DNA of 64,000 nt from an uncultured Desulfobulbia bacterium (GTDB lineage: Bacteria; Desulfobacterota; Desulfobulbia; Desulfobulbales; SURF-16): NCBI GenBank assembly GCA_964653055.1, contig CAZZCA010000010.1, positions 14,619-78,618 on the forward strand. The letters run 5' to 3'. Below, piece by piece: positions 1-64,000 of the stretch. Position 1 is the stretch's first letter. Each line of letters opens with the position of its first letter. A program made the translations under genes and the position numbers. Below the pieces are notes generated by a model. The model did not search any database. It was given only the letters and a program-made list of their open reading frames with translations, and had not been told where the DNA came from.

Positions 1-1047
1 TGACCTACCTACGACCTTTTTGATCAAAGGCAAGCTCCTTCCACAACTACAATAATCGTCTGTAGGGACTGCAAAATCCCCTATTTGATATCGAATTATC
101 GGCAATGAATAATTATTTAGTGACGTAACAAATAATTCACGAAACCCAGGTCCTAAGGAAAAATCATCTGACTGCACAAATTCTGTTAAAACGAAATCCG
201 CCATCAAATGTATCCCGCCCTTTTCACAGGAGAATGCTATAATATTAGTTTCAGCAGCTCCATACTCAACCACCAACGGGCAACCAAAAACCTCTTGCGT
301 TAAACCAAAAGCATCATCATTAATTGTTTCACTCGTGCATTTAACGATTCTTAACCCAAGCGACCGACCGTCAAGAGAATTCTCTTTTACAAACTTAGTA
401 AATTGATAAACCATTGAGGAATATCCTGATAGAATCGCTACCTTTCTTCGCTTTAATTTTTTATAAAAATCAAATAAAATTTCCGCGGTTAAATTATATT
501 CCTTCTCCCGAAATCGATTAAGCACAAAATCCGTTACCCGCATTTTACAGCGAGCCATTCTCTCTACAGGCACCCCCCACAACATCGCCTCCCTGCCACC
601 AACACCAATACCATGCCAGGATATCCCGCGATAATAGGAGGCAGTATGAGCGCCAGTAGCGTCCCTGTCTTTAATGAATTTCAAAACTTTTCCAGTAGAC
701 CCTGAAGTTTTCGCAATCGTTGTTTTCTGTGAACAATTAATTGCCTTAATCTCAGACAGGTTCTCCCTCAATTGATCCTTTGTTAAAGGAGGGATAATTT
801 TAAAATCTTCAATAGTTTGAATTTGGGCAACATCTATCTCATGCCTCTTAAACAATTCATTATAATATTTTGTATTTTTATACGCATGATTAACTAAAGC
901 AACCACCTTCTTACGCTGAATTTCAAGTAACTCATCACGACTCAGACTATCATTTTTTTTCATCTCCCTTAGAAAAGACAAGACAGGCTCTTGCCTAAAC
1001 TTCTGCACAGCAGAATAAATATATTTAGCAAGCAGTGGGTTTAACAT
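1..1047 (-). CDS. Adenylate-forming enzyme of the phenylacetate-CoA ligase / CapK / coenzyme F390 synthetase family; the C-terminus runs off the left edge of the window
   Basis: Not in the ORF track because there is no stop in the window. My own minus-strand translation from the ATG at 1047 reads MLNPLLAKYIYSAVQKFRQEPVLSFLREMKKNDSLSRDELLEIQRKKVVALVNHAYKNTKYYNELFKRHEID...TIAKTSGSTGKVLKFIKDRDATG... The frame stays open to base 1. TSGSTGK is the AMP-binding P-loop, and the layout is typical of CapK-like ligases in capsule/EPS loci. Confidence 0.7.
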   Translation of the reverse strand, partial: MLNPLLAKYIYSAVQKFRQEPVLSFLREMKKNDSLSRDELLEIQRKKVVALVNHAYKNTKYYNELFKRHEIDVAQIQTIEDFKIIPPLTKDQLRENLSEIKAINCSQKTTIAKTSGSTGKVLKFIKDRDATGAHTASYYRGISWHGIGVGGREAMLWGVPVERMARCKMRVTDFVLNRFREKEYNLTAEILFDFYKKLKRRKVAILSGYSSMVYQFTKFVKENSLDGRSLGLRIVKCTSETINDDAFGLTQEVFGCPLVVEYGAAETNIIAFSCEKGGIHLMADFVLTEFVQSDDFSLGPGFRELFVTSLNNYSLPIIRYQIGDFAVPTDDYCSCGRSLPLIKKVVGRS

Positions 1048-1143
1048 TACCTTTTCTTTAGCCTTTTTGACCAAACTCAGCTTCCGGGGAAAAACCTTAG
1101 CTATTAAGCTAATAATTATTTTCAGAAACCAGGGCCAATCATC

Positions 1144-3822
1144 CTATTTAATATTTTTTTTAATAATTCTGAACCTGACAAATTGTAATTCGTTTTTAAG
1201 CAACATCCTTAAATTCCTTAGCCAAAACACTCTTTGAATATTACGGCAATTTTCACTTGAATTATGGTCGCCGAGATATTGTTGCGGGTTAACAAATCCT
1301 TCCAGAAGCAGTTTATGCCTAACCCCATACATCATCCCATTCTGCATAGACAGAACAATTGGCCTCGTCAAATTTTTAGTCTCATACTGATCAAGACGCT
1401 CAACACAGTCATTATAGAAAAAATCAGCTTTTTCAAAAAAAACCTGTCGCAAATCATGATCGCAATACCTTGCGGCAAAAAGAAAAACATTACATTTACG
1501 CAAATCCTGAGCCGCCCATGTTTCGTTAGGAAATTCAAGCTTATCAGGCTTTGTCAAATATGGATATTCATTATCTGCCATCCACTTGGCATAATTGATA
1601 AGGCTCTTACAACCATAATGCCACATTGAATCAAATTTTCCTTCACCAGTTTTCACATCTAAATATTTCCCAAGCGCCTGCAAAAATATCGTGTACATCC
1701 ATCGATTTTCAGCATCGAGCAAATCTCGTTTAACAACATCATCTTGGGGATGAATACATCTGCGGACAAGTTCTTCCGCCAGATCTATATATTTATCAAG
1801 ACCAGAAAGCAAATACGCATCAAGCAATGTATTTAATGAGTTTCCACTGGCCCTGCCTGGTCCATCCAGACTGTATACTTTGTTCAATTGTACCAGCTCT
1901 CTCTTCCCCTTAGCATTTTTCAGGGCAGATTTTGCTTTGCGCATCAACATTATCATCCGGTTACATATGGTTTTGTCCATTTCGATATTACTATTAACAT
2001 ATGAGGCCAAACCATGGACTACCTCCCTTGATGACTCATTCCCGGTTAGAAAATAATGCAGGAGTAAGCCCGAAGAATAAGTATGCGAGAGTGACGGCCC
2101 CCCTCCATATGAGTTCAAATTCCTATCTGAAGAATGATTAAGAGAGAAACATCGGTGTGTTGCGGTCTGAGCATCCAAATAATGCTCGGTATGCCAGAAC
2201 AGTCCATGATTAAATTCGGGACGGTCCTCATTGGTATGGTAGATATCTATATCTTTTACATGAAGGCAAAGCTGGTCAGCCAACTTATACCAGCTCTTGT
2301 CACCACTCCTCAAAAATTGAAGCAATGTGCCTTTAACCCCATCATACTGATTATTATAATGAGAAACCATGGGGGAAGACCCTGAATGTCCAACAGCTTC
2401 ATGGTCAGCATACAGTTCTCCAAAATTGCGCCAGCCATATTCGTCGATGACCTCCCGCCTGTAAAAAAAGCTGTTATCTCCCTCTATGGCGGCATTAATC
2501 AATCCCTGTAGTGACCGGTTCGGGTCTTCCTTTTCCGTGACGAAATAAGGAATTGCTTTTGTTGACGCATACCATTCAGGAGTCGATCTAGGCAAAAGGG
2601 GACCATGAACCAATTCATTAATTGCCTCTTGGCTATTGATTTGTCCAAAATCAAGAAATATTGTATGAGTCTTTTGCTCTCCTCCCTGTAATTCATAGTC
2701 GTCATTAGATTGTTTTGGAAATAAGCGAATGCTGAGAGTATTATCATGCGCCTCCAGAGCCTTGGGAAAGTTCTGCCAGAAATTTTGGACAAAGCCGGTT
2801 ACAGAAATCGTCTTTTTTCCTATTGTCAGAACGGGATTAGCCCGCAACCCCTCATGGATTATTTTATTATCTTCATAGACCTTAAACCCCCGGAACGAAT
2901 GCCTTACTTCATTGTTACGATTTACATGATTCAAGCTCTGCCAATTCTCTCCACCGCTTGAATCCTGATAAATACATAAATTAGAAGATGACTCGATAGT
3001 CTCAGGAGAAATAAGGGGATTCCCATCATCATGAAAACGACATTCAATATCGGAAGAGTCACTTGCTGAATTAACAGCAATTTTTAAAGCAAGATCCTTA
3101 AAATAAATCGACCCAGGATCGCCCAAATCCCAGAGGCCACCCGGGTGACGGGCCGCACGTGGGTTAAGAACACTGAACTCAACCTTTACCAACGTTCGAT
3201 TTGCGAAAAAGTGGAGCCTGGAAGTAAATGATGCCAACTCCCCACCTTCTCCAGACCTGAAAACCCCTTCTAATTTCAATGTAGTCCGCAACGGACCTTT
3301 TGCTTCAAACTCTATTGCACTTACATAGGGGCTGTACTCAACTCCAGTGGCATCAACAATAATGGTATTACATTGGTGATGATTTAATATTTTCTTATCA
3401 CCAATTATTATTTGATCAAAAGGTGTAAAAACTTTGGTACTAACATGAAACGAAGCACCTCCAGTATCTATCAGGACATGCTCCACTGCCTCTTCAATTG
3501 TTATTTGCGGTTGCGGCTGCGGCTGCGGCTGCGGCTGCGGCTGCGAAATCAAAAAATCATCCGGGCCTAATGCAAGTTCCTGAGTAATATTTGCGTTTAT
3601 GTTAGCTTGAAAATCAAGGAGCAGCCATTTTATGCTCTTGTCCGGCCATGTTGCCAGCGGCTGCGTCTGAACAGGAATAATAGCCCCATTTTGATCGGCA
3701 AGTTGAAATCGCCCACCAGACATAACAAGGCCTTGAGGAAGCGGAATTCCAAAAGTTACCGGCTCATTAAGACGATCAATTCCGTTTAACTCTTCAAGAA
3801 CTATAGGAATACAGATCTGCAT
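1144..3822 (-). CDS. Large (892 aa) protein of unknown function; possibly a PcRGLX/YetA-like polysaccharide lyase/hydrolase-type protein (tentative)
   Basis: ATG at 3822, six nt after the upstream stop. No signal peptide. The N-terminus (RLNEPVTFGIPLPQG...ATWPDKSIKWLLLDF) and a C-terminal helical part (HYNNQYDG, LFWHTEHY, GGGPSLSHTYSSGLLLHYFLTG) remind me of three-domain exo-polysaccharide lyase-like proteins. This is recollection, not a search. Contains an internal (QP)6-7 linker. Confidence 0.45.
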   Translation of the reverse strand: MQICIPIVLEELNGIDRLNEPVTFGIPLPQGLVMSGGRFQLADQNGAIIPVQTQPLATWPDKSIKWLLLDFQANINANITQELALGPDDFLISQPQPQPQPQPQPQITIEEAVEHVLIDTGGASFHVSTKVFTPFDQIIIGDKKILNHHQCNTIIVDATGVEYSPYVSAIEFEAKGPLRTTLKLEGVFRSGEGGELASFTSRLHFFANRTLVKVEFSVLNPRAARHPGGLWDLGDPGSIYFKDLALKIAVNSASDSSDIECRFHDDGNPLISPETIESSSNLCIYQDSSGGENWQSLNHVNRNNEVRHSFRGFKVYEDNKIIHEGLRANPVLTIGKKTISVTGFVQNFWQNFPKALEAHDNTLSIRLFPKQSNDDYELQGGEQKTHTIFLDFGQINSQEAINELVHGPLLPRSTPEWYASTKAIPYFVTEKEDPNRSLQGLINAAIEGDNSFFYRREVIDEYGWRNFGELYADHEAVGHSGSSPMVSHYNNQYDGVKGTLLQFLRSGDKSWYKLADQLCLHVKDIDIYHTNEDRPEFNHGLFWHTEHYLDAQTATHRCFSLNHSSDRNLNSYGGGPSLSHTYSSGLLLHYFLTGNESSREVVHGLASYVNSNIEMDKTICNRMIMLMRKAKSALKNAKGKRELVQLNKVYSLDGPGRASGNSLNTLLDAYLLSGLDKYIDLAEELVRRCIHPQDDVVKRDLLDAENRWMYTIFLQALGKYLDVKTGEGKFDSMWHYGCKSLINYAKWMADNEYPYLTKPDKLEFPNETWAAQDLRKCNVFLFAARYCDHDLRQVFFEKADFFYNDCVERLDQYETKNLTRPIVLSMQNGMMYGVRHKLLLEGFVNPQQYLGDHNSSENCRNIQRVFWLRNLRMLLKNELQFVRFRIIKKNIK
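3506..3547. repeat. Hexanucleotide microsatellite (TGCGGC)n, 6 units plus a degenerate unit, coding for (QP)n inside the 892-aa ORF
   Basis: Read directly: tgcggt tgcggc tgcggc tgcggc tgcggc tgcggc tgcgaa. On the coding strand this is CAGCCG repeats giving SQPQPQPQPQPQPQI. Confidence 0.95.
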
Positions 3823-3827
3823 AATAA

Positions 3828-4940
3828 TTACTGCACATATAATTCTTCATACGACTTTATCATCTTGTCAACGGTAAAATGCTTCTCAAATCTCATGCGC
3901 CCATTCTGCCCCATTTGCCTTAACAGACCTCGATCTTCATACAATTTCAAAATTGCCCTTACTAAAGCATCTTCATCATTATCAGGGATGATACATCCTG
4001 TTTCATTTTCTTTAATGATCTCAGGATTACCACCAACTTCCGTAACAATACACGGCACACTACTCGCCATCGCCTCAAGCAATGTCATAGCGGTCCCCTC
4101 ACTGAAAGAAGTCAACAAAAAAACATCCATAATCTTGTAAAAATGATGAGTATCTTGTCTAAATCCGGTAAAAATAAGATGTGAGTCAATGTGCAATTCT
4201 GCGCCAAGAGACTCTAACCTCTCACGTTCAGGCCCATCTCCAATAACCAACAAGTAGCAATCCGGACAAATCGGCAGAACTCTCCCCAAAGCTTTAAGCA
4301 TCAATTCCTGATTTTTTATTCTATCCAGGCGTGCTACAGTTCCTAATACAAACGCATCGGACGGTATCCCCCATGTTGCTTTTACCGCCTGAGAGGGGGT
4401 TAAAAGGAACATCCCATCATCGATTCCATTATAAATAACCTTTATTTTTTGGGGGGGGAAATTTTCAAATTCAGCGAGAGCTTTACCAGTAGCGACGGAA
4501 ATAGCAGTAACATGCTGAGTTAACAAGCTTAATATCGGATTAACCCAAACTCTCTTAGGCTTTCTCTTGTCAGGGAAAAAACGACCATGTTCAGTAAAAA
4601 TAATTTTCAGCGATGTCCCCAAAGAAGCAAATAATCCATAAATATAAGGTGTGTATTGATGACAATGAATAACATCAATTCTCTCCCTGATGACATATTG
4701 CCTAATTTTTCTTATTAACTGAAAATCAAGGCCAGGTTTACGACCAAAAGAAATTACGGAAAAACCTCTGTCAATAAGATGCTTACCGAAAGGTCCGATC
4801 TCCCTTTCAAGGCAAAGAATCGACACATCAAATTTTGAGGAATCTGAATGTGCTACCAAATTCAGAATAACTTGCTCTGCACCACCAATTTGCATATCAA
4901 ATGTAAGATGTGCAACTTTTTTTATAATTACTGAAGGCAT
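3828..4940 (-). CDS. Glycosyltransferase family 4 (GT-B fold)
   Basis: 370 aa. C-terminal EX7E-type region LLTSFSEGTAMTLLEAMASSVPCIVTEVGGNPEII. Tight spacing with neighbouring genes. Confidence 0.85.
   Translation of the reverse strand: MPSVIIKKVAHLTFDMQIGGAEQVILNLVAHSDSSKFDVSILCLEREIGPFGKHLIDRGFSVISFGRKPGLDFQLIRKIRQYVIRERIDVIHCHQYTPYIYGLFASLGTSLKIIFTEHGRFFPDKRKPKRVWVNPILSLLTQHVTAISVATGKALAEFENFPPQKIKVIYNGIDDGMFLLTPSQAVKATWGIPSDAFVLGTVARLDRIKNQELMLKALGRVLPICPDCYLLVIGDGPERERLESLGAELHIDSHLIFTGFRQDTHHFYKIMDVFLLTSFSEGTAMTLLEAMASSVPCIVTEVGGNPEIIKENETGCIIPDNDEDALVRAILKLYEDRGLLRQMGQNGRMRFEKHFTVDKMIKSYEELYVQ
4451..4458. repeat. G8 homopolymer (C8 on the coding strand, followed by A6) inside the GT4 gene
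   Basis: Read directly: tttttt gggggggg aa. Encodes FPPQK. Confidence 0.95.
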
Positions 4941-4955
4941 CGATTAGCTCAGCTT

Positions 4956-6191
4956 CTATTGTGACAGCAAATAATTTAAATACGACAAATTGACATCCCA
5001 AGAATAATTTTCCTCTACATTCATAATTGCTTTTCCCCCCATAAGGTCTCTTTGCAAGTCATTCTCCATCAGGGTGATAACTTTCTCGGCAAACTCCTCT
5101 TCCGAATCAGCAATTAAGATATCTTCATTTTCATGGCAGATAAGCCCGTCACTGGCATTAGATGTAGCAACAATCGCTTTCCCAGATGCCATGGCCTCAA
5201 GAACCTTATTTTGCAGACCTCTCGCTATCCTTAAGGGAATAACACAAATATCTGCCAACATATAGAACTCACGAATATCCTCGACATATCCGGTAACCGT
5301 AACCCCATCGATTTCAGACAAATTCCAAACAACATCAGTGGGATTGTTACCAACTATATAAAACTCTACTTGAGGTATCTTTTTTCTAATAATTGGGAAA
5401 ATCTGCTCGCAGAACCATTTCACCCCATCCTCATTGGCAAAATAATCCATCACCCCGGTAAAAACTAAAGCCAAACTTTTACCCGTTAATGATTGAGAGG
5501 GCACAAATTCCTCCGGTTCCGACAAATTAAATTCTTCAGTAGCAGAGAAAAAATCAAGGCTGACACCATTGGGAATAACCTCAATGTTCTTTATATTTGG
5601 AGATAGTCTTCGTAGTACTTTTTTCTCTCTTGAGGAAACAAAAATAGAGTGGTGAAAAATATCATTAATTTTCTTCTCATACTGAAATAGCCTCTTATTC
5701 TCAATATGATAAATCCACTTCATTGGGATTTTAGAGTATTCAGCGTACTGTCTCCACTTATCTGAATCCAAATCGACAAAATCAATAATCAATTTAATTC
5801 CATGCAAGCCATCTTCATTAAATTTCGGAGTTCGCAGAACATATTCTGCCATGCTAGAGCAAAAACAGAAAATAACATCGATTGATTTTTCACGTATAGT
5901 TCTATCCACAAACTCCTGAATACCTGGATCGTAAAATGAGGAAACTGAAAAAGGTTTGCTGCAAAAAAAACTACGCAATACTCTCAGTCTTTTATTAAAA
6001 TAAACCGCATGAATATCATTACAAAATTCCTCCAACTTGGGAATATAATCGTATTCATTAATATCATCACAGGTGGTAGCAAGATAGACATTATGCTCTT
6101 TTGATAAAAATTTTATCTCATTAAAAGAACGGATCTTATCTCCCTTGTTGGGCGGGAAAGGGATACGGTGAGATAAAAATAGAATGTTCAC
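4956..6191 (-). CDS. PEP-CTERM/XrtA-system-associated sugar transferase (TIGR03087-type GT-B glycosyltransferase)
   Basis: 411 aa with a GTG start. The N-terminus NILFLSHRIPFPPNKGDKIRSF is the hallmark start of this family as I recall it. C-terminal GT-B part NKVLEAMASGKAIVAT. Confidence 0.8.
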   Translation of the reverse strand: MNILFLSHRIPFPPNKGDKIRSFNEIKFLSKEHNVYLATTCDDINEYDYIPKLEEFCNDIHAVYFNKRLRVLRSFFCSKPFSVSSFYDPGIQEFVDRTIREKSIDVIFCFCSSMAEYVLRTPKFNEDGLHGIKLIIDFVDLDSDKWRQYAEYSKIPMKWIYHIENKRLFQYEKKINDIFHHSIFVSSREKKVLRRLSPNIKNIEVIPNGVSLDFFSATEEFNLSEPEEFVPSQSLTGKSLALVFTGVMDYFANEDGVKWFCEQIFPIIRKKIPQVEFYIVGNNPTDVVWNLSEIDGVTVTGYVEDIREFYMLADICVIPLRIARGLQNKVLEAMASGKAIVATSNASDGLICHENEDILIADSEEEFAEKVITLMENDLQRDLMGGKAIMNVEENYSWDVNLSYLNYLLSQ

Positions 6192-6205
6192 TTAAATGCT
6201 TCCTA

Positions 6206-7510
6206 TTATGATTTATTTATTAATGGCCTGAGTTGAGTCTGTAAGGAGAAGTTCAATATAAGAAGATAATAGAGAAGCTCATAGGTAGCCAAATTAAGGA
6301 ACATGGAACAAACAAAATAGCCAGAAATACTACAAAATATAGAGTCCTGCAAAGATAGATAGAATGGATCAATATCCTCATTACAGCCTCCTCTAAGCTT
6401 AAAATTTCCAAAGAACATCTGCGCACAAATTAATAAATAGAGTATACCGGCAAAAAAACCAGACTCACTCGCAAACTGAACAAAAGTATTATGAGCAACA
6501 AACGGCTGGGTTGTTGCATAATCGGAATAGGCTTTAACAAAATTGCCAGGTCCAACACCAGTCAACGGATGATCAGCCATCATTTTCAAACCAACTAGCC
6601 AAGAATCAAATCTTGATTGAGCTGTGTCAATGTCTGACAGCCCACCACTTAAAGAATCAACTCTCTGCAAAAGATATCCCCCTCCTTGATATACAATAGC
6701 AATCAATAAAAGAAGGGGTATTGCCATATAAAAAACTTTTCTTTCTGACCTGACGGCAACAATAATCATCACAATAGATAAGCTTATCAAGCCACCAAGA
6801 GAGCCAGTTAAGAAAACCACATGCCATGCCAGAGGGATACAGGCCCAAAGAAAATATCTTATAATTTTATTATTAAAATAATCTCCAACAAAAAATAAAA
6901 ACGGAATCGCCGTTACAAACAACATAGCAAAAACATTCTGGTCAGAATAAATACCCCGCATTGCTGGCCCACCTAACCGAGCCCCATACACAATATACAT
7001 TTGACCGGAAAAATACATTTCATGAGCCCATACAATATAATATACAATAGTAAACAATATTATAGCGGTAAAACATTTAAGCTTTTTAATATCATCAATC
7101 AGAAAAATAGAGACAAAATAGAACAATAAAGCTTTGTTCATATTCGACATAATAGTTGCAGGATCAAAAGTACTTGCTGAATACAATTTAACATCACGCA
7201 ACGACTCATTACCATACGGATTAAACAAATAAGATATAACAATACATAACCACAAAATAGCCAAATATAAATTCTGACTGTTTTTTAGACTCGCAAAATC
7301 AATCCTTCCTGCTAAAATCTTTATAAAAAAACCTACAAATGTCCCCATAGCAATCAGTTTAGACGCATGAAAATAACCAAAAATCCAGCTCCATATACTT
7401 TGGGGATGCAATACATTAAACATGTAATACGCAACAACACCAATCCAGGGGAAAAATACCGCAAGAAATGTGGCACCATATGTAATAGAATAAAAAAATA
7501 ATTTAGTCAT
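6206..7510 (-). CDS. O-antigen ligase/polymerase-like (Wzy_C) integral membrane protein; exosortase-A-associated putative O-glycosylation ligase type
   Basis: 434 aa, with many hydrophobic helices throughout and a central loop. Its position beside the TIGR03087-type GT matches canonical XrtA loci. Confidence 0.7.
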   Translation of the reverse strand: MTKLFFYSITYGATFLAVFFPWIGVVAYYMFNVLHPQSIWSWIFGYFHASKLIAMGTFVGFFIKILAGRIDFASLKNSQNLYLAILWLCIVISYLFNPYGNESLRDVKLYSASTFDPATIMSNMNKALLFYFVSIFLIDDIKKLKCFTAIILFTIVYYIVWAHEMYFSGQMYIVYGARLGGPAMRGIYSDQNVFAMLFVTAIPFLFFVGDYFNNKIIRYFLWACIPLAWHVVFLTGSLGGLISLSIVMIIVAVRSERKVFYMAIPLLLLIAIVYQGGGYLLQRVDSLSGGLSDIDTAQSRFDSWLVGLKMMADHPLTGVGPGNFVKAYSDYATTQPFVAHNTFVQFASESGFFAGILYLLICAQMFFGNFKLRGGCNEDIDPFYLSLQDSIFCSISGYFVCSMFLNLATYELLYYLLILNFSLQTQLRPLINKS

Positions 7511-7547
7511 TAATTTGCCATGAACCTACAGGAATCATTACCGATGA

Positions 7548-8495
7548 CTACTTAACTCCAATCATGTGAAGAGGGTGAAATAACTCTCCGACAATCGGCA
7601 CATCAATAAAGAGTAACACCAGAACCAGCAAAAAACAAAAAGAGGAATAAACCACAAGGCCTCGCTGCTTATAAAGTCTCTCAGGGTACTGAGCGGGACT
7701 ATCCTCCCAGAAGGCAAGGCGCATATACATCGGGATAAAACCAGCCAGAAAGGGCACACTTAAGATGAGCTCAATACGGTAGCGAATAAGAAAAACCCCA
7801 AAAAACAGACTAAAGGCTGCAGCATAATAAACAATGCTCAAGAGAAGCCGGTATTCATTATAGTAAGAAAATGAAGATCTGTATTTCCTGGCTGTTTCCG
7901 GGTCACCTATTCTTTTAAATTCAGCATAACGCTTTATGGCCATAAAAAAAGCCCCAATCATCCAGTAGGCAAGGATAAACGACAATGTCGGAGGATATGA
8001 CTGATTGATCGCAAACCAGCCTAGAAAAAGCCTGAGGGGATTATTTACAGACTCCGATAAAACATCAAGATAAGGTAAATCTTTCAGACGGATCGGAGGA
8101 ATATTGTACAGCTGCCCCATCACCAAAAGAGAAGCAAGACTCCAGAAAAAATAAAGATTAAGCTGCCAACCTACAACTAGACCCAATATAGCCAGAATCA
8201 CCCATTCCACATAAGCGATTTTCAGATTGACATCTCCGGAAGGAATTGGCCTTTTCTTCTTAACCGGATGAAGGGCATCTTTTGACGCGTCTAATATCTC
8301 ATTAATGGTATAATTACTCGAAGCAATTAGGCATGTCGCAATCAAAGCAATTACGATATCTGGAATTATTGACCAGGAAAAAACATCAGGGGAGTCAAAA
8401 CAGGCGAGGACAACTCCCGGAATCATAAAAACATTCTTAAACCAATTATCTGGCCGGGCTATCTTTATGTATGGGGCTATTCGCTTATAATTCAT
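7548..8495 (-). CDS. UbiA-superfamily prenyltransferase, polyprenyl-phosphate phosphoribosyltransferase-like (Rv3806c/DPPR-synthase-like subgroup)
   Basis: 315 aa with about 8-9 TM helices. ARPDNWFKNVF near the N-terminus. First Asp-rich motif region NYTINEILDASKDALHPVKKKRPIPSG (NDxxDxxxD-like, with E in place of the first D). Confidence 0.6.
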   Translation of the reverse strand: MNYKRIAPYIKIARPDNWFKNVFMIPGVVLACFDSPDVFSWSIIPDIVIALIATCLIASSNYTINEILDASKDALHPVKKKRPIPSGDVNLKIAYVEWVILAILGLVVGWQLNLYFFWSLASLLVMGQLYNIPPIRLKDLPYLDVLSESVNNPLRLFLGWFAINQSYPPTLSFILAYWMIGAFFMAIKRYAEFKRIGDPETARKYRSSFSYYNEYRLLLSIVYYAAAFSLFFGVFLIRYRIELILSVPFLAGFIPMYMRLAFWEDSPAQYPERLYKQRGLVVYSSFCFLLVLVLLFIDVPIVGELFHPLHMIGVK

Positions 8496-8508
8496 CCATT
8501 ATGTCTCT

Positions 8509-9219
8509 TTAATTTGTTATGACTGCGGCAATGCCATATAGCTCTCTCATGCTGCGGATATAAATGCACCCTGGGCATAATCCTTCCTGAAATGGGCCGA
8601 TAATCACAGGCTTCATGCCCGCATATTTAGCCCCTAACCCGTCCACCTCCACCCTGTCTCCAACATAAACAATTTCATCAGGCCGCAACCCCATTTGCTG
8701 AGCCGCCAGCTCAAACCCGTTACTATCAGGTTTAAAGCCTTCCACATCTTTATCACTTGCAGACATAATGATGGAGAAATAAGAACTTAATCCAAGAGCC
8801 TGTATTTTGGTATGGGCAGGATAGTCAGAAAAAACTCCTAACTTAACACCTTTTTCCTGTAATTTGCCAAGAACAACAGACACACCCTTTCTTCTGAAAA
8901 ATTTGATCAGGCAAAGAGGCCTTCTCTCAAACCATTCCTGAACAACAGACTCAACATCGCTAAGAGATTCTCCTGTTTTAATGACTGTTAAAGCAATTTG
9001 ACCAATTTGCTCTTTACTGTGCCTTAACTCTTCTTGAGCCCTACGATAATTATATATTATTTTCAGGGTCTTAAGAAATTTTATCGGACGGCAAATGAGA
9101 GTTGCCAACCAGAAACACATTGTCAGTCGAAGTGGAACTTGATGATAAAGTGTACCATCAACATCAAAAAGAATACCCTTAAAACCTGAAAACAAACTCG
9201 TTTCAGCATCTAAACCCAT
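8509..9219 (-). CDS. HAD-superfamily hydrolase (phosphatase)
   Basis: 236 aa. Motif I is ILFDVDGTLYH. C-terminal motif YVGDRVEVDGLGA (HAD motif IV-like). Confidence 0.75.
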   Translation of the reverse strand: MGLDAETSLFSGFKGILFDVDGTLYHQVPLRLTMCFWLATLICRPIKFLKTLKIIYNYRRAQEELRHSKEQIGQIALTVIKTGESLSDVESVVQEWFERRPLCLIKFFRRKGVSVVLGKLQEKGVKLGVFSDYPAHTKIQALGLSSYFSIIMSASDKDVEGFKPDSNGFELAAQQMGLRPDEIVYVGDRVEVDGLGAKYAGMKPVIIGPFQEGLCPGCIYIRSMRELYGIAAVITN

Positions 9220-9222
9220 AAT

Positions 9223-10146
9223 TTATTTGATCACCGAAATGGTTCGGGAAACAAAATAAACCTGCAACAACAGCAACAGATGTGGAACTTGAGAGGTCTC
9301 AATTTTAGCTCTAATCTTAAACAAAAATAAAATGCTGGGAAGACAATACAGAAAGGCAACAAAACCCATTGGGGTATTATAATACGCAGACCCTGCAAAT
9401 AAAATAGGCAAAAAAGCTCCAAAGTAAACAGGAATCAAGAGACTGGGCAGTTCCTTAAAGGAAAAGCCATGGCTCAGCAACCCTGAAAAATTACTTTTTC
9501 CTCGCCATAATTCTTTCAAAAAAAACTCTCTGACAGTGGCGGCCTCCCCCAAATGAACTACTTGAATCTTGGCATCTGAGACAACCCTGCCATATTTTTT
9601 AATCCTATAGCACAGATCAACATCTTCACAGGTAATCAAGTCCTCATTAAAACCATCCACCTTCAAAAACTTCTCTCTACGCACAAACAAATTCATTGAC
9701 TCCAGCCATTCTACATCTTGAACAGCCTTTTCCTTTTTCCTCACAAGATACCAAGCCCTCTGAACCCATGTTGCGTTCTCCGGAATATTAGGGGGCGCAC
9801 CCCAGGCGACAATATCCATTTCTCCAAAATAAATTGATGCCTTAACAAGCATATCACTTGTTACCAGACAATCTGCATCAATAAACACCAGAATCTCTCC
9901 CTGGGCTCGAGCAGCTCCAATGTTCCTTAAACCAGAGACATTGGCTTCCTCGTCCTGCATCACAACTGCTCCTTTTCCCTCAGCAATTTCATAGGTTTTA
10001 TCAGTTGAGCCATTATCTATTACCAATACCTCAAGAAGGTGTGGAGGATAATCAAGCGTAGAAATTGATTCAAGGCAAGACGGCAGATAGTTCTCTTCAT
10101 TATAGGCTGGAATAATAATTGATATAAGGGGTAAATTATCTGCCAT
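9223..10146 (-). CDS. Glycosyltransferase family 2 with C-terminal membrane helices
   Basis: 307 aa. ISIIIPAYNEENYL, VIDNGSTDKT, and the DxD motif as VFIDADC. Hydrophobic C-terminal third. Confidence 0.85.
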   Translation of the reverse strand: MADNLPLISIIIPAYNEENYLPSCLESISTLDYPPHLLEVLVIDNGSTDKTYEIAEGKGAVVMQDEEANVSGLRNIGAARAQGEILVFIDADCLVTSDMLVKASIYFGEMDIVAWGAPPNIPENATWVQRAWYLVRKKEKAVQDVEWLESMNLFVRREKFLKVDGFNEDLITCEDVDLCYRIKKYGRVVSDAKIQVVHLGEAATVREFFLKELWRGKSNFSGLLSHGFSFKELPSLLIPVYFGAFLPILFAGSAYYNTPMGFVAFLYCLPSILFLFKIRAKIETSQVPHLLLLLQVYFVSRTISVIK

Positions 10147-11912
10147 TATGAAGCCACCTTGTAAACCATTAGATGAGGGCCAAAACGTTGCCCATTATTT
10201 TTCACTTCATAAAGTTTAACAAACTTCTTGTTTCTTGCCAGATTATCAATAAACTTGATTCTGCTAGACTTCACATCACCCCCTGTCCCGCGTTCATTAA
10301 AACCATCAAAAGAACCGGCATTCAATATTAAATATTGAACACCTTGATTTCTAATGTCCTCCAGTACAGGGTAAGATTCATCCCAATTAATGAACCTTAA
10401 ATCAAATCTTGGTCTATCAAGAGTTGCATAATACTTTTTCTTTAATTGCCAATATTTCGCCTTTCCTGGAGCGATATCATTTAACAAAATGACCATTTTA
10501 TGGATATTTTTACTACTATTTAACAATTGAACATCAAATTGACTTTGATGTTCAGGAGATCCTTCCATCATAATGGCGGATTCAGACTCAATATTTTTCT
10601 CAATCCAATTCTTAGTTAAAATCCTTGTATCAACATTGGATAGTCGACTCACAAAAGAGTAGGATGTCGCACCGGGATGCCAAATCATCATTATCATCAA
10701 ACATACCAGAATAAGTCTGGCCATATTCTTAGGAAGACACCTGTCTCTTAAGAAGAGGTACAACTGACTTGCACCGTATCCAGCAACAAGGAAAACAAGA
10801 GGCAACAAGGGCAGCAGATAACGCGAGAATACCAAATGCGATTGCGCCTGTGAGATAGCAAAATAATAAGGAATAAAAAACATTGCCAATAGCAAGGCAA
10901 TTTTTGATCTTGAAAAAAAAGCCCACCCCATTGAACAAAATGCCAAAACAAACATAGGGGTTCCGAGTTCAAACCTCAGTTGCTGAAAATAAAACAAGGC
11001 AGGTGACAGGCCAGCCACTCTATCTTGAGCGCTAATCCCTGGTAATTTGTCAACGAATGTTTTTGAAACAACAAAAAGGCCCTTGATGGTTTTACCCAGA
11101 TGACAGAAAGTATTAAGATACCCAGGCTCTACAGCAAGGGACACAACAATAAAAACTCCCAGCACAACCAATACCTTCTTCAAGACAACGGCCAGAGGGT
11201 TCCCTGCCTTAACACTGCCTATTATTACCGCAGCCAGCAAAGGAATTAAAATTACAATCCCCGGCAATTTAGTGGCAAATGCCAGTCCTCCCCAGAAACC
11301 AGCCCAAATGTAATTTCTGTTATTATCTTCTCTAGTAATCCTAAAGATATACAACCATGACAATAGCAGCAATAATACCAGAAGACCATCAACTGTCGCA
11401 TAATGGCTGGTCTCAACATGCAACCCTGAAAATGCCAGTAAAATTACTCCCAATAACCCACATTCCTTACCACCAATCCCTGAAGCGATTTTATAAAGAA
11501 CAATACAGGAAGCAATGCCTATACAGGCCGAAGCGGCTCTGGCGCCCAAGTAAAATGACCCTTCATGGGCCACGAAGAAACCGGCAAATTCCTCCGGACT
11601 GGCAACAACTCCCCCAACAAGCAAAAAGACAAAGACCATGGCCAATTCCAAAAAAATAATAAAATAAAGGCCACCTTTTCCAGTTCTGGTAAAATCAAAA
11701 TCACCTGCTGCCAACCGAAGCGCTCGATGCATTTCAAAAGGCTCATCCACATGTAAAAGTTCCGGCAAACCAAAACCTATGGCATAAAACCGTAACAATG
11801 CGGCTATCAACAAAACAAAAGGAACAGCCAGGCCCCAGGAATGGTTAGTAAATTTTATTTTTTTACGACCTGTCACTTCTCTATTCCATAAATTCCTGAT
11901 ACCACAATTCAA
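10146..11912 (-). CDS. GT-C fold, lipid-carrier-dependent glycosyltransferase (GT39/GT83, PMT/ArnT-like) with a C-terminal soluble domain
   Basis: 588 aa with more than 10 TM helices. First-loop motif LLHVDEPFEM resembles the PMT/ArnT DE loop. About 170 aa of non-membrane C-terminus. The track start is a TTG overlapping the upstream asnB-like gene by 32 nt; a GTG at 11876 (5 nt after that stop) is an alternative start. Confidence 0.7.
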   Translation of the reverse strand: MNCGIRNLWNREVTGRKKIKFTNHSWGLAVPFVLLIAALLRFYAIGFGLPELLHVDEPFEMHRALRLAAGDFDFTRTGKGGLYFIIFLELAMVFVFLLVGGVVASPEEFAGFFVAHEGSFYLGARAASACIGIASCIVLYKIASGIGGKECGLLGVILLAFSGLHVETSHYATVDGLLVLLLLLSWLYIFRITREDNNRNYIWAGFWGGLAFATKLPGIVILIPLLAAVIIGSVKAGNPLAVVLKKVLVVLGVFIVVSLAVEPGYLNTFCHLGKTIKGLFVVSKTFVDKLPGISAQDRVAGLSPALFYFQQLRFELGTPMFVLAFCSMGWAFFSRSKIALLLAMFFIPYYFAISQAQSHLVFSRYLLPLLPLVFLVAGYGASQLYLFLRDRCLPKNMARLILVCLMIMMIWHPGATSYSFVSRLSNVDTRILTKNWIEKNIESESAIMMEGSPEHQSQFDVQLLNSSKNIHKMVILLNDIAPGKAKYWQLKKKYYATLDRPRFDLRFINWDESYPVLEDIRNQGVQYLILNAGSFDGFNERGTGGDVKSSRIKFIDNLARNKKFVKLYEVKNNGQRFGPHLMVYKVAS

Positions 11913-13761
11913 ACATTAAAATACTCCAGAGAATTGTAGCATAATTTCTTTGCCCACTCTGATGCTCACCCCAGATTGAACGAAGTATTTTCATATTGAA
12001 AAAATGATTGACACCAGCACTTTTCCCAAAGAGAAAATCACCTGCCATCTTCCGCAACTCGCCCCTCAACCAATCTGCCAGGGGAACAGAAAACCCCATC
12101 TTTTTCCTATACAGAATTTCATCCGGCAGAATTCCCTGACAAGATCTCTTCAAGATATACTTCTTCTCACCATGACGAAATTTTAATTCTGCAGGAATAG
12201 ATGCCGCATACTCAATAACCTTATGATCAAGAACTGGTGCCCGAACCTCTAAAGAATTTGCCATACTCATTCGGTCCACCTTAACCAGAATATCTCCGGG
12301 GAGATAAGTCTTTAAATCAGTATAAAGAATTTTCGACAGATGACAGTCAGTATCAGCCTTCTGATAATAATGCTCCGTGACAGAGAAAGAGTCATAGTCC
12401 CCTATCTGCTTTTTGGTATCATCATTTAACAATAAACGCCATATCCGATCATCAAACTCACTATTAGTCAGGTAATAACCATAATCAGCTTCAAATCCCA
12501 ACGAATGTATCAGGGTATATCCCTTCCGAAACAATGATTTATTCCCTTTGGCCAACATACCCGCCAGAAAAGGGAAAAACTGCCTCCTGATTACTAACGG
12601 AATTCTCTTGCGAAGGTTATTTTCTATATCGTCTAAATGATATTTCTCGTACCCTGCAAAATTCTCGTCACCGCCATCTCCGGACAAGGCTACTACAACC
12701 TTTTGGCGTGCAAGTTTTGACACATAATATGTCGGCACTGATGAGGCATCGGCAAATGGTTCATCAAAATGATAAACTAGCTTCTTCAAAACTTGCTCAG
12801 CATTTTGATTTACAGACAATTCATGATGATCGGTGTGATATTTTTCTGCTACAAGACGGGCAAATTCCACTTCATCATATTTTTTACTGTCAAACCCAAT
12901 TGAACAAGTTGTTACAGGAGTATTGCTCTGCCTCGCCATTAAGGCCACCACAAGACTTGAATCTATCCCGCCACTGAGAAAAGCCCCAAGAGGAACATCA
13001 CTTACCCGCCGCATCCGAACACTATCTGCTAATAATCCTATCAGGTTCTCTGCAACAACAGACTCATGATCAGCTACTTGATTGGCAAACGAAACATCCC
13101 AATACTCACGGGTTGATATTCCTTCAGGGTTACAGAGCAGGTAGTGGCCAGGCATCAACTTATTAATACCACTATAAATCGTCTTTGGGTCAGGAACATA
13201 AAGATATTTGAAATAATCAGAAAACGCCTCAAAATTAATCTGCTTCTTGATATCCGCGTCTTGTAAGATACTCTTAATTTCAGAAGCAAAAAGAAATGTT
13301 TTCCCATCAAAAAAATAATAAAGGGGCTTCTTCCCGATTCGATCCCGAGCCAGGAAAAGAGTCTTTTTAGCTTCATCCCATATGGCAAAGGCAAACATTC
13401 CCCGCAAATGCTGCAAACAGCCTGTACCAAACTCCTGATAAAGACTTAAAAGAACTTCTGTATCGCAATCACTGAGAAATGTATACCCCCGGCCTTCAAG
13501 ATCTTTGCGCAATGCCGGGAAATTATAGATCTCACCATTATAAACAATCCATACTTTCCCATCCTTGCTAGACATCGGCTGATGCCCCAATTCCGACAAG
13601 TCAAGAATACTAAGTCGCCGATGACCCAATCCAATTGAACCATCCACATAAACACCAGCATCATCAGGCCCTCTGTGCTTAATTACATCGCACATTTTTT
13701 CAACAAGACCAGGAGAGACCGAACCACCATATAAATTATATTTGCCTGCGATCCCACACAT
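11881..13761 (-). CDS. Asparagine synthase (glutamine-hydrolysing) family amidotransferase, EPS-locus paralogue 1
   Basis: 626 aa. MCGIAG N-terminal nucleophile Cys. PP-loop FLSGGIDSS. Confidence 0.9.
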   Translation of the reverse strand: MCGIAGKYNLYGGSVSPGLVEKMCDVIKHRGPDDAGVYVDGSIGLGHRRLSILDLSELGHQPMSSKDGKVWIVYNGEIYNFPALRKDLEGRGYTFLSDCDTEVLLSLYQEFGTGCLQHLRGMFAFAIWDEAKKTLFLARDRIGKKPLYYFFDGKTFLFASEIKSILQDADIKKQINFEAFSDYFKYLYVPDPKTIYSGINKLMPGHYLLCNPEGISTREYWDVSFANQVADHESVVAENLIGLLADSVRMRRVSDVPLGAFLSGGIDSSLVVALMARQSNTPVTTCSIGFDSKKYDEVEFARLVAEKYHTDHHELSVNQNAEQVLKKLVYHFDEPFADASSVPTYYVSKLARQKVVVALSGDGGDENFAGYEKYHLDDIENNLRKRIPLVIRRQFFPFLAGMLAKGNKSLFRKGYTLIHSLGFEADYGYYLTNSEFDDRIWRLLLNDDTKKQIGDYDSFSVTEHYYQKADTDCHLSKILYTDLKTYLPGDILVKVDRMSMANSLEVRAPVLDHKVIEYAASIPAELKFRHGEKKYILKRSCQGILPDEILYRKKMGFSVPLADWLRGELRKMAGDFLFGKSAGVNHFFNMKILRSIWGEHQSGQRNYATILWSILMFELWYQEFME

Positions 13762-14213
13762 TATGATTCAAGCCTATTTTTAAATGTATAAGAACGGTTA
13801 ATTAAAAAATTCAAAATAAAAATCAAGGCTATAGCTACTAACTGGGCAACAAGATACCACAAACCTACAACCTGAAATAACAACCAGAATAAACCGATAT
13901 TAAGAAAAAAAGTAATCGCTGTTACCGTAATATAACGCAGGAAAAACACGCGGTGACTTCCTTTGACGCTAAACACCCAATAATGTTGCAACATATAATT
14001 CCCCAGGCATGCGCCAATAAAACCTATTGCCGAAGAAACGGTAGGTGGGCAATTTGTCAACTCCACCAAAAATGACAAAATAACAAGATGAACAACAGTA
14101 GCAATTACACCACTGACAAAATATCGACAAAATTGAGCTGATAAAAATCTTTGGCAGCCCAATATAGCAATCAACTCTTTATGCCAATACTCAGAAGAAA
14201 ACTCCACTTTCAT
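13761..14213 (-). CDS. GtrA-family membrane protein (lipid-linked sugar translocation/assistance)
   Basis: 150 aa with 4 TM helices. C-terminal FLINRSYTFKN is typical of GtrA-like proteins. ATGA-type overlaps with both neighbours. Confidence 0.75.
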   Translation of the reverse strand: MKVEFSSEYWHKELIAILGCQRFLSAQFCRYFVSGVIATVVHLVILSFLVELTNCPPTVSSAIGFIGACLGNYMLQHYWVFSVKGSHRVFFLRYITVTAITFFLNIGLFWLLFQVVGLWYLVAQLVAIALIFILNFLINRSYTFKNRLES

Positions 14214-15079
14214 TTATCCTTAAGCCCTATAAACACCTTACACCTAACAACTACTGGCTTCACCCTCACCTGATATTGAAGCTGGAACTCTGCTACAATT
14301 TTTTGATGTATTCTGAAAAAGAACTCATGCCATTCAGGGAACTCAATCCGTTTACCAGTCAATTCATAATTATTTTCCAACAACACATCGCCAGCTATTG
14401 TTTCAAATAAATTTATTTTGTATTCACTTAGTTCATTACGCCACTTAGTAATTATAGATGAATCTAATTTTTTTGAAGTATTAATATTAAACTTATTTGT
14501 ACGCTCAACATAACTATCATTCTCATAATATCGTAACATTGAATCCTCAAACTCTTCTCCAAGAAACTCACATACTCTCCTTAATTCTCTCTCTGGGTAT
14601 AAAACGAGATCTTCATAATATACCAAGCAACATGATTCATTATTTTTAGAATAAAATTGTTTTTGTTTCTCAATTTCCTCTTTCCATTTTTCTGCCGCAT
14701 AATGAATATTTGCTGTGCCAAATTTCGCCTTCAATTTAGAAAGCGCAACAGCCCGACCGTCTCTGATAATCAAAACATATTGAGCCATTGGGAAATTAAT
14801 CAACAAATCATCTAAATAATATTGTAAAGCTGGATCTTTTAATCCCCACCTTATCAGTGCATTATTTTTTATCGCATCATCTAACAAGTCATTTTTTATG
14901 GGTGTAATTTCACCTATTAAACAATTAATAACCTCATCATTATCATTATTTCTAGCCAATGAAGAAATGACCTTGGGGGATTCATTTTTCATGTAAATCT
15001 TAGAGTGAGAGGCTAACATTCTGCCAAGAAGAGTAGTTCCTGATCTCTGAGCACCTATTAAAAAAATTGGGTCTATCAT
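14210..15079 (-). CDS. PAPS-dependent sulfotransferase
   Basis: 289 aa. 5'-PSB loop IGAQRSGTTLLGRML. 3'-PB-like IIRDGRAVALS. Confidence 0.8.
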   Translation of the reverse strand: MIDPIFLIGAQRSGTTLLGRMLASHSKIYMKNESPKVISSLARNNDNDEVINCLIGEITPIKNDLLDDAIKNNALIRWGLKDPALQYYLDDLLINFPMAQYVLIIRDGRAVALSKLKAKFGTANIHYAAEKWKEEIEKQKQFYSKNNESCCLVYYEDLVLYPERELRRVCEFLGEEFEDSMLRYYENDSYVERTNKFNINTSKKLDSSIITKWRNELSEYKINLFETIAGDVLLENNYELTGKRIEFPEWHEFFFRIHQKIVAEFQLQYQVRVKPVVVRCKVFIGLKDK

Positions 15080-15108
15080 TTTCTTCTCACCTTGCCAATT
15101 GCAATCAT

Positions 15109-16173
15109 TTACAAGCTTATATACTTTCTAAGTGCAGCCCCAAGGTAATTAGCAACCCTTAAAGGCAAAAAGCTCCACATCCTTTCCACAACATGCCGAC
15201 AAGGAAATCCAAATAGCCCAGAATCTTCACCCTTCTCTAAACACTGGCTCAAGCTGTACCAATAAAGTTTTTCAGGGCGGGCACCCCATTGGGCTTTAAA
15301 TTTATAAGTACCTTCGCCTGGTGTTGATCTTCCAAAATCAAACCATTCGCAATTATTATCAGCAGCAAATTTAAGCAAACACCAATACAAAAGCATATTA
15401 GGTCCCATCCTATTATATTTTCGTAATGTTGAAGCCCACGGCACCGAAACCCGGGATCCAATTTTCAGGATAATTGCGGCACCTACCGGATCTGTTTCCT
15501 TATACACAACACCAAGACGAGCATTTTCTCCATAAGTCAACAAAATAGCCTTAAACCAGCTTTTTGAATGAACAGGCGAACCGAGATCGCGCATATTCTC
15601 ACTAAATACATCATAAAAGGAATTAACATCTGTCTCTTTTGACCACGCAAAGGAAATGCCGTTTTTCTCAGCCTTCCGAACCTGACTACGCAGTTTCGAC
15701 TTGAAGCCATTCCACAACTCTTCAGAGCCGTCAGGTAATTCCAGAATCATACTTACTTTATCATTCTTTACTTGCTGAAGAACAAACCCTGAAGAACTAA
15801 ATTGATCATTTAGTTCTTTACCTCGGAGGTCAATCTTTTTTGCCTTAATCTCACAAGAAAGTCTTATTACCTCCTGCAACATACCGTCCTCAACCTGACC
15901 ATTATCTGCCAACGGTGAACCTGAGTCACAATAAGGCAAAGACACTAATATCCCACGATCAAGCGGCCTTTTAATTAATACAAGCGGCAATACTCCTACT
16001 ACACAACCATCTTTATGGGCCATGACATAATAAGGATACATTCCATACGCTTCTTCCACTGACACAAGCCAAGCACTATAATGATAAGGGGTTGCCCGAG
16101 GATGATTGCTAACATAATTATCCCATTCCTCCCTACAATCTTTACCTTTGACGGATACAAAGATGTTTGACAT
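15109..16173 (-). CDS. FemAB-family protein, PEP-CTERM-system-associated type
   Basis: 354 aa. Size and position immediately downstream of the XrtA-type deacetylase match the canonical locus order. FemAB/GNAT-like C-terminal half (KFKAQWGARPEKLYWY). Confidence 0.65.
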   Translation of the reverse strand: MSNIFVSVKGKDCREEWDNYVSNHPRATPYHYSAWLVSVEEAYGMYPYYVMAHKDGCVVGVLPLVLIKRPLDRGILVSLPYCDSGSPLADNGQVEDGMLQEVIRLSCEIKAKKIDLRGKELNDQFSSSGFVLQQVKNDKVSMILELPDGSEELWNGFKSKLRSQVRKAEKNGISFAWSKETDVNSFYDVFSENMRDLGSPVHSKSWFKAILLTYGENARLGVVYKETDPVGAAIILKIGSRVSVPWASTLRKYNRMGPNMLLYWCLLKFAADNNCEWFDFGRSTPGEGTYKFKAQWGARPEKLYWYSLSQCLEKGEDSGLFGFPCRHVVERMWSFLPLRVANYLGAALRKYISL

Positions 16174-16224
16174 TAAGGACTTAACTCCTGGCGAGGATTA
16201 TTAAGAAAAATTGACATGAATAAC

Positions 16225-17055
16225 TTAATAAACATCAAGTTCATGGGGTACAGGTCTAAAGGTGAAATCTGCTAACAATCTTTTCAACCTGTCAAATGTT
16301 TTGTCAAGATTGTTATAATGCCTGAATTTCGAGAAAGATGAAATATTGGCAACACGAGGCTGACCTGGATCAATCTCCCACGGATGAAAATAAAAAACAA
16401 ATGGTTGGCAATCAATTTCATTAATCTTCCGCAAAGCCATCTTGGTGAACCAATAAGGGAATAAACGGAAATATCCACCACCAGCCACCGGAATCTTCCT
16501 ACCCCAATAAAGAACCGTAGAAAGAGGATACTCTACCAATTTGCAGTCAGGTAGACGATAGGTAAATCGTGGCGAATCAGGGATTCCGTAGGTATCGTGA
16601 TAGATCGGGAAAATACTTGAATCATAGCTGAATCCCAGCTCCTCTAAAATCCCCAAAGCCCATAATGATTTCTTAGTAATAGAGTAACTTGGCGCACGAT
16701 AGCCAGTTACAGGTCTACCTCCAATATCCTCAAGAACTTCTTTGCACCGCTTGGTATCTATGCGAAATTGATCAGGAGTAAGACTATAAATTTTTTTATG
16801 ATAATAGCTATGGCATCCGATCTGATGACCGGATTTAATTATCTTAATAATCAAATCCGGATATCTCTCAGCTATCCAGCCAACAACAAAAAAAGTCGCT
16901 TTAACATTAAACTCAGAAAAACAATCTAAAATAAGCTCAACATTTTGCACAACTCTTGATTCAAAGTTACTCCAATCCTCAACAGAGATAACATCCTCAA
17001 AAGCAGATACCTGAAAATATTCTTCAACATCAACTGTTAAATAATTATTAATCAC
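16225..17055 (-). CDS. XrtA/PEP-CTERM-system polysaccharide deacetylase (TIGR03006-type)
   Basis: 276 aa with a GTG start. LTVDVEEYFQVSAFE...ATFFVVGWIAERYPDLI...GHQIGCHSYYH matches the family signature as I recall it. Confidence 0.85.
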   Translation of the reverse strand: MINNYLTVDVEEYFQVSAFEDVISVEDWSNFESRVVQNVELILDCFSEFNVKATFFVVGWIAERYPDLIIKIIKSGHQIGCHSYYHKKIYSLTPDQFRIDTKRCKEVLEDIGGRPVTGYRAPSYSITKKSLWALGILEELGFSYDSSIFPIYHDTYGIPDSPRFTYRLPDCKLVEYPLSTVLYWGRKIPVAGGGYFRLFPYWFTKMALRKINEIDCQPFVFYFHPWEIDPGQPRVANISSFSKFRHYNNLDKTFDRLKRLLADFTFRPVPHELDVY

Positions 17056-17088
17056 TTATTGTTGCCGTTAATTATTAATAAATAATTA

Positions 17089-18051
17089 CTACTCGATGGT
17101 CTCATCGATTAAATACTGAGGCTCTTCCGGCATATGGGTAAAAATGATAATTTCCGCCACCAACCCAATGAAGAAAGTCTGCAATCCTACCAATAGAAAC
17201 AATATGCCACCTAAAAATAACGGCCTGCCCGCCAAGCTCACATCAAAATAAAGGCGTTGAATTACCGTCACCAGAGAAATTACCAGGCCAATGAAACCAA
17301 TTCCAAACCCAAGTAACCCGAAAAAGCGCAATGGCTTCTGTGTGAACTTAATAAGGAAGAAAATTGTCAATATGTCCAGTAAGCGCCTCAAGTATACCCC
17401 AGGGCCATAAACTCGAAGATGAATATTCTCCGACGCTTGCTTAAGTGCCAACTCCTTAACACGGAATCCTCTATTATGGGCCAGTAACGGGAAAAACCTA
17501 TGCATATCTCCGTATAGATATATCTTTTCCAGAACTCTACGCCGTAGCAATCTGACCCCACAGGATATATCTCTTAAAGAGATTCCTATTAATCTTGAAA
17601 CAAGGCCATGGAAAACTTTAGCCTGAACCCGATTAAGGATATTATCCTGTCGGGGGTAGCGACAACCTACAATTAAATCAACCTCGAAACTAAATTCAGT
17701 AAACATCTTCCCAATCTCTTCCGGTTCAACTTGAAAATATGCCGGCAGGGTAAGAATTATTTCACCTGAAGACTCAGCAAAGGCTACTGACAATGCTTTT
17801 GCCTCACCATGAGGTTTATTAAAGGATACCACCTTAACCACATCAGTGTTTGCAGCTTGAAGCTCCGCCAAATCTATGCGAGCAGCAGGGAAATCACCAT
17901 CAATAACAAAAATGAACTCATTGTGAAGGTTTAAAGATGCAAGCTCTTTCCTGAAACGCTGAAAGAGAGACTTTAAGTTGTCATGATAATCACTGATCGG
18001 CACTAAAATAGAAACATCAAAAGTCATCTCTCTTTGAATTCGATTTTCCAT
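17089..18051 (-). CDS. GT2-like, membrane-anchored paralogue of the upstream GtrB/ArnC-type enzyme with a degenerate DxD motif
   Basis: 320 aa. Aligns by eye to the 18072-18947 product (DNILNRV / DNILRCI, GDMHRFFP / SEMHRFIP). It has IILTLPAYFQVEPEEI where the partner has IIITMDGDLQNDPEDI. Two C-terminal TM helices. Confidence 0.65.
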   Translation of the reverse strand: MENRIQREMTFDVSILVPISDYHDNLKSLFQRFRKELASLNLHNEFIFVIDGDFPAARIDLAELQAANTDVVKVVSFNKPHGEAKALSVAFAESSGEIILTLPAYFQVEPEEIGKMFTEFSFEVDLIVGCRYPRQDNILNRVQAKVFHGLVSRLIGISLRDISCGVRLLRRRVLEKIYLYGDMHRFFPLLAHNRGFRVKELALKQASENIHLRVYGPGVYLRRLLDILTIFFLIKFTQKPLRFFGLLGFGIGFIGLVISLVTVIQRLYFDVSLAGRPLFLGGILFLLVGLQTFFIGLVAEIIIFTHMPEEPQYLIDETIE

Positions 18052-18071
18052 TATAACCTCATCAATAATAA

Positions 18072-18947
18072 TCAGGAGTGACGAGTCGCCAGCTCACACA
18101 CAAGCCCATAGCCAAACAAGACAAAGCTATTAAAAATAAATAAAAGCATAACCCCGGGCCAGACAATCCCGTCAAAAGACAAATAAGAATTACCACACAC
18201 AATAATTAAGGGAATCAATAATGAAAATGCTGCCATTGACCCAAACCAGGCCATCGGCCGCTCAGAAAAATGTAAAACCAGCCTTAAAGTAAAAAGGTCA
18301 ATTAACACCTTCCATATCCTGGAAAAACCATATTTACTCTCCCCTCGAGTTCGAGGATGGTGCCTGACGACAAGCTCCCCAACCCGCCCCCCCCGCAGGA
18401 AAGCAAAAGCAGGAATAAAACGATGCATCTCAGAATAAAGTCGAACTTTTTTTAATGTATCAGCATGATATACCTTCAAAGAACAGCCATTATCATGAAT
18501 ATGTACACCTGTAATAAAACGAAGCAAACGGTTAGCAACCATTGAGGGAATACAGCGCAAGATATTATCTTTGCGCTTCTTGCGCCAACCGCTGACTACC
18601 TCAAAACCTTCCTCCATCTTCTTAATCAAAGCCGGGATATCCTCCGGATCGTTCTGCAAATCTCCATCCATAGTTATAATAATCTTACCATTTGCCTGAT
18701 CAATACCAGCCTGCATGGCCTGAGTTTGACCAAAATTCCTGCGGAACTTAATGATTTTAAGCCTGGGCCATTTCTCCTTCCCCTTACATAACTCAGCAAA
18801 TGTCCCATCTGAACTACCATCATCGATAGCCAGGATCTCATAATCGCCCATCATATGATTCATTGTCTCGGCAACCCTCTTAAGCATCAGGGCAACATTT
18901 TCTTCCTCATTATAAAAAGGAATAACAAGACTAAAATCTAATCCCAT
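18072..18947 (-). CDS. Polyprenyl-phosphate glycosyltransferase (GT2; GtrB/ArnC/DPM1-like)
   Basis: 291 aa. LVIPFYNEEENV, AIDDGSSDGT, MDGDLQNDPEDI, and C-terminal TM helices. Confidence 0.85.
   Translation of the reverse strand: MGLDFSLVIPFYNEEENVALMLKRVAETMNHMMGDYEILAIDDGSSDGTFAELCKGKEKWPRLKIIKFRRNFGQTQAMQAGIDQANGKIIITMDGDLQNDPEDIPALIKKMEEGFEVVSGWRKKRKDNILRCIPSMVANRLLRFITGVHIHDNGCSLKVYHADTLKKVRLYSEMHRFIPAFAFLRGGRVGELVVRHHPRTRGESKYGFSRIWKVLIDLFTLRLVLHFSERPMAWFGSMAAFSLLIPLIIVCGNSYLSFDGIVWPGVMLLFIFNSFVLFGYGLVCELATRHS
18387..18394. repeat. C8 homopolymer (G8 on the coding strand) inside the GtrB-like GT2 gene
   Basis: Read directly: aacccg cccccccc gcagg. Encodes LRGGRVG. Confidence 0.95.
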
Positions 18948-18975
18948 AATATTTTATCTCGATCTAATTAAAAAA

Positions 18976-20826
18976 TTACTGCTCAAGAAATAGTTTATGC
19001 CATAATTCAAAAGACAATAATGTCCAAAATTGCCTTCGATAAAACTCATTATTTAAATCTTGCTTTCTCAACTTCTCAATACTTCCATAATCCCATAAAC
19101 CGATCTCATTAATTCTCTCCTTATGGAATAATTCATCAACCAACCCCTTCAACTTAGCACTCTGCATCCATTCATCAACAGGTACCGTAAAACCATGTTT
19201 TTTACGCTTTACAATCTGTTCAGGGATTAAGCCGTCCATCGCCCGTCGCAAAATATGTTTTTCTGAAAGACCTTTCAGCTTATACTTAGAAGGAATTCTC
19301 ATAAGATATTCAGCTAATTTATGATCCAAAAAAGGGACCCTTGCTTCAAGTGAATGAGCCATGGTCATCTTATCATTTTTCAATAAAACATCATTAGGCA
19401 ACCATGTTTTAATATCGAGATACATCAAGCGATCGAGCAGACCTCCCGACTTTTCTTCAGGCTCCAAATACTTAGCGAGCATCTTTAACGGAGCATCAGC
19501 GAGTTGATCATATTCTTTCATCCTCCTGCCAAATAATCCAACCTTTTCATCGGGACTAAACACAGAAACCAACTCAAGGTATGCCTTAGAAACCTGCTGC
19601 CCGGAAGCAAGCAGCTTAAACCCTCTCTGCAAATTAATATTTCGACGGAACAATTTACTCATTAACGAAAAAAACCTCGGACACGAGAGGAACGAGACCT
19701 TGTCCCAATAATAGAGAATTTTATATTTATCATAACCAGCTAAGAGCTCATCAGCACCCTCTCCACTCAGAATAACAGTCACATGATCCCGCGTAAGCTT
19801 TGACAATAAATATGTCGGAATCGTTGCAGCATCGCCGAGAGGTTCATCAAGGTGCCAAACAACCTTCTTGAACACATCAACTACATCCGAATCAGAATTT
19901 AATAAATAATGGTCCGTTCCAAACGCATCAGCAACAACTCCAGCATAAGAAGATTCATCATGCCACCCTCCTGAAAAGCCAGCGGTAAAAGTCTTAACAG
20001 GTTCATTAGCAAACTGACTCATGAGGCCAACCATGAAGCTTGAATCCAAGCCTCCAGACAGAAAAGCACCCAACGGAACTTCGCTCATCAGTCTCAAATC
20101 AATAGACTCTCCCAACATCTCGGTTAATCCATAGCGAAATTCTTCCTCTGAACTCTCTTCATCTTTCTGGAAATCAAGGTCCCAATATTGATTAACAGAA
20201 ACTGAATCATTTTGAACAACAGCATAATGAGCAGGCTCCAGCTTGCTAACCCCTTTAAGCATTGTAAGAGCGCCAGGAACATAGCGAAAAGTTAAATAAA
20301 GATTTAATGCTTCCTTATCAATTTCCCGATTTAATAAGTTTATAGCCAGAATAGCTTTAAGCTCTGAAGCAAAAACAAATCCCTGCCGAAATTGAGCATA
20401 ATAAAGGGGTTTGATACCAAAACGATCTCGAGCGATAAACAATCTTTGCTTATTATCATCCCAAATAGCAAAAGAGAACATCCCCCGCAGGTAATCAACA
20501 CAGTTTTCCCCAAATTCTTCGTATAGATGTAAAATCACCTCAGAATCAGACCGTGTTTTAAATGAATGACCAGCAAGATAGCGATCTTTTAAGGACTTAA
20601 AATTATAAATCTCACCATTAAATACAAGCCAAACCGTATTATCTTCGTTGGAAATAGGCTGCCGCCCCCCCTCCACATCAATTATACTTAACCTCCGGTG
20701 CGCAAACCCGACTATTCCGTTATAATAAATACCACTGTCATCAGGGCCACGATGCTCCATGATATCATTCATTTTATGAAGATCGTCTTGCGAGAAATCC
20801 CCGACAAAACCACTAATTCCACACAT
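18976..20826 (-). CDS. Asparagine synthase (glutamine-hydrolysing) family amidotransferase, EPS-locus paralogue 2
   Basis: 616 aa. MCGISG N-terminus. PP-loop FLSGGLDSS. Confidence 0.9.
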   Translation of the reverse strand: MCGISGFVGDFSQDDLHKMNDIMEHRGPDDSGIYYNGIVGFAHRRLSIIDVEGGRQPISNEDNTVWLVFNGEIYNFKSLKDRYLAGHSFKTRSDSEVILHLYEEFGENCVDYLRGMFSFAIWDDNKQRLFIARDRFGIKPLYYAQFRQGFVFASELKAILAINLLNREIDKEALNLYLTFRYVPGALTMLKGVSKLEPAHYAVVQNDSVSVNQYWDLDFQKDEESSEEEFRYGLTEMLGESIDLRLMSEVPLGAFLSGGLDSSFMVGLMSQFANEPVKTFTAGFSGGWHDESSYAGVVADAFGTDHYLLNSDSDVVDVFKKVVWHLDEPLGDAATIPTYLLSKLTRDHVTVILSGEGADELLAGYDKYKILYYWDKVSFLSCPRFFSLMSKLFRRNINLQRGFKLLASGQQVSKAYLELVSVFSPDEKVGLFGRRMKEYDQLADAPLKMLAKYLEPEEKSGGLLDRLMYLDIKTWLPNDVLLKNDKMTMAHSLEARVPFLDHKLAEYLMRIPSKYKLKGLSEKHILRRAMDGLIPEQIVKRKKHGFTVPVDEWMQSAKLKGLVDELFHKERINEIGLWDYGSIEKLRKQDLNNEFYRRQFWTLLSFELWHKLFLEQ

Positions 20827-21894
20827 CTAATTTCTTCCTGGAAGCAATCGAGTCCGCAACTGAAAAATATTAGACAAACTTTGCGGAATACAGGTTTTAC
20901 AAGGAACAAAAGGTCTTTCCCCTTGAGCTAATTTCATCCGTAGGTCTTGGTACCTTTCATTATTCCAAATGTCTGAAAACTTTTCCTGGAAAACATTTCC
21001 CATTCGTCCCTCTGCCAGCTGCCAGGGAATAATTGGACAAGGCCTTACACTTCCATCAGCATCAATCCAGGACGAAAACCAAGGGAAATAACATTTTTTG
21101 TGATTAGGTATGAATTGATTCTCTGGTAACATTTTATTGAATAAGAGGTCAAAATCCCTCAACCAAATATTAATATTTGTGGCAATCCCTTTTGCCTTGG
21201 CAACTTTGTCAGCCTCTAACAGGATTCTTTTTAAATTTTGTTCAGACAAATTACCGACAAGATCTTTCTTTCTGTCTTCACGGCCGAAATACTCAAGATA
21301 CTGGATATAAACGCCTTGTACCTTAAGCTCATAAGCCAATTTAATAGTATCTACCAATTGGCCCAAATTATCTTTCTGAAGAGCATAATTAAATCGCAGT
21401 GAAGGTTTATTATACTCATTCTGTCTTTTCCTCTGATTTAATCTTTTAATATTTTCTCGTAATGTGCCGTATAAATCTTTCCCCCTGATTTTCGCATAAG
21501 TATCAGGCTCAGACGAATCTATTGAAATTTTAATCTGATCAATACCGCTATCGAAAATCCTGTCAATTTTGTTTCCAACCAAAGTAAAATTAGAGGCACA
21601 ATTCACCGCTGCCCCTTTTAGCTTTGAATACTCAATCATTTCAAATATTTCTGGATTTAAAAAAGGTTCTCCCAAGCCACTAACATTAATATTTTCAGGT
21701 AGCACCTCATCAATAATTTTCTTGAAGTTCTCAAACTTCATTGCTGTGGTCTTGGGGAAAATAATATCTCGATGACATGTTGCACAACGCAAATTACAGG
21801 CATTTGTACTTTCTACTTGGAGGTGAATAGGAAGGCCGGCAACCCTTCTTCCTCTTCTCACTATATTGCAAAGAGATATAATTTTTCTTTTCAT
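20827..21894 (-). CDS. Radical SAM enzyme with a C-terminal SPASM/twitch-like Cys cluster
   Basis: 355 aa. CxxxCxxC as ACNLRCATCHR. C-terminal cysteines KKCYFPW...VRPCPI...VPCKTCIP. Confidence 0.8.
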   Translation of the reverse strand: MKRKIISLCNIVRRGRRVAGLPIHLQVESTNACNLRCATCHRDIIFPKTTAMKFENFKKIIDEVLPENINVSGLGEPFLNPEIFEMIEYSKLKGAAVNCASNFTLVGNKIDRIFDSGIDQIKISIDSSEPDTYAKIRGKDLYGTLRENIKRLNQRKRQNEYNKPSLRFNYALQKDNLGQLVDTIKLAYELKVQGVYIQYLEYFGREDRKKDLVGNLSEQNLKRILLEADKVAKAKGIATNINIWLRDFDLLFNKMLPENQFIPNHKKCYFPWFSSWIDADGSVRPCPIIPWQLAEGRMGNVFQEKFSDIWNNERYQDLRMKLAQGERPFVPCKTCIPQSLSNIFQLRTRLLPGRN

Positions 21895-21898
21895 TTTA

Positions 21899-22651
21899 CT
21901 AAGGAGCCTTACGAGCGATAATTATAAGAGATTCAAAAAAAGTTTTACGAACTTTCCACAACAATGTCCCCAACCCAAGATACTCGCATAGCCATGTTGT
22001 AAAACCAAAATGAACTGGCACCATAAAAGTATTAATGACATGCCTAAGCAAGTGATGACAAAAGCCTGATTTCACCCAAAACCATCCAATTACATGCTGG
22101 ACATCAACTACCTCTAATCCAGCATCTTTTAACAATCCGGTTACTCTCCGTCTTGTAGTAACAAAACTATGTGTGTAGTCCATCTCATAAAAAAATTCTT
22201 TTATAGTCAAATAATTAGGAACAACGAGACAAGCAACACCATCTGGCTTCAAAATACGCACTGACTCATCAACAAATAACATCGCTTTTTCATGATCAGG
22301 CAAATGCTCCAAGATCATACTCGCATATAAGACGTCACAACTTTGATCTGGCAAAGGAAATGGAGGGACAAAGGCATCAATAACCTCAAAACCCTTTTTC
22401 TGGAGATTATTACGCAAGTCTACAGATGGTTCTAAACCTAAATAATTAATTTCACATTTCTTACATTCATCCGCCAAATGACCCAAGCCAGGCCCTACAT
22501 CAACCAATAGGTCAATATCTTCCACAAAAGATCTAAGATACTGAAGGATATTTCGACAGAAATTAGTCTTATTTTTGTAATAAAATTTTGTCGTTTGATC
22601 TAAAGACGAGGTTTTTTCAATTTGCCGAGAATTTTCACATTCCATGATCAA
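21899..22651 (-). CDS. Class I SAM-dependent methyltransferase
   Basis: 250 aa. Motif I is LLVDVGPGLGHL. The acidic loop LGLEPS follows. The track start is TTG; an ATG lies two codons in. Confidence 0.8.
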   Translation of the reverse strand: MIMECENSRQIEKTSSLDQTTKFYYKNKTNFCRNILQYLRSFVEDIDLLVDVGPGLGHLADECKKCEINYLGLEPSVDLRNNLQKKGFEVIDAFVPPFPLPDQSCDVLYASMILEHLPDHEKAMLFVDESVRILKPDGVACLVVPNYLTIKEFFYEMDYTHSFVTTRRRVTGLLKDAGLEVVDVQHVIGWFWVKSGFCHHLLRHVINTFMVPVHFGFTTWLCEYLGLGTLLWKVRKTFFESLIIIARKAP

Positions 22652-22702
22652 TACACCCTCAACTTAACAAATAGCTCTGATACAATCTTGGACCGGCTGT
22701 AA

Positions 22703-24124
22703 TTACACAACAGAACGGAGATCTTTCAAACGCTCTACTGAAATCAATTTTAGAGAAAAAATCACCCCAACATAAAACGCTGACACAAGAACTGCAGCCA
22801 GTAACACATGAATATTTAAGGTCTTGAATACATAACAAATAAGGGCAAAAATCAGACCAAGAATCATTGGCTTCCGGGCAATCACAAACAAATTGCTTTT
22901 CATCAGGTTGGTCCTTATATAATACAACACTACAAGACAAACTATCACCTCCGAAACAATGGTAGTTATACACGCCCCGATATAACTGAAAAACGAGATC
23001 ATCGGGATATTCAACAAAATATTAACCAAGACCGACATACCATAAATCACAACAAACTTTCGCTCCTGCCCAATTGCATAAAAAAGAGATCTTGCAATTA
23101 TCGACAAAAAGAAAAATGGAACACTCCAGATTATAATCCTTAAAGCCGAGGATGCCTCACTGAATAACTGCCCATAAAAAAGAACAATAATATCCATTGA
23201 ATAGATTGAACAAAAAGCAACTATCGGAAATGAAATATAACACATTAACTCCATGCTGAAGTTAAACAAACTGGTTACATACCCCGGGTTATTAGAATAA
23301 TGAATGCTTAATAAAGGCAGAAGGCTTCCAGCAATGGCATAGGGAAATAATTGAGAACCTTCAAACAACTGATATGCGGTATAATAATATGATACCTCAC
23401 GATCTCCTTTCATTAAGGAGATCATTATGATATCGCAATAATTATAAATCATCGTGATAAATAACATTGTCGCAAAAGGCCAAGCCTTGGCGATTGTTTT
23501 TCTACATGTCGGTATGGCCATATCAATGGCTATTCTATAAATCCTGCCAGTCACCCCAAATGAAATCAAAAAATCTACAGCTCTCACTGTTAAAAACATT
23601 ATCGCTACCGTAAACAAAGACCATGATTGCCAATATGCCGCAGAAGCAACCAGCAAAAGCATTATTCTTTCGTTAACAACAAGAAGGCTATCTATCCGGA
23701 ACTTATCAAACCCCCGCAAAGCACCCCGCAGAGAGGACTTGATCCCATGAATAAACATAGCAATTGCAATGATGAATATTACAACTTTCTCTGCATCTGC
23801 CTTAGGTAGAAAAAACAAGACAATTGTCATTAACAAGCATACTGCCATTAACAACCAAATTTGAGAGCCTAAAACTGAATTGAATGTCTCTTCCCGATCT
23901 TCCATATTTAATGGAATTTCACGAGATAAGTAACCTATGAAATTAAACTGAACAAAAAGAGCAAAAAGCTTTCCTAATGAAAGAGCAAAAACGAAAACTC
24001 CATAGTCGGACGGACCCAATGTCCGGGCCAGAATAAGGGCAAAACAAAATAGCAGGACTGAACTAAACTCAGAAATAGAATTGAATATTGTATTCTTTAC
24101 AATTTCAAATCTATTATCCTTCAT
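22703..24124 (-). CDS. Wzx-type oligosaccharide flippase (MOP superfamily polysaccharide biosynthesis protein)
   Basis: 473 aa with about 12-14 TM helices. Typical polysaccharide-biosynthesis-protein layout. Confidence 0.8.
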   Translation of the reverse strand: MKDNRFEIVKNTIFNSISEFSSVLLFCFALILARTLGPSDYGVFVFALSLGKLFALFVQFNFIGYLSREIPLNMEDREETFNSVLGSQIWLLMAVCLLMTIVLFFLPKADAEKVVIFIIAIAMFIHGIKSSLRGALRGFDKFRIDSLLVVNERIMLLLVASAAYWQSWSLFTVAIMFLTVRAVDFLISFGVTGRIYRIAIDMAIPTCRKTIAKAWPFATMLFITMIYNYCDIIMISLMKGDREVSYYYTAYQLFEGSQLFPYAIAGSLLPLLSIHYSNNPGYVTSLFNFSMELMCYISFPIVAFCSIYSMDIIVLFYGQLFSEASSALRIIIWSVPFFFLSIIARSLFYAIGQERKFVVIYGMSVLVNILLNIPMISFFSYIGACITTIVSEVIVCLVVLYYIRTNLMKSNLFVIARKPMILGLIFALICYVFKTLNIHVLLAAVLVSAFYVGVIFSLKLISVERLKDLRSVV

Positions 24125-24267
24125 TTACAACCTCTCACAAAAAGCGAAATCCTTTTCAAAATCTTCCTGAAAATCAATATTGAAAAAGATATTCTTTCCC
24201 GACCCGGTAAACGAAAAATGAAATCATTCGACAATCGACATATTCTATACAGATCACTACCAGGAAA

Positions 24268-24852
24268 TCACATACTTGAAACCTGTTTACTAGGTAATTC
24301 CTTTTCAATTTTCGCTTTTGTTTTACGAAAATCTTCCCCTAAGTACTTCTGCCCTAAATCATGCATTAGAGTTATCTCTTCCCAGCTACAAAATTGTTCG
24401 CCATGCGAAAAATCTCTTTTAAGATATGCTTTAATCTCGCCGTCACCCGACCATTGCGACCTTACCTTTTTACGATTTTCAATAAAAAATGGCGCTAAAT
24501 ACGCAACTGCCCGCAAACCGTACTTTTCAAGAACCGGCGCAACAACCGACCAAAGGCTGGCCCGGCAATCATCAAAGGTCAGCATAACTGTATTAGGCAG
24601 AATTGTTTTTTGCCCAGACAAAAGATCATGCAGTTTTTCGGTATCAATTGTTCGATAACCGTTCTCAGCCAAAAATTTTATCTGCTTTTCAAAAAAAACA
24701 GAGTCAGGGGTATGAAAAGAGAAGACTATTATCTCATTCTCAAGACATTTTAAGTTATTTCCTGTAACAAAACCCGGGTAATTACCTGACATCAACGCCC
24801 TTAGCTCAGGATAAGCCCATTTCAAATTAGCAAGAATTTTCCCTTGATTCAT
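24268..24852 (-). CDS. NodB-type polysaccharide deacetylase, ended prematurely by an in-frame TGA (see finding 24121-24852)
   Basis: 194 aa with motif VMLTFDDC (TFDDG-like). The domain appears to continue past the stop: the next 48 codons are open in the same frame. Confidence 0.6.
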   Translation of the reverse strand: MNQGKILANLKWAYPELRALMSGNYPGFVTGNNLKCLENEIIVFSFHTPDSVFFEKQIKFLAENGYRTIDTEKLHDLLSGQKTILPNTVMLTFDDCRASLWSVVAPVLEKYGLRAVAYLAPFFIENRKKVRSQWSGDGEIKAYLKRDFSHGEQFCSWEEITLMHDLGQKYLGEDFRKTKAKIEKELPSKQVSSM

Positions 24853-24895
24853 TTACCTCTCATAAGCACCAGACAATAATCCCAATATAGTCTTT

Positions 24896-26026
24896 TTAAA
24901 GATTCGCCACCTTCTCATAAGCATTAACCGTCTCCTGGACACACCTCTCCCAGGAAAATACTCGAGCTTGCTTATAGCCCTTCTCAATTAAATCCCGCCT
25001 TAAATCAGTCGAGGCCATAATCTTGTGGATTGAAGAAGAAATACCTTTATAATCAGAGTATTCATGGACAATTGCCGCATCTCCAACAACTTCAGGCAAC
25101 CCACCCTCAGTTGATGTAATAACCGGGACCCCACAAGACATCGCCTCGATTGGGGGCTTTGTGTAAGATTCATAAAGAGAAGGGAAAATGAAAATTTCAG
25201 CCATGGAAAAAATAGCAGGAAGGTCTTGAAAAACAGCCCCTAACCAGATAATTTCTTCACCTACTTTTAATTCATTTGCCAAATTTTCCAGATCCTGCTT
25301 ATAGCCTTCGCCATACGCAGGACTAACACCACCAACAACAACTAATTTTTGCGGGACTTTTCCCTCATTTTTCACCAATGCAAACGACCGGATCACTGTC
25401 TCAATATTCTTAAAAGGATAAATTGTACCCACAAACAAAAAATATTTCTCAGGAAGAGAAAACTTTGCTTTAACGTCTGCAAGGTATTTTCTATCTGTTA
25501 TTTTTTCGAATCGTGGATCTGCAGCCTGATGAATCGCAAATACCTTCTCAGGGTTAATATTTTGATTTTCAATAAAGATTTCCTTATCTGACTCTGAGGT
25601 AGTTAAAACCAAATCAGCCATTTTAGCGCCTAAAGCATAATATACCCGCCAAAAATACAGCTCACTACGCTTAAATAGATTTGGATATAACCACCAGCTA
25701 GCGGACCTAAGAGAAAAGACAACCTTTGCTCCATTTCCCCACAAAGTAAAATGCTTAAACCCATGATAAACATCTATTTGCTTTTCCTTTAACAAAGCAG
25801 GCAACTGTGTATTGTTCCAGATCAGCATCCGCAAAGGGTTCATCTGCGGCACCACCACCTTCTCCATTCCCCTAATTACAAAAAGGTTGTCATTCTCCTG
25901 ACGCTGATCGATTAATACCAGAAACTTATGACCCAGATTTTTCTGGCTTAGCATTTTAAGAATTGAATAAGAGTAAGTTAATACTCCCCCCAAATAATTC
26001 CCCCTGGCATCAAGACAAATTTTCAT
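24896..26026 (-). CDS. Glycosyltransferase family 4
   Basis: 376 aa. FPSLYESYTKPPIEAMSCGVPVITSTEGGLPEVVG (EX7E region). Confidence 0.85.
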   Translation of the reverse strand: MKICLDARGNYLGGVLTYSYSILKMLSQKNLGHKFLVLIDQRQENDNLFVIRGMEKVVVPQMNPLRMLIWNNTQLPALLKEKQIDVYHGFKHFTLWGNGAKVVFSLRSASWWLYPNLFKRSELYFWRVYYALGAKMADLVLTTSESDKEIFIENQNINPEKVFAIHQAADPRFEKITDRKYLADVKAKFSLPEKYFLFVGTIYPFKNIETVIRSFALVKNEGKVPQKLVVVGGVSPAYGEGYKQDLENLANELKVGEEIIWLGAVFQDLPAIFSMAEIFIFPSLYESYTKPPIEAMSCGVPVITSTEGGLPEVVGDAAIVHEYSDYKGISSSIHKIMASTDLRRDLIEKGYKQARVFSWERCVQETVNAYEKVANL

Positions 26027-26039
26027 CAGCAGACACCAC

Positions 26040-27188
26040 TCATCTGCTTAGAGCAGATTTGTAAATTTCCAGATAAGATTTAGTGACCCTATCCCAACTA
26101 TATTGAGCAACCACCTTCTCCCTGCTTAATTCCCCCATACGTTCTCTCAATTGCCGAGAATCACGCATTCGCCCTATGGCAGTTTTAATTTCATTAATAT
26201 TCCCGGGCTCAACGAGTATTCCGTTTTCAGGGCCTACCAGTTCTGGAACCCCACCCGTTCTCCCACCTATAATTGGCAATCCACAAGCCATGGCCTCAGC
26301 AAAAACAAGGCCGAACGATTCAGCAAGGGAAGGAAGAATAAAAGCATCAGCATCATTATAAAGAGGAGCTAATTGCTCTCGAGGGCAATATCCATAGAAT
26401 TTCACATTATCTTCCAAGCTAAGACTTCGGCTTAATCTTTTCAATTGATCCTCAAAAGAACCTGTACCAACTATTAAAAGCTCAACGGAATCATCCTGCA
26501 ATTCTGCCAATGCCCTTAAAACATGATCAATGCCTTTTCTGTTAATCAGCCGTGAAACAGTTATCATCTTAAGGCCTTCTCGTCTTTTCTTGCTTCCAAA
26601 GACTTCAAATAACCCTGTTTCAATACCGTTAGGAATTACATCAATAGCCTGCCCTGGCGAGGTACGTAAAGCTGTTTCCTTCAGACCGTTACTTAAGGCC
26701 ACAACACGTTTTGCCCTCCTCCATATAATCTTGCTAATTGGTTTCAAAATAAGACTTAAACGATGAACTTTCCAATTATACACATCATAATAAGGGACAT
26801 CTGAGCCTCGCAAAGAAACAACACCAGGCACTTTAGAATAAACAAATGGCATCAGGCTGAGAATCCCCGTTGGCAAACCGAAAAAATAATGAACTACATC
26901 AAATTTTTCTCTTCGCAGAAATCTCAATTTTATTAATAAAAAAAATGCAAAAAATAGATACGAATATGCTCCGACAAAACCACAGTCATGAATACTTTTT
27001 CGAAAACTGCGCACTCTTAATATTGTCAAATTATCATGTTTCTCGATTGATAATTGATCACCAAATCCAGATGTAACAATTGTAACAGTATGCCCGAGCC
27101 TGACCAGCTCAACAGCAATATTATTTGTCGCATTACCCGCCCCGCCACCCATTGGGGGGAATTCATAATTAAGCATTAAGATTTTCAT
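26040..27188 (-). CDS. Glycosyltransferase family 4 (adjacent to epsI/xrtA)
   Basis: The track ORF starts at a TTG at 27191; the ATG one codon later is taken here. MKILMLNYEFPPMGGGAGN N-terminus. LPSLAESFGLVFAEAMACGLPIIGGRTGGVPELVG. Confidence 0.85.
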   Translation of the reverse strand: MKILMLNYEFPPMGGGAGNATNNIAVELVRLGHTVTIVTSGFGDQLSIEKHDNLTILRVRSFRKSIHDCGFVGAYSYLFFAFFLLIKLRFLRREKFDVVHYFFGLPTGILSLMPFVYSKVPGVVSLRGSDVPYYDVYNWKVHRLSLILKPISKIIWRRAKRVVALSNGLKETALRTSPGQAIDVIPNGIETGLFEVFGSKKRREGLKMITVSRLINRKGIDHVLRALAELQDDSVELLIVGTGSFEDQLKRLSRSLSLEDNVKFYGYCPREQLAPLYNDADAFILPSLAESFGLVFAEAMACGLPIIGGRTGGVPELVGPENGILVEPGNINEIKTAIGRMRDSRQLRERMGELSREKVVAQYSWDRVTKSYLEIYKSALSR

Positions 27189-27223
27189 CAATAATTATTT
27201 CGCAAAAATTGAATTCAAGCGTC

Positions 27224-27850
27224 TTAGTTTACTAAAAAATCATCTAAAATTGGCAAAAGACCTTCAATGAATAGCCGTTGCCGTTCTATATCACTCTCCA
27301 AATGATCAGCTAACCCCGTTACCCTTATTAGAGCTCCGTCTGAGCGCTGCCTTAACAGAGAATCAAAAATCATCCAGGCACGATCCAAGTACTCATTAGC
27401 CACTACCCGGCCCCGTCCCTGATACCAATAATGAGCCAGCTGTTTATCCAAACCCTTTTGCAGGAGCATCTGGTTAATCTGGATTTGGTCCCCATCAATA
27501 CCGGTCACCATGATCATCTTATCCAAAACAGTATTCCAGCCACTGCCCGGCATACAATGTTTGGGAGAATGGATGATCTCGCCCTCTGTCTGGGACTCGT
27601 AAACCCCAAGATAAAGCCAGAGCGAATAGCCCTTCGAGTCCCTATATTCCTGCATCAGATAATGATCAACCCCAAGGGCCTCCAAAATTTCAGGACTAAA
27701 CTCCCGGCTATTTACTGAGGTAAAAGGCCCTATCGCTTGAGGAAACTTGGTCAATGATCTCTTAAGGGGAACCGGCTCGACAGTTCCCAGAAAATTGACA
27801 TAAACAATGACCGTGCAAAGAAGAATTATCGTGATCACAAAATTCTTCAT
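27224..27850 (-). CDS. epsI: EpsI-family exosortase-associated protein
   Basis: 208 aa with an N-terminal TM helix. HSPKHCMPGSGW motif. Lies directly downstream of xrtA with a 1-nt gap. Confidence 0.85.
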   Translation of the reverse strand: MKNFVITIILLCTVIVYVNFLGTVEPVPLKRSLTKFPQAIGPFTSVNSREFSPEILEALGVDHYLMQEYRDSKGYSLWLYLGVYESQTEGEIIHSPKHCMPGSGWNTVLDKMIMVTGIDGDQIQINQMLLQKGLDKQLAHYWYQGRGRVVANEYLDRAWMIFDSLLRQRSDGALIRVTGLADHLESDIERQRLFIEGLLPILDDFLVN

Positions 27851-27851
27851 T

Positions 27852-28706
27852 TTATTTTATTCTCCCAATTGGCTTACGACCTTTCTTTTTCATTAACTCT
27901 GATAGAAGCCATAGCACAACAAATGAAACAACAAAGACCAGCCACCCAGTCAGCTCATGAAGAAACCCGGAACTCCAGGCCGGATCAAATTTCGTAAGAA
28001 GCCCGGTTGCCGCCACCCGAAGAGCATTGGCGCAAACAGCAACTGGAACAGCCAGAAACATCAGGACAAAACACGGTAAAGCCCTGCCATGCATCATATA
28101 TCCCAGGAAAAAGGCCAGGGTGATCAGGGTCATTAAAGAACGAATCCCGCTACAGGCATCCACCACCTCAAGAGTGGTATGGGTTAGATGAACAATATTT
28201 CCTTCCTGGAAAACAGCAAGACCTATCAAGCTGAGAAAAAAAACAGCGACCTTTGTGGCCACCAGCTTTAGAGGAAAGGCCACCGAATTATAAAGAATAT
28301 AGGGTAGTGGCACGGCGAAAAACAAAATACCCACGGGAAAACGAAGAAGAGCCATCACTCCTGTCCCTTCCAGATAAAGGATCAGGCCCAAAAGCAAGAC
28401 AATAAAGGATACCCGGCGGGTAAAGAACTCTGCCCCGACAAAGCCAAGAAGATAGAGAACCAGACCAGCCACCACCAACACCAAACCCAGGGTATATGGC
28501 CTGGAAGGCGACATTTTTAATTGGGAAAAACGGTCTTTAAGATAATAAAGGGATATGAGAGGGATTAGAAGACCATGAGAGTAATTATCGTCTTCCCAGA
28601 GATCAATAAACCAATCCCCAAAAACACGATAATAAAGAACCACGAGCAAGAGAGAAACAACAAGCCATTTACATAATCGAGATTTCTCAAGAATTCTCAG
28701 TGACAA
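27852..28706 (-). CDS. xrtA: Exosortase A
   Basis: 284 aa polytopic membrane protein. WEDDNYSHGLLIP near the N-terminus. Catalytic-Cys motif LEVVDACSGIRSL. TTG start preceded by AGGAGG at 6 nt. Confidence 0.9.
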   Translation of the reverse strand: MSLRILEKSRLCKWLVVSLLLVVLYYRVFGDWFIDLWEDDNYSHGLLIPLISLYYLKDRFSQLKMSPSRPYTLGLVLVVAGLVLYLLGFVGAEFFTRRVSFIVLLLGLILYLEGTGVMALLRFPVGILFFAVPLPYILYNSVAFPLKLVATKVAVFFLSLIGLAVFQEGNIVHLTHTTLEVVDACSGIRSLMTLITLAFFLGYMMHGRALPCFVLMFLAVPVAVCANALRVAATGLLTKFDPAWSSGFLHELTGWLVFVVSFVVLWLLSELMKKKGRKPIGRIK

Positions 28707-28811
28707 TTCAGCCCTCCTATAATCAAAAAACCAGCTAGTAAAACAATATCATTTGCTCAAATAATAACAAGGGAATTGTTCATATTTTACAAGAACAACT
28801 ATATGTTTTCA

Positions 28812-28846
28812 CACAAAAAAAGCCCCAGCGATAATCGCTGGAGCTT
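28812..28846 (-). terminator. Rho-independent terminator after the PEP-CTERM gene
   Basis: Minus-strand RNA reads AGCUCCAGCGAUUAUCGCUGGGGCU followed by U7. The stem is 7 bp plus 3 bp. It lies about 30 nt after the stop at 28875. Confidence 0.65.
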
Positions 28847-28874
28847 TTTCATCAACGGAGAGAAGAGAAGAGGA

Positions 28875-29492
28875 TTATTTCCGGGACAACCGTCTACGGC
28901 TGTAGCCAGCCAGACCGGCAAGACCGGTTCCGAACAGAAGCATGGAGGCTGGCTCCGGTACCGGGTTGGTTGAGCCACCGGCGACCTTCGTATGCTGCTC
29001 GCCATCAACACCCATAAGAGTATAAGACATTTCCCAGGCACCACCCTCATCCCAGGCCCATCCTGCACCTGAATCAGTATTAAACATCAGGGGGTCAATA
29101 AGGTCATAGGCAAAGGTAAGCTGCAAAGGGTCATTGTCCCTCGTAACAGGTGTGCCAGAACCACCAGCCTTACTAACAGCCCATTTACCACCATCAAGTG
29201 TAGGCGCAGCCCAATCAGTAGGATTAATCATGGTAAAATCAGAAGCGCTCACATTCTCGAAGATATCACCTTCAATCTCAATTTCAAGATGGTTAACATA
29301 AACACCACCCTCGCCTACAAAGAAACTGAACAAAACGGTGCCAGTTCCATCTGCCTCATTCATCCCACCATCATAGAGGACATCAACAATACCATGCTGG
29401 TCAAAAGACACAGGTACCGCCTGAGCATTACCTATGGCCATCAAAGAAGCCGCCGCCGCAATCACCAATGATCTCATCATAATTTTTTTCAT
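28875..29492 (-). CDS. Secreted PEP-CTERM sorting-domain protein (putative exosortase substrate)
   Basis: 205 aa. Signal peptide MKKIMMRSLVIAAAASLMAIGNAQA. The C-terminus VPEPASMLLFGTGLAGLAGYSRRRLSRK is a PEP motif + TM helix + Arg-rich tail. SD GAGGAG. Confidence 0.9.
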   Translation of the reverse strand: MKKIMMRSLVIAAAASLMAIGNAQAVPVSFDQHGIVDVLYDGGMNEADGTGTVLFSFFVGEGGVYVNHLEIEIEGDIFENVSASDFTMINPTDWAAPTLDGGKWAVSKAGGSGTPVTRDNDPLQLTFAYDLIDPLMFNTDSGAGWAWDEGGAWEMSYTLMGVDGEQHTKVAGGSTNPVPEPASMLLFGTGLAGLAGYSRRRLSRK

Positions 29493-29577
29493 CTGTTAAC
29501 TCCTCGAGTCTCTCTTTTACGTTGAATATCCTAAAACCAAATACACTAATCATAAATAAATACTTAAACCTACCAAT

Positions 29578-29594
29578 AAGCACCATGCGTGCCA
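29578..29594 (-). promoter_or_regulatory. Sigma-54 (-24/-12) type promoter upstream of the PEP-CTERM gene
   Basis: The minus strand reads TGGCACGCATGGTGCTT. GG and GC are spaced exactly as in TGGCACG-N4-TTGCW, with one mismatch in the -12 box. It lies about 90 nt upstream of the ATG at 29492. Confidence 0.6.
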
Positions 29595-29870
29595 AAGGCG
29601 CAGATTTTATCAAAAAACTTGCGCGACACCTTATCACCCTGAAATTACAGCAGATTCCAACATTGACGCCACCGCACAACCCCTAGTCCTCGTTAGGTTG
29701 AGCCCAATAACAACCGGGACCAGGGCAAAAAAACAAAATAAATATACCGGGTTTTCCGGATTCCCGAAAGCAGACACCCGCCCTGAACCCCTACCAGCAA
29801 AGCCTTTTCTCTATTTTTTCCACAATTCCGGAAAAAAATCCGGCAAGCCGAACCGGTTTTTCTCTCAAAA

Positions 29871-29900
29871 CAAAAAAAGAGGCCTGCACAAGCAGACCCC
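29871..29900 (-). terminator. Rho-independent terminator after the PilZ gene
   Basis: Minus-strand RNA reads GGGGUCUGCUUGUGCAGGCCUC followed by U7. The stem is 7 bp including one G-U pair. It lies about 36 nt after the stop at 29936. Confidence 0.6.
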
Positions 29901-29935
29901 TTTCAACAAAACTGCATTTTTTACTTAAAACATAT

Positions 29936-30484
29936 CTACATCATGGGCAGCCCCAGATGGGTACCCACTGCCTGGGTCAGCCTTAAGTCTTCAAAGGCTA
30001 TCCCGGCCTGGTACACGTCCTCATCATTCTTTGCTTCACACCACCGGACCTGAGCCGAGCCGGACAAGCCAGGTGCCGAAAAATCAGAACCGAACTGCAG
30101 GGCAATTATGTCATTTGGCAATAATTGCTGCCGGCTTTCCATACGCAGACCACCTAAACTCAGATCAATTGCAAAGGCCTTATCATCCAGGAGCTTCCCG
30201 CTTCCAGCATCGGCACCACCAGCAAAAAGAGACAGGGCAATCCGCTCCGTAACCCGCCGATACCGCCTACGGCCCTGGCTGGTTACAAAGCCATACTTCT
30301 CCGCATCTTCATGAATCATCTCACTACCACGCAGATACTGACTACATCGACCATAACGCCCGGTTGAGCAAAACATCTCAATATGCTCAGGCATGGGGAT
30401 GTACAACCCGCCCTTAGTCATATTGCACGCGTTGGCATTCTCCTCCACCCAATGAGGACATTTTTCGCCACGGCGGTTTTTCAT
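29936..30484 (-). CDS. PilZ-domain (c-di-GMP receptor) protein with an N-terminal four-Cys domain
   Basis: 182 aa. PilZ motifs GRRRYRRV (RxxxR) and IDLSLGG (DxSxxG) about 30 aa apart. The N-terminus KCPHW..ACN...FCSTGRYGRCSQY has 4 Cys. Confidence 0.75.
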   Translation of the reverse strand: MKNRRGEKCPHWVEENANACNMTKGGLYIPMPEHIEMFCSTGRYGRCSQYLRGSEMIHEDAEKYGFVTSQGRRRYRRVTERIALSLFAGGADAGSGKLLDDKAFAIDLSLGGLRMESRQQLLPNDIIALQFGSDFSAPGLSGSAQVRWCEAKNDEDVYQAGIAFEDLRLTQAVGTHLGLPMM

Positions 30485-30542
30485 ATTATCAAATCCCTAT
30501 TCTTTAAGATAAAAACAAGTTGAACTTAACTAAAATTACACA

Positions 30543-30558
30543 GCAATAAGGGTGCCAA
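30543..30558 (-). promoter_or_regulatory. Sigma-54 (-24/-12) promoter upstream of the PilZ gene
   Basis: The minus strand reads TTGGCACCCTTATTGC followed by T, a full match to TGGCAC-N5-TTGCW. It lies 14 nt after the activator stop and about 60 nt upstream of the ATG at 30484. Confidence 0.7.
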
Positions 30559-30570
30559 GCATCACAAATC

Positions 30571-32067
30571 TCACCAACCAGCCCGCTTCGCCAAACCATA
30601 ACGCTTAATCCGATCATACAATGCGGTCTTGCCAATCTGCAGCATCCTGGCAGCATCCTGCACATTGCCATCACATTGGCAAAGACATTTATAAACGACC
30701 TCTCCCTCAAATTCCGCCATCATATCCCGCAGAGAGCTCTCTACCATATGGGCTTCAAGTTCACCCAGATAATCATCCAGTGCAGATGCAGACATTTTCT
30801 CCTCAATGACCAGATCATGCTCGGCAATCACATTATTTTTGGCAGTTAACACCGCCCGCTGAATCACATTCTCCAGCTCCCTGACATTCCCCGGCCAATT
30901 ATGGAGGAGAAGCTTATTGATGATAGTATCCGGCAGATAATCAATCTCCTTCTTGAACGCTGCCCGGTAATGGCGGACAAAATGGGTGGCCAGGTCAACA
31001 ATATCCTCCTTCCGATCCCTTAACGGGGGGATAACGACATTGATAATATTTAGCCGGTAAAAGAGATCCAGTCGAAACTTCCCCCTGTCCACCGCTTTTA
31101 CCAAATCAACATGGGTAGCAGCAACAACCCGGACATCTACAAAAACCGGTTTCGAGCCACCAACCCTGACAACCTCGCCATTTTGCAATACCCGCAGTAG
31201 AGCCGCCTGCATCCTGGGGCTGATATCACCAATCTCATCCAAAAAGATAGTGCCGCCATTAACAACCTCAAACTTACCCTTCTTCCGGGCAGCGGCCCCG
31301 GTAAATGCCCCTTTTTCATAACCAAAGAGATCACTTTCCAGCAGATTATCATTAATGGTGTTGCAGTTTACCTTGAGATAGGGCTTATCCTTACGGTCAC
31401 TACTAGACCTGATCAGATCAGCCACCAGCTCTTTACCAGTCCCTGACTCACCGGCAACAAGAACCGTGGCATCCGTCTCTGCCACCTGACTTATAATTTC
31501 CCGCAACTCCCGCATTTGACGACTGGAGCCGATCATTTCATCGGTCTGATCCCGGGCAGATATTTTTTTCTTTAAGTGATTTACCTCCCGGGCAAGGGCA
31601 CTATGGATTTTTTCTCTTTCCTTGAGTTCCTCAATCTTCTGATGAAGAACCTCCTCAATATTTTTATGAAATTTCTGGAGCTCAAGTTCCTGCACTTTTC
31701 TTCTTGTCACATCCCGCATAACAAGCATCAACAGAAGATCACCCTTATAACCCCAAAATGGTGCAATACTGAACTCCACAGCAATATCATCCACCCGGGC
31801 CTCACGCAATTCAACCTGACCCAGTCCATTTGCAGATAATTTATTAATTTCATCAATATCGTAAGAATCGCAGAGATTTTGCGGACAGAGCTGGCCAACC
31901 ATATCCCCCATCACCGACACAGCACTTGGGTTCATGTATTCGATTCCGCAATCCTGGCGAATCAGGACCACCATCTCCGGCATTACATCAAGCAATGACC
32001 GCCAATTGCGAACAAGACGCTTAACTTCTTCCTTCTTCTGTTCAAGCTCTATAGTTAAAGTATCCAC
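30571..32067 (-). CDS. Sigma-54-dependent transcriptional activator (PAS - AAA+ - Fis-type HTH)
   Basis: 498 aa with a GTG start and an AGAGGA SD. Walker A is GESGTGKE. Sigma-54 contact loop is EKGAFTGA. C-terminal HTH is GNVQDAARMLQIGKTALYDRIKRYGL. The N-terminal roughly 130 aa are PAS-like, and there is no receiver domain. Confidence 0.85.
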   Translation of the reverse strand: MDTLTIELEQKKEEVKRLVRNWRSLLDVMPEMVVLIRQDCGIEYMNPSAVSVMGDMVGQLCPQNLCDSYDIDEINKLSANGLGQVELREARVDDIAVEFSIAPFWGYKGDLLLMLVMRDVTRRKVQELELQKFHKNIEEVLHQKIEELKEREKIHSALAREVNHLKKKISARDQTDEMIGSSRQMRELREIISQVAETDATVLVAGESGTGKELVADLIRSSSDRKDKPYLKVNCNTINDNLLESDLFGYEKGAFTGAAARKKGKFEVVNGGTIFLDEIGDISPRMQAALLRVLQNGEVVRVGGSKPVFVDVRVVAATHVDLVKAVDRGKFRLDLFYRLNIINVVIPPLRDRKEDIVDLATHFVRHYRAAFKKEIDYLPDTIINKLLLHNWPGNVRELENVIQRAVLTAKNNVIAEHDLVIEEKMSASALDDYLGELEAHMVESSLRDMMAEFEGEVVYKCLCQCDGNVQDAARMLQIGKTALYDRIKRYGLAKRAGW

Positions 32068-32131
32068 ATTTCCTCTTTAAGATATCTGGCTCCATAATCA
32101 GGCTGCCACCCATCAACCGCGCACCTTGTTT

Positions 32132-33439
32132 TTACTTTCGGCCAACCCCAAAATAATCAAAGCCGGCCTCCCGCATCCTATCCGGACTATAGACATTGCG
32201 CAGGTCCACAAAGACAGGGGTTTTCATGACTTTCTTTACCCGGGCAAGATCAAGGGCCCGATACTGATTCCATTCTGTAAACAACACCACAGCATCGGCT
32301 CCGGCGCAGGCATCATAAGCATTATCAACATACGAAAAATCAGGAAACAGAATGGACGCCTCTTCCATCCCCTGGGGGTCATGGGCCAGAATCCGGGCCC
32401 CCTTCTCAAAAAGAGGGGGTAAAATGGTCAGCGCCGGTGCCTCCCGCAGGTCATCGGTCTCTGGCTTGAAGGTAAGGCCAAGGGCTCCAATTGTTTTACC
32501 CGCCACCGAACCCCCCAGGGCATCTCTAATCTTCTTGACCATTCTCGCCTTCTGGGCCGCATTAACCTCCACCGCCGCCTCCACCGAACGCAACACTGAA
32601 CCATGCTCCTGGGCAATCCGGAGAAGGGCCACCGTATCCTTAGGGAAACAGGAACCACCATACCCAGGGCCAGCATGGAGGAATTTACTACCAATCCGCC
32701 CGTCCAGGCCCATGGCCCGGGCCAGGTCAACCACATCACCACCCACCTCTTCACAGACATTGGCCATCTCATTAATAAATGAAATTTTAACCGACAAAAA
32801 GGCATTAGAGGCGTATTTGATAAGCTCTGCGGTTTCAAGGCCAGTGGCAACAAAAGGAACCGAAATAAGATAAAGGGGGTTATAAATTTCCTTCATCACC
32901 TGAACCGCCCGTTCCGATTCGGCCCCGATTACCACCCGATCCGGTCGCATAAAATCATTGATGGCCGCCCCTTCCCGCAAAAACTCAGGGTTGGAAACCA
33001 CATCAAAATCAGCACCGGGATTTACCTCTCCGATTAACCTGTGAACCTGCCGGGCCGTACCCACCGGCACTGTGCTCTTATCAATAACTACGGTATAACC
33101 ATCAAGAAGGGGAGCAAGGTCTTTAACCGCCGCATAGATATAGGTAAGATCAGCATACCCATCACCCCGCCTGGATGACGGGGTTCCCACTGCGATAAAA
33201 ATCGCCTCAGCCGAAGAAATACATCCCTTCAGATCATTACTGAACTCAAGGCGACCATCGCCAACATTCTTGGCAACCAGAGCGTCAAGACCAGGCTCAT
33301 AGATGGGGATCTCCCCCTGCTGCAGAGACTCTATCTTGCCGCGGTCGTTATCCATGCAGATGACCTGATGACCAAGCTCGGCAAGACAGACCCCGGTTAC
33401 CAAACCAACATACCCTGTACCAATAATTGTAATACGCAT
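32132..33439 (-). CDS. ugd: UDP-glucose 6-dehydrogenase
   Basis: 435 aa. MRITIIGTGYVGLVTG Rossmann N-terminus. GGSCFPKDT catalytic-Cys motif. Confidence 0.85.
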   Translation of the reverse strand: MRITIIGTGYVGLVTGVCLAELGHQVICMDNDRGKIESLQQGEIPIYEPGLDALVAKNVGDGRLEFSNDLKGCISSAEAIFIAVGTPSSRRGDGYADLTYIYAAVKDLAPLLDGYTVVIDKSTVPVGTARQVHRLIGEVNPGADFDVVSNPEFLREGAAINDFMRPDRVVIGAESERAVQVMKEIYNPLYLISVPFVATGLETAELIKYASNAFLSVKISFINEMANVCEEVGGDVVDLARAMGLDGRIGSKFLHAGPGYGGSCFPKDTVALLRIAQEHGSVLRSVEAAVEVNAAQKARMVKKIRDALGGSVAGKTIGALGLTFKPETDDLREAPALTILPPLFEKGARILAHDPQGMEEASILFPDFSYVDNAYDACAGADAVVLFTEWNQYRALDLARVKKVMKTPVFVDLRNVYSPDRMREAGFDYFGVGRK

Positions 33440-33447
33440 CTATTCCC

Positions 33448-34464
33448 CTATTTCCCGTAAAAAGACATATACCAGTCAACAAATTTCTGCAGCCCATCTT
33501 CAATAGAGGTCGCTGGTTTATAGTCCACATCCCGAACCAGATCATCCATATTGGCAAAAGTAGCCGGCACATCACCATCCTGCATGGGGAGAAACTCCTT
33601 GTCTGCCTCTTTACCCAGGCATTTCTCCAGGACCTCGATAAAATACATCAGGTCCTCCTGCTGATTATTGCCGATATTATAGACCCGAAACGGACAATAA
33701 CTGGTGGCAGGGTCAGGGTTTTCCCTGTCCCAGGCAGGGTCCGCCTGGGGCTGGAGCCTCATAACTCTTACCACTCCTTCAACAATATCATCAATATAGG
33801 TAAAATCCCGCTTCATCCGGCCATGGTTAAAAACCTTGATGGGCTCACCGGCAAGAATGGCCCTGGTGAAAAGAAAATAAGCCATATCCGGCCGACCCCA
33901 GGGGCCGTAAACCGTAAAAAACCTCAACCCAGTGGCTGGCAAACCATAAAGATGGCTATAGGAATGGGCCATCAACTCGTTGGATTTCTTAGTGGCCGCA
34001 TAGAGCGAAACCGGATGATCAACATTATCATGGACCGAAAAAGGCATCCTGGTATTACCGCCATAGACCGAACTGGATGAGGCAAATAGCAGATGTTCCA
34101 CCCCGCTGTGACGGCACCCTTCCAGGATATTGAGGAAACCAACCACATTACTGTCAATATAGGAATGAGGGTTTTCCAGGGAATAGCGAACCCCGGCCTG
34201 GGCCGCCAGATTAACCACCACCTCAAAATGATGATCCCGGAAAAGAGCCTCCATGGCCAGACGATCAGCCATATCAACGGGCTGAAAGGTAAACCTATCA
34301 TCCCCCTGCAACTTTGCCAGCCTGGCCTTTTTCAAGGCAGGGTCATAATAATCATTAAGATTATCAATACCCACCACCTCAATGCCATCCGCCAATAGCC
34401 TTCTACTCAGGAAAAACCCGATAAAACCGGCAGCACCGGTTATCAAAACTTTTTTGGGATTCAT
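33448..34464 (-). CDS. NAD-dependent epimerase, UDP-glucuronate 4-epimerase-like
   Basis: The track ORF extends to 34485 (MMRTGEG...). I prefer the ATG at 34464 ([17 protein letters not shown]), which is preceded by [22 protein letters not shown] and YAATK motifs are typical of this subgroup. Confidence 0.7.
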
Positions 34465-34484
34465 CCCCTCTCCCGTTCTCATCA

Positions 34485-35519
34485 TTACCTCAAATATCCC
34501 AAATACCAGGACGCAGCCTCATCAAGACCTGCTGAAACCGAATAAACCGGCTCATACCCCAAGAATGTACGAGACTTACCGATATCCGCCAGTGAATGCC
34601 GAACATCTCCAGCCCGAAAGTCACGATAAACCGCTTTTTGTCCACCAGCCGCCGGAAACCTTGCAACAACCCTGTCCCTGATCATCGCTACTAGCTCATT
34701 TAAGGTCGTACGCTCCCCAAAGGCCACATTATAAACCTGGTTCAAGGACGCATCATCTTCAACGCATGCCGCCAACAAATTTGCCTGAACACAATTATCA
34801 ATATAACAAAAATCTCGGCTGGTCTCGCCATCACCATTAACAAAGAGCTCTTCTCCGCGGATAAATGCCGAGAACCATTTAGGAATAACGGCAGCATACG
34901 CTCCGGCAGGATCCTGGCGCTGACCAAAAATATTAAAATAACGAAGCCCAATGGTCTTAAAGCCATAGGTGCGGGCAAAGACATCGCCATACAGCTCATT
35001 AACATATTTGGTCACAGCATATGGCGACAAAGGCCGGCCAATGGCATCTTCCACCTTAGGCAAGGCCGGATGATCTCCATAAGTGGAGCTAGAAGCAGCA
35101 TAGACAAAACGCTTGACCTTACCCGCCTTAGCCGCCACCAGCATATTCAAAAACCCTGTCAGATTATTTGCGTTTGTCAACACAGGGTCTTCAATTGAAC
35201 GAGGAACCGAGCCAAGGGCCGCCTGATGCAAAACATAATCAACCTGACCACAGACCTCATGACAAGTGGGCAGATCTCGGATATCCCCTTTGACAAAAAC
35301 AAAATTATCCCATTGCTCAGGGCTGACCAATTGTTGAACCTGGTCAAGATTATGCTGAAAGCCTGTGGCAAAATTATCCAGACCAACAACTACCTGATCA
35401 AGCTTCAATAATGTTTCCAATAAATTAGAACCGATAAAGCCAGCAACACCGGTAACCAGCCAACGTCGTGGAGAACTACTCAATTCTTTTTTTAATTCTT
35501 CATATACACTCACTGACAA
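34485..35519 (-). CDS. tviC: UDP-GlcNAc / UDP-GlcNAcA C4-epimerase (WbpP/TviC-like)
   Basis: 344 aa. YEELKKEL...[42 protein letters not shown] closely resembles WbpP/TviC N-termini as I recall them. Adjacent to a TviB-like dehydrogenase. Confidence 0.65.
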
Positions 35520-35526
35520 ACCTCTC

Positions 35527-36810
35527 CTATAAACGCCAGAACCTTAATTTTTCCTGCTTAATATCCGCTGGCTTAAAGGCTGATTTCACATCAACAAGAC
35601 AGCCTTTGGCGCTCAGCATTGCTGCAAAGTCCTTAACAGGTTTTTGCAGATACTCCCCATGGGGTACCGCCATAATCAAGGCACCAAGGTCGCTTAAATC
35701 GTTATAAGAACAAAGATCCACTCCGAAAAAGCGGCGGGCCTCTTCTTTATCTGCCTGTGGGTCATGAACCATCACCTCAACCCCATAGGTTTTAAGCTCA
35801 TCAATAATATCGATTACCTTAGAGTTGCGCAGATCAGGACAATTTTCCTTAAAAGTAAGCCCCATAATACCAACCCTGGTCCCCTGCAGACTAACTCCGC
35901 CAGCCAGCATCAACTTAATCGTCTTCTCGGCAATTAATTTACCCATAGAATCGTTAATACGACGGCCAGCAAGAATCACTTCCGGATGATAACCGACTGT
36001 CTCCGCCTTATGGGTGAGGTAATAAGGATCAACCCCTATACAATGACCACCCACCAGACCCGGGCGGAAAGGGAGGAAATTCCATTTCGTCCCGGCTGCC
36101 TCCAGCACATTTAAGGTATCAATCCCCAGGCGATCAAATATTACCGCCAACTCATTCATTAGAGCAATATTCAAATCACGCTGAGTATTTTCTATTACCT
36201 TGGCCGCCTCTGCCTCCTTAATTGAGGCAGCCCGATAGACTCCTGCATCAATAATTGTCTCATAAAGACCAGCCACCTTAGCCAGAGTCTCCTCACTGTC
36301 CCCGGAAACAACCTTAACAATTCTGGTAAGGGTATGTTCCTGATCTCCTGGATTGATTCGCTCAGGAGAATAACCAACAGCAAAATCCTGCTGCCACTTC
36401 ATCCCAGATTCCAGTTCAAGAATCGGAACACAGACCTCTTCAGTGGCTCCCGGAAAAACAGTTGACTCAAAGATAATTACAGCCCCCTTCTTCAGGTTCT
36501 GACCAACGAGTACACTGGCTCCCTCCAGAGGGGTCAAGTCAGGCTGACGAGCTGAATCAATGGGCGTAGGCACTGCCACAACCACGAAATCCGCCTCTTT
36601 AATGTCTGCCGGATCAATGGTAAACTCAAGGTGAACAGCCTGCTCAAACATCTCCACCGACACCTCGCCATTGGGGTCAATCCCCTGTCGATACTTGGCA
36701 ACGGCGTCCTTATTAATATCAAAACCAATGGTGGGGAAGAGACGAGCAAAGGTTACAGCAAGGGGTAACCCCACATAACCCAGACCGATAACGGCAACTT
36801 TTGATGCCAT
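35527..36810 (-). CDS. tviB: UDP-N-acetyl-hexosamine 6-dehydrogenase (WbpO/TviB-like nucleotide-sugar dehydrogenase)
   Basis: 427 aa. [15 protein letters not shown]. Catalytic region [14 protein letters not shown]. Confidence 0.65.
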
Positions 36811-36835
36811 AATTAATTCCTTATTCTCAAATTTC

Positions 36836-37789
36836 TTAATTTTGCATACGCCAGCCAGCTGTTTTTCGCAATCCGTCCGCCAAAGAATAATCAGCTATAA
36901 AACCCAAATCCTCCTCAGCTCGGATACAGAGCAGGCAGCTCCTGGTCAAATCACCAGGCCGGGCCGGGCCGGTGGCGAATTTGCGCAAATCTTCATCAAG
37001 ACCAGGGACTCGCTCTTTCATCACATCAAAAACCGATTCAAAAAGATCAGCAGTATGGGTATCTTTGCCGGTTCCAATATTAAAAGACCGACCACTGCCT
37101 TTCGCCAGAGCCAGCATATTTGCCTTAACCACATCACCGACAAAACAATAATCACGGGTCATCCCCCGGGGTTCATCCTCATAATGATAGACAGTACAAC
37201 CCTTATTTTCCAAAAGCCGATCCATAAACACCGCCACCACCCCGGCCTCGCCATGGGGAATCTGCCTGGGGCCATAGACATTGGCATAACGAAGAATCGT
37301 ATAATCAAGACCATATTGATGGCGATAAAAAGCAAGGTATTGCTCAGATACCGACTTGGTAATTGCATAGGGCGACAGGGGCAGGACCGGTGAGTCCTCC
37401 GAAGTCGGGAATTCTTCTGCCTCTCCATAGATGGCGCCACCGGAAGAGATAAAGATGAATTTAGGCATGGTGGTTGCCCGTGCGGCCTCCAATAGATTAA
37501 CAAAGCCTTTCACATTCACATCAGCATCAAAAAGAGGATCCTCCACCGAAGCCGGCACCGACATCTGGGCCGCATGGTGATTGACAATGTCAAATTTCTC
37601 CCGGGCAAATACCTCATGGACCTCGGCCGAACGAATATCCATTAGATAAAAACGAGCCGCCGGGTTGATATTCTCCCATTTACCACTGAAGAGATTATCC
37701 ATGACCACCACTTCATGACCGTCTGCCAGATAGGCATCAACCACATTTGAACCAATAAAACCGGCACCACCGGTAACGAGAATCTTCAT
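36836..37789 (-). CDS. NAD-dependent epimerase/dehydratase (GalE-like UDP-hexose 4-epimerase)
   Basis: 317 aa. MKILVTGGAGFIGS. YAITK catalytic motif. Confidence 0.7.
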   Translation of the reverse strand: MKILVTGGAGFIGSNVVDAYLADGHEVVVMDNLFSGKWENINPAARFYLMDIRSAEVHEVFAREKFDIVNHHAAQMSVPASVEDPLFDADVNVKGFVNLLEAARATTMPKFIFISSGGAIYGEAEEFPTSEDSPVLPLSPYAITKSVSEQYLAFYRHQYGLDYTILRYANVYGPRQIPHGEAGVVAVFMDRLLENKGCTVYHYEDEPRGMTRDYCFVGDVVKANMLALAKGSGRSFNIGTGKDTHTADLFESVFDVMKERVPGLDEDLRKFATGPARPGDLTRSCLLCIRAEEDLGFIADYSLADGLRKTAGWRMQN

Positions 37790-37791
37790 TC

Positions 37792-39627
37792 TTACTCCAC
37801 GGTTACGCTTTTAGCGAGATTACGGGGCTGATCAACATCACAACCCCGGAGATTGGCAATTTGATAAGAGAGAAGCTGGAGGGGAACAACATAGAGAATG
37901 GGTGATAATTCCTCATGAACATCAGGCATGGGAATAACATGATCACTGAGCAGGGCCAGTTTATCATCCGACTCACTGCCCACCAGGATCATCCTGCCAT
38001 GCCGGGCCTTCACCTCTTCCACATTGGAGATAACCTTACCATACACCCCATCCTTCGGGACCAGAGCCAGCACCGGCATCTCCCGATCAATCAGGGCAAT
38101 GGGGCCATGCTTCAATTCACCGGCAGCATATCCTTCAGCATGGATATAAGAAATCTCCTTCAATTTCAACGCCCCTTCCAGGGCAATGGGGAAATTAGCC
38201 CCACGACCAAGGTAGAGAAAATCACGACTCCTGGCAAACTCATCGGCAATCTCATCCATCTGCTGCTGCCAGCGAGGCAAACCCTCTTCCACTACCGCCG
38301 GCAGATCAACCAATGCCTTTGCCAGTTCACCTGCCATTTCCGGGGCTATGGTTTTTCTAATCTGACCCAGATAGAGGGTCAGCAGAAAAAGCGCCGTCAG
38401 CTGACTGGTGAAGGCCTTGGTGGATGCCACCCCGATCTCCGGGCCGGCATGGGTATAAATAGTACCATCCGCCTCCCGGGTAACCGTGCTCCCCACTACA
38501 TTACAGATGGAAATAATCTTAGCCCCAAATTCCTTAGCCAACCGCATCCCCGCAAGGGTATCCGCAGTCTCGCCAGATTGGGAAATGGGAACCACCATAA
38601 CCTCCGGACCCAGGAGAAGACGACGATACCTAAACTCGGAGGCAATATCCACCTCCACAGGGATCCCAACCCATTTCTCCAGCCAATATTTGGCCACCAG
38701 GGCCGCATGCCAGGAGGTTCCACAGGCCACCAGGGATATCCGCTCAATACCCTGCAAAACTGCCGGTTCAAGACCTATTTCCGGCAGATCAACCCGGCCT
38801 GTTTCAGGGTCAAGCCGCCCCCTAAAGGTACTCTGAATGGCCTGGGGCTGCTCAAAAATCTCCTTCAGCATGAAATGACGATAGCCGGCCTTTTCCGCCA
38901 TCCCCACATTCCAGTCAATAATCTGGCTATCCTTGTTAATTTCACTGCCATCGGCAAGAGACATTACCCGACATGAATCTACCCGCAATTCAGCCATCTC
39001 CTGATCTTCAAGAAAGATAACCTCATTGGTATAGGGAAGAAGGGCTGGGATATCAGAGGCCATGAAACAACCGTTATCCTTTATTCCCAGAACCAGCGGG
39101 CTCTGATAACGCGCTGCCACAAGCATATCCGGCTGTTTGCTCCAGATAACCCCCAGAGCAAAAGAACCCTCCACCAACCTAATTGCCTGACGGACGGCAA
39201 GCGCCAGATCGTCATCAAGATTTTCTTCAATCAAATGGGCCAACACTTCGGTATCAGTCTCCGAGGTAAACACATGACCCCGGCCAATTAGATCTTCCCG
39301 CAGGGTCTGATAATTTTCAATAATCCCGTTATGAACCACCACCAAATCGCCACTACAGTCACTATGGGGGTGAGCATTGGCCTCGGACGGAGCACCATGG
39401 GTAGCCCAACGGGTATGCCCCAGGCCAATCCGACTATGGACAGCAACCTCCTCCATCATCTCCTCAAGGCCAGCCAATTTACCCTGACAACGATGCTTAT
39501 TAAGAACACCATCCTGGTAATAAACAAGGCCGGCCGAATCATAACCCCGGTACTCAAGGCGCTTAAGACCTTCCAGAATTACCGGCACCACCCGACGCTT
39601 ACCGACATAACCAACTATTCCGCACAT
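37792..39627 (-). CDS. glmS: Glutamine--fructose-6-phosphate aminotransferase
   Basis: The track ORF begins at a TTG at 39654. The true start is almost certainly the ATG at 39627 (MCGIVGYVG, Cys2 nucleophile), 5 nt after the upstream stop and with a GAGGT SD. Two SIS domains. C-terminus NLAKSVTVE. Confidence 0.95.
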   Translation of the reverse strand: MCGIVGYVGKRRVVPVILEGLKRLEYRGYDSAGLVYYQDGVLNKHRCQGKLAGLEEMMEEVAVHSRIGLGHTRWATHGAPSEANAHPHSDCSGDLVVVHNGIIENYQTLREDLIGRGHVFTSETDTEVLAHLIEENLDDDLALAVRQAIRLVEGSFALGVIWSKQPDMLVAARYQSPLVLGIKDNGCFMASDIPALLPYTNEVIFLEDQEMAELRVDSCRVMSLADGSEINKDSQIIDWNVGMAEKAGYRHFMLKEIFEQPQAIQSTFRGRLDPETGRVDLPEIGLEPAVLQGIERISLVACGTSWHAALVAKYWLEKWVGIPVEVDIASEFRYRRLLLGPEVMVVPISQSGETADTLAGMRLAKEFGAKIISICNVVGSTVTREADGTIYTHAGPEIGVASTKAFTSQLTALFLLTLYLGQIRKTIAPEMAGELAKALVDLPAVVEEGLPRWQQQMDEIADEFARSRDFLYLGRGANFPIALEGALKLKEISYIHAEGYAAGELKHGPIALIDREMPVLALVPKDGVYGKVISNVEEVKARHGRMILVGSESDDKLALLSDHVIPMPDVHEELSPILYVVPLQLLSYQIANLRGCDVDQPRNLAKSVTVE

Positions 39628-39632
39628 TTTAC

Positions 39633-41018
39633 CTACCTCGAACCTTCCCGGCAAAGCACCGTCTTGATTGTCTGAAAAATAACCCAGATCTCCATCTTAA
39701 ATGTCATATTCTTGATATAATAAAGGTCATACTCCAGCTTACGAAGGGCATCTTCCTCTGATGCCCCGTATGGATAACATATCTGGGCCCAGCCACTAAT
39801 CCCCGGCTTGACACTGTGACGCAGGGAATAATAAGGAATCTTCTTCTTTAATTGATCAACAAAAACCGGACGTTCCGGCCGGGGGCCGACAAAACTCATC
39901 TCCCCCCTTATAACATTCCACATCTGGGGCAGCTCATCGATCCGCACCTTCCTGATAAACCCGCCAAAACGAGTAACCCGGCTATCATTCTTGCTGGCCC
40001 AGACCGCGCCATCCTTTTCAGCGTCGCTAACCATGGAACGGAATTTAATAACCTTGAATATCTCACCCTTGAGCCCAACCCTCTCCTGCAGGTAAAGTAC
40101 CGGGCCCGGAGATTCCAATTTAATGATCAAGGCAGAGACCAGGCTAACGGGCAGGGATATAAGCAAACCCAAAACAGCCAGCAGGAAATCAACTACACGT
40201 TTGGCAAAGGCGGTGAACCTTCTCCTGGCAAACCCATCCGAATAAATCAGCCAGCCAGGATTAACCTCCTCCACCAGGATCCGTCCAGTAAGAGCCTCAT
40301 AAAAAGATACCCCCTGCTCAATGGCTATCCCCTGGAGCTTACACTTAAGCAGCTCCTTAATCGGAGTTTTGCCCCGCCTATCCTCAAGGGCAACAATTAT
40401 TCTCTCCACCTTAAGCTGTTGACAGAGCTTAGGCATGACCTCGACACTTTCAGTTAAAATCAGATCTGGGGGTATAATATCTGACCGCCCGGCCTCTTGC
40501 ATAACCCCGACAACCCGGTAGCCAATATCACGTTTAGAGGTAATCTCAGAGATAATCCTGGCGGCCAGTTTACCGGAACCAACCACCAGAACCGGCTGGG
40601 AAAACATCTTGTGATCAAGAATATTATTGTAAAGAAAGCGCCAGCATAAAACACTTAAAATCAACACCAGATACCCCACCCAGAAAACCAGGCCGGATAT
40701 CATAAAAAGAGGCACGAGAAAATAAACAATACCAAGAAAAACACAGACAATTCCCAGAGCCTGAATCAAACGGGTAATGGCCTCCCCGTGGGATATCTTC
40801 CTGCTTAGATCATAGAGATCGGAAAAATAAAAAACCAGCTGGGTGATAAAGGTGACAACAAGGGCCCGCAGAACATAAAGTATTACCTCGGAAGAATAAA
40901 CCTCCGGGCCCTGAAGAAAATAATAGGCACCGTTAATGGCCAGAAAAGCAAGCAATCCCTCGCCGAAGAAAAAGAAAAGGTTCCTTACCGGATAATACTT
41001 ATTAAAAAGATACGGCAC
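39633..41018 (-). CDS. Priming sugar-phosphate transferase, PEP-CTERM-system-associated (TIGR03013-type bacterial sugar transferase)
   Basis: 461 aa. N-terminal TM helices and a central Rossmann-like part. C-terminal transferase domain PGPVLYLQERVGLKGEIFKVIKFRSM...DELPQ. GTG start overlapping the upstream stop (TAGTG). Confidence 0.85.
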   Translation of the reverse strand: MPYLFNKYYPVRNLFFFFGEGLLAFLAINGAYYFLQGPEVYSSEVILYVLRALVVTFITQLVFYFSDLYDLSRKISHGEAITRLIQALGIVCVFLGIVYFLVPLFMISGLVFWVGYLVLILSVLCWRFLYNNILDHKMFSQPVLVVGSGKLAARIISEITSKRDIGYRVVGVMQEAGRSDIIPPDLILTESVEVMPKLCQQLKVERIIVALEDRRGKTPIKELLKCKLQGIAIEQGVSFYEALTGRILVEEVNPGWLIYSDGFARRRFTAFAKRVVDFLLAVLGLLISLPVSLVSALIIKLESPGPVLYLQERVGLKGEIFKVIKFRSMVSDAEKDGAVWASKNDSRVTRFGGFIRKVRIDELPQMWNVIRGEMSFVGPRPERPVFVDQLKKKIPYYSLRHSVKPGISGWAQICYPYGASEEDALRKLEYDLYYIKNMTFKMEIWVIFQTIKTVLCREGSR

Positions 41019-41860
41019 TAATAACCTTCCGAATAATAATTATAATACCCTTCACCCCGAAGGCGGGTGTCAAGGGCTGTCATCTCAAAGGCATTGAAGA
41101 CAACTCCCAGGATCTTCTCCCGACCAACCGCCTCGACAAAACGGCGAACCTGCTCCCGACCAGCCTGCCCCCAGCGCACCACCAGCACCACCTTATCAAC
41201 CTGCTGAGCAAGTACTTCGGTCTCCGAGGCGGCCTGCCCGGGAGGGGTATCAAAAAGAATGAAACGGTCATCATAACGATTTGCCACCTCATTAATCATC
41301 TCCTTCATCCGATCAGAAGCCAGGAGCTCAGAAGGATTGGCAGGAGGCGAACCAGCTGGCAAAAGTGATAGACGATCCATCCCTGTTTTATGAAGTAGCA
41401 AAGAAAGATCTTTACCATCCCGGAGGTGATCCACCAGTCCCCTGGAATTATGAACCCCGAAAAGAGAGGCCAGAGAGGGCCGCCGCAGGTCACAATCAAC
41501 CATCAGGGCATAACGATCCACCTCCCGGGCCATGACAACCCCAAGATTAGCACAGACAAAACTCTTTCCTTCTTCCGGCACCGCACTGGTAATCATCACA
41601 CTGCGGGCCGGCTGGCCTTCTGCCGGATGAAGAATCTGGGCCCTCAGCCTGCGGAAACTCTCAGCCACCCCCTCATAATTATCAAGGGTCATAAGCAGCC
41701 TTTCATCCCAGCCCTGGCGCTGATCAATCAGCCCAGGGTCTGTCACCAAAACCGACTGACTGGTTTCAGCCACCTCCACCACCGAATCAACCGGTACTTT
41801 TGGCGTCTCCCGCTTATCTTTCACTTCGGCCTTGCTCATGGCCGCATCAATCTTTCCCAA
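41018..41860 (-). CDS. Exopolysaccharide tyrosine autokinase (BY-kinase catalytic subunit, XrtA-locus type)
   Basis: 280 aa. Walker A is SAVPEEGKS. Walker A' is LMVDCDLRRP. Walker B is FILFDTPP. Tyr-rich tail GEGYYNYYSEGY. TTG start with an AGGAG SD. Confidence 0.85.
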   Translation of the reverse strand: MGKIDAAMSKAEVKDKRETPKVPVDSVVEVAETSQSVLVTDPGLIDQRQGWDERLLMTLDNYEGVAESFRRLRAQILHPAEGQPARSVMITSAVPEEGKSFVCANLGVVMAREVDRYALMVDCDLRRPSLASLFGVHNSRGLVDHLRDGKDLSLLLHKTGMDRLSLLPAGSPPANPSELLASDRMKEMINEVANRYDDRFILFDTPPGQAASETEVLAQQVDKVVLVVRWGQAGREQVRRFVEAVGREKILGVVFNAFEMTALDTRLRGEGYYNYYSEGY

Positions 41861-41869
41861 ACCACTCTC

Positions 41870-43438
41870 CTACAGAATTATCTGACCCTGACGCCAGAAA
41901 TAAAACATGGCCCCCATAAGCCCGCTTGCCACCAGAAAAAACAGACCAGACCAGAGCCAGGCAATGACCCGCTTCCGCCTCTCCTCCTTCCTTGTGGTTA
42001 CCCGCGGAACCGCACATATCACCGGCAGATCAAGAAAAGACTCAAGGTCTTCAGGCTCTTTAAATGATGTTGCCAGTAACTCCAGACCAAGGGCCATACC
42101 TCCCCCCAGTCCCAGGCCAAGGCCAACGGCAATGAGCATGATCTTCAAAAAATCAGGTTTGAATGGTTTCTCCGGAAAATGGGCAGAATCCACAATCTTG
42201 AACTGGCTGCCCTTCTGCCGTTTTTCCAGGGTATGGGCCGACTCCGCATCAAGGCTGCGACCAACCAATTCCTGGTAATGAAGGTTGAGCTGATCATAAT
42301 CCCGGGTAAGGGCCAGCCATTCTGCCTCCCGCACCGGAGCCGCAGCAACCCATTCCTGATAACGGACAATATCTTTCTCCGTCTGGATTCGTTCTTTCTT
42401 CAACCGTTCAATCTGAAATTCCAACTCCCGCAATTGACGCAGAAGCTGGTCTGTCTGAGGATCAGTAAACTTCCTGGGACCGGGCGCAGAATCAACCTCT
42501 TCCTCTGACCCTTCTGCCACCGGCTCACTCTGCGCATGCTGCTGAAGCATCTTTTTTAAACGCCGAATTTCAGGATGTAAATCCGTATAGCGGGTCTGGA
42601 GGCTGTTCAATCTGTTCTGTAATTGGAAAAAATCTTCCGGCCCCCCAGTTCCAGGTGCTACTGCCGGCTCCATTCCAGTTGCAGACTGCTGACGCAAAAG
42701 CTCATCCCTTAGATTAATCTGCTCCTGAATCAAAAGACGGGTCCGCTCCATATTCTGCAATGAATCCTGACTGGCCTGGTACTGTTGCTGGAGTGAACTC
42801 AAACGGGCCAGATTATTCTGCAGCTGGTCAGCCATTTCATTATAGTATTTAAGCTTATAATCCCGCATCACCGCCTCTTTCTTATCCAGGGCCTGCTTGG
42901 CCATATTAAGCTCGTCCTGGACATAGGCGGAAGTCTCAGAGGCACGCTCCTCCCGAAAACGCAGATTCTCCTCAATAAATTTAGCAGCCAGGGCGTTGGT
43001 GATCCGCTGAACCTTGCGGGGATCACTACCCTGATAGGTTACCTCAAAGATATCACTGCGGCTCTGGGGAGTAATGGCGATATGCTTCTCCCGCATGATA
43101 TCAACCACATCCTCCATGGGATGAACAGCCAGGGCCTCGGCATAAAGATCATACTGCTTGATTATGGCCTCCAGATTACTCCGGCTGGTGATCTGCTGAC
43201 TGATGGTGACCACCGCCTCCCTGGTATGGGTACGAAGATCATCCGGTGACATCCGGGTGGGGTTAACCTGCTGACGCTGATATTTGATTAAAGACACACA
43301 TTGATAGGTCTTGGTGGCAAGAAGATATTTAGCAAAACCAGCTCCTGCTCCGATCAGGAGAAAGGCCACTATCAACACCTTACGCCGCAGGATGATATCA
43401 ATATATTTTTTGACAATCTGACGCTGTTGTAATTCCAT
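41870..43438 (-). CDS. Polysaccharide chain-length determinant (Wzz/PCP, XrtA-locus type)
   Basis: About 522 aa, with the ATG at 43438 preferred over the TTG at 43441. N- and C-terminal TM helices flank a long coiled-coil. GSQFKIVDSAHFPEKPFKPD motif. Confidence 0.85.
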   Translation of the reverse strand: MELQQRQIVKKYIDIILRRKVLIVAFLLIGAGAGFAKYLLATKTYQCVSLIKYQRQQVNPTRMSPDDLRTHTREAVVTISQQITSRSNLEAIIKQYDLYAEALAVHPMEDVVDIMREKHIAITPQSRSDIFEVTYQGSDPRKVQRITNALAAKFIEENLRFREERASETSAYVQDELNMAKQALDKKEAVMRDYKLKYYNEMADQLQNNLARLSSLQQQYQASQDSLQNMERTRLLIQEQINLRDELLRQQSATGMEPAVAPGTGGPEDFFQLQNRLNSLQTRYTDLHPEIRRLKKMLQQHAQSEPVAEGSEEEVDSAPGPRKFTDPQTDQLLRQLRELEFQIERLKKERIQTEKDIVRYQEWVAAAPVREAEWLALTRDYDQLNLHYQELVGRSLDAESAHTLEKRQKGSQFKIVDSAHFPEKPFKPDFLKIMLIAVGLGLGLGGGMALGLELLATSFKEPEDLESFLDLPVICAVPRVTTRKEERRKRVIAWLWSGLFFLVASGLMGAMFYFWRQGQIIL

Positions 43439-43450
43439 CAAGGCCCCTTA

Positions 43451-44923
43451 TTACCATTTAACCAATTCTTGGGCGGCAGTTAGGCCGATAACAAATTGAT
43501 GCTCATAATAATCATCCACAACACTGTCGGTGGTATCCAGCCTGGAATAAGTATAATCTGCAGTTAAAGAAAGCCAGCGATTAAGCTGCCAGGAAACTCC
43601 TGCCCCCAGGCCATAATCATCAAAACTCTCCCGCACTCCGGCAGCAGACCATTCATAACGCTTACCAAATGAAAGATCTACGTCAGCTGTAATATCCTCA
43701 ACAATATTATAATTAGCTCCTGCCGCCACCGACCAGTTGCGCCGATCCCGATCCCAGTCTCCATTCTCTTTACGTTCATCAAATTCCAGATCACTGCCTA
43801 AAGAATAGCTGCCAGAAGCCATTCTGCCATTAAAGGTCAGGGCAAAATCAACTCCCCGCTCATCTTCACTGTCATCACGGTCCAGATAATCACCACCAAA
43901 ACTTGCGGTCATCTCCAGACGAGGGCTGAAGGCATGGTTCCAGATCAGAGCAGAACCCTGACTGACAAAATCACCCTGGTCACCATCATAGAGCGAATTG
44001 CCATAATCATAGGAAACAGCAAGAACATCAGCCGGAGTAATATTATGCTCAAGGGCAAGAGAGGTATCGTGCTCCCGCCGATCTCCACCATCATCATACT
44101 GGGTATTACTAAAATCATAGGATAACGAACACAACCATTGGGAGTTTAGCCGATAACTCAAACTTAAATAAGGTGAATGTTCATATGATTCTGAGATATT
44201 GGCCGTACGATCATCCAGAAGGGAAAAGCGGTAGCCAATGGCCAGAACCTGCTCGTCACCAAACTCATAATCAAGGCTCAGGCTGAAATCATCCTGCCAG
44301 CTCCGGCGCCTTCCCGCAGTATTACTCAAAAACCGGTCAATCTCCTGCTGCACAGAGGGAGTAGCCGCCTGGTAGCGGTCACTGATCTCGCTAACCACAA
44401 ATACGTAGTACTCCTCATCGCTATAGACAATCTCGGGAAAGAGAAGACGGGCCACTTCCTGGCGCTCATATTGGTTGGCCCGGGCAAAATTATCGGCAAT
44501 ATTAGCTGCGTTATTGGGCAACATATCAGTGCGGGGAGAATCATCATTATAGGAATAATCATTAGCAAGACTGACCTGCAGACCACGGGCCATCTCCCGG
44601 CTAGCAATCAAGGACAGGTGATGATCAAAGTCATGCTGGTCACGACGCTGATCCCAGGCCAGATCAGCTGAATAGGCCAAGGTAACAACATCATTACCCC
44701 CCTGGGAATCAAGGGAAAGGGACGGAGTCACCATGGTGCGCCATTGCTCTTCCCGGTCTTCCCGGGCGTGGAATATATTGGAATCAAATTCCTGGCTGAG
44801 ACCAAGTTGACCGCTCACCGTATTCTGCCGCCCCCAGGAGTTTCCTGCAATAACTGCAACCCCGAACAGGCAGAGACTGAAACAGACAATATTTTTTTGT
44901 GGCTTAATCATTTTCTTCCTCAT
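43451..44923 (-). CDS. Outer-membrane beta-barrel protein, PEP-CTERM-locus-associated
   Basis: 490 aa with a signal peptide. Alternating beta-strand pattern rich in D/S/Y/G. Aromatic C-terminus (..ELVKW). Confidence 0.7.
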   Translation of the reverse strand: MRKKMIKPQKNIVCFSLCLFGVAVIAGNSWGRQNTVSGQLGLSQEFDSNIFHAREDREEQWRTMVTPSLSLDSQGGNDVVTLAYSADLAWDQRRDQHDFDHHLSLIASREMARGLQVSLANDYSYNDDSPRTDMLPNNAANIADNFARANQYERQEVARLLFPEIVYSDEEYYVFVVSEISDRYQAATPSVQQEIDRFLSNTAGRRRSWQDDFSLSLDYEFGDEQVLAIGYRFSLLDDRTANISESYEHSPYLSLSYRLNSQWLCSLSYDFSNTQYDDGGDRREHDTSLALEHNITPADVLAVSYDYGNSLYDGDQGDFVSQGSALIWNHAFSPRLEMTASFGGDYLDRDDSEDERGVDFALTFNGRMASGSYSLGSDLEFDERKENGDWDRDRRNWSVAAGANYNIVEDITADVDLSFGKRYEWSAAGVRESFDDYGLGAGVSWQLNRWLSLTADYTYSRLDTTDSVVDDYYEHQFVIGLTAAQELVKW

Positions 44924-45108
44924 TGATTATGATAAAAACATGACCGACATCATATGAAAGTATATGCAATTCACAGTCCGGCCATAAAAACAATAACACC
45001 ACCATGACAATTCAGCCATTTACACAACACTGGCACCATTATGGCCCAGGAGCTTTCCGGAATTCCGGACAATATTTACGCATTCGCGGAAGCGTTCCGC
45101 ATTTCCGG

Positions 45109-45708
45109 TCAGGGAACTATAATCGTATCTCCCGGAACCACCAGAATATTTTGCTTGGCGAGATTCCCCTTGACCAGCCCCTCATAATCAAAGGTCAGCA
45201 TCACTTCCTGCCCCTCCTGCTGACGAACAATTCTGATCTGATCCTGTTTGGCCCATTCCTGAAAACCACCGCTGCGGGCAATGGCCTGGAGAATAGTCAG
45301 AGGATACTCCATGGCAAACTCTCCCGGCTGGCTTACCCTGCCCACCACATAATATCGCCTGCTTCGGCTCTCAACCAACAACACCGAAACCGCAGGCTCG
45401 GTAACCATCCGGGCAAACTCTTTTTCCAGAAGAGCATCTAGCTCCATGGGGGTCTTGCCCACGGCCATCACATCCCCAACCAGGGGCAGCGATATCCGGC
45501 CATCAAGCCGCACCCTCTGCACCCGGGACAAATCAGGCTCCTGCCAGACCTGGACCTCAACCTCATCGCCAATACCTATCCGGTAATCAACCTCACCAGC
45601 CGCCCAGCCCTGACCAGCCAGCAACAGACAACAGACAACAATTCTCCAGACCATAAAACACCTCAAAAAGCATTTCCACCCACCGGCCTTCATCAAACAA
45701 AAGCACAT
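45109..45708 (-). CDS. Periplasmic polysaccharide export protein (Wza/Poly_export family, short XrtA-locus type)
   Basis: 199 aa. YRIGIGDEVEVQVWQEPDLS...VRLDGRISLPLVGDVMAVGKTPMEL is the Poly_export signature. The start is uncertain; later Met residues at 45693 and 45654 also give a signal peptide. Confidence 0.8.
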   Translation of the reverse strand: MCFCLMKAGGWKCFLRCFMVWRIVVCCLLLAGQGWAAGEVDYRIGIGDEVEVQVWQEPDLSRVQRVRLDGRISLPLVGDVMAVGKTPMELDALLEKEFARMVTEPAVSVLLVESRSRRYYVVGRVSQPGEFAMEYPLTILQAIARSGGFQEWAKQDQIRIVRQQEGQEVMLTFDYEGLVKGNLAKQNILVVPGDTIIVP

Positions 45709-45891
45709 TAATTTAATCGACAGGCAACAACAGACTTAAAATTGCATCACCAGCTATCAGGTCGAAATCAACCACACGATAACAGGCAAATGAATTTTAC
45801 AAATTCTTGGACATTATACATTAAATGCGTGTAGTATTTGACAATATTTTTGCATTTAAGCTTATTAATTAACCAGACTAGGGATTAAATC

Positions 45892-48180
45892 ATGTTAAGA
45901 CTCGGTCACCATCTCATCTCCCGCATTCTTTTTCTCGTCCTCTTTACAACCATCTGCGCCTGCTCCAACCCTGAGGAAGACAAGACAAGTCATTACCAGA
46001 GCGGAATGGAGCACCTGGCCAAGGAAGAGACCAAAGCCGCCATTCTTGAATTCCGCAATGCCGTCCAGATCGACCCCAAATACGCTGACGCCCGCTACCA
46101 ACTTGGCCTTGCCTACATGAAAACAGGGGAAATCAATAAGGCCTTCCAGGAATTGCAGCGAGCCAGCAGCCTTGATCCAACAAATCTTGATGCCATGCTA
46201 AAAACCGCCGAAATCCTCTTTCTGGCCAAAGACTATTCAGAGAGCCTGACTAGCACCCTCAAAATCCTGGAAAACGAGCCAGACAATGTCCCGGCCCTGA
46301 CCCTGCTTACCCACCTCAAGCTAAATGACGGCAACAACACCGCTGCAGCCACCACTCTGGACAAGGCAATCAGCCTCAAGCCTGATTCAGACAAGCTCTA
46401 TCTCCTAAAAGCCAGAATTGCCAATATCAACCAGAACCCGGATGAAACAGAAACTTATCTGCAAAAAGCCATCAGCCTTAACCATGACAACAAACAAAAC
46501 CACCGGGCCCTTATTGCCTTTTACATCGCCAGCAAACAAATAGACCAGGCCGAAGAGCAATTAATTGAAATGACCAAAATCTTCCCCGAGGACTTCAACC
46601 CCTTCATCAACCTTGCCGGCTTCTACCAGCGAAGTGGCAAAAAAGAAAAAGCAGCCCTGGCCATTGACCAGGCCCTGGCCCTTGACCCTGAAAACGAGAA
46701 CATCCATCTTTTCAAGGCAGGATTCCACCAAAAAAACCATGAGCCGGATCTTGCCGAAAAAACCCTGCTCCAGGCCATCGCTGCCCTGCCTGAGGCAAAA
46801 TCCTGCCAGACCATGCTGGCTGATATCTATGTTGAGCAGATGAAGCTAACCGAAGCCGAGAACATCCTTCAGAAATTACTCGTCTTAAAAGACATCCCAC
46901 CCGGGGCCAAACTGGTCCAGGCCAAGATAGCAGTAATCAATAATGACAATGACAAGGCCCTGACCATCCTCGACAAATTGCTGGCTGATAATCCCAAATG
47001 GGGAGAGGCCCATCTCCAGCAGGCCCTGGCCCACCAGAACAAGGGTAATGAAGAGTTATCACAAAAAGCCGTGGAAGAAGCGGTGAAATTCACCCCGGGC
47101 AACTCCCAGGCCCATACCCTGCTGGCCCATCTCCACCTGGGCAAGAAAAACCAGGAACTGGCCAGAAAAGAGGCCGCCATTGCCATAAAACTTGAACCCC
47201 GCAATTTTCGGGCTGCCCTTATCCTCGGCAAGACCTTCCTTGCCGACCATGAGCCGCAAAAGGCCATCAAGGTCTTTGAGAAAATTTCCCGCATTCTCCC
47301 AGAAAACATTGAAGTTCTCCATAACCTTGCCATCAGCCGAATGGCAACCAGGGAACCGGAAAAAGCAGCTGTATCCTTCCGCAAAATACTTGAGCTGAAC
47401 CCCGACCATTCCCCCAGCCTGGCCGCCCTGGTTTCCATCACCATCCGGAGCAAAGGCGCAGGAGAAGCCGTAAAACTGGTTCAGCAGCAATTAGCAAAAT
47501 CACCGGACACCCCGGGGCATTTAATGCTACTGGGAGACCTCTATCTCCAGCAGAAACAATTAACCGACGCAGCAGCCACTTTTCGCCAGGCCCAACAGGT
47601 CGCTCCGGAAAACCCAAGAACCTACCTACGTTTGGGCCAGGTACTTAAAATGAAAGATCAGCCCGAAAAAGCCATGGCCGTCTATCATAAGCTCCTGACC
47701 AGACACCCAGGCTCCCTTGCCGGCCTGATGGAACTTGCCAGCCTGCAGGAAACGACCAGCCAGCCTAAAGAGGCCAAAGCAAATTACCAGAAGATCCTGG
47801 CAATCAAACCAGACTTTGCCCCGGCCGCTAATAATCTGGCCTGGCTGGTCACCCAGGAAGCAAACCCCGACCTGGGCGAAGCCCTGCGCCTTGCCCTTGT
47901 TGCCAAAGAGCATATGTCAGAAGACCCCAATGTCAGTGACACCCTGGGCTATATCTACTACCTGCGCGGCTCCTACAGCCTGGCTGTCAGCCAGCTGACC
48001 GAGGCAGCCAGCCTCCTTTCCGACTCACCCACTGTCAATTACCATCTGGCCATGGCCCTTAAAGGAAAAGGGGAGACAGAAAAAGCCCTGACCGCCTTAA
48101 AAAGATCACTGTCCCTAAGTGGTGACTTCCCCGAAAAAAGCAAGGCCAAAGCCCTGCTTCGCAGGTGGCAACAGAGCTGA
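45892..48180 (+). CDS. prsT: PEP-CTERM-system TPR-repeat lipoprotein
   Basis: 762 aa. Lipobox-like LFTTICAC|S. TPR repeats throughout. Divergent from the export operon, as in canonical XrtA loci. Confidence 0.75.
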   Translation: MLRLGHHLISRILFLVLFTTICACSNPEEDKTSHYQSGMEHLAKEETKAAILEFRNAVQIDPKYADARYQLGLAYMKTGEINKAFQELQRASSLDPTNLDAMLKTAEILFLAKDYSESLTSTLKILENEPDNVPALTLLTHLKLNDGNNTAAATTLDKAISLKPDSDKLYLLKARIANINQNPDETETYLQKAISLNHDNKQNHRALIAFYIASKQIDQAEEQLIEMTKIFPEDFNPFINLAGFYQRSGKKEKAALAIDQALALDPENENIHLFKAGFHQKNHEPDLAEKTLLQAIAALPEAKSCQTMLADIYVEQMKLTEAENILQKLLVLKDIPPGAKLVQAKIAVINNDNDKALTILDKLLADNPKWGEAHLQQALAHQNKGNEELSQKAVEEAVKFTPGNSQAHTLLAHLHLGKKNQELARKEAAIAIKLEPRNFRAALILGKTFLADHEPQKAIKVFEKISRILPENIEVLHNLAISRMATREPEKAAVSFRKILELNPDHSPSLAALVSITIRSKGAGEAVKLVQQQLAKSPDTPGHLMLLGDLYLQQKQLTDAAATFRQAQQVAPENPRTYLRLGQVLKMKDQPEKAMAVYHKLLTRHPGSLAGLMELASLQETTSQPKEAKANYQKILAIKPDFAPAANNLAWLVTQEANPDLGEALRLALVAKEHMSEDPNVSDTLGYIYYLRGSYSLAVSQLTEAASLLSDSPTVNYHLAMALKGKGETEKALTALKRSLSLSGDFPEKSKAKALLRRWQQS

Positions 48181-48190
48181 CAAGGCCCAG

Positions 48191-48889
48191 ATGAGCAAAA
48201 TCTTTGCCATTGGCGACATCCATGGCTGCCACCAGACCCTTAACGAGTTACTGGACCTGATTAATCCCAGGGCCGGCCAGGACAGAATCGTCTTTCTCGG
48301 AGATTATATCAATCGGGGACCGTGTTCAAAAGAGGTTATTGAGCAAATAATCTCCGTAAAAAAAACATACCCAGGCACCATAACCCTCATGGGCAACCAT
48401 GAGCAGATCCTGTTGGCCTCTCTGGCCGGTGGCGAAACAGATTTTTTCCTGAGAATGGGAGGGAAACAAACCCTGGCCAGCTATGGCCTGAAAGAAAACG
48501 AAAGCAGCAGCTTATTAGCCAGGATACCGGCCAGCCATCTTGCTTTTCTCGAGAACCTGATGTTCCTGTGGCATACCGAAGATTACATCTTTGTCCATGC
48601 CGGTCTTCAGCCCGGCCTGCACCTGAGCCAGCAATCCGCCCAATGGTGCTGCTGGGCCCGGGATGATTTTATAAATTCAAACTTTGATTTTGGCAGGAAA
48701 ATAATCTTTGGTCATACCCCATTCTCCAACCCCCTGATGACTGACAATAAAATAGGGATTGACACCGGCACTGTTTACGGAGGAAAGCTCACCTGCCTGG
48801 TTCTTCCAGAAAGAGAACTCATAAAAGTCGATTGCCGGGACAAACCCATCTGGCCAGGCTCTTTAAAAGAGGTTCCGCCAACCAGATAA
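48191..48889 (+). CDS. Metallophosphoesterase, PPP-family Ser/Thr(/Tyr) protein phosphatase-like
   Basis: Start taken at the ATG at 48191 (MSKIFAIGDIHGCH) rather than the overlapping track start. Motifs are GDIHG, GDYINRG (N where D is canonical) and GNHE. Confidence 0.8.
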   Translation: MSKIFAIGDIHGCHQTLNELLDLINPRAGQDRIVFLGDYINRGPCSKEVIEQIISVKKTYPGTITLMGNHEQILLASLAGGETDFFLRMGGKQTLASYGLKENESSSLLARIPASHLAFLENLMFLWHTEDYIFVHAGLQPGLHLSQQSAQWCCWARDDFINSNFDFGRKIIFGHTPFSNPLMTDNKIGIDTGTVYGGKLTCLVLPERELIKVDCRDKPIWPGSLKEVPPTR

Positions 48890-48917
48890 GTCAAGATGAA
48901 AAAACTATCGTCAAAGT

Positions 48918-50066
48918 CTAAATTTCGAGCATCCGCCCCAGAGCCAGCCTGGCTCCGGCTGCGATTTTATCATCAACTGTAACCTGATTTACCACCTGTC
49001 CCTCAGCGATCCCGTCCAATACCGCCAGAAGGCTGGCCGGAGTAATTAAAGCCATGGTCTCGCAACGACATGGACTGTCTGCCAGCAGATGAACTTCCTT
49101 TTCCGGGAACTGATCAGCCAATCGCTTGACCAGATTAACCTCCGTCCCCACGGCCCAGGCACTGCCGGATTCCGAACTTGCCACCGCCTCAATAATTCGC
49201 TCGGTGGAGCCATAAAAATCAGCCTGGGAAACCGCCCCATAGCGGCTTTCCGGATGAATGATTATCTTTATCTCCGGTTTCTGCTCTCGCCAGCCCTGTA
49301 GCTGCTCCACGGTAAATTCCATATGGACATGACAATAACCGTCCCATAACAGAATCCGGGCTCCGGCAAGCTGCTCCGGACTATTCCCCCCCAGAGGTTT
49401 ACCCCGCTGCCAGAGAACAATCTCATCATCACTGACCCCCAGGGCTTTTGCGGAATTTCGCCCCAGATGCTCATCCGGAAAGAAAAAGACCTTCTCCCCC
49501 CGGTTAAAGGCCCACTCAAGAACCCGCTCAGCATTGGAAGAGGTACAGACCGAACCACCACGCTCCCCGACAAAGGCCTTGATCCTGGCCGAAGAATTAA
49601 CATAGGTAACCGGGACAATGGCCGAGTTATCAACAACCCCACCTATCTCCTCCCAGGCAGCTTCAACCTCATCAATGGTGGCCATATCTGCCATGGGGCA
49701 TCCTGCCCCAAGATCCGGCAGCATAACAGCCTGACCTTCAGCCGCCAGGATGTCAGCAGACTCTGCCATGAAATGAACCCCACAAAAAATAATATAGGGA
49801 ACATCCTTGGCCTCGGCTGCCTCCCTGGCCAGCTTAAGCGAATCTCCAGTCATGTCAGCAAACTGAAAAACATCCTCATGCTGATAATGATGACATAGAA
49901 TAAGAACCCTGCCCGCCAGTTCTTTTTTTCGGGCCTCAATCCGCCTCATCACTTCCTGACTATCCACCTCAACCCCCATCTGCTCTGAACCCATTCTCCC
50001 CAGCTCCATCAATATTTCTAAAAATTTATCCACCACCTGAACAAAAAAGGCATAAAGGTAATTCAT
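48918..50066 (-). CDS. nadA: Quinolinate synthase
   Basis: 382 aa at maximum. HHYQHEDVFQFADMTGDSLKLA, FCGVHFMAESADIL and other NadA blocks. The true start may be an internal Met (50009 or 49994). Confidence 0.9.
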   Translation of the reverse strand: MNYLYAFFVQVVDKFLEILMELGRMGSEQMGVEVDSQEVMRRIEARKKELAGRVLILCHHYQHEDVFQFADMTGDSLKLAREAAEAKDVPYIIFCGVHFMAESADILAAEGQAVMLPDLGAGCPMADMATIDEVEAAWEEIGGVVDNSAIVPVTYVNSSARIKAFVGERGGSVCTSSNAERVLEWAFNRGEKVFFFPDEHLGRNSAKALGVSDDEIVLWQRGKPLGGNSPEQLAGARILLWDGYCHVHMEFTVEQLQGWREQKPEIKIIIHPESRYGAVSQADFYGSTERIIEAVASSESGSAWAVGTEVNLVKRLADQFPEKEVHLLADSPCRCETMALITPASLLAVLDGIAEGQVVNQVTVDDKIAAGARLALGRMLEI

Positions 50067-50132
50067 ATACCCTTATGCCCCTATAATTTCAAGACTGCCC
50101 TGTAATTCAGGTCATCTCGACAAGATCATTTA

Positions 50133-50663
50133 TCAATTACTGCGAACCCAAGCTGCCTGGGGTCCTTTATCCCCCTGGGAAAGACCGAAAACCACCGAAT
50201 CACCCTCAGCAAGATCATCCATCACCAGATTTTTCAAGGAATTCTCATGGAAATAAACGTCCTTCCCCTCCAAGGTGGCAATAAACCCATAGGACTCAAA
50301 CGGGGAAAGGCTCTTAATTGTCCCCAACACACTGCCCGCATCTCCGGCATCAGCCATCTTCTGACTCTGCCGTCTTTTACGCTGCAATTCCTTGAGCTGC
50401 AACCCAAGGGTGTCAAAGGCCTCAGTCACCAGGGGCCTGACCAGCTCACCCTTGCGGGTTACCACCACTGTATCATTGGGCACACCGGCGACAAGCTTCA
50501 CCTCATGGCCACCCTGCTTCTGATGGCTTGTTGCCTCAATGCTTATCCGCAGGTTATGAACCAGACCGGGATGATGCCGCCCTAACCGCTCTTTCTCCTC
50601 TTCAATTTTTTCCTGCCACGATTTTCTCAGATCAAGATTACGGCCTTCTACCTTAAGCTCCAT
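50133..50663 (-). CDS. hpf: Ribosome hibernation factor (HPF/RaiA, S30AE family) fused to a C-terminal cold-shock domain
   Basis: Start at the ATG at 50663 (MELKVEGRNLDL), with AGGAGG 5 nt upstream; the track start is a GTG two codons earlier. The N-terminal roughly 100 aa are HPF-like. The C-terminus GTIKSLSPFESYGFIATLEGKDVYFHENSL...GDSVVFGLSQGDKGPQAAWV aligns by eye to CspA (RNP1/RNP2 positions). Confidence 0.7.
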   Translation of the reverse strand: MELKVEGRNLDLRKSWQEKIEEEKERLGRHHPGLVHNLRISIEATSHQKQGGHEVKLVAGVPNDTVVVTRKGELVRPLVTEAFDTLGLQLKELQRKRRQSQKMADAGDAGSVLGTIKSLSPFESYGFIATLEGKDVYFHENSLKNLVMDDLAEGDSVVFGLSQGDKGPQAAWVRSN

Positions 50664-50817
50664 AGACACCTCCTGAAAGGCGGGGTAATTTATCTAAAAA
50701 TAAATCGACCCCAGATAATTGAAAAGAACCAACAAGGGGAAACGAGAAAACAATCCGCATCCCATAAAAACAGAATATCATATTAATGATCTCTGTTCCA
50801 ATTTTCTTACAAAAAAA

Positions 50818-51852
50818 TCAGGCAAGAGCAGCTTTTTTACTGATAAATGAACGTACCCCTGCCAGCCGTCGGGCAGAATCGAGCAGACGTTTCGTCCCGA
50901 AAACGCCCTGGGTCCTGGCTTCAACCATGACCCCATGGGCCTCTCTGACTTTCTCGTGCTCCTCACAGATCAGAAGAAGATCGGCACCAGCCTGAAAAGA
51001 AAGGGTGGCAGCCCGGGCAGCGGTCATCTCATTTTCAATGGCCCCCATCTCCAGATCATCGGTCAGGAGCAAACCATCATAACCCAGCTTATCACGAAGA
51101 AGCCCGGTGAGAATCTGCCCGGACAGAGTAGCGGGCCACCTGGGGTCCAGATCCTCATAAATGGTATGGGAAGTCATCAGGGCCAACCCCCCATCTTCCA
51201 TGACCCTGACAAAGGGCTCCAGATGTCCTGCCATCTCGTCTCGGGAGCTGGACACCCTGGGTAATTGCTGGTGGGGATCCAGTCGGGCCATCCCCAACCC
51301 GGGGAAATGTTTGGCACAGGCCACCAGGCCACGATCCTGCATTTCCCGGATAATTAACATACCCCTCTCAGCCACCTGGCGGGGGTCCTCCCCCAGGACA
51401 CGCCGCTCCATAAAATATCCCTGGCCCTGGGGACAAACATCAAGAACCGGGGCCAGATTCATATTAATCCCAACCCCCAAAAGCTCTTTTGCACAGATGC
51501 GGCCATAAGCAATCAGGGCCTGATCTCCATCCTCAGCCATAACCCGGGCATCCGGAAAAACACTAAAAGGTTCCGTCAGCCGGGCAACTGTTCCCCCTTC
51601 CTGATCAATGGCGATTAAAGGGAAGGGCAAGTCGTTCTCCTGACAGACAGCAGCCAGGTCATGGCAAAGTCGCTGTAATTGTCCGGGGTTTATGAAATTG
51701 CGGCGGAAAATTACAAAATTATTAATCGCAAGCTCACGGACAAGCTGCTCAGTGGAAGAATCCAGTTCCGGCCCGGGCATGCCCACCATGAAAAAAGAGC
51801 CTGTCTCCGGCAAATTCCCCTGATCAGCCATTATAGTCCACAGGATCTTCAT
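50818..51852 (-). CDS. nagZ: Beta-N-acetylhexosaminidase (GH3)
   Basis: [17 protein letters not shown] and [10 protein letters not shown] motifs. The track start at 51933 overlaps queC by 110 nt. The ATG at 51852 (GAGG SD) or at 51831 is more plausible. Confidence 0.85.
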
Positions 51853-52519
51853 AACCGGCCTCACTAAAACCACGAAGCCGCAATTGACAGGCATCACATC
51901 GGCCACAGGCCCGTCCTTTACTGTCTGGGTCATAACAGCTGTGGGTCAAGCCATAATCCACCCCGAGACCAACACCCTTTTCAATAATCTCCCTCTTGGT
52001 CAGATGCATGAGAGGGGCATGGATGGTAAAATACCCTTCGCCCTCCACCCCGGCCCTGGTACCCAGATTGGCAACCTGTTCAAAGGCTGCAAGAAATTCA
52101 GGCCGGCAATCAGGATAACCGCTGTAATCAAGGACATTGATCCCTATAAAAATATCTCGGGCCCCAAGAACCTCAGCCCAGGCCACGGCATGTGACAAGA
52201 AAATGGTATTTCGCCCCGGAACATAGGTAACGGGAATGGAAGAAGACATCTCCTTCTCTGATCGTTCTTTGGGCACTTCCAGGTCAGAGGTCAAGGCCGA
52301 TCCTCCAATTTTATCAAGATCAAGACCCAGAACAAGATGGGAGACATCGCCAAACAGCCGGGCAATCTCTTTCGCCTTTGCTAGTTCAACTTCCTGGCGC
52401 TGACCATAAGCAAAACTCAGGCAATAACAATCATAGCCATCAGCCTGGGCCTGGGCCAGAACCGTGGTTGAGTCAAGGCCTCCACTCAATAAAACTACTG
52501 CTTTATTCTTATCTTTCAT
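51824..52519 (-). CDS. queC: 7-cyano-7-deazaguanine synthase
   Basis: 231 aa. [16 protein letters not shown]-loop. C-terminal Zn-Cys cluster [20 protein letters not shown]. Confidence 0.9.
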
Positions 52520-52560
52520 AATTATCCGATAATTTTAATAGACGCCCCGGGCAAAAAACC

Positions 52561-53256
52561 TTAAGCCAGCCGAACCGGCAAAGAATGCCGGACCCTGATC
52601 TCCTCCGGCCCAACCTCAGCCTGATAAGCCAAAATCTTGACACCCCGGGCTGCCGCCTGTTGCAGAGTATCTGCATAGATGGGATCAATATGGGCAGCAG
52701 AGCTGAAAACCATGCCATCCATCCGCTGCACACAGAAAAATAAAGCCGCGGCAAACCCTTTATCCCGCAATACCATCAACTCCTGCAGGTGCTTGACCCC
52801 ACGGGCCGTCACCGCATCTGGAAACATGGCCCTCCCCTCCTCCACCATGGTGCAGTTCTTCACCTCGACATAAATATCACCCTGACTCCGATGCAGGAGG
52901 AAATCAAGTCGGCTTTTATCCGACACCGTAACCTCTGCCTCGATACTGTCAATCTCGCCAAATTCCGTAACAATCCCTCCGGCAAAGGCCTCCCGGGCAA
53001 GATGGTTGGTCCTGACAGTATTAACCCCAACCCAGACACCTTTCACCTCAATCATCTCCAGGGTAAAAGGATATTTACGCTTAGGATTATCCGAACGGGA
53101 AAGAAATACCTGGTTCCCCTGCTCCAGGCACCCCCGCATACTGCCGGTATTAGGGCAATGGACAGTCAAAACCGAACCGTCCGCCAGCTCAACATCAACT
53201 AAAAAACGCTTATACCTTCTCAAGAATTTCCCGGACAATAACGAACCAAGCTTCAT
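52561..53256 (-). CDS. sfsA: Sugar fermentation stimulation protein A homologue
   Basis: 231 aa. FLRRYKRFLVDVELADGSVLTVHCPNTGSM is the SfsA N-terminal signature. Confidence 0.85.
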   Translation of the reverse strand: MKLGSLLSGKFLRRYKRFLVDVELADGSVLTVHCPNTGSMRGCLEQGNQVFLSRSDNPKRKYPFTLEMIEVKGVWVGVNTVRTNHLAREAFAGGIVTEFGEIDSIEAEVTVSDKSRLDFLLHRSQGDIYVEVKNCTMVEEGRAMFPDAVTARGVKHLQELMVLRDKGFAAALFFCVQRMDGMVFSSAAHIDPIYADTLQQAAARGVKILAYQAEVGPEEIRVRHSLPVRLA

Positions 53257-53343
53257 TTAATCTCTCTACCGAGGCGACTTGTTAAAAAACACTATTTAGA
53301 ATAGCTTATTATAAATAAGCACCTTAAAGCCAATGGATGGATA

Positions 53344-53646
53344 ATGACTGATAATCACCAATCTGACAAGACCAGCCGGAAAAAAGCCGTGGCCCTCAGC
53401 TACCAGCAAAACGATGCCCCTCCCCGGGTAGCGGCCAAAGGAGCCGGTTATCTGGCAGAGAAGATAATCAACCTGGCCCGCAAACACAATGTCCCGATCC
53501 ATCAGGACCAGGACCTCACCGAAATCCTGGCCGCCCTGGAACCAGAGCAGGAAATCCCCCCTTCAGCCTTTATCGCTGTGGCTGAAATTCTGACCTTCAT
53601 CTATCAGGCAAATTCCAGCTTCGAGCCAGACAAACCCCAATCTTAA
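53344..53646 (+). CDS. Stand-alone FlhB C-terminal-domain-like protein (EscU/YscU/HrcU family export-switch fragment)
   Basis: 100 aa. KAVALSYQQNDAPPRVAAKGAGYLAEKIINLARKHNVPIHQDQDL...AVAEIL aligns by eye to the FlhB region just after the NPTH cleavage site. Confidence 0.75.
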   Translation: MTDNHQSDKTSRKKAVALSYQQNDAPPRVAAKGAGYLAEKIINLARKHNVPIHQDQDLTEILAALEPEQEIPPSAFIAVAEILTFIYQANSSFEPDKPQS

Positions 53647-53874
53647 CACCAGTAGGCATTTTTTTCCCCTTTTTCCCCATGGCTGGAAAATTGACATACG
53701 CCATGGGCTATCAGGCCCCTCCAACCCTGTTGGTATTATAAAAACACTTCTTTCTGCCCAAACTTCTTCCCCGGGCTAACCAGTTGATTTCCTGACACTT
53801 TCACCCAAGGATCCGGAACCATACCGCTTCCCGGGTGCCACCCCCGCAGCTGATAACCACATCATCAACCCTTC

Positions 53875-53890
53875 TGGCATAAGTGTTGCT
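53875..53890 (+). promoter_or_regulatory. Sigma-54 (-24/-12) type promoter upstream of flgF
   Basis: TGGCATAAGTGTTGCT has GG and GC correctly spaced (TGGCAC-N5-TTGCW with one mismatch). It lies about 55 nt upstream of the ATG at 53944. Confidence 0.55.
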
Positions 53891-53943
53891 AATACTTAAC
53901 TTTAAATAAATCTAACTATTCAGCAGAACCAGAGGAAATCTCC

Positions 53944-54669
53944 ATGTTCATCCAAAACAGGCTCGGTCTCATCGAATGTACGGAAACCATGCTGGCCCAG
54001 AGCCAGCGCCTGAATCAGGTCACCAACAACCTGGCCAATGTAGACACCTCCGGCTATAAACGGGAAGACCTCACCTTCTGGGAGATGCTTTACACCACCA
54101 ACGAAGACCGGCAACGGGTTGGCAAAGCCATCCGGCTGACCACCGACCATGAACAGGGGGCTGCCGTGGAGACCGGCAACCAGCTTGATTTTGCCATCAG
54201 CGGCAAAGGATTTTTCAAAATCCAGACCCCGGACGGGGTTGCCTTCACCCGAAGCGGCCAATTCCATCCCAATCACCAGGGCCAGCTAATCACCCCCGCC
54301 GGCCATCTGGTTCTGGGTAAAGGTGGCCCCATTGTGATCAACGGCAACCATGTCAGCGTCAGCGAAAAGGGTAATATCCAGGTTGACGGGCAGACAATGG
54401 ACCAATTCCAGATAGTCCAGTTTGCCGACCCTGACCAACTTGCCAAAAAAGGGGAGAACCTCTTTCAGGCTGAAGGCAATATACAGGAAGAGGAAGCCGG
54501 GGATTTCAGCCTCAAGCAAGGCTTTCTCGAAGGTTCCAATGTTAACACCATCTCAGAAATGACCGTGATGCTGGAGCTGCATCGGGCCTACCAGACCCAG
54601 CAGCGAATAATCCGCACCTTCGACGACATGGACAATAAAGCCATTAACAACGTCGGCAAATTGACCTAA
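53944..54669 (+). CDS. flgF: Flagellar basal-body rod protein FlgF
   Basis: 241 aa. N-terminal NNLANVDTSGYKRE rod motif. C-terminal LEGSNVN...EMTVMLELHRAYQ. Confidence 0.85.
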   Translation: MFIQNRLGLIECTETMLAQSQRLNQVTNNLANVDTSGYKREDLTFWEMLYTTNEDRQRVGKAIRLTTDHEQGAAVETGNQLDFAISGKGFFKIQTPDGVAFTRSGQFHPNHQGQLITPAGHLVLGKGGPIVINGNHVSVSEKGNIQVDGQTMDQFQIVQFADPDQLAKKGENLFQAEGNIQEEEAGDFSLKQGFLEGSNVNTISEMTVMLELHRAYQTQQRIIRTFDDMDNKAINNVGKLT

Positions 54670-54705
54670 GCAGCAAAGAATTTTCAAGATAAAGGAGAAT
54701 CGTAA

Positions 54706-55488
54706 ATGATCAGAGCCTTATACACCTCAAAGACCGGCATGAACGGGCAACAGATGCAGCTAGACGTCATCTCCAATAACCTGGCCAATGTAAATACCGG
54801 CGGCTTCAAAAAAAGCACGGTCCAGTTCGAAGACCTGCTGTACCAGACCCTGCGTGCAGTGGGAGCTGAAACAAGCGGAGGCGGTAAGGTCCCCACCGGC
54901 ATCCAGGTAGGAATGGGAGTCCGGCCCACCGCAGTTCAGAAGATCTTTACCCAGGGCGATTATATTGAAACAGGAAACGACCTGGATATGGCCATTGAAG
55001 GACGCGGCTTCTTCAAAATTCTCCGGGACGGTGATGAATATTATACCAGAGCCGGTTCCTTTAAGCGGGACAGTGAAGGCTATATTGTCTCCAGTAACGG
55101 CGACCGCCTCCAGCCCGAATTCGCCATCCCGGCGGAAGCCGTCCTGGTGGAAATCGATGGCGGCGGCCTGATCACGGCTTTAGATGCCTCGCAGAACATT
55201 ATTGCCTCAAGCCAGCTCACCCTCCATAATTTTATCAACCCCGCCGGCCTGAAGGCCATGGGAAGCAACCTCTTTCTCCCCACCGAATCATCCGGCACCC
55301 CGGAAGAAAGCAATCCCGGGGCTGACGGCACCGGCACCATCGCCCAGAACTTCCTCGAAACCTCCAATGTGGATGTAACCGAGGAAATGGTTAACCTCAT
55401 CGTCACCCAGCGGGCATTTGAGGTTAACTCCAAAGGAATAACCACCGCAGATAAATTACTGGAAATAACCAATAGCCTGGTTCGTTAA
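54706..55488 (+). CDS. flgG: Flagellar distal rod protein FlgG
   Basis: 260 aa. MIRALYTSKTGMNGQQMQLDVISNNLANVNTGGFKK. C-terminal LETSNVDVTEEMVNLIVTQRAFE. AAGGAG SD. Confidence 0.9.
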   Translation: MIRALYTSKTGMNGQQMQLDVISNNLANVNTGGFKKSTVQFEDLLYQTLRAVGAETSGGGKVPTGIQVGMGVRPTAVQKIFTQGDYIETGNDLDMAIEGRGFFKILRDGDEYYTRAGSFKRDSEGYIVSSNGDRLQPEFAIPAEAVLVEIDGGGLITALDASQNIIASSQLTLHNFINPAGLKAMGSNLFLPTESSGTPEESNPGADGTGTIAQNFLETSNVDVTEEMVNLIVTQRAFEVNSKGITTADKLLEITNSLVR

Positions 55489-55491
55489 TTA

Positions 55492-56226
55492 ATGCGTTTT
55501 CTTTTTTTCTGGATAACAGCTCTGCTAATGCTGACCTCATCATGCCTGGCCTGGCAGCCCACACCTGACCCAGGCCTGAGCTCCGTTACGGTGAACAAAC
55601 AGAATCTCTCCGCCCTGTTTCTGGAAATAGCAGCTGGTGAAACTTCATGGCCGATAGAGGATCTGCGCCTGGTTAATTTCTCGGCCAATCCGGACCAGCT
55701 CACAATTGCCACCGGCACCATCAGCTACCAATTGCTGACCAGCTCACCCAACCAGTATCCAGGCAAAAAATTCTACACCATCCAGGTTACCAGTAATGGC
55801 CAGCCCCGGGCAACAATCAAGATGCATGGCGACATTCGCCTCTACGGCAAGGTTGTCAGCGCCGCCCATCATCTGCCAAGGGACCATATCCTGACAAAAG
55901 ACGACCTTACCACCAGCTATCGTGACATCTCCATGCTGGCAGACAGGTTTATCCGTGAGTCAGAGCAAATCATCGGCCAGCAGACAACAACGGCCATCCA
56001 GCCAGGAAGCATGATCCAGCCCAATGCTATCCAGCCCAGGGCATTAATCAAACGAGGCGAACTGATAACCATCAGGGCCCGGGGCAGAAATCTGCTAGTA
56101 ACAGCCCCGGGTAAAGCCCAGGCCAAGGGAAGAGAGGGCCAGATAATCAAGGTAAAAAATATGATGAGTCGCCGAACCATTTTTGCCAGAGTAATTGCCA
56201 GCGGCCTTGTGGAGGTAAGTCTCTAA
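55492..56226 (+). CDS. flgA: Flagellar P-ring assembly chaperone FlgA
   Basis: 244 aa with a signal peptide. C-terminal SAF-like part (IKRGELITIRARGRNLLVTAPGKAQAKGREGQIIKVKN). Its position between flgG and flgH fits. Confidence 0.8.
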   Translation: MRFLFFWITALLMLTSSCLAWQPTPDPGLSSVTVNKQNLSALFLEIAAGETSWPIEDLRLVNFSANPDQLTIATGTISYQLLTSSPNQYPGKKFYTIQVTSNGQPRATIKMHGDIRLYGKVVSAAHHLPRDHILTKDDLTTSYRDISMLADRFIRESEQIIGQQTTTAIQPGSMIQPNAIQPRALIKRGELITIRARGRNLLVTAPGKAQAKGREGQIIKVKNMMSRRTIFARVIASGLVEVSL

Positions 56227-56227
56227 A

Positions 56228-56923
56228 ATGAAAACAACCCGCAATATCATCATGCTGCTGACGTCTCTGGTCCTCCTGGCCGGCTGCACCACTACCCCCC
56301 GGCCAGACCAGAGCCCGACGGTGAGTCAGCACCAGCCTGTGCCGCCCCGGCAGGCCTCCAAACCGGCCGCCGGCTCTCTCTACCGTGACCAGAACATGAA
56401 CCTGTACCAGGACAGCCGGGCCCATAACGTGGGGGATATTGTCCTGGTCCAGATCGTTGAAACCGCAAGCGCAAAAGACAAGGCAACAACCTCCACCAAA
56501 CGAGATTCCCAGGTAACAGGAGACATCACATCCATGTTCCGTTTTGCCCAGTGGATGAGAATGCAGGACTCCGGACTCACCGGCGCCAAAACCATTGAAG
56601 CCGGCATGAAAAACGACTTTAAGGGAGAAGGCGAAACCAAGCGAGATAGCTCCATTACCGCGACCATCTCTGCCCGGATAGTAGAAAAAACCATGGACGG
56701 CAATATGCTGATCCGTGGCTTCCGCGAGATCAAAGTCAATAACGAAACCCAGCATATTATTCTTTCCGGCCTGATCAACCCCAGAGATATTGACCCGGAT
56801 AATTCCATCAGGTCAACCCATGTGGCAGATGCCCGGATCGAATTCAGCGGCAGTGGCGTGGTCAGTGAAAAACAACAGCCCGGCTGGTTTGCCCGGGGCC
56901 TTGACATAATCTGGCCATTCTAA
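56228..56923 (+). CDS. flgH: Flagellar L-ring lipoprotein FlgH
   Basis: 231 aa. Lipobox LLAGC. GSLYRDQ..., GDIVLVQIVE, and ARIEFSGSG near the C-terminus. Confidence 0.9.
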   Translation: MKTTRNIIMLLTSLVLLAGCTTTPRPDQSPTVSQHQPVPPRQASKPAAGSLYRDQNMNLYQDSRAHNVGDIVLVQIVETASAKDKATTSTKRDSQVTGDITSMFRFAQWMRMQDSGLTGAKTIEAGMKNDFKGEGETKRDSSITATISARIVEKTMDGNMLIRGFREIKVNNETQHIILSGLINPRDIDPDNSIRSTHVADARIEFSGSGVVSEKQQPGWFARGLDIIWPF

Positions 56924-56933
56924 GGATCAAAAA

Positions 56934-58037
56934 ATGATAAAGCTCAAATACACCCCCAAATCACCCCAATGGCTTTTCTGCCTGCTGATCATGATCGGCT
57001 TATGCCTGCCATGGCAACAGGCCCAGGCTGTCCGCTTAAAAGAAATCTCCTCGGTCCAGGGGGTTCGGGACAACCAGCTCATCGGATATGGCCTGATTGT
57101 TGGCCTCAGCGGCACTGGTGACGGTCGCAACTCCCCTTTTACCAGCCAGGCCCTGGCCAATATGCTGGATAATCTTGATATCCATATTAACCGGGACGAA
57201 TTAAAGATAAAGAATATCGCCGGGGTTATGGTCACTGCCACCCTGCCACCCTTTATTAAAAACGGCCAGACCATTGATATCACAGTTTCAGCCCTGGGAG
57301 ACTCCTCCTCACTCCAGGGCGGAACCCTGATTGCCACCCCCCTAAAGGCCCTTGACGGGAAGACCTATGCCATGGCCCAGGGGCCGGTAAGTATCGGCGG
57401 ATTCACCCCCCGGGGCGGCCTCAGCACCTCGGTTCAGGAAAATCATCTCACCGTTGGCCGGATTCCGGCGGGGGCCATTATCGAAAAAGAGGTCCCCTTA
57501 AGTTTCAGCGGCAAAGATGAGATAATAATCAATCTCAATCAGCCGGATTTCACCACGGTTAATCGGGCGGTTAATGCCATTAACTCTCTGCTCCAGGGCC
57601 CATTTGCCAAGGCCAGAGACGGGGCCACCATCCAGATCACCACCCCGCCGGCATTCAAAGACCAGGAGATATCCCTGCTGGCCCAATTGGAAAACACCGA
57701 GATAACCCCGGACACCATGGCCAAAATCATTATTGATGAACGAACCGGCACCGTGGTCATGGGGGAAAATGTCCGGATCAACCGGTTAGCCATTGCCCAT
57801 GGCAACCTGAGCGTCCAGGTGACAGGGGAAGACGAACAATCATCCCCGGTGGAGATAAACGCCAATATAACCGCCCGGGACCAGGAAAACCGCCTGGTCA
57901 AACTGAAACCAGGAACTACCATGGGCGAATTGGTCCGCGCCCTTAACAGGGTTGGGGTAACCCCCCAGGACCTCATCGCCATCCTCCAGTCAATTAAAGC
58001 TGCCGGCGCCCTCCAGGCCAGGCTGGAGATAATCTGA
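56934..58037 (+). CDS. flgI: Flagellar P-ring protein FlgI
   Basis: 367 aa with a signal peptide. VRLKEISSVQGVRDNQLIGYGLIVGLSGTGD. C-terminal IAILQSIKAAGALQARLEII. Confidence 0.9.
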   Translation: MIKLKYTPKSPQWLFCLLIMIGLCLPWQQAQAVRLKEISSVQGVRDNQLIGYGLIVGLSGTGDGRNSPFTSQALANMLDNLDIHINRDELKIKNIAGVMVTATLPPFIKNGQTIDITVSALGDSSSLQGGTLIATPLKALDGKTYAMAQGPVSIGGFTPRGGLSTSVQENHLTVGRIPAGAIIEKEVPLSFSGKDEIIINLNQPDFTTVNRAVNAINSLLQGPFAKARDGATIQITTPPAFKDQEISLLAQLENTEITPDTMAKIIIDERTGTVVMGENVRINRLAIAHGNLSVQVTGEDEQSSPVEINANITARDQENRLVKLKPGTTMGELVRALNRVGVTPQDLIAILQSIKAAGALQARLEII

Positions 58038-58342
58038 TGGAAATAAATAATAAATCACCAATTCACCTCAAGGAAAGCGCCATTCCTGACGATAAGAAAA
58101 AAGAAAACCAGGCCCTCTATCGTGCCTGTCAGGATTTCGAGGCCATCCTCCTCAATAAAATGATGACCACCATGCGTAACAGTATCCCTGATGACGGTCT
58201 TTTTAAAAAAAGCTTCGGTGAAAAGATTTACCAGTCCATGCTGGACGAAGAACTAAGCAATAAAATGGTCCAGGGCCCGGGGATCGGCTTCGGCGACCTT
58301 CTTTTTCACCAATTGATTACCAAGGGAGAACACCAGGAATGA
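58037..58342 (+). CDS. flgJ: Rod-binding protein (FlgJ N-terminal domain only; no muramidase domain)
   Basis: 101 aa. ACQDFEAILLNKMMTTMRNS...YQSMLDEELSNKM is the Rod-binding domain pattern. ATGA overlaps on both sides. Confidence 0.75.
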   Translation: MEINNKSPIHLKESAIPDDKKKENQALYRACQDFEAILLNKMMTTMRNSIPDDGLFKKSFGEKIYQSMLDEELSNKMVQGPGIGFGDLLFHQLITKGEHQE

Positions 58343-58863
58343 CAAGGTCAATATCTCCAGAAAACAACCCCCTGTTCAACCGCTTATTAACCATCCTCGA
58401 CCAGCAGAAAGATGGCTGTCGTAATTTCCTTGATCTACTTGCCTCCGAAAAAAAGGCACTGGTAACCAGTAATGTTGCAGGCCTCCTTAAACTTACCCGC
58501 CAAAAAGAGCAAAAACTGCATCGCCTGCATAATATGGATGAAACCATCCAAGAGCTCATGGGCCAATTATTACCGGCCAACCGGCAGAACCGCCCCCTAA
58601 AACTTAAAGACCTGATTGCCGGGCTGAACCAGCAACAGGGAGAAATTATCCAGGACTACCAGGAGTCATTAAATAAACTGCGTACCAGAATCCATGACGC
58701 CAATCTGATAAACCATAATTTCAGCGCCCAGACCCTTAACCACTTAAATGACGCCATCGGCCTGATCTGCAACGGCATCAATAACGATCCATCCTATAAC
58801 CGAAGCGGCTCAGCCAGTCAGCCGGAAACCACCAGCCCGACCCTGGTCAGCAGAGAGGCATAA
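58339..58863 (+). CDS. flgN: FlgN-like flagellar export chaperone (for FlgK/FlgL)
   Basis: 174 aa, all-helical. LLTILDQQKDGCRNFLDLLASEKKALV resembles FlgN N-termini. It sits immediately upstream of flgK. Confidence 0.55.
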   Translation: MTRSISPENNPLFNRLLTILDQQKDGCRNFLDLLASEKKALVTSNVAGLLKLTRQKEQKLHRLHNMDETIQELMGQLLPANRQNRPLKLKDLIAGLNQQQGEIIQDYQESLNKLRTRIHDANLINHNFSAQTLNHLNDAIGLICNGINNDPSYNRSGSASQPETTSPTLVSREA

Positions 58864-58866
58864 TTC

Positions 58867-61404
58867 ATGGCAGGTATCTCCCATGTCCTCAATATAGCTA
58901 AAGAAGCCTTATTGGCCCACCAGACCGCCATCGGTGTCGCCGGCCATAATGTGGCCAATGTCAACACCCCGGGCTACACCAGGCAGAGCCTTGACCTGAC
59001 CACCCCACCAGCTACCCTGGAAGGGGTTGGTTTAATGGGTAATGGTGTTCGGGGCCAACGGGTAGCCCGCCATTATGACCGCTTCATGGTTAACCGGATC
59101 ATCAACCATAATTCCGCACTGATCAACCTGGAGGCCCAGCAGCAGACCTTAAACGTGGTGGAAGCTACCTTTAACGAGGCTCCGGGCATGGGCCTGAATG
59201 AATTATTAAGTGATTTCTGGCAATCATGGCATACCCTGGCCGCCAACCCGGAACTGACCTCCTCCCGCCAAAGCGTGGTCCAGCGGGCCGAGCTGCTGAA
59301 CGACCGGCTCCACAGCATGCATGCTGAAATCATTGATGCCCGTCATGACCTGGGACTCAACCTCCACTCTGCGGTGCAGGATGTCAATGAACTGGCCCGG
59401 CAGATCGCCGAATTAAACGGCCAGATAACATCCACCGAGACCGAGCTCCATCAGCAAAATGATATCCGGGACCAGAGAGACAGCCTGGTCAAGGAACTAG
59501 CCGGCCTGATGGAAATCAATTATTTTGAAACCGACACCGGGGCCTATACCGTTCTCATGGCCGATGGTCATGCCCTGGTTGAAAACAACGAACATTGGGC
59601 CATCGACTGGCAGGACAACCAGGTCAGCTGGCTTTCCCAGGGGAGTGACGGATCCATAATCAGATCCACCATCAACGACAGTGAAAACCTGGGGGGCAAG
59701 ATCGGCGGCTGGACCTCGGTTCATAACCAGTTAATCGACAACCAGCCCAATAACTACCTCGGCCGCCTCAATGCCCTGGCCAATGCCCTGGTCCGGGAAG
59801 TAAACCAGCAACACAGCCAGGGAACCGGCCTGGAACGGTTCAGTGAAATTCTCACCAGCATGGAAACTGCCAGCAATACCACCCTGCTAACCAGTACCAT
59901 GGACATCTCCGCTGCCACCGAGACCATCCCGGCTGGAACTTTTACTATTAACGGCCGGCAGATCGGCCTGATCAATGGCGGTATAACCAATAATGGCCTG
60001 GCCATGGCCAAGGCCTTCAACGCCGCCCAGGCCATCAATCAGGCGACAAGTGATGTCCGGGCCAGGTTAACCACCCAGGTAAGCGGTGATGCCGTAACCC
60101 CCATGAGCGCCGGCGAAGACGGTACCACCATCGATTTCACCATTAACGGAGTTGACATAAGCTACAGCGTTGATTCACTTTCCGGCCCCCCTGACGATAC
60201 CGATCCGGCAACCCTGGCCGCCAACCTGGTCAACACAATTAATAATGCCATTGGCGACCATAACGACCCGGTGCTCAACCCCGGCAATATCCCGGGAATC
60301 ACCATTGAGGCCGTTGTGGGCAATGGGGTAAATGGCGGGGCAATTAATTCAATTGTTCTCCGGAACACCAACCAGGGAGATGAATCACGGATCATCATCC
60401 AAGACCTGGAAACCGACCCGGCAAACCCTCTTTACACCGTCGAGAACAAACTTGGCCTGACCAATGGTGAATACATAGCCGATGCCGACCATAATACCGG
60501 CCAGCTCTCTCTTTTCTCCCATAACGGGCCCATTACCATTAATGGCGGCTCCAATGACCATTTTCTCGCCCAGCTCGGCCTTGGGGGGGGGGATATCAGC
60601 GCCACCGATGAAGCCGGGGACGGCCTGCTGAGCTTTACCGCCAATGACAACAGCGTCTCCTATTCATTAATGGGCTATGATTATTCCGACGAACTTGCCA
60701 CTGACAATGGCTCGTTTAATATCTGGCTTTACAATAACGACGGCACCCTGGCACTGCCCCAACCAGTGGAAATATCCATGGAACGCTCCTATAACCTCCA
60801 GGACGTTGCCAATGCCATCAATATCTCCATCATGAACGCCAGTGGCGAAAGCAGCTCCTGGGTCCACGCCTCAATATATGAAAACCAGCTGGTACTGACC
60901 CCTGACGCTGAACATCAGTTTGCCTTTGGCGGTGACACCTCAAATTTTCTGGCCACTGCCGGGCTAAACACCTTTCTCAGCGGCCATGACGCCGGCACCA
61001 TCACCATCAATAATGTCATTAATAATGATCTGGATTTCCTGGCTGCCGGCAGGGTTAATGAATCCGGCGAGATCTTCCGGGGGGATCAGTCAAACGCCCT
61101 GACCATTACCGAAATACAACATGACGAGTATATCCGTTTTACCGGCAGCTCAAGCGATACTCTGGACGGTCATTATAATGCCCTGCTGGCCGAAATCGGA
61201 ATGAAAGGCCGCAGTGTCGGCCGGGACCTGGAGTTTAACTCCATGATGGCAGACCAGCTCAACGAATTACGGGAGTCAAGTTCCGGGGTCTCCCTTGATG
61301 AAGAGATGGCCAACCTGATTAAATTCCAGCACGCTTACACAGCAGCAGCCAAACTCATCTCCAGCTCCGATGAGATGTTAAACACATTGTTACAGGCAGT
61401 CTAA
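58867..61404 (+). CDS. flgK: Flagellar hook-associated protein 1 (FlgK), enlarged variant
   Basis: 845 aa. N-terminal ALLAHQTAIGVAGHNVANVNTPGYTRQ. C-terminal SGVSLDEEMANLIKFQHAYTAAAKLIS. The large central insert holds INGxxI-type (flagellin IN-motif-like) segments. Confidence 0.9.
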   Translation: MAGISHVLNIAKEALLAHQTAIGVAGHNVANVNTPGYTRQSLDLTTPPATLEGVGLMGNGVRGQRVARHYDRFMVNRIINHNSALINLEAQQQTLNVVEATFNEAPGMGLNELLSDFWQSWHTLAANPELTSSRQSVVQRAELLNDRLHSMHAEIIDARHDLGLNLHSAVQDVNELARQIAELNGQITSTETELHQQNDIRDQRDSLVKELAGLMEINYFETDTGAYTVLMADGHALVENNEHWAIDWQDNQVSWLSQGSDGSIIRSTINDSENLGGKIGGWTSVHNQLIDNQPNNYLGRLNALANALVREVNQQHSQGTGLERFSEILTSMETASNTTLLTSTMDISAATETIPAGTFTINGRQIGLINGGITNNGLAMAKAFNAAQAINQATSDVRARLTTQVSGDAVTPMSAGEDGTTIDFTINGVDISYSVDSLSGPPDDTDPATLAANLVNTINNAIGDHNDPVLNPGNIPGITIEAVVGNGVNGGAINSIVLRNTNQGDESRIIIQDLETDPANPLYTVENKLGLTNGEYIADADHNTGQLSLFSHNGPITINGGSNDHFLAQLGLGGGDISATDEAGDGLLSFTANDNSVSYSLMGYDYSDELATDNGSFNIWLYNNDGTLALPQPVEISMERSYNLQDVANAINISIMNASGESSSWVHASIYENQLVLTPDAEHQFAFGGDTSNFLATAGLNTFLSGHDAGTITINNVINNDLDFLAAGRVNESGEIFRGDQSNALTITEIQHDEYIRFTGSSSDTLDGHYNALLAEIGMKGRSVGRDLEFNSMMADQLNELRESSSGVSLDEEMANLIKFQHAYTAAAKLISSSDEMLNTLLQAV
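60583..60592. repeat. G10 homopolymer inside flgK
   Basis: Read directly: ggcctt gggggggggg atatc. Encodes LGGGD. Confidence 0.95.
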
Positions 61405-64000
61405 TGCGAACAACCCTGAACTCTGTCTTTACCCAGATCAACGGCAACCTGCATCAGGCCACTTCAGACATGGCAAGGATCAATAACCAGATCTCATCCG
61501 GCCGGCAGATGTCCAGGCTCTCGGATAAGCCATTCAACCTGGTTTCCGCCCTGAGCATGCGAACTAATCTGGCCGAGATCGATCAATACCAGAGCAATCT
61601 GAACCATGGTGATTCCATCATCAGCAGTTCTGAAACCACACTGACCCAATTAAAGGAACTTCTGGTCAAGAGCAAGAATCAGGCCCTCATCGGGATCAAT
61701 GCGGTCCAGACCGGTGCAACCAGAGAGTTCATTGCCGCAGAAGTCCATACCTATCTCGAGCAGGCAGTTACCCTGTCCAATACCCAGGTTAACGGCAAAT
61801 TCCTTTTTGGTGGTTTCCGCAGCACCGGCTATTCAGAAACCGAGCCCACCCCCTTTATGCTGAACCATGCCGACGGCTATCACATCCATGGCCAGCCCTT
61901 TGCCCCACTGGCAGGAAGGCTTACCGGCACCCCGGTCCAGACCACTGATATCAATAGCGGTGATCTCCTGATCAATGGTGAAGATGCAGGAAATATTACC
62001 TTAAGCGGCCCTTTAACCAATGGCCTCAACATGAATGGTGCCGTCAACCTGAAAAACGCCATTAACAGTATTACCTGGCCACCAGCCACCGACAAAGTGG
62101 AGGCCTCCCTTACCACCCTCCATGGCGCAGGGGCCGAAACAGCCACCGGCTCTGCCACCGATGTCTCCCTTGAACTCAACGGCATCACCATTAATTACTC
62201 CAGCGCCGGTACCAACCCGGCAGCCGATGCCGTAAATGCCATTAATCTCTACAGCAATCAGACCGGAGTTCAGGCTGAACTGGCAGATGGCACCAACGGC
62301 GGAGCTAGCCCCCCTCCCAACAGTATTGTTCTCACCAATGTAATGGCCGGTGATGAATCAGATATCAATATCAACGCCTTAAGCGAAATCGCCAACCCGG
62401 CTGGCCCTCCGGCTGCTCTTTCCGGCCTTGCCATTGGCACCTATACCTTAGCCGGCGGCAATAGCGGCCGTCTATCCCTCGCATCTGCCGAGGCCTTTGA
62501 GCTGACCAGCACCAACCTCACCGACGACACCGCCCTCAACGCAATCGGCCTTGGCGGCGGTGCCGGTTTCAGCGATGAGCCAGACGACGGGGTTCTCATC
62601 TATGGCTATCGCCTGGCACCCAATGAGCTGGAGATCAACGGTATCTCCCTGGAATCCATTGACCCGGACGGCATCTCGGATGTCTTTACCCGATCTTCAG
62701 CCGCAGCCAAGGCTGCTGCCATCAACAATACCACTGACGACTGGATCAATATCGCCGGCCAGCGAGTTGTCGGCACCTCTGTCTCCGCCGCCATCACCCC
62801 GGTCTTCCAGATGGCAGACACCGCCATTAACAGCGGTGTCATTAATGGCGGTGATCTGACAATTAACGGGATCGACATCTTTGCCTCCCCGGGCGCAACC
62901 GCCATCAGCAATAGCGACAGTGACAATGTCCTTCTTAATGCCATTAACGACCAGCAGGACCTTACCGGGATCATTGCCACCAAAACATCATCCGGGCAAT
63001 TGGCCCTAAACGCCATAGACGGCCGCAACCTGCACCTGGAAACAACCACCAACGGCGAATACATCACCGGCATCAATAACCTCATTAGCGGTGGCCCGGC
63101 AGATCAGGTCTATTTCGGCGAAATCCAGCTCCAGGCAGACCGCAGCTTTTTCCTGGAAACAACTCCCACCACAAGTTTTCCACCGGGAGGAGAAGAGCCA
63201 GGTCTTGCCGCCTTAGGGCTGGCCGGGGGCTCTGGCATTACCGGGGAAACAGAAGACATTGCCGGCGACGGCAAACTGTCGGTCTTTAATGTTGCTGACT
63301 ACTCCAATAATGTCCGCTATAGCGGCGACCGGCTCAACAGCTCCAGCATCAAGGTGGGCAGCCATTCCACCATTGAGATTAACAAAAACGGCCAGGAAAC
63401 CATTGCCGACACCGGCATCTTCCGCACCATCCGGGAGCTTGAAAATTACCTCCGAGGCCGCAATTTCACCTTTGTCAAAGGTATCCATGAAGAGGCCGAT
63501 CAGACTTCGACCCTGGCTGACCTTAACAGCGCTAAAGCCGAGCTGGACGAAAAATTCGAACACGGAGATATCCGCCTCACCGTCACCGATCATTCCTTTT
63601 ATCCACCCCGGCAGCAGGAAATCATGGTCCCGGTGGATATCAACCTGGACACCCCCGCCTCCATTGCCGCCAAGCTCAATGGCATCCCCGGGATCACCAG
63701 CCATTGGGACAGTGATGACAAACTACATATTGACTCCATCGAGCCTGCGAGGTACACCTTTGCCATAAACAACGATTCCAGTAACGCCTTGAATGTCTTC
63801 GGAATTGACCATTATCAGCTCCAGGTTCAGGGGCTGACCCAATCCCTGGCAAACCTGGAAGAGGCAACTAATGCCATGACCATGCGGATTTCCGACACCG
63901 GAGCCCGGGCCAACCGGATAACTGTCCAGCGCCAGATTTTCGACAACCTGGAAGTTACCACCCGGGAAACCCTGTCTGACAAGGAAGATACCGATATGAT
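61404..64000 (+). CDS. flgL: Flagellar hook-associated protein 3 (FlgL), giant variant; the 3' end runs off the window
   Basis: Not in the ORF track because there is no stop in the window. The ATG at 61404 overlaps the flgK TAA (TAATG). My translation is open to base 64000 (over 865 aa). N-terminus MRTTLNSVFTQINGNLHQATSDMARINNQISSGRQMSRLSDKP. The end MRISDTGARANRITVQRQIFDNLEVTTRETLSDKEDTDM is the flagellin-type C-terminal helix, so the stop is probably close. Confidence 0.85.
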   Translation, partial: MRTTLNSVFTQINGNLHQATSDMARINNQISSGRQMSRLSDKPFNLVSALSMRTNLAEIDQYQSNLNHGDSIISSSETTLTQLKELLVKSKNQALIGINAVQTGATREFIAAEVHTYLEQAVTLSNTQVNGKFLFGGFRSTGYSETEPTPFMLNHADGYHIHGQPFAPLAGRLTGTPVQTTDINSGDLLINGEDAGNITLSGPLTNGLNMNGAVNLKNAINSITWPPATDKVEASLTTLHGAGAETATGSATDVSLELNGITINYSSAGTNPAADAVNAINLYSNQTGVQAELADGTNGGASPPPNSIVLTNVMAGDESDININALSEIANPAGPPAALSGLAIGTYTLAGGNSGRLSLASAEAFELTSTNLTDDTALNAIGLGGGAGFSDEPDDGVLIYGYRLAPNELEINGISLESIDPDGISDVFTRSSAAAKAAAINNTTDDWINIAGQRVVGTSVSAAITPVFQMADTAINSGVINGGDLTINGIDIFASPGATAISNSDSDNVLLNAINDQQDLTGIIATKTSSGQLALNAIDGRNLHLETTTNGEYITGINNLISGGPADQVYFGEIQLQADRSFFLETTPTTSFPPGGEEPGLAALGLAGGSGITGETEDIAGDGKLSVFNVADYSNNVRYSGDRLNSSSIKVGSHSTIEINKNGQETIADTGIFRTIRELENYLRGRNFTFVKGIHEEADQTSTLADLNSAKAELDEKFEHGDIRLTVTDHSFYPPRQQEIMVPVDINLDTPASIAAKLNGIPGITSHWDSDDKLHIDSIEPARYTFAINNDSSNALNVFGIDHYQLQVQGLTQSLANLEEATNAMTMRISDTGARANRITVQRQIFDNLEVTTRETLSDKEDTDM

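Follow-up and report, generated by a model that had tools for sequence, protein, structure and literature searches.

The window (the whole 64,000-nt stretch analysed) carries six open reading frames between positions 7548 and 14213, every one on the minus strand. These, and the other genes considered here, are:

8495-7548, minus strand: UbiA-family protein, 315 aa (Pfam UbiA, 102.9 bits)
9219-8509, minus strand: HAD-family protein, 236 aa (Pfam Hydrolase/HAD_2, 65.5 bits)
10146-9223, minus strand: GT2 protein, 307 aa (Pfam Glycos_transf_2, 85 bits)
11912-10146, minus strand: GT-C protein, 588 aa, TTG start (Pfam PMT_2, 58.9 bits)
13761-11881, minus strand: AsnB-like amidotransferase (Pfam Asn_synthase, 369.8 bits; TIGR03108, 729 bits against a cut-off of 816.9)
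14213-13761, minus strand: GtrA-family small membrane protein (Pfam GtrA_DPMS_TM, 79.9 bits)
14210-15079, minus strand: sulfotransferase (Pfam Sulfotransfer_3, 98 bits)
6206-7510, minus strand: Wzy_C/exosortase-associated O-antigen-ligase-like protein (Pfam Wzy_C, 61.9 bits; TIGR03097, 105.5 bits, under cut-off)
18051-17089, minus strand: ArnC_a, ArnC/GtrB-like polyprenyl-phosphate sugar synthase with two C-terminal TM segments (NF007986, ArnC)
18947-18072, minus strand: ArnC_b, ArnC/GtrB-like polyprenyl-phosphate sugar synthase with two C-terminal TM segments (NF007986, ArnC)
28875-29492: PEP-CTERM protein gene

The six reading frames were recovered exactly where the initial annotation had placed them, and its junctions and domain calls, like the two UbiA motifs that it quoted, were all confirmed. 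A single base (in TAATG) belongs to both the GT-C stop and the GT2 start, 3 nt separate the GT2 stop from the HAD start in the same reading frame, and HAD stops 13 nt short of the UbiA start; the last 4 nt of the sulfotransferase gene overlap the beginning of GtrA. Read on the minus strand, AsnB and GtrA come first in transcription order, upstream of the UbiA, HAD, GT2 and GT-C genes, and not after them as had been stated.

The exosortase/PEP-CTERM exopolysaccharide (EPS) setting is real: the models for the priming transferase (TIGR03013), deacetylase (TIGR03006), FemAB protein (TIGR03019), GT4 (TIGR03087) and PrsT all scored above their cut-offs. The HAD and UbiA genes are situated within the variable, low-GC glycan-assembly half of this locus, amid GT4, Wzy and Wzx genes. 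Since the EPS is primed by a separate phosphoglycosyl transferase, that of TIGR03013, a role of the UbiA product as EPS primer is ruled out, and the product would instead be a donor for decoration.

Among NCBIfam models, the UbiA protein matched best three decaprenyl-phosphate phosphoribosyltransferase (DPPRS) models (97.5, 88.7 and 74.8 bits) together with PRK08238, a HAD-UbiA fusion model (89.8 bits), every score being under its curated cut-off (for DPPRS, 97.5 against 234 required). Models of other types, including all prenyltransferases, were far lower (≤48.9 bits). The top PDB match was Rv3806c (8J8J; E=3.4e-13), and an NJ tree placed the protein with DPPRS-type enzymes, apart from E. coli UbiA, MenA and CyoE (bootstrap 97/100), at just 25-30% identity to true DPPRS. 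Equivalents of Rv3806c R22, K28, Y70, N73, D77, K87, R90, Y138, K143 and K191 are kept. Among these, K28, Y70, K87 and K191 of Rv3806c bind the 5'-phosphate of PRPP, its pyrophosphate and the phosphate of the lipid (PMC10994848). Their counterparts (K20, Y62, K79 and K188 in the window) are invariant in the alignment of the protein's family and differ in E. coli UbiA, MenA and CyoE, with the exception of a conservative Arg at the K87 site of MenA. In the protein's own clade, invariant Gly and Asn take the place of the ribose/5'-phosphate contacts Q135 and Y157, and Glu that of D74. These findings suggest that the 7548-8495 product is a polyprenyl-phosphate phosphoribosyltransferase-like (PPPRS-like) enzyme of the UbiA superfamily, in a clade apart from canonical DPPRS. 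The earlier assignment to the Rv3806c type was thus upheld, and a quinone or heme enzyme appears to be ruled out by tree grouping, profile scores and residue pattern.

The HAD protein scored above the cut-off of TIGR01549 (HAD-IA), and its translation shows DVDGT and GDRxxxD motifs. An orthologous HAD gene is immediately upstream of the UbiA gene in nine of the loci compared (L001, L002, L004, L005, L009, L011, L012, L088 and L098) and immediately downstream of it on Rhizobium pRL10, which bears out the proposal that this phosphatase is the conserved partner of UbiA. The HAD partners of the family fall into two unrelated subfamilies: in 21 other loci, an unrelated HAD-IB (PF12710/TIGR01490) is immediately downstream of UbiA, and a Salipiger PRK08238 protein joins a HAD-IB-like domain and the synthase in one chain, its HAD-UbiA arrangement matching that of ORF15 of Kelly et al. 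(PMC11127046). Between the window HAD and the corresponding domain of one PRK08238 fusion protein there was no significant similarity, and no specific similarity to a PRP-type domain was found. The HAD-IA phosphatase would strip the 5-phosphate from polyprenyl-P-ribose-5-P. As previously noted, no DprE1- or DprE2-like protein was found in the window and 10 kb past its left edge (phmmer, E<0.01), so the sugar made by the HAD/UbiA pair is most likely ribofuranose.

The UbiA family is present in at least 578 species genomes and is highly conserved (50-80% identity across phyla, a range given jointly with the GT2 family). It occurs broadly in EPS-type settings, many with no exosortase in view. In a GTDB survey, its members were usually beside a HAD phosphatase and a GT-C: an adjacent HAD was found in 28 of 80 loci and a GT-C-like protein no more than four genes away in 49, and neither was near UbiA in 10 of the 60 well-covered loci. 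Some members are solitary in non-glycan settings, for example beside ImuB/DnaE2.

We compared the window with two XrtA-type loci (L093 and L094) that have the gene order Deac-FemAB-AsnB-GT2-WzyC-stp1-stp2-PcRGLX. Relative to these, the window has as extras the sulfotransferase and GtrA, GT-C, and HAD and UbiA genes. The initial annotation had put the UbiA, HAD, GT2 and GT-C genes together as one module outside the canonical XrtA set. This holds for HAD and UbiA, which, with GtrA and the sulfotransferase, are by this comparison the accessory genes of the locus; it fails for GT2. The GT2 translation contains DAD and ED motifs and, as had been proposed, the protein is membrane-anchored, with two C-terminal hydrophobic segments. 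Its homologues (55-56% identity; 50-69% for the family across phyla) lie between AsnB and WzyC in L093 and L094, where HAD and UbiA, and a GT-C at that place, are missing; another is present in L095. Because AsnB-GT2-WzyC-stp1-stp2 is kept without UbiA and HAD, GT2 is, judged by gene order, part of the core of this EPS locus type and only by chance interleaved with the HAD-UbiA module, and its membership in the module is ruled out. The four-gene unit is likewise ruled out, since GT2 is separable in L093 and L094 and GT-C in L098. AsnB homologues (64-82% identity) occur in loci with and without HAD-UbiA, and the amidotransferase is by the same reasoning a core XrtA-system gene outside the module. 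The Wzy_C gene, immediately downstream of UbiA in the window and directly after GT2 in L093 and L094, is also a core gene.

GtrA accompanies HAD-UbiA in the window and L098 and is missing in the module-less L093 and L094. It also adjoins UbiA-type synthases on four unrelated plasmids (Rhizobium pRL10, Paracoccus, Salipiger and Lactococcus). Across the UbiA family as a whole such a neighbour is rare: by gene calls, no GtrA was found within four genes of UbiA in the 80 GTDB loci, with the exception that one GtrA-like ORF overlaps the gene after UbiA in L016. The GtrA-family protein (13761-14213) is a candidate for flipping the lipid-linked sugar. The sulfotransferase, also absent from L093 and L094, is an accessory gene co-occurring with GtrA: L098 repeats the window order FemAB-sulfotransferase-GtrA-AsnB.

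The GT-C protein spans the membrane about nine times or more and, as noted earlier, has a soluble domain at its C terminus. For its AF2 model (pLDDT 82, pTM 0.84), the best Foldseek matches were STT3/OST, ArnT, ALG9/12, PglB and Pmt4 (E 1e-9 to 1e-5, TM about 0.5). The model thus confirms the GT-C fold and points to a periplasmic glycosyltransferase (PMT_2/ArnT-like) with an alpha/beta C-terminal domain; D56, E57, R125 and K215 do not vary in the homologues. A same-position orthologue was found only in L088 (61%). The closest relative, L098, keeps HAD-UbiA without a GT-C at the matching position, and among the loci compared this GT-C family occurs with UbiA only in the window/L088 lineage. Its homologues elsewhere directly follow ArnC-like GT2 genes, which runs against the earlier view of GT-C as linked to UbiA. 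Neither the window nor L102 yielded a second GT-C. As the sole GT-C in about 74 kb, with relatives after ArnC-like genes, the enzyme could use lipid-P-ribose, an ArnC-type donor, or both.

The ArnC-like pair of the window scored 114.9 and 168.1 bits with NF007986, under the cut-off, and no GT-C directly follows it. A GT-C comes directly after orthologous pairs in L092, L094 and L095, and directly after single ArnC-like genes in L093, L108, L109, L117 and L118. Identities to the window were 53%/33% (ArnC_b/ArnC_a) and 35% (GT-C) in L092, and 51%/44% and 22% in L095; the GT-C relatives in L108, L109, L117 and L118 are more distant. L123 has a 45-residue GT-C remnant, 64% identical to the window GT-C, between ArnC_a and a deacetylase gene. 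The window has nothing in this slot.

Kelly et al. (2024, PNAS, PMC11127046) described a three-component system for alpha-Ribf, Xylf and Araf side chains; its components are a UbiA-type synthase with its HAD phosphatase, a flippase and a GT-C bearing a C-terminal domain. HAD, UbiA and GT-C of the window match this logic, and three of the four additions to the window (HAD+UbiA, GtrA and GT-C) are parts that such a system needs. Most likely, the two adjacent HAD and UbiA genes supply a lipid-linked ribose for the extracellular decoration of an exported polysaccharide. We propose a pathway whose enzymatic steps, lipid, sugar, flippase role and acceptor are predicted from sequence family, conserved residues, gene linkage and GT-C fold. 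The UbiA-family enzyme would transfer ribose-5-phosphate from PRPP to polyprenyl phosphate (probably undecaprenyl-P) at the cytoplasmic membrane face, and the phosphatase would yield polyprenyl-P-ribofuranose. The GtrA-type protein probably aids its transfer to the periplasmic face, where a GT-C would put a pentofuranose side chain on the exported polysaccharide after polymerization. As the only GT-C present is by homology the usual ArnC partner, it may accept both donors, or a ribosyltransferase may be encoded elsewhere in the genome. An accessory donor-synthesis cassette of this kind, inserted in a conserved exosortase/PEP-CTERM-type Wzx/Wzy exopolysaccharide locus, is the reading that we favour with somewhat better than even confidence. 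The initial annotation put the system forward as its best candidate for an uncharacterized one; as the type was first reported in 2024, the window holds a divergent environmental example and no new kind of system.

Three alternatives that change the acceptor or the enzymes appear improbable to differing degrees. PEP-CTERM or other envelope proteins could be O-glycosylated with the pentofuranose, as in the arabinosylation of Pseudomonas aeruginosa pilin by TfpW (cited in PMC11127046). Protein glycosyltransferases do occur among PMT_2-family and STT3-like folds, and a PEP-CTERM protein gene is present; however, an acceptor-peptide motif of the WWDYG kind was not identified, the cassette lies among glycan-assembly genes, the family is common in EPS-type settings (many of them with no exosortase in view), and polysaccharide is the acceptor in the characterized non-mycobacterial example (PMC11127046). 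We therefore regard protein as an unlikely acceptor. It is less probable still that GT2 extends polyprenyl-P-ribose to a lipid-linked disaccharide donor at the cytoplasmic face, or otherwise needs HAD. GT2, HAD and UbiA directly adjoin one another in the window, L002, L009, L088 and L098 (L004 has a small methyltransferase-like gene between GT2 and HAD), GT2 and HAD form one in-frame fused ORF of 558 aa in L008, conservation is unusually high in the GT2 as well as the UbiA family, and in the Salmonella T1 antigen system a GT-A-fold protein is the partner of a PRP-containing ribosyltransferase (PMC11294581). Yet the presence of GT2 in L093 and L094 argues that it functions independently of HAD and UbiA, such a GT2 is missing from most UbiA-family loci (12 loci), and, with stop and start 3 nt apart in frame, stop-codon loss or an assembly error would suffice to explain the fusion. 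Marginally less probable again is a true prenyltransferase acting on a non-PRPP acceptor, with HAD acting on an unrelated phosphorylated intermediate. The sub-threshold DPPRS scores, the separate clade with its three substitutions and the solitary family members would fit; the low prenyltransferase scores, the four invariant residues that tell phosphoribosyltransferase from prenyltransferases and the linkage to phosphatases, GtrA and GT-Cs do not.

A far stronger contender, which we rate a little short of an even chance, is that GT-C and GtrA serve the ArnC/GtrB-like pair (17089-18947) as a classical Gtr/Arn-type system. A nucleotide sugar would be converted to Und-P-hexose or Und-P-aminosugar, which would be flipped for sugar transfer in the periplasm; the position of GT-C beside HAD-UbiA would be an accident of rearrangement, and lipid-P-ribose, if made, would be used by a transferase elsewhere. 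This is supported by the nearest GT-C relatives outside L088 (L092 and L095) and the distant ones, all directly after ArnC-like genes, by the L123 arrangement, by the ArnC-like genes and following GT-C-like protein of module-less L093 and L094, and by HAD-UbiA in L098 without a window-type GT-C. The pathway via lipid-linked ribose is favoured by other observations. In the window and L088, GT-C is two genes from HAD-UbiA but ~5 kb from the ArnC pair; ArnC-GT-C cassettes elsewhere are without GtrA, which tracks HAD-UbiA; and no other GT-C for the UbiA product was found in the ~74 kb. Moreover, a PMT_2 GT-C is directly after UbiA in L004, L005, L008, L009 and many Planctomycetota loci, which indicates that GT-Cs of the PMT_2 type can be partners of ribosyl-lipid synthesis.

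All six genes named in the initial annotation proved to be real ORFs of the window. In the direction of transcription they are:

14213-13761, minus strand: GtrA-family protein, GtrA (Pfam GtrA_DPMS_TM)
13761-11881, minus strand: AsnB-like protein (Pfam Asn_synthase and GATase)
11912-10146, minus strand: GT-C glycosyltransferase (Pfam PMT_2/PMT)
10146-9223, minus strand: GT2 glycosyltransferase (Pfam Glycos_transf_2)
9219-8509, minus strand: HAD phosphatase (Pfam HAD)
8495-7548, minus strand: UbiA-superfamily enzyme, UbiA (Pfam UbiA)

Their close packing was confirmed, with one base common to the GT-C stop and the GT2 start (TAATG) and the other gaps measuring 3 nt and 13 nt. The six genes are contained in a same-strand run of more than 40 kb. 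Scans of the window gave no convincing internal terminators. Promoter-like sites occurred no more often than expected by chance, and the terminator-like sites, the top-ranked included, fell almost all within coding sequence. The arrangement is consistent with a single long operon, the scans being uninformative but in agreement.

Model matches also bore out the exosortase/PEP-CTERM-type EPS locus around these genes. It encodes an exosortase together with EpsI and a PEP-CTERM protein at 27.2-29.5 kb of the window; PrsT, an export protein, a chain-length determinant, a tyrosine kinase and a TIGR03013 priming phosphoglycosyl transferase at 39.6-48.2 kb; and a TIGR03006 deacetylase, a TIGR03019 FemAB protein and TIGR03087/03088 GT4s around the six genes. 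Cut-offs were passed for TIGR02602 (exosortase), TIGR02914 (EpsI), TIGR03013, TIGR03006, TIGR03019, TIGR03087 and TIGR02917. The exosortase (27852-28706, minus strand) passed the general TIGR02602 model and scored 165.6 against a cut-off of 208 with the XrtA model TIGR03109 and 203.6 against 400 with the XrtD model, so that its subtype is not settled, though its neighbours are XrtA-system families. GC content is 36-42% in the first 28 kb, the half with the six genes, versus 48-55% elsewhere in the window. The low-GC part (1-28000) is the glycan-assembly half and the remainder (30000-64000) the regulatory/export half and beyond, a contrast reminiscent of the variable, low-GC regions in O-antigen clusters.

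The UbiA protein had been proposed to be of the Rv3806c type rather than a quinone or heme prenyltransferase, and both profiles and phylogeny agreed, the profiles also setting it apart from chlorophyll synthase. Its top NCBIfam models were three for decaprenyl-phosphate phosphoribosyltransferase (DPPRS; 97.5, 88.7 and 74.8 bits) and one for the HAD-UbiA fusion family PRK08238 (89.8 bits); the best model outside these reached 48.9 bits, and the chlorophyll synthase, heme O synthase and UbiA models about 31-44 bits (30.8-43.6), all NCBIfam matches lying under the curated cut-offs. The best PDB match was Rv3806c itself (8J8J, E=3.4e-13). We built a neighbour-joining tree from the window family, annotated DPPRS of Legionella and Lactococcus, a PRK08238 fusion, E. 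coli UbiA, MenA, CyoE and the Tsukamurella DPPRS, which was taken as a bona fide Mycobacteriales enzyme from its place in a canonical glf-GlfT2-PAP2-DPPRS-GT-C-DprE1 locus. Bootstrap support for uniting the window family with the DPPRS-type proteins was 97 of 100, and this grouping left out UbiA, MenA and CyoE of E. coli, which are 14-18% identical to the window protein.

The structure paper on Rv3806c identified the substrate contacts and noted that other UbiA enzymes do not retain the phosphoribose-binding sites (PMC10994848). Equivalents of R22, K28, Y70, N73, D77, K87, R90, Y138, K143 and K191 of Rv3806c are invariant in the window family, and E. coli UbiA, MenA and CyoE have other residues at K28, Y70, K87 and K191 (in MenA a conservative Arg at the K87 position). 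Relative to Rv3806c the family carries three invariant substitutions (D74E, Q135G and Y157N). Together with Rhizobium and Paracoccus plasmid homologues it makes up a separate sister clade with 24-30% identity to the canonical enzymes. Judged from these sequence features, the window protein is probably of the polyprenyl-phosphate phosphoribosyltransferase (PPPRS) type.

The UbiA family is large and well conserved. It has more than 5,000 homologues, and at least 578 species genomes of GTDB encode a member; the best 120 homologues are 58-80% identical to the window protein (Proteobacteria, Nitrospirota, Bacteroidota and CPR), and identities within the clade are 53-80% between phyla. We surveyed the neighbourhoods of 80 GTDB loci, for which the counts are approximate lower bounds, the ORFs of high-GC loci having been called crudely: a HAD gene adjoins UbiA in 28 and lies at most four genes away in 31, and a GT-C-like polytopic protein is found within four genes in 49. 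When the count was restricted to loci with two or more genes on either side of UbiA (60 loci), 27 had the HAD, 45 the GT-C-like protein, 22 both and 10 neither. Several gammaproteobacterial MAGs (L014, L015, L021 and L040 among our comparison loci) carry a lone UbiA-family gene flanked by ImuA/ImuB-like and DnaE2-like genes, and no HAD, GT-C or glycan genes near it. Of the candidate loci of Kelly et al. 2024, that of Rhizobium CCGE531 was not among 60 plasmid matches, and the phage collection gave one weak, unannotated match.

The phosphatase slot near UbiA is filled by two unrelated HAD types. A HAD-IA protein is encoded directly upstream of UbiA in the closest relatives of the window, and downstream of it in the pRL10 operon of Rhizobium johnstonii (order UbiA-HAD-GtrA). 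A HAD-IB protein (PF12710; TIGR01490, 114 bits) follows directly downstream of UbiA in 21 loci. A Salipiger plasmid encodes a PRK08238 protein (614 bits) in which a HAD-IB-like domain is fused to the synthase, followed by GtrA, DprE1-like and DprE2-like genes. On the Lactococcus EPS plasmid pLLF27D (L107), a hypothetical 533-aa protein precedes DPPRS, HAD-IB and GtrA; in Legionella the DPPRS adjoins a GT39 GT-C, and the Tsukamurella locus (L106) has the canonical order PAP2-DPPRS-GT-C-DprE1. The recurrence of a phosphatase from different families (PAP2 in Mycobacteriales, HAD-IB, HAD-IA) fits a reaction that yields a 5-phosphorylated intermediate, and we know of no other UbiA-superfamily reaction that does so. 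The window HAD belongs to subfamily IA, has intact DxDGT and GDxxxD motifs and keeps its adjacency to UbiA in relatives. Compared directly with the HAD domain of the PRK08238 fusion it shared generic HAD motifs and no significant similarity, and the phosphoribose phosphatase (PRP) structure 7SHG was absent from the 22 PDB matches listed for it (sequence search, E<0.001). We regard it as a probable 5-phosphatase. Cultured carriers of the compact split system are Lactococcus (pLLF27D, L107) and Rhizobium johnstonii (pRL10, L006), and these split versions would suit as experimental models.

A system of this kind has been known since 2024. In Citrobacter youngae O1/O2, Kelly et al. described three components: ORF15, a fusion of HAD (PRP) and UbiA (PPPRS) that converts PRPP to polyprenyl-P-ribofuranose (Ribf); ORF14, the transporter (flippase); and ORF12, a GT-C of family GT136 through which the O antigen receives alpha-Ribf in the periplasm (PMC11127046). 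With an SDR epimerase the product is xylofuranose (Xylf), with DprE1/E2 homologues arabinofuranose (Araf), and without an epimerase Ribf; among the variants given in the supplement are systems whose PRP is encoded by its own gene, that use GtrA-like ('SMR') transporters or that have more than one GT-C (PMC11127046).

The initial annotation had treated UbiA, HAD, GT2 and GT-C as one module. Two loci found via GT2, on a 2.3-Mb contig (L093) and in a Planctomycetota genome (L094), argue for a different division. Both have the order Deacetylase-FemAB-AsnB-GT2-WzyC-stp1-stp2-PcRGLX-like-Wzx, with 38-67% identity to the window proteins, and this block contains no HAD, UbiA, GT-C, GtrA or sulfotransferase gene. 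The window reads Deacetylase-FemAB-[sulfotransferase-GtrA]-AsnB-[GT-C]-GT2-[HAD-UbiA]-WzyC-stp1-stp2-PcRGLX-like, in which the brackets mark the accessory genes lacking from this block in L093 and L094. GT2 keeps its position there without the other three members of the supposed module. It is, like AsnB, a core gene of this type of EPS locus, which explains its high conservation, and GtrA, GT-C and HAD plus UbiA are the parts needed for a three-component system. Membership of GT2 had been suggested by at least 13 contigs with both GT2 and UbiA and by a MAG locus (L008:4230-5906; UbiA 77% identical to that of the window) in which a GT2 domain, a TM region and a HAD domain lie in one 558-aa ORF, and was discarded in view of L093 and L094. 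The long ORF may be a real fusion or have arisen by loss of a stop codon; it is weak evidence, since in the window the GT2 stop and the HAD start are in the same frame and 3 nt apart.

The presence of the GtrA gene (13761-14213) tracks HAD-UbiA: both occur in the window and in L098, the locus with the closest UbiA relative (80% identity), versus L093 and L094. We give about even chances that GtrA would assist translocation of the lipid donor. A sulfotransferase gene (14210-15079, minus strand) shares 4 nt with the start of GtrA. These two genes accompany HAD-UbiA in the window and in L098 (L098:1911-3232) and are absent from L093 and L094; the EPS may be sulfated too.

For the GT-C, a sequence search of the PDB returned no match and a fold search was used instead. 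The AlphaFold model (pLDDT 82, pTM 0.84) matched GT-C_A enzymes, namely STT3, ArnT, ALG9/12, PglB and Pmt4, and D56, E57, R125 and K215 are invariant among homologues. In the model the C-terminal domain (about 425-588) is an alpha/beta structure of alternating helices and five strands. It resembles the periplasmic domains of ArnT/STT3-type enzymes and differs from the Ig-like beta-sandwich CBM of ORF12, a member of the EpsG family (PMC11127046, Table S1). Set against that description, the window protein, PMT_2/PMT with an alpha/beta domain, lies outside CAZy family GT136.

The GT-C is rare, with 14 homologues in 5.8 billion proteins, and its association with the other genes rests on few loci, a metagenome scan having brought 22 mostly short contigs. 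The only orthologue in the same position is in L088 (AsnB-GT-C-GT2-HAD-UbiA-WzyC; 61% identity). L098 has FemAB-sulfotransferase-GtrA-AsnB-GT2-HAD-UbiA-WzyC and thus no GT-C at that position. Elsewhere, relatives of the GT-C follow ArnC-like GT2 genes. The window contains two such ArnC/GtrB-like genes, ArnC_a and ArnC_b; their orthologues directly precede a GT-C relative in L092 (35% identity; ArnC_b 53%, ArnC_a 33%) and in L095 (22%; ArnC_b 51%, ArnC_a 44%). Distant GT-C relatives come directly after an ArnC-like gene in L108, L109, L117 and L118, and in L093 and L094, which lack the module, an ArnC-like gene is followed by a GT-C-like protein. L123 has ArnC_a, a 45-residue remnant with 64% identity to the window GT-C, and then a deacetylase; the slot of this remnant is empty in the window. 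These contexts argue against the GT-C as a fixed partner of UbiA, as the four-gene module had implied. In other UbiA lineages a different PMT_2 GT-C (cluster 3) is encoded directly after UbiA (L004, L005, L008, L009 and many Planctomycetota loci).

The ArnC/GtrB-like pair (17089-18947, minus strand) is itself a conserved cassette, elsewhere with a GT-C directly after it and often then the XrtA-system deacetylase, which suggests that the 'core' exosortase EPS system includes a branch for a lipid-linked sugar. Another GT-C relative, with 30% identity (L089-L091), lies in a sulfotransferase-rich EPS locus, adjoined by a GMC-type FAD oxidoreductase and an SDR that may together form an oxidase/reductase epimerase pair; no UbiA was found within 10 kb.

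Five GT-C HMMs and TM counting revealed no second GT-C in the window and the 10 kb past its left edge (L102), about 74 kb in all. Candidate lipid-P-sugar synthases in the window are ArnC_a, ArnC_b and UbiA plus HAD, alongside one GtrA and one GT-C. Any of the three may supply the donor of the GT-C. That 10146-11912 encodes the pentofuranose-adding enzyme, possibly shared with ArnC donors, we hold tentatively, at slightly less than an even chance. The GT-C may instead be committed to ArnC-type donors, with the UbiA clade not a simple synthase of ribosyl donors for it and the lipid-P-pentose (or whatever is formed from another phosphosugar donor) used by a non-GT-C enzyme. A candidate user would then be the exosortase-associated Wzy_C/'O-glycosylation ligase' encoded 37 nt downstream of UbiA, and the outcome would be glycosylated PEP-CTERM proteins or a new EPS lipid anchor. 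We consider this reading as a whole very improbable. In the preferred scheme, UbiA and HAD would convert PRPP to polyprenyl-P-ribofuranose at the cytoplasmic face, GtrA would help to translocate the lipid-P-sugar, and a GT-C would transfer the pentofuranose to exported EPS after polymerization. Because of the locus context and the polysaccharide precedent, the polysaccharide appears the more likely acceptor, ahead of PEP-CTERM proteins.

The idea of a lipid-P-pentose pathway was thus borne out in outline, while the description of the system as uncharacterised did not hold in view of Kelly et al. 2024 (PMC11127046). The window shares with C. youngae the logic and the superfamilies: UbiA for PRPP:polyprenyl-P phosphoribosyl transfer, HAD, a small membrane protein for transport, and a GT-C whose C-terminal domain is periplasmic. 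Both systems are accessory to a glycan assembly locus. The PPPRS assignment holds at the sequence level, and the GtrA-family gene provides the candidate small membrane transporter, with transport as its predicted function. The two differ in that the window HAD is a separate IA protein without specific similarity to the PRP-type domain, whereas the C. youngae PRP is fused; the window synthase forms a distinct clade (24-30% to DPPRS and PRK08238 proteins; N-E versus N-D); the GT-C is PMT_2 and not EpsG-like; and the host pathway is Wzx/Wzy exosortase-type EPS, not an ABC-transporter O antigen. ORF15 and ORF12 were compared here indirectly, by published description, and the HAD through the PRK08238 fusion protein. 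Four traits distinguish the window example: the distinct, very widespread clade without a name, the separate HAD-IA, the non-GT136 and maybe shared GT-C, and the exosortase-type EPS host of uncultured bacteria.

The mycobacterial decaprenyl-P-arabinose pathway consists of Rv3806c, Rv3807c, DprE1/DprE2, Rv3789 and the Emb/Aft GT-Cs. Its synthase is the closest solved structure to the window UbiA (8J8J), with most substrate-binding residues kept, and its scheme likewise has a GtrA-family protein (Rv3789-like) and GT-C transferases. In contrast, its phosphatase is a PAP2 protein (Rv3807c), as seen in Tsukamurella L106, and not a HAD, and apart from the fold the window GT-C is unrelated to the Emb/Aft families. 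The reported lack of DprE1/E2 homologues was upheld: the phmmer queries (E<0.01) were the DprE1-like and DprE2-like proteins of Salipiger together with the N-terminus of DprE1 from Tsukamurella, none of which matched the window or L102, and arabinose is therefore not expected. Three generic SDR nucleotide-sugar enzymes are encoded at 33-38 kb of the window. We take Ribf as the default sugar, with Xylf possible, and the lipid is presumably undecaprenyl-P.

Classical Und-P-sugar systems are GtrA/GtrB/GtrC O-antigen glucosylation and ArnC/ArnD/ArnT. Their parts recur in the window as GtrA, two GtrB/ArnC-like GT2s, a polysaccharide-deacetylase-family protein and an ArnT-like GT-C. The set of ArnC_a and ArnC_b (with C-terminal TM helices), GtrA and GT-C matches Gtr/Arn-type gene content, their pairing being a prediction. 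In those systems a GT2 makes the lipid donor from a nucleotide sugar, from which the UbiA/HAD route from PRPP is separate. Dual-domain gPRT-PRP ribofuranosyltransferases are soluble enzymes that transfer beta-Ribf straight to the glycan in the cytoplasm (Kelly et al. 2022, as described in PMC11127046 and PMC11294581). They share with the window system PRPP as ribose source and a HAD phosphatase that removes the 5-phosphate; unlike it, they work without a UbiA domain, a lipid-linked donor, a flippase or a GT-C.

If our reading is correct, the pentofuranose side-chain pathway of 2024 reaches beyond pathogen O antigens to the exosortase-type EPS of uncultured environmental bacteria, among them Desulfobacterota, Planctomycetota, Acidobacteriota, Nitrospirota and Gammaproteobacteria. 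The UbiA family would then stand as a large, well-conserved PPPRS-like clade so far without a name, and three or more unrelated phosphatases (PAP2, HAD-IB and HAD-IA) would serve the 5-phosphatase step. A UbiA-clade gene with a HAD would then be a simple genomic marker for ribofuranose or related pentofuranoses in EPS of unsolved structure. No new mechanistic category is opened.

Several other genes of the EPS locus were recorded. An 892-aa PcRGLX-like (rhamnogalacturonan-lyase-like) protein (1144-3822, minus strand) ends the core block AsnB-GT2-WzyC-stp1-stp2; it had no NCBIfam family match and is kept at 45-53% identity in L004, L008, L093 and L094. A radical SAM/SPASM protein (20827-21894, minus strand) adjoins a 250-aa protein without a family match (21899-22651, minus strand), and this pair lies inside the locus, with a second AsnB paralogue and Wzx as its neighbours on either side. 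The locus extends past the window start (L102:12749-15218; window 1 to about 1070, minus strand), with a CapK-like gene running off the edge, a 325-aa GT2 paralogue, a second Wzx-like flippase, a hexapeptide acyltransferase and another deacetylase.

Follow-up and report, generated by a model that had tools for sequence, protein, structure and literature searches.

A short segment of a large exopolysaccharide (EPS) gene cluster from a sulfate-reducer-type bacterium of the Desulfobulbales probably forms the regulatory core of an XrtA-like PEP-CTERM/exosortase EPS locus, in which a PAS-type activator would switch a PilZ gene and an exosortase cargo gene through sigma-54. We put the probability of this reading at roughly 0.6. 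Sigma-54 control of single-gene PEP-CTERM operons, with the PrsK/PrsR/PrsT system, was predicted by Haft in 2006 (PMC1569441). There, a PEP-CTERM gene typically stands as an operon of its own, with an activator box and a sigma-54 motif in front of it, the latter about 71 nt from the start; the published PrsR box is a 17-mer with TTTACA at its 3' end, situated about 63 nt upstream of that motif (PMC1569441). RpoN-dependent pepA has been demonstrated in Aquincola and Zoogloea, and for the PEP-CTERM gene in Aquincola both RpoN dependence and the transcription start are experimental (PMC9850573). The original prediction for the present DNA had presented the arrangement as unusual, but in published work large upstream spacers and sigma-54 control are the rule for PEP-CTERM genes in single-gene operons (PMC1569441).

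Results

The window, by which we mean the whole 64-kb stretch of DNA analysed, contains the following features.

30571..32067, minus strand: activator gene, GTG start, 498 aa; Pfam PAS_8, Sigma54_activat, AAA_lid_14 and HTH_8
30542..30557, minus strand: P1, candidate sigma-54 -24/-12 promoter TGGCACCCTTATTGCT, before the PilZ gene
29936..30484, minus strand: PilZ gene, 182 aa; Pfam PilZ
29868..29904, minus strand: predicted intrinsic terminator after the PilZ gene, 13-bp stem, then U7
29824..29845, minus strand: distal candidate enhancer, CCGGA-T6-TCCGG including an exact TTCCGGAA at 29833..29826
29754..29761, minus strand: proximal candidate enhancer ATCCGGAA, a 7/8 match to the TTCCGGAA core
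29579..29594, minus strand: P2, candidate sigma-54 -24/-12 promoter TGGCACGCATGGTGCT, before the PEP-CTERM gene
28875..29492, minus strand: PEP-CTERM gene, 205 aa; signal peptide and tail VPEPASMLLFGTGLAGLAGYSRRRLSRK
28815..28849, minus strand: predicted intrinsic terminator after the PEP-CTERM gene, 16-bp stem, then U7
27852..28706, minus strand: exosortase, 284 aa, TTG start; generic model TIGR02602
27224..27850, minus strand: EpsI protein, separate ORF, 208 aa; TIGR02914
45892..48180, plus strand: PrsT-type TPR lipoprotein, TIGR02917; divergent from the EPS cluster

All elements of the original prediction are found within 1–4 nt of where it had placed them. The gaps from the PilZ gene to the PEP-CTERM gene (443 nt) and from the PEP-CTERM gene to the exosortase gene (168 nt) rank in the four largest of the cluster's 37 gaps, the 33 gaps outside these four being at most 86 nt. 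Both genes end in the expected hairpin followed by U7, with a predicted 13-bp stem after PilZ (29904..29875, -20.2 kcal/mol) and a 16-bp stem after the PEP-CTERM gene (28849..28817, -23.8 kcal/mol). No terminator was found between the activator and PilZ genes; transcripts of the upstream operon may therefore run on into PilZ, which is not demonstrably monocistronic.

Both -24/-12 sites are predicted sigma-54 promoters, conserved among the orthologous loci. The pattern sought was GG and GC 10 nt apart in a TGGCAC-N5-TTGCW-like sequence, and P1 and P2 both have it. Located 13 nt past the activator stop and 57 nt ahead of the PilZ ATG (about 60 nt had been proposed), P1 (TGGCACCCTTATTGCT) is correctly oriented and is the one exact occurrence of TGGCAC-N5-TTGC in the window. 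P2 (TGGCACGCATGGTGCT), which carries GTGC at -12, likewise has the proposed spacing and orientation and lies 86 nt, instead of about 90 nt, ahead of the PEP-CTERM ATG. A sigma-54 matrix scan had been suggested as a check, and with a weight matrix that we made from the published consensus, not trained on data, P2 ranks first and P1 second among about 128,000 positions in the window. The rank-3 site lies 55 nt ahead of a flagellar rod operon (flgF/flgG-like genes). Operons of this kind are typical sigma-54 targets, and the site thus provides an internal positive control for the matrix.

The comparison set consisted of related Desulfobulbales loci, of which 25 were tabulated for promoters, with L002 and L003 duplicating L001. 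The order UDP-glucose dehydrogenase, PAS activator, PilZ and PEP-CTERM gene recurs over 21 related loci; its first three members keep this order in L001 and in 17 of the 18 loci from the genome collection in which an activator orthologue survives. The most conserved unit is the activator–PilZ pair, adjacent in 18 of 19 activator-retaining loci, and across about 20 genomes the activator usually also adjoins the PEP-CTERM gene. In the most distant loci (L020–L023) the pair occurs without an adjacent PEP-CTERM gene, and in L018 an intact PilZ gene stands beside an activator remnant of about 130 nt. A sigma-54 site scoring at least 14 is present 20–140 nt ahead of the PEP-CTERM start in 14 of 14 loci, even though this gene is inverted in five, against a background of 0.065 such sites per kb per strand, true sites included. 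Before PilZ, a site scoring at least 11.4 was found in 17 of the 25 tabulated loci (duplicates included). Judged by eye, the flanking intergenic DNA has no obvious alignment between the more distant loci.

The CCGG palindromes that had been put forward as possible enhancers, at 29754–29760 and 29828–29843, are both present and both are copies of a conserved TTCCGGAA element, which has a conserved distance upstream of the relatives' PEP-CTERM promoters. The distal site lies 239 nt and the proximal site 167 nt upstream of P2, and in relatives the TTCCGGAA core lies 125–280 nt upstream of the PEP-CTERM promoters. The 290 kb examined contain 34 exact cores, where by our own estimate base composition would give about 4, and 16 of the 34 are at 125–280 nt upstream of these promoters. 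The relatives' composite form, TTCCGGAA-N3-9-YGGAWTT, sits at -160 to -186, the position class of the window's proximal site. It occurs 12 times in 287 kb on both strands: nine copies precede PEP-CTERM promoters by 140–280 nt, with eight of the nine promoter-oriented, and the other three share those intergenic neighbourhoods (L015, L018). The window's own copies are degenerate composites, with cores present and a poor second half-site. Given the conserved upstream position and the near absence elsewhere, the element is a credible candidate enhancer of the PEP-CTERM promoters. A TTCCGGAA-type element was not detected at an enhancer position ahead of P1, where most loci have the 3' part of the activator coding sequence, and P1 may therefore depend on another site or a different activator.

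The activator belongs to the type originally proposed, a PAS enhancer-binding protein without a receiver. Its Pfam matches are PAS_8 at 22.8 bits (cutoff 21.8), Sigma54_activat at 224 bits and HTH_8; the PAS sensor domain spans 31705..32004 on the minus strand (approximately residues 22–121) and forms the N-terminus, where a Pfam profile search detected no receiver domain. Orthologues in 19 loci are 57–66% identical over the full length, with PAS_8 in 16 of 16 and PAS_9 in 14 of 16, invariant Walker A and GAFTGA motifs and an intact Fis-type HTH. Assignment as PrsR was rejected, with TIGR02915 scoring 331.8 (cutoff 502.6) and aligning over residues 157–492 only. The orthologues' PAS domain bears a Cys-rich insert (C..Cx4C...RCx3CP), of which the window's protein keeps only C61 and C66, with a 3-residue deletion and two or three conserved cysteines lost; its sensing may therefore differ from that of its relatives. 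Also as proposed, the window appears to lack a kinase: no HisKA/HATPase domain was detected in the scanned ORFs of at least 150 aa.

The PilZ protein combines a conserved N-terminal domain with four cysteines (residues 1–70) and a PilZ domain (72–171; PF07238 at 37.1 bits, cutoff 22.5). The RxxxR and DxSxxG motifs, RRRYRR (R72–R77) and DLSLGG (D107–G112), are invariant in 23 sequences. In the AF2 model the PilZ barrel reaches a pLDDT of about 90 and the N-terminal domain stays below 50; Foldseek matched PilZ domains of BcsA, PP4397, MrkH and Alg44. With motifs and fold kept, the earlier designation as a c-di-GMP receptor holds as a prediction. Pfam assigns no family to the Cys-rich N-terminal domain, which contains an invariant KGGLYIPMP and is found in 74 representative clusters, nearly all of 160–190 aa. 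Neither Pfam nor the AF2 model indicates an enzymatic or DNA-binding domain, and the protein is a small adaptor-type PilZ.

The PEP-CTERM protein scores 31.2 bits with PF07589 and 23.8 bits with TIGR02595 (cutoff 16), carries the VPEPASMLLFGTGLAGLAGYSRRRLSRK tail and an N-terminal signal peptide typical of PEP-CTERM sorting, and is encoded by the only such ORF in the 64-kb window, in agreement with the original prediction. It is likely the exosortase substrate. Its mature region is poorly conserved (27% identity to the L001 counterpart). What had been called xrtA does have a TTG start after AGGAGG and passes the generic exosortase model (TIGR02602, 173.3; cutoff 105.6), but its XrtA identity is not confirmed (TIGR03109, 165.6; cutoff 208), and in partial alignments it agrees best with the N-terminal halves of the XrtD and XrtW models. 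Among EPS markers, EpsI (TIGR02914) and EpsB_2 (TIGR03013, 477; cutoff 393) pass their cutoffs, and the best matches to TIGR03007, TIGR03018 and TIGR03027, which stand for the chain-length determinant, Tyr kinase and export protein, fall below theirs. The window also encodes PrsT (TIGR02917, 355.6; cutoff 312.2), which had been overlooked.

That the -24/-12 matches and CCGG palindromes arose by chance, with transcription by read-through or from sigma-70 promoters, is very improbable and we disfavour it. The number of one-mismatch matches to TGGCAC-N5-TTGC in the window (7 observed, 4.1 expected) is not significant alone, and a weak sigma-70-like match (9/12, 29576..29549) overlaps the P2 region. 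Chance, however, sits poorly with two top-scoring sites in the correct position and orientation, with their recurrence before the PEP-CTERM gene in 14 of 14 loci and before PilZ in 17 of 25 tabulated loci, despite gene inversions and although by eye the intergenic flanks of the more distant loci show no obvious alignment, with a composite upstream element almost exclusive to PEP-CTERM spacers, and with a strong predicted terminator that insulates the PEP-CTERM gene from upstream transcription. A PrsK/PrsR pair encoded elsewhere is a weightier but still unlikely candidate for the real PEP-CTERM activator; the PAS protein would then control only PilZ or another target, and TTCCGGAA would serve as the PrsR box here or be bound by some unrelated factor. 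Such a pair may exist elsewhere in the genome because PrsT is present, and PrsT co-occurs with PrsK and PrsR in Haft's phylogenetic profile (PMC1569441); moreover, the activator is tied to TTCCGGAA by inference, and the element is missing upstream of P1. On the other side, none of the 14 PEP-CTERM promoters has TTTACA/TGTAAA in the 120 nt upstream of it, a comparison confined to the 3' hexamer of the published motif; the conserved element lies much farther upstream (125–280 nt) than the PrsR box; and in about 20 genomes it is the PAS activator that adjoins PilZ and usually the PEP-CTERM gene.

Several one-component enhancer-binding proteins have their activity set by an adjacent partner, as in PspF-PspA, NifA-NifL and FleQ-FleN. 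The PilZ protein could be such an anti- or co-activator: induced from P1 and bound to c-di-GMP, it would bind the activator and tune P1 and P2, a feedback loop in place of phosphorylation control. We regard this proposal as possible but doubtful. The pairing of activator and PilZ, which persists where the PEP-CTERM gene is absent, speaks for it, as do a sigma-54 promoter candidate of PilZ's own directly after the activator gene, intact c-di-GMP motifs and a small adaptor-type protein. Contact between the two proteins is conjecture, however, and the intact PilZ beside the activator remnant in L018 argues that PilZ can function independently of the activator. In structure, moreover, the protein is closest to the PilZ domains by which polysaccharide synthases are regulated (BcsA, Alg44), and direct action on the EPS machinery agrees equally well with this.

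Discussion

The locus resembles the PrsK/PrsR/PrsT system in its single-gene PEP-CTERM operon with a large spacer, its -24/-12 element tens of nucleotides before the start, its upstream box (here a candidate), its Fis-HTH AAA+ activator and PrsT, and its EpsH/EpsI exopolysaccharide setting, including EpsB_2 (TIGR03013). It departs from that system in four respects: the local activator has PAS in place of the receiver and does not reach the PrsR cutoff; no kinase was detected in the window; the box is TTCCGGAA-type and 125–280 nt upstream, instead of a TTTACA-ending 17-mer at about 63 nt; and a PilZ gene apparently driven by sigma-54 lies between the activator and the cargo gene. With PspF-PspA, NifA-NifL and FleQ-FleN it shares a receiver-less activator and a small neighbour apparently under the same sigma-54 control, a feedback-loop layout, but the putative partner is a predicted c-di-GMP receptor of the PilZ type whose N-terminal domain carries four cysteines, and the activator, unlike FleQ or VpsR, would not itself sense c-di-GMP. 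The PilZ protein shares its beta-barrel and its RxxxR and DxSxxG motifs with PilZ receptors gating polysaccharide synthesis (the C-terminal PilZ domain of BcsA, Alg44) and with PilZ adaptors or regulators (PP4397, YcgR, MotI and MrkH), and its gene lies within a polysaccharide locus. It differs in standing alone at 182 aa, fused to neither a synthase nor a YcgR-N domain.

In the reading we prefer, a long upstream sugar-nucleotide operon would read into the gene for the one-component PAS/AAA+/HTH activator. On receiving a PAS signal, possibly redox or metal because the orthologues carry a Cys cluster, the activator would bind the TTCCGGAA-type sites about 165–240 nt upstream of the PEP-CTERM promoter and spend ATP to open sigma-54 RNA polymerase complexes; we infer that it drives both promoters. 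Two short terminator-bounded units would thereby be switched on, the PilZ receptor from P1 and the exosortase cargo from P2, and the downstream exosortase/EpsI pair would sort the cargo into the polysaccharide layer. PilZ would most likely couple this output to the c-di-GMP level, either through the polysaccharide machinery or through feedback on the activator. The recurrence of the switch sequences in about 20 related genomes indicates that the arrangement is genuine: a form, specific to this lineage, of an already known control circuit.

Results

The regulatory unit lies within a minus-strand cluster of about 45 kb, and all of its parts fit in about 3.2 kb.

Features of the window (coordinates, strand, description)
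45892..48180, plus, divergent from the EPS cluster: PrsT TPR lipoprotein, above cutoff
45708 to 1144, minus: EPS cluster of the PEP-CTERM/exosortase type, from gene content
32067..30571, minus: activator, a sigma-54 enhancer-binding protein; GTG start, 498 aa; Pfam/NCBIfam PAS_8, Sigma54_activat, AAA_lid_14 and HTH_8
30557..30542, minus: P1, sigma-54 promoter TGGCACCCTTATTGCT, 13 nt past the activator stop and 57 nt before the PilZ ATG
30484..29936, minus: PilZ gene, 182 aa; PilZ 37.1 bits
29833..29826, minus: distal core of the candidate enhancer, exact TTCCGGAA, 239 nt upstream of P2, within a CCGGA-T6-TCCGG palindrome
29761..29754, minus: proximal core, 7/8 match, 167 nt upstream of P2
29594..29579, minus: P2, sigma-54 promoter TGGCACGCATGGTGCT, 86 nt before the PEP-CTERM ATG
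29492..28875, minus: PEP-CTERM gene, 205 aa; PEP-CTERM motif match
28706..27852, minus: exosortase, TTG start after AGGAGG; Exosortase_EpsH match
27850..27224, minus: EpsI, a separate ORF; EpsI match
53875-53890, plus: TGGCATAAGTGTTGCT, third-best sigma-54 weight-matrix match

Reading the minus strand of 28500-32400, with ORFs listed and Pfam and NCBIfam domains assigned, returned the gene order of the original prediction. Its single PEP-CTERM gene and its kinase-free window were also recovered, with no histidine-kinase domain among the scanned ORFs of at least 150 aa. The gene it called xrtA does encode an exosortase, but the label lacks support because the protein passes the generic exosortase model only, scoring 165.6 against the XrtA-specific cutoff of 208. 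The surrounding cluster is elsewhere tightly packed, and the PilZ/PEP-CTERM gap (443 nt) and the PEP-CTERM/exosortase gap (168 nt) are both within the four largest of 37. The EPS cluster encodes an export protein, an outer-membrane barrel, a chain-length determinant, a tyrosine kinase, an EpsB_2 priming transferase (TIGR03013 above cutoff), glmS, several nucleotide-sugar dehydrogenases and epimerases, many glycosyltransferases, two asparagine synthases, a flippase and a Wzy-like polymerase. PrsT is absent from the original account, yet is encoded within the window. Further along, a 178-aa ORF (50133-50669, minus) carries an unusual fusion of a Ribosomal_S30AE/sigma-54-modulation (HPF-like) domain and a C-terminal cold-shock domain.

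The sigma-54 matrix scan proposed with the prediction was run with a weight matrix that we built from the published consensus, and P1 and P2, both where they had been placed, outscore every other one of the window's about 128,000 positions. The bare pattern count carries no proof: exact TGGCAC-N5-TTGC occurs once, and with one mismatch allowed there are 7 matches against 4.1 expected. Flagellar operons are typical sigma-54 targets, and TGGCATAAGTGTTGCT, which served as the internal positive control of the matrix, is probably a real flagellar promoter; it lies 55 nt before an operon of flgF/flgG, flgA, flgH, flgI and flgK (start 53944). The fourth-best match, TGGCAAAGATTTTGCT (48194-48209, minus), sits just beyond the stop codon of prsT, facing back into that gene in the antisense direction. 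The minus strand has no gene downstream of it, and the match may be due to chance or mark an antisense promoter.

The predicted hairpin-plus-U7 terminators after the PilZ and PEP-CTERM genes are present and both strong (-20.2 and -23.8 kcal/mol, respectively). Of the two monocistronic units proposed, the one formed by the PEP-CTERM gene does stand alone; the PilZ gene is not demonstrably monocistronic, because transcription meets no terminator between the activator gene and PilZ. The strong terminator downstream of PilZ closes the upstream operon. The activator gene begins 64 nt after the sugar-nucleotide genes, and that interval holds no promoter motif. The exosortase and about 27 kb downstream need their own promoter, for which we found at most a weak sigma-70-like match between the PEP-CTERM terminator and the exosortase start (28812..28784, minus, GTGAAA-17-TAAAAT, 9/12). 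Neither a riboswitch, c-di-GMP riboswitches included, nor a known sRNA was found in the 443-nt spacer with Rfam, whether the whole window was searched at gathering thresholds or 28600-30700 at E up to 1; the sole matches were sub-threshold, to the terminator hairpin. A search by eye for an IHF site gave near-matches only.

For comparison, 21 loci were taken from species-representative genomes labelled Desulfobia, Desulforhopalus, Desulfurivibrio, Desulfobulbaceae or Thermodesulfobacteriota, together with three metagenome loci, and their ORFs were labelled with the window's proteins. Four metagenome copies of the window (L025-L028) are near-identical to it, with one SNP and one 1-nt indel, and are comparatively uninformative. 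Activator orthologues were drawn from the fetched loci; a word-indexed search with the PAS region gave 2 proteins and is uninformative on distribution. The order UDP-glucose dehydrogenase, PAS activator, PilZ is kept in 17 of the 18 genome-collection loci retaining an activator orthologue, plus L001, and the orthologues are 57-66% identical over their full length. The exception, L008, has two sugar genes between activator and PilZ. In L018 (a Desulfobia MAG, 7300-7600) only about 130 nt of the activator remain, with GAFTGA...VVDGG fused to the HTH end; glmS lies on one side of this remnant and an intact PilZ gene on the other, and two TTCCGGAA cores stand immediately past the glmS stop. The PEP-CTERM gene comes next after PilZ in 14 loci, inverted in five; in the most distant group (L020-L023) the cluster ends with PilZ, followed by flagellar genes.

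Several loci show peculiarities of their own. L001 (about 7560-7790) and L009 (about 5830-5960) carry a long GC-rich palindromic insert, REP- or MITE-like (...GTAGGAGCGGGCCATGCCCGCGA...TCGCGGGCATGGCCCGCTCCTAC), between activator and PilZ promoter, missing from the closely related L007. L009 also has inserts at the PEP-CTERM/exosortase and exosortase/EpsI junctions (8270-9510 and 11850-12690); judged from ORF translations, they encode nucleotidyltransferase/HEPN-like pairs, a beta-CASP/MBL-like gene and two small ORFs, one resembling the 23S rRNA IVP four-helix-bundle family. The bacterial PilZ gene and flanks of L022 are on a contig binned in a MAG labelled Promethearchaeota, probably a binning contaminant.

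All 14 loci with a PEP-CTERM gene after PilZ have a sigma-54 site scoring at least 14 on the gene's strand, 20-140 nt before its start (L012 is counted with its real site at 9058, just within an over-long ORF call). Sites at this score have a density of 0.065 per kb per strand over 492,000 scanned positions, and most of these are the PEP-CTERM sites themselves. In distant loci the surrounding spacers have no obvious mutual alignment by eye, and the orientation of the PEP-CTERM gene varies; because of this, the recurrence of the promoter more likely reflects selection than shared neutral ancestry. A site scoring at least 11.4 precedes PilZ in 17 of 25 tabulated loci (L002 and L003 duplicate L001), usually 55-125 nt from the start, and in several it begins 4-14 nt past the activator stop, as in the window. 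Both P1 and P2 are well supported. A leader, CATGTTACATTTGCAAATGAATAACAGCTAAGGAGAAAAAAGATG, between sigma-54 promoter and start codon is kept in the inverted PEP-CTERM genes of L007, L009, L013 and L016, and may serve in control at the translational or RNA level.

Inspection of the 300 nt that precede each PEP-CTERM promoter revealed a recurrent TGTTTTCCGGAAAAG.TGGATTT. Exact TTCCGGAA occurs 34 times in 290 kb, compared with about 4 expected by our estimate from base composition, and 16 of these cores lie 125-280 nt upstream of PEP-CTERM promoters. The composite TTCCGGAA-N3-9-YGGAWTT has 12 copies in 287 kb on both strands, nine of them 140-280 nt upstream of PEP-CTERM promoters (eight in promoter orientation); the remaining three are in L015 (in the spacer after PilZ, at a contig end) and L018 (adjoining the activator remnant). 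Many loci have paired cores roughly 35-50 nt apart. The CCGG-rich palindromes originally put forward as possible enhancers coincide exactly with the window's two cores, in which the second half-site of the composite is degenerate. Comparison of loci thus gives good evidence that the element is a cis-regulatory site at enhancer distance, and solely from the conserved gene linkage we infer that the adjacent activator binds it. No equivalent was found upstream of P1, where most loci have the 3' end of the activator coding sequence. The one resemblance found, between 30710-30731 and 29824-29845, considered as an enhancer shared by P1 and P2, was rejected because the former lies inside conserved coding sequence (activator A-E-F-E residues).

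Walker A (GESGTGKE), GAFTGA and the HTH residues are invariant in the activator alignment, and the protein should therefore work as a sigma-54 activator. Its N-terminal domain matches PAS_8 in 16/16 orthologues and PAS_9 in 14/16, and 15/16 carry a Cys-rich PAS insert, C..Cx4C...RCx3CP (alignment A2, of activator orthologues). This pattern makes a metal or Fe-S redox sensor a plausible guess for the family. The window's own copy (residues about 57-75; 31860-31900, minus) has C61 and C66 only and a 3-residue deletion, and its centre may be degenerate. A PDB profile search with the PAS alignment gave PAS-kinase matches only, all non-significant (E 0.3 or higher).

In Desulfobulbaceae-type metagenomes the PilZ protein forms a small family, with 23 clusters when grouped at 90% identity. 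RRRYRR (RxxxR) and DLSLGG (DxSxxG) are invariant, and the AF2 model, confident for the beta-barrel, matches the c-di-GMP-bound PilZ domains of BcsA, PP4397, MrkH, Alg44, MotI, VCA0042 and YcgR. The N-terminal 70 residues, with four conserved Cys and an invariant KGGLYIPMP, have no Pfam match, and the model assigns this Cys domain no fold (pLDDT <50). Used as query, they retrieved 74 representative clusters (50% identity); almost all are 160-190 aa long and therefore of the same two-domain architecture.

Discussion

The window follows a regulatory logic already described. According to Haft et al. (PMC1569441), >65% of PEP-CTERM genes stand alone as single-gene operons behind spacers of >200 nt. 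Proteobacterial spacers of this type carry motif 1, 17 nt long with TTTACA at its end; about 63 nt separate it from a sigma-54 motif, which in turn lies about 71 nt ahead of the start codon, and the phylogenetic profile of this arrangement agrees with PrsK, PrsR and PrsT. In Aquincola a PEP-CTERM gene is RpoN-dependent and its transcription start has been determined (PMC9850573), and a DAP-chip DNA-binding assay in Desulfovibrio vulgaris showed enrichment of the PrsR-type DVUA0057 at PEP-CTERM gene targets (PMC3333781). The original scheme stands as an observation and largely as an interpretation, although its general sigma-54/PEP-CTERM logic was already published (PMC1569441, PMC9850573).

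The differences lie in the parts. Unlike PrsR, the window's activator has a PAS domain and no receiver (score 331.8 against a cutoff of 502.6), and the unit has no nearby kinase. The TTTACA hallmark of the PrsR box is missing from all 14 spacers, in which a different, more distal element is kept instead, and in contrast to PrsK/PrsR/PrsT a sigma-54-driven PilZ gene belongs to the unit. This arrangement of PilZ, PEP-CTERM, exosortase, sigma-54, PAS and c-di-GMP was not described in the full-text literature searched, and Haft et al. (PMC1569441) expected further PEP-CTERM regulators and DNA motifs to await discovery. The unit is a lineage-specific alternative to PrsK/PrsR that centres on a PAS activator and a PilZ protein, and its candidate enhancer motif can now be tested.

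The activator is probably made constitutively within the upstream sugar-nucleotide operon. Once it receives a signal, it would occupy the TTCCGGAA sites and remodel the sigma-54 holoenzyme at P2, and would likewise open P1 through some other site, giving a burst of exosortase cargo protein and c-di-GMP receptor. By analogy with the PilZ domains of BcsA and Alg44 the PilZ protein could gate the polysaccharide machinery, or it could feed back on the activator, as PspA does on PspF. The intact PilZ gene beside a decayed activator in L018 mildly favours an activator-independent role. The most far-reaching reading is that Desulfobulbales use a self-contained module of three parts in place of the PrsK/PrsR phosphorelay: a Cys-cluster PAS activator, whose PAS may sense redox, O2 or metal, its own TTCCGGAA enhancer and a sigma-54-induced 4-Cys PilZ protein whose binding to the activator (or to the EPS machinery) depends on c-di-GMP. 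We regard this as tentative, at roughly one chance in five (0.22). Were it true, exosortase cargo expression would integrate a redox signal and second-messenger level, and the PilZ protein would be the partner switch of a sigma-54 activator, a role for which no description was found in the literature searched.

The advance is incremental on known regulatory logic and does not amount to a new kind of system. The control of exosortase-anchored coat proteins has hitherto been understood solely via the proteobacterial PrsK/PrsR model, and the window and roughly 20 relatives provide a concrete second solution for exosortase-cargo control, with its activator family, candidate enhancer (TTCCGGAA-N-GGATTT), two promoters and dedicated c-di-GMP receptor. 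Sulfate-reducing and cable-bacteria-related lineages form aggregates and biofilms in sediments, and in these lineages the module would connect c-di-GMP, and possibly redox sensing, to matrix-protein display.
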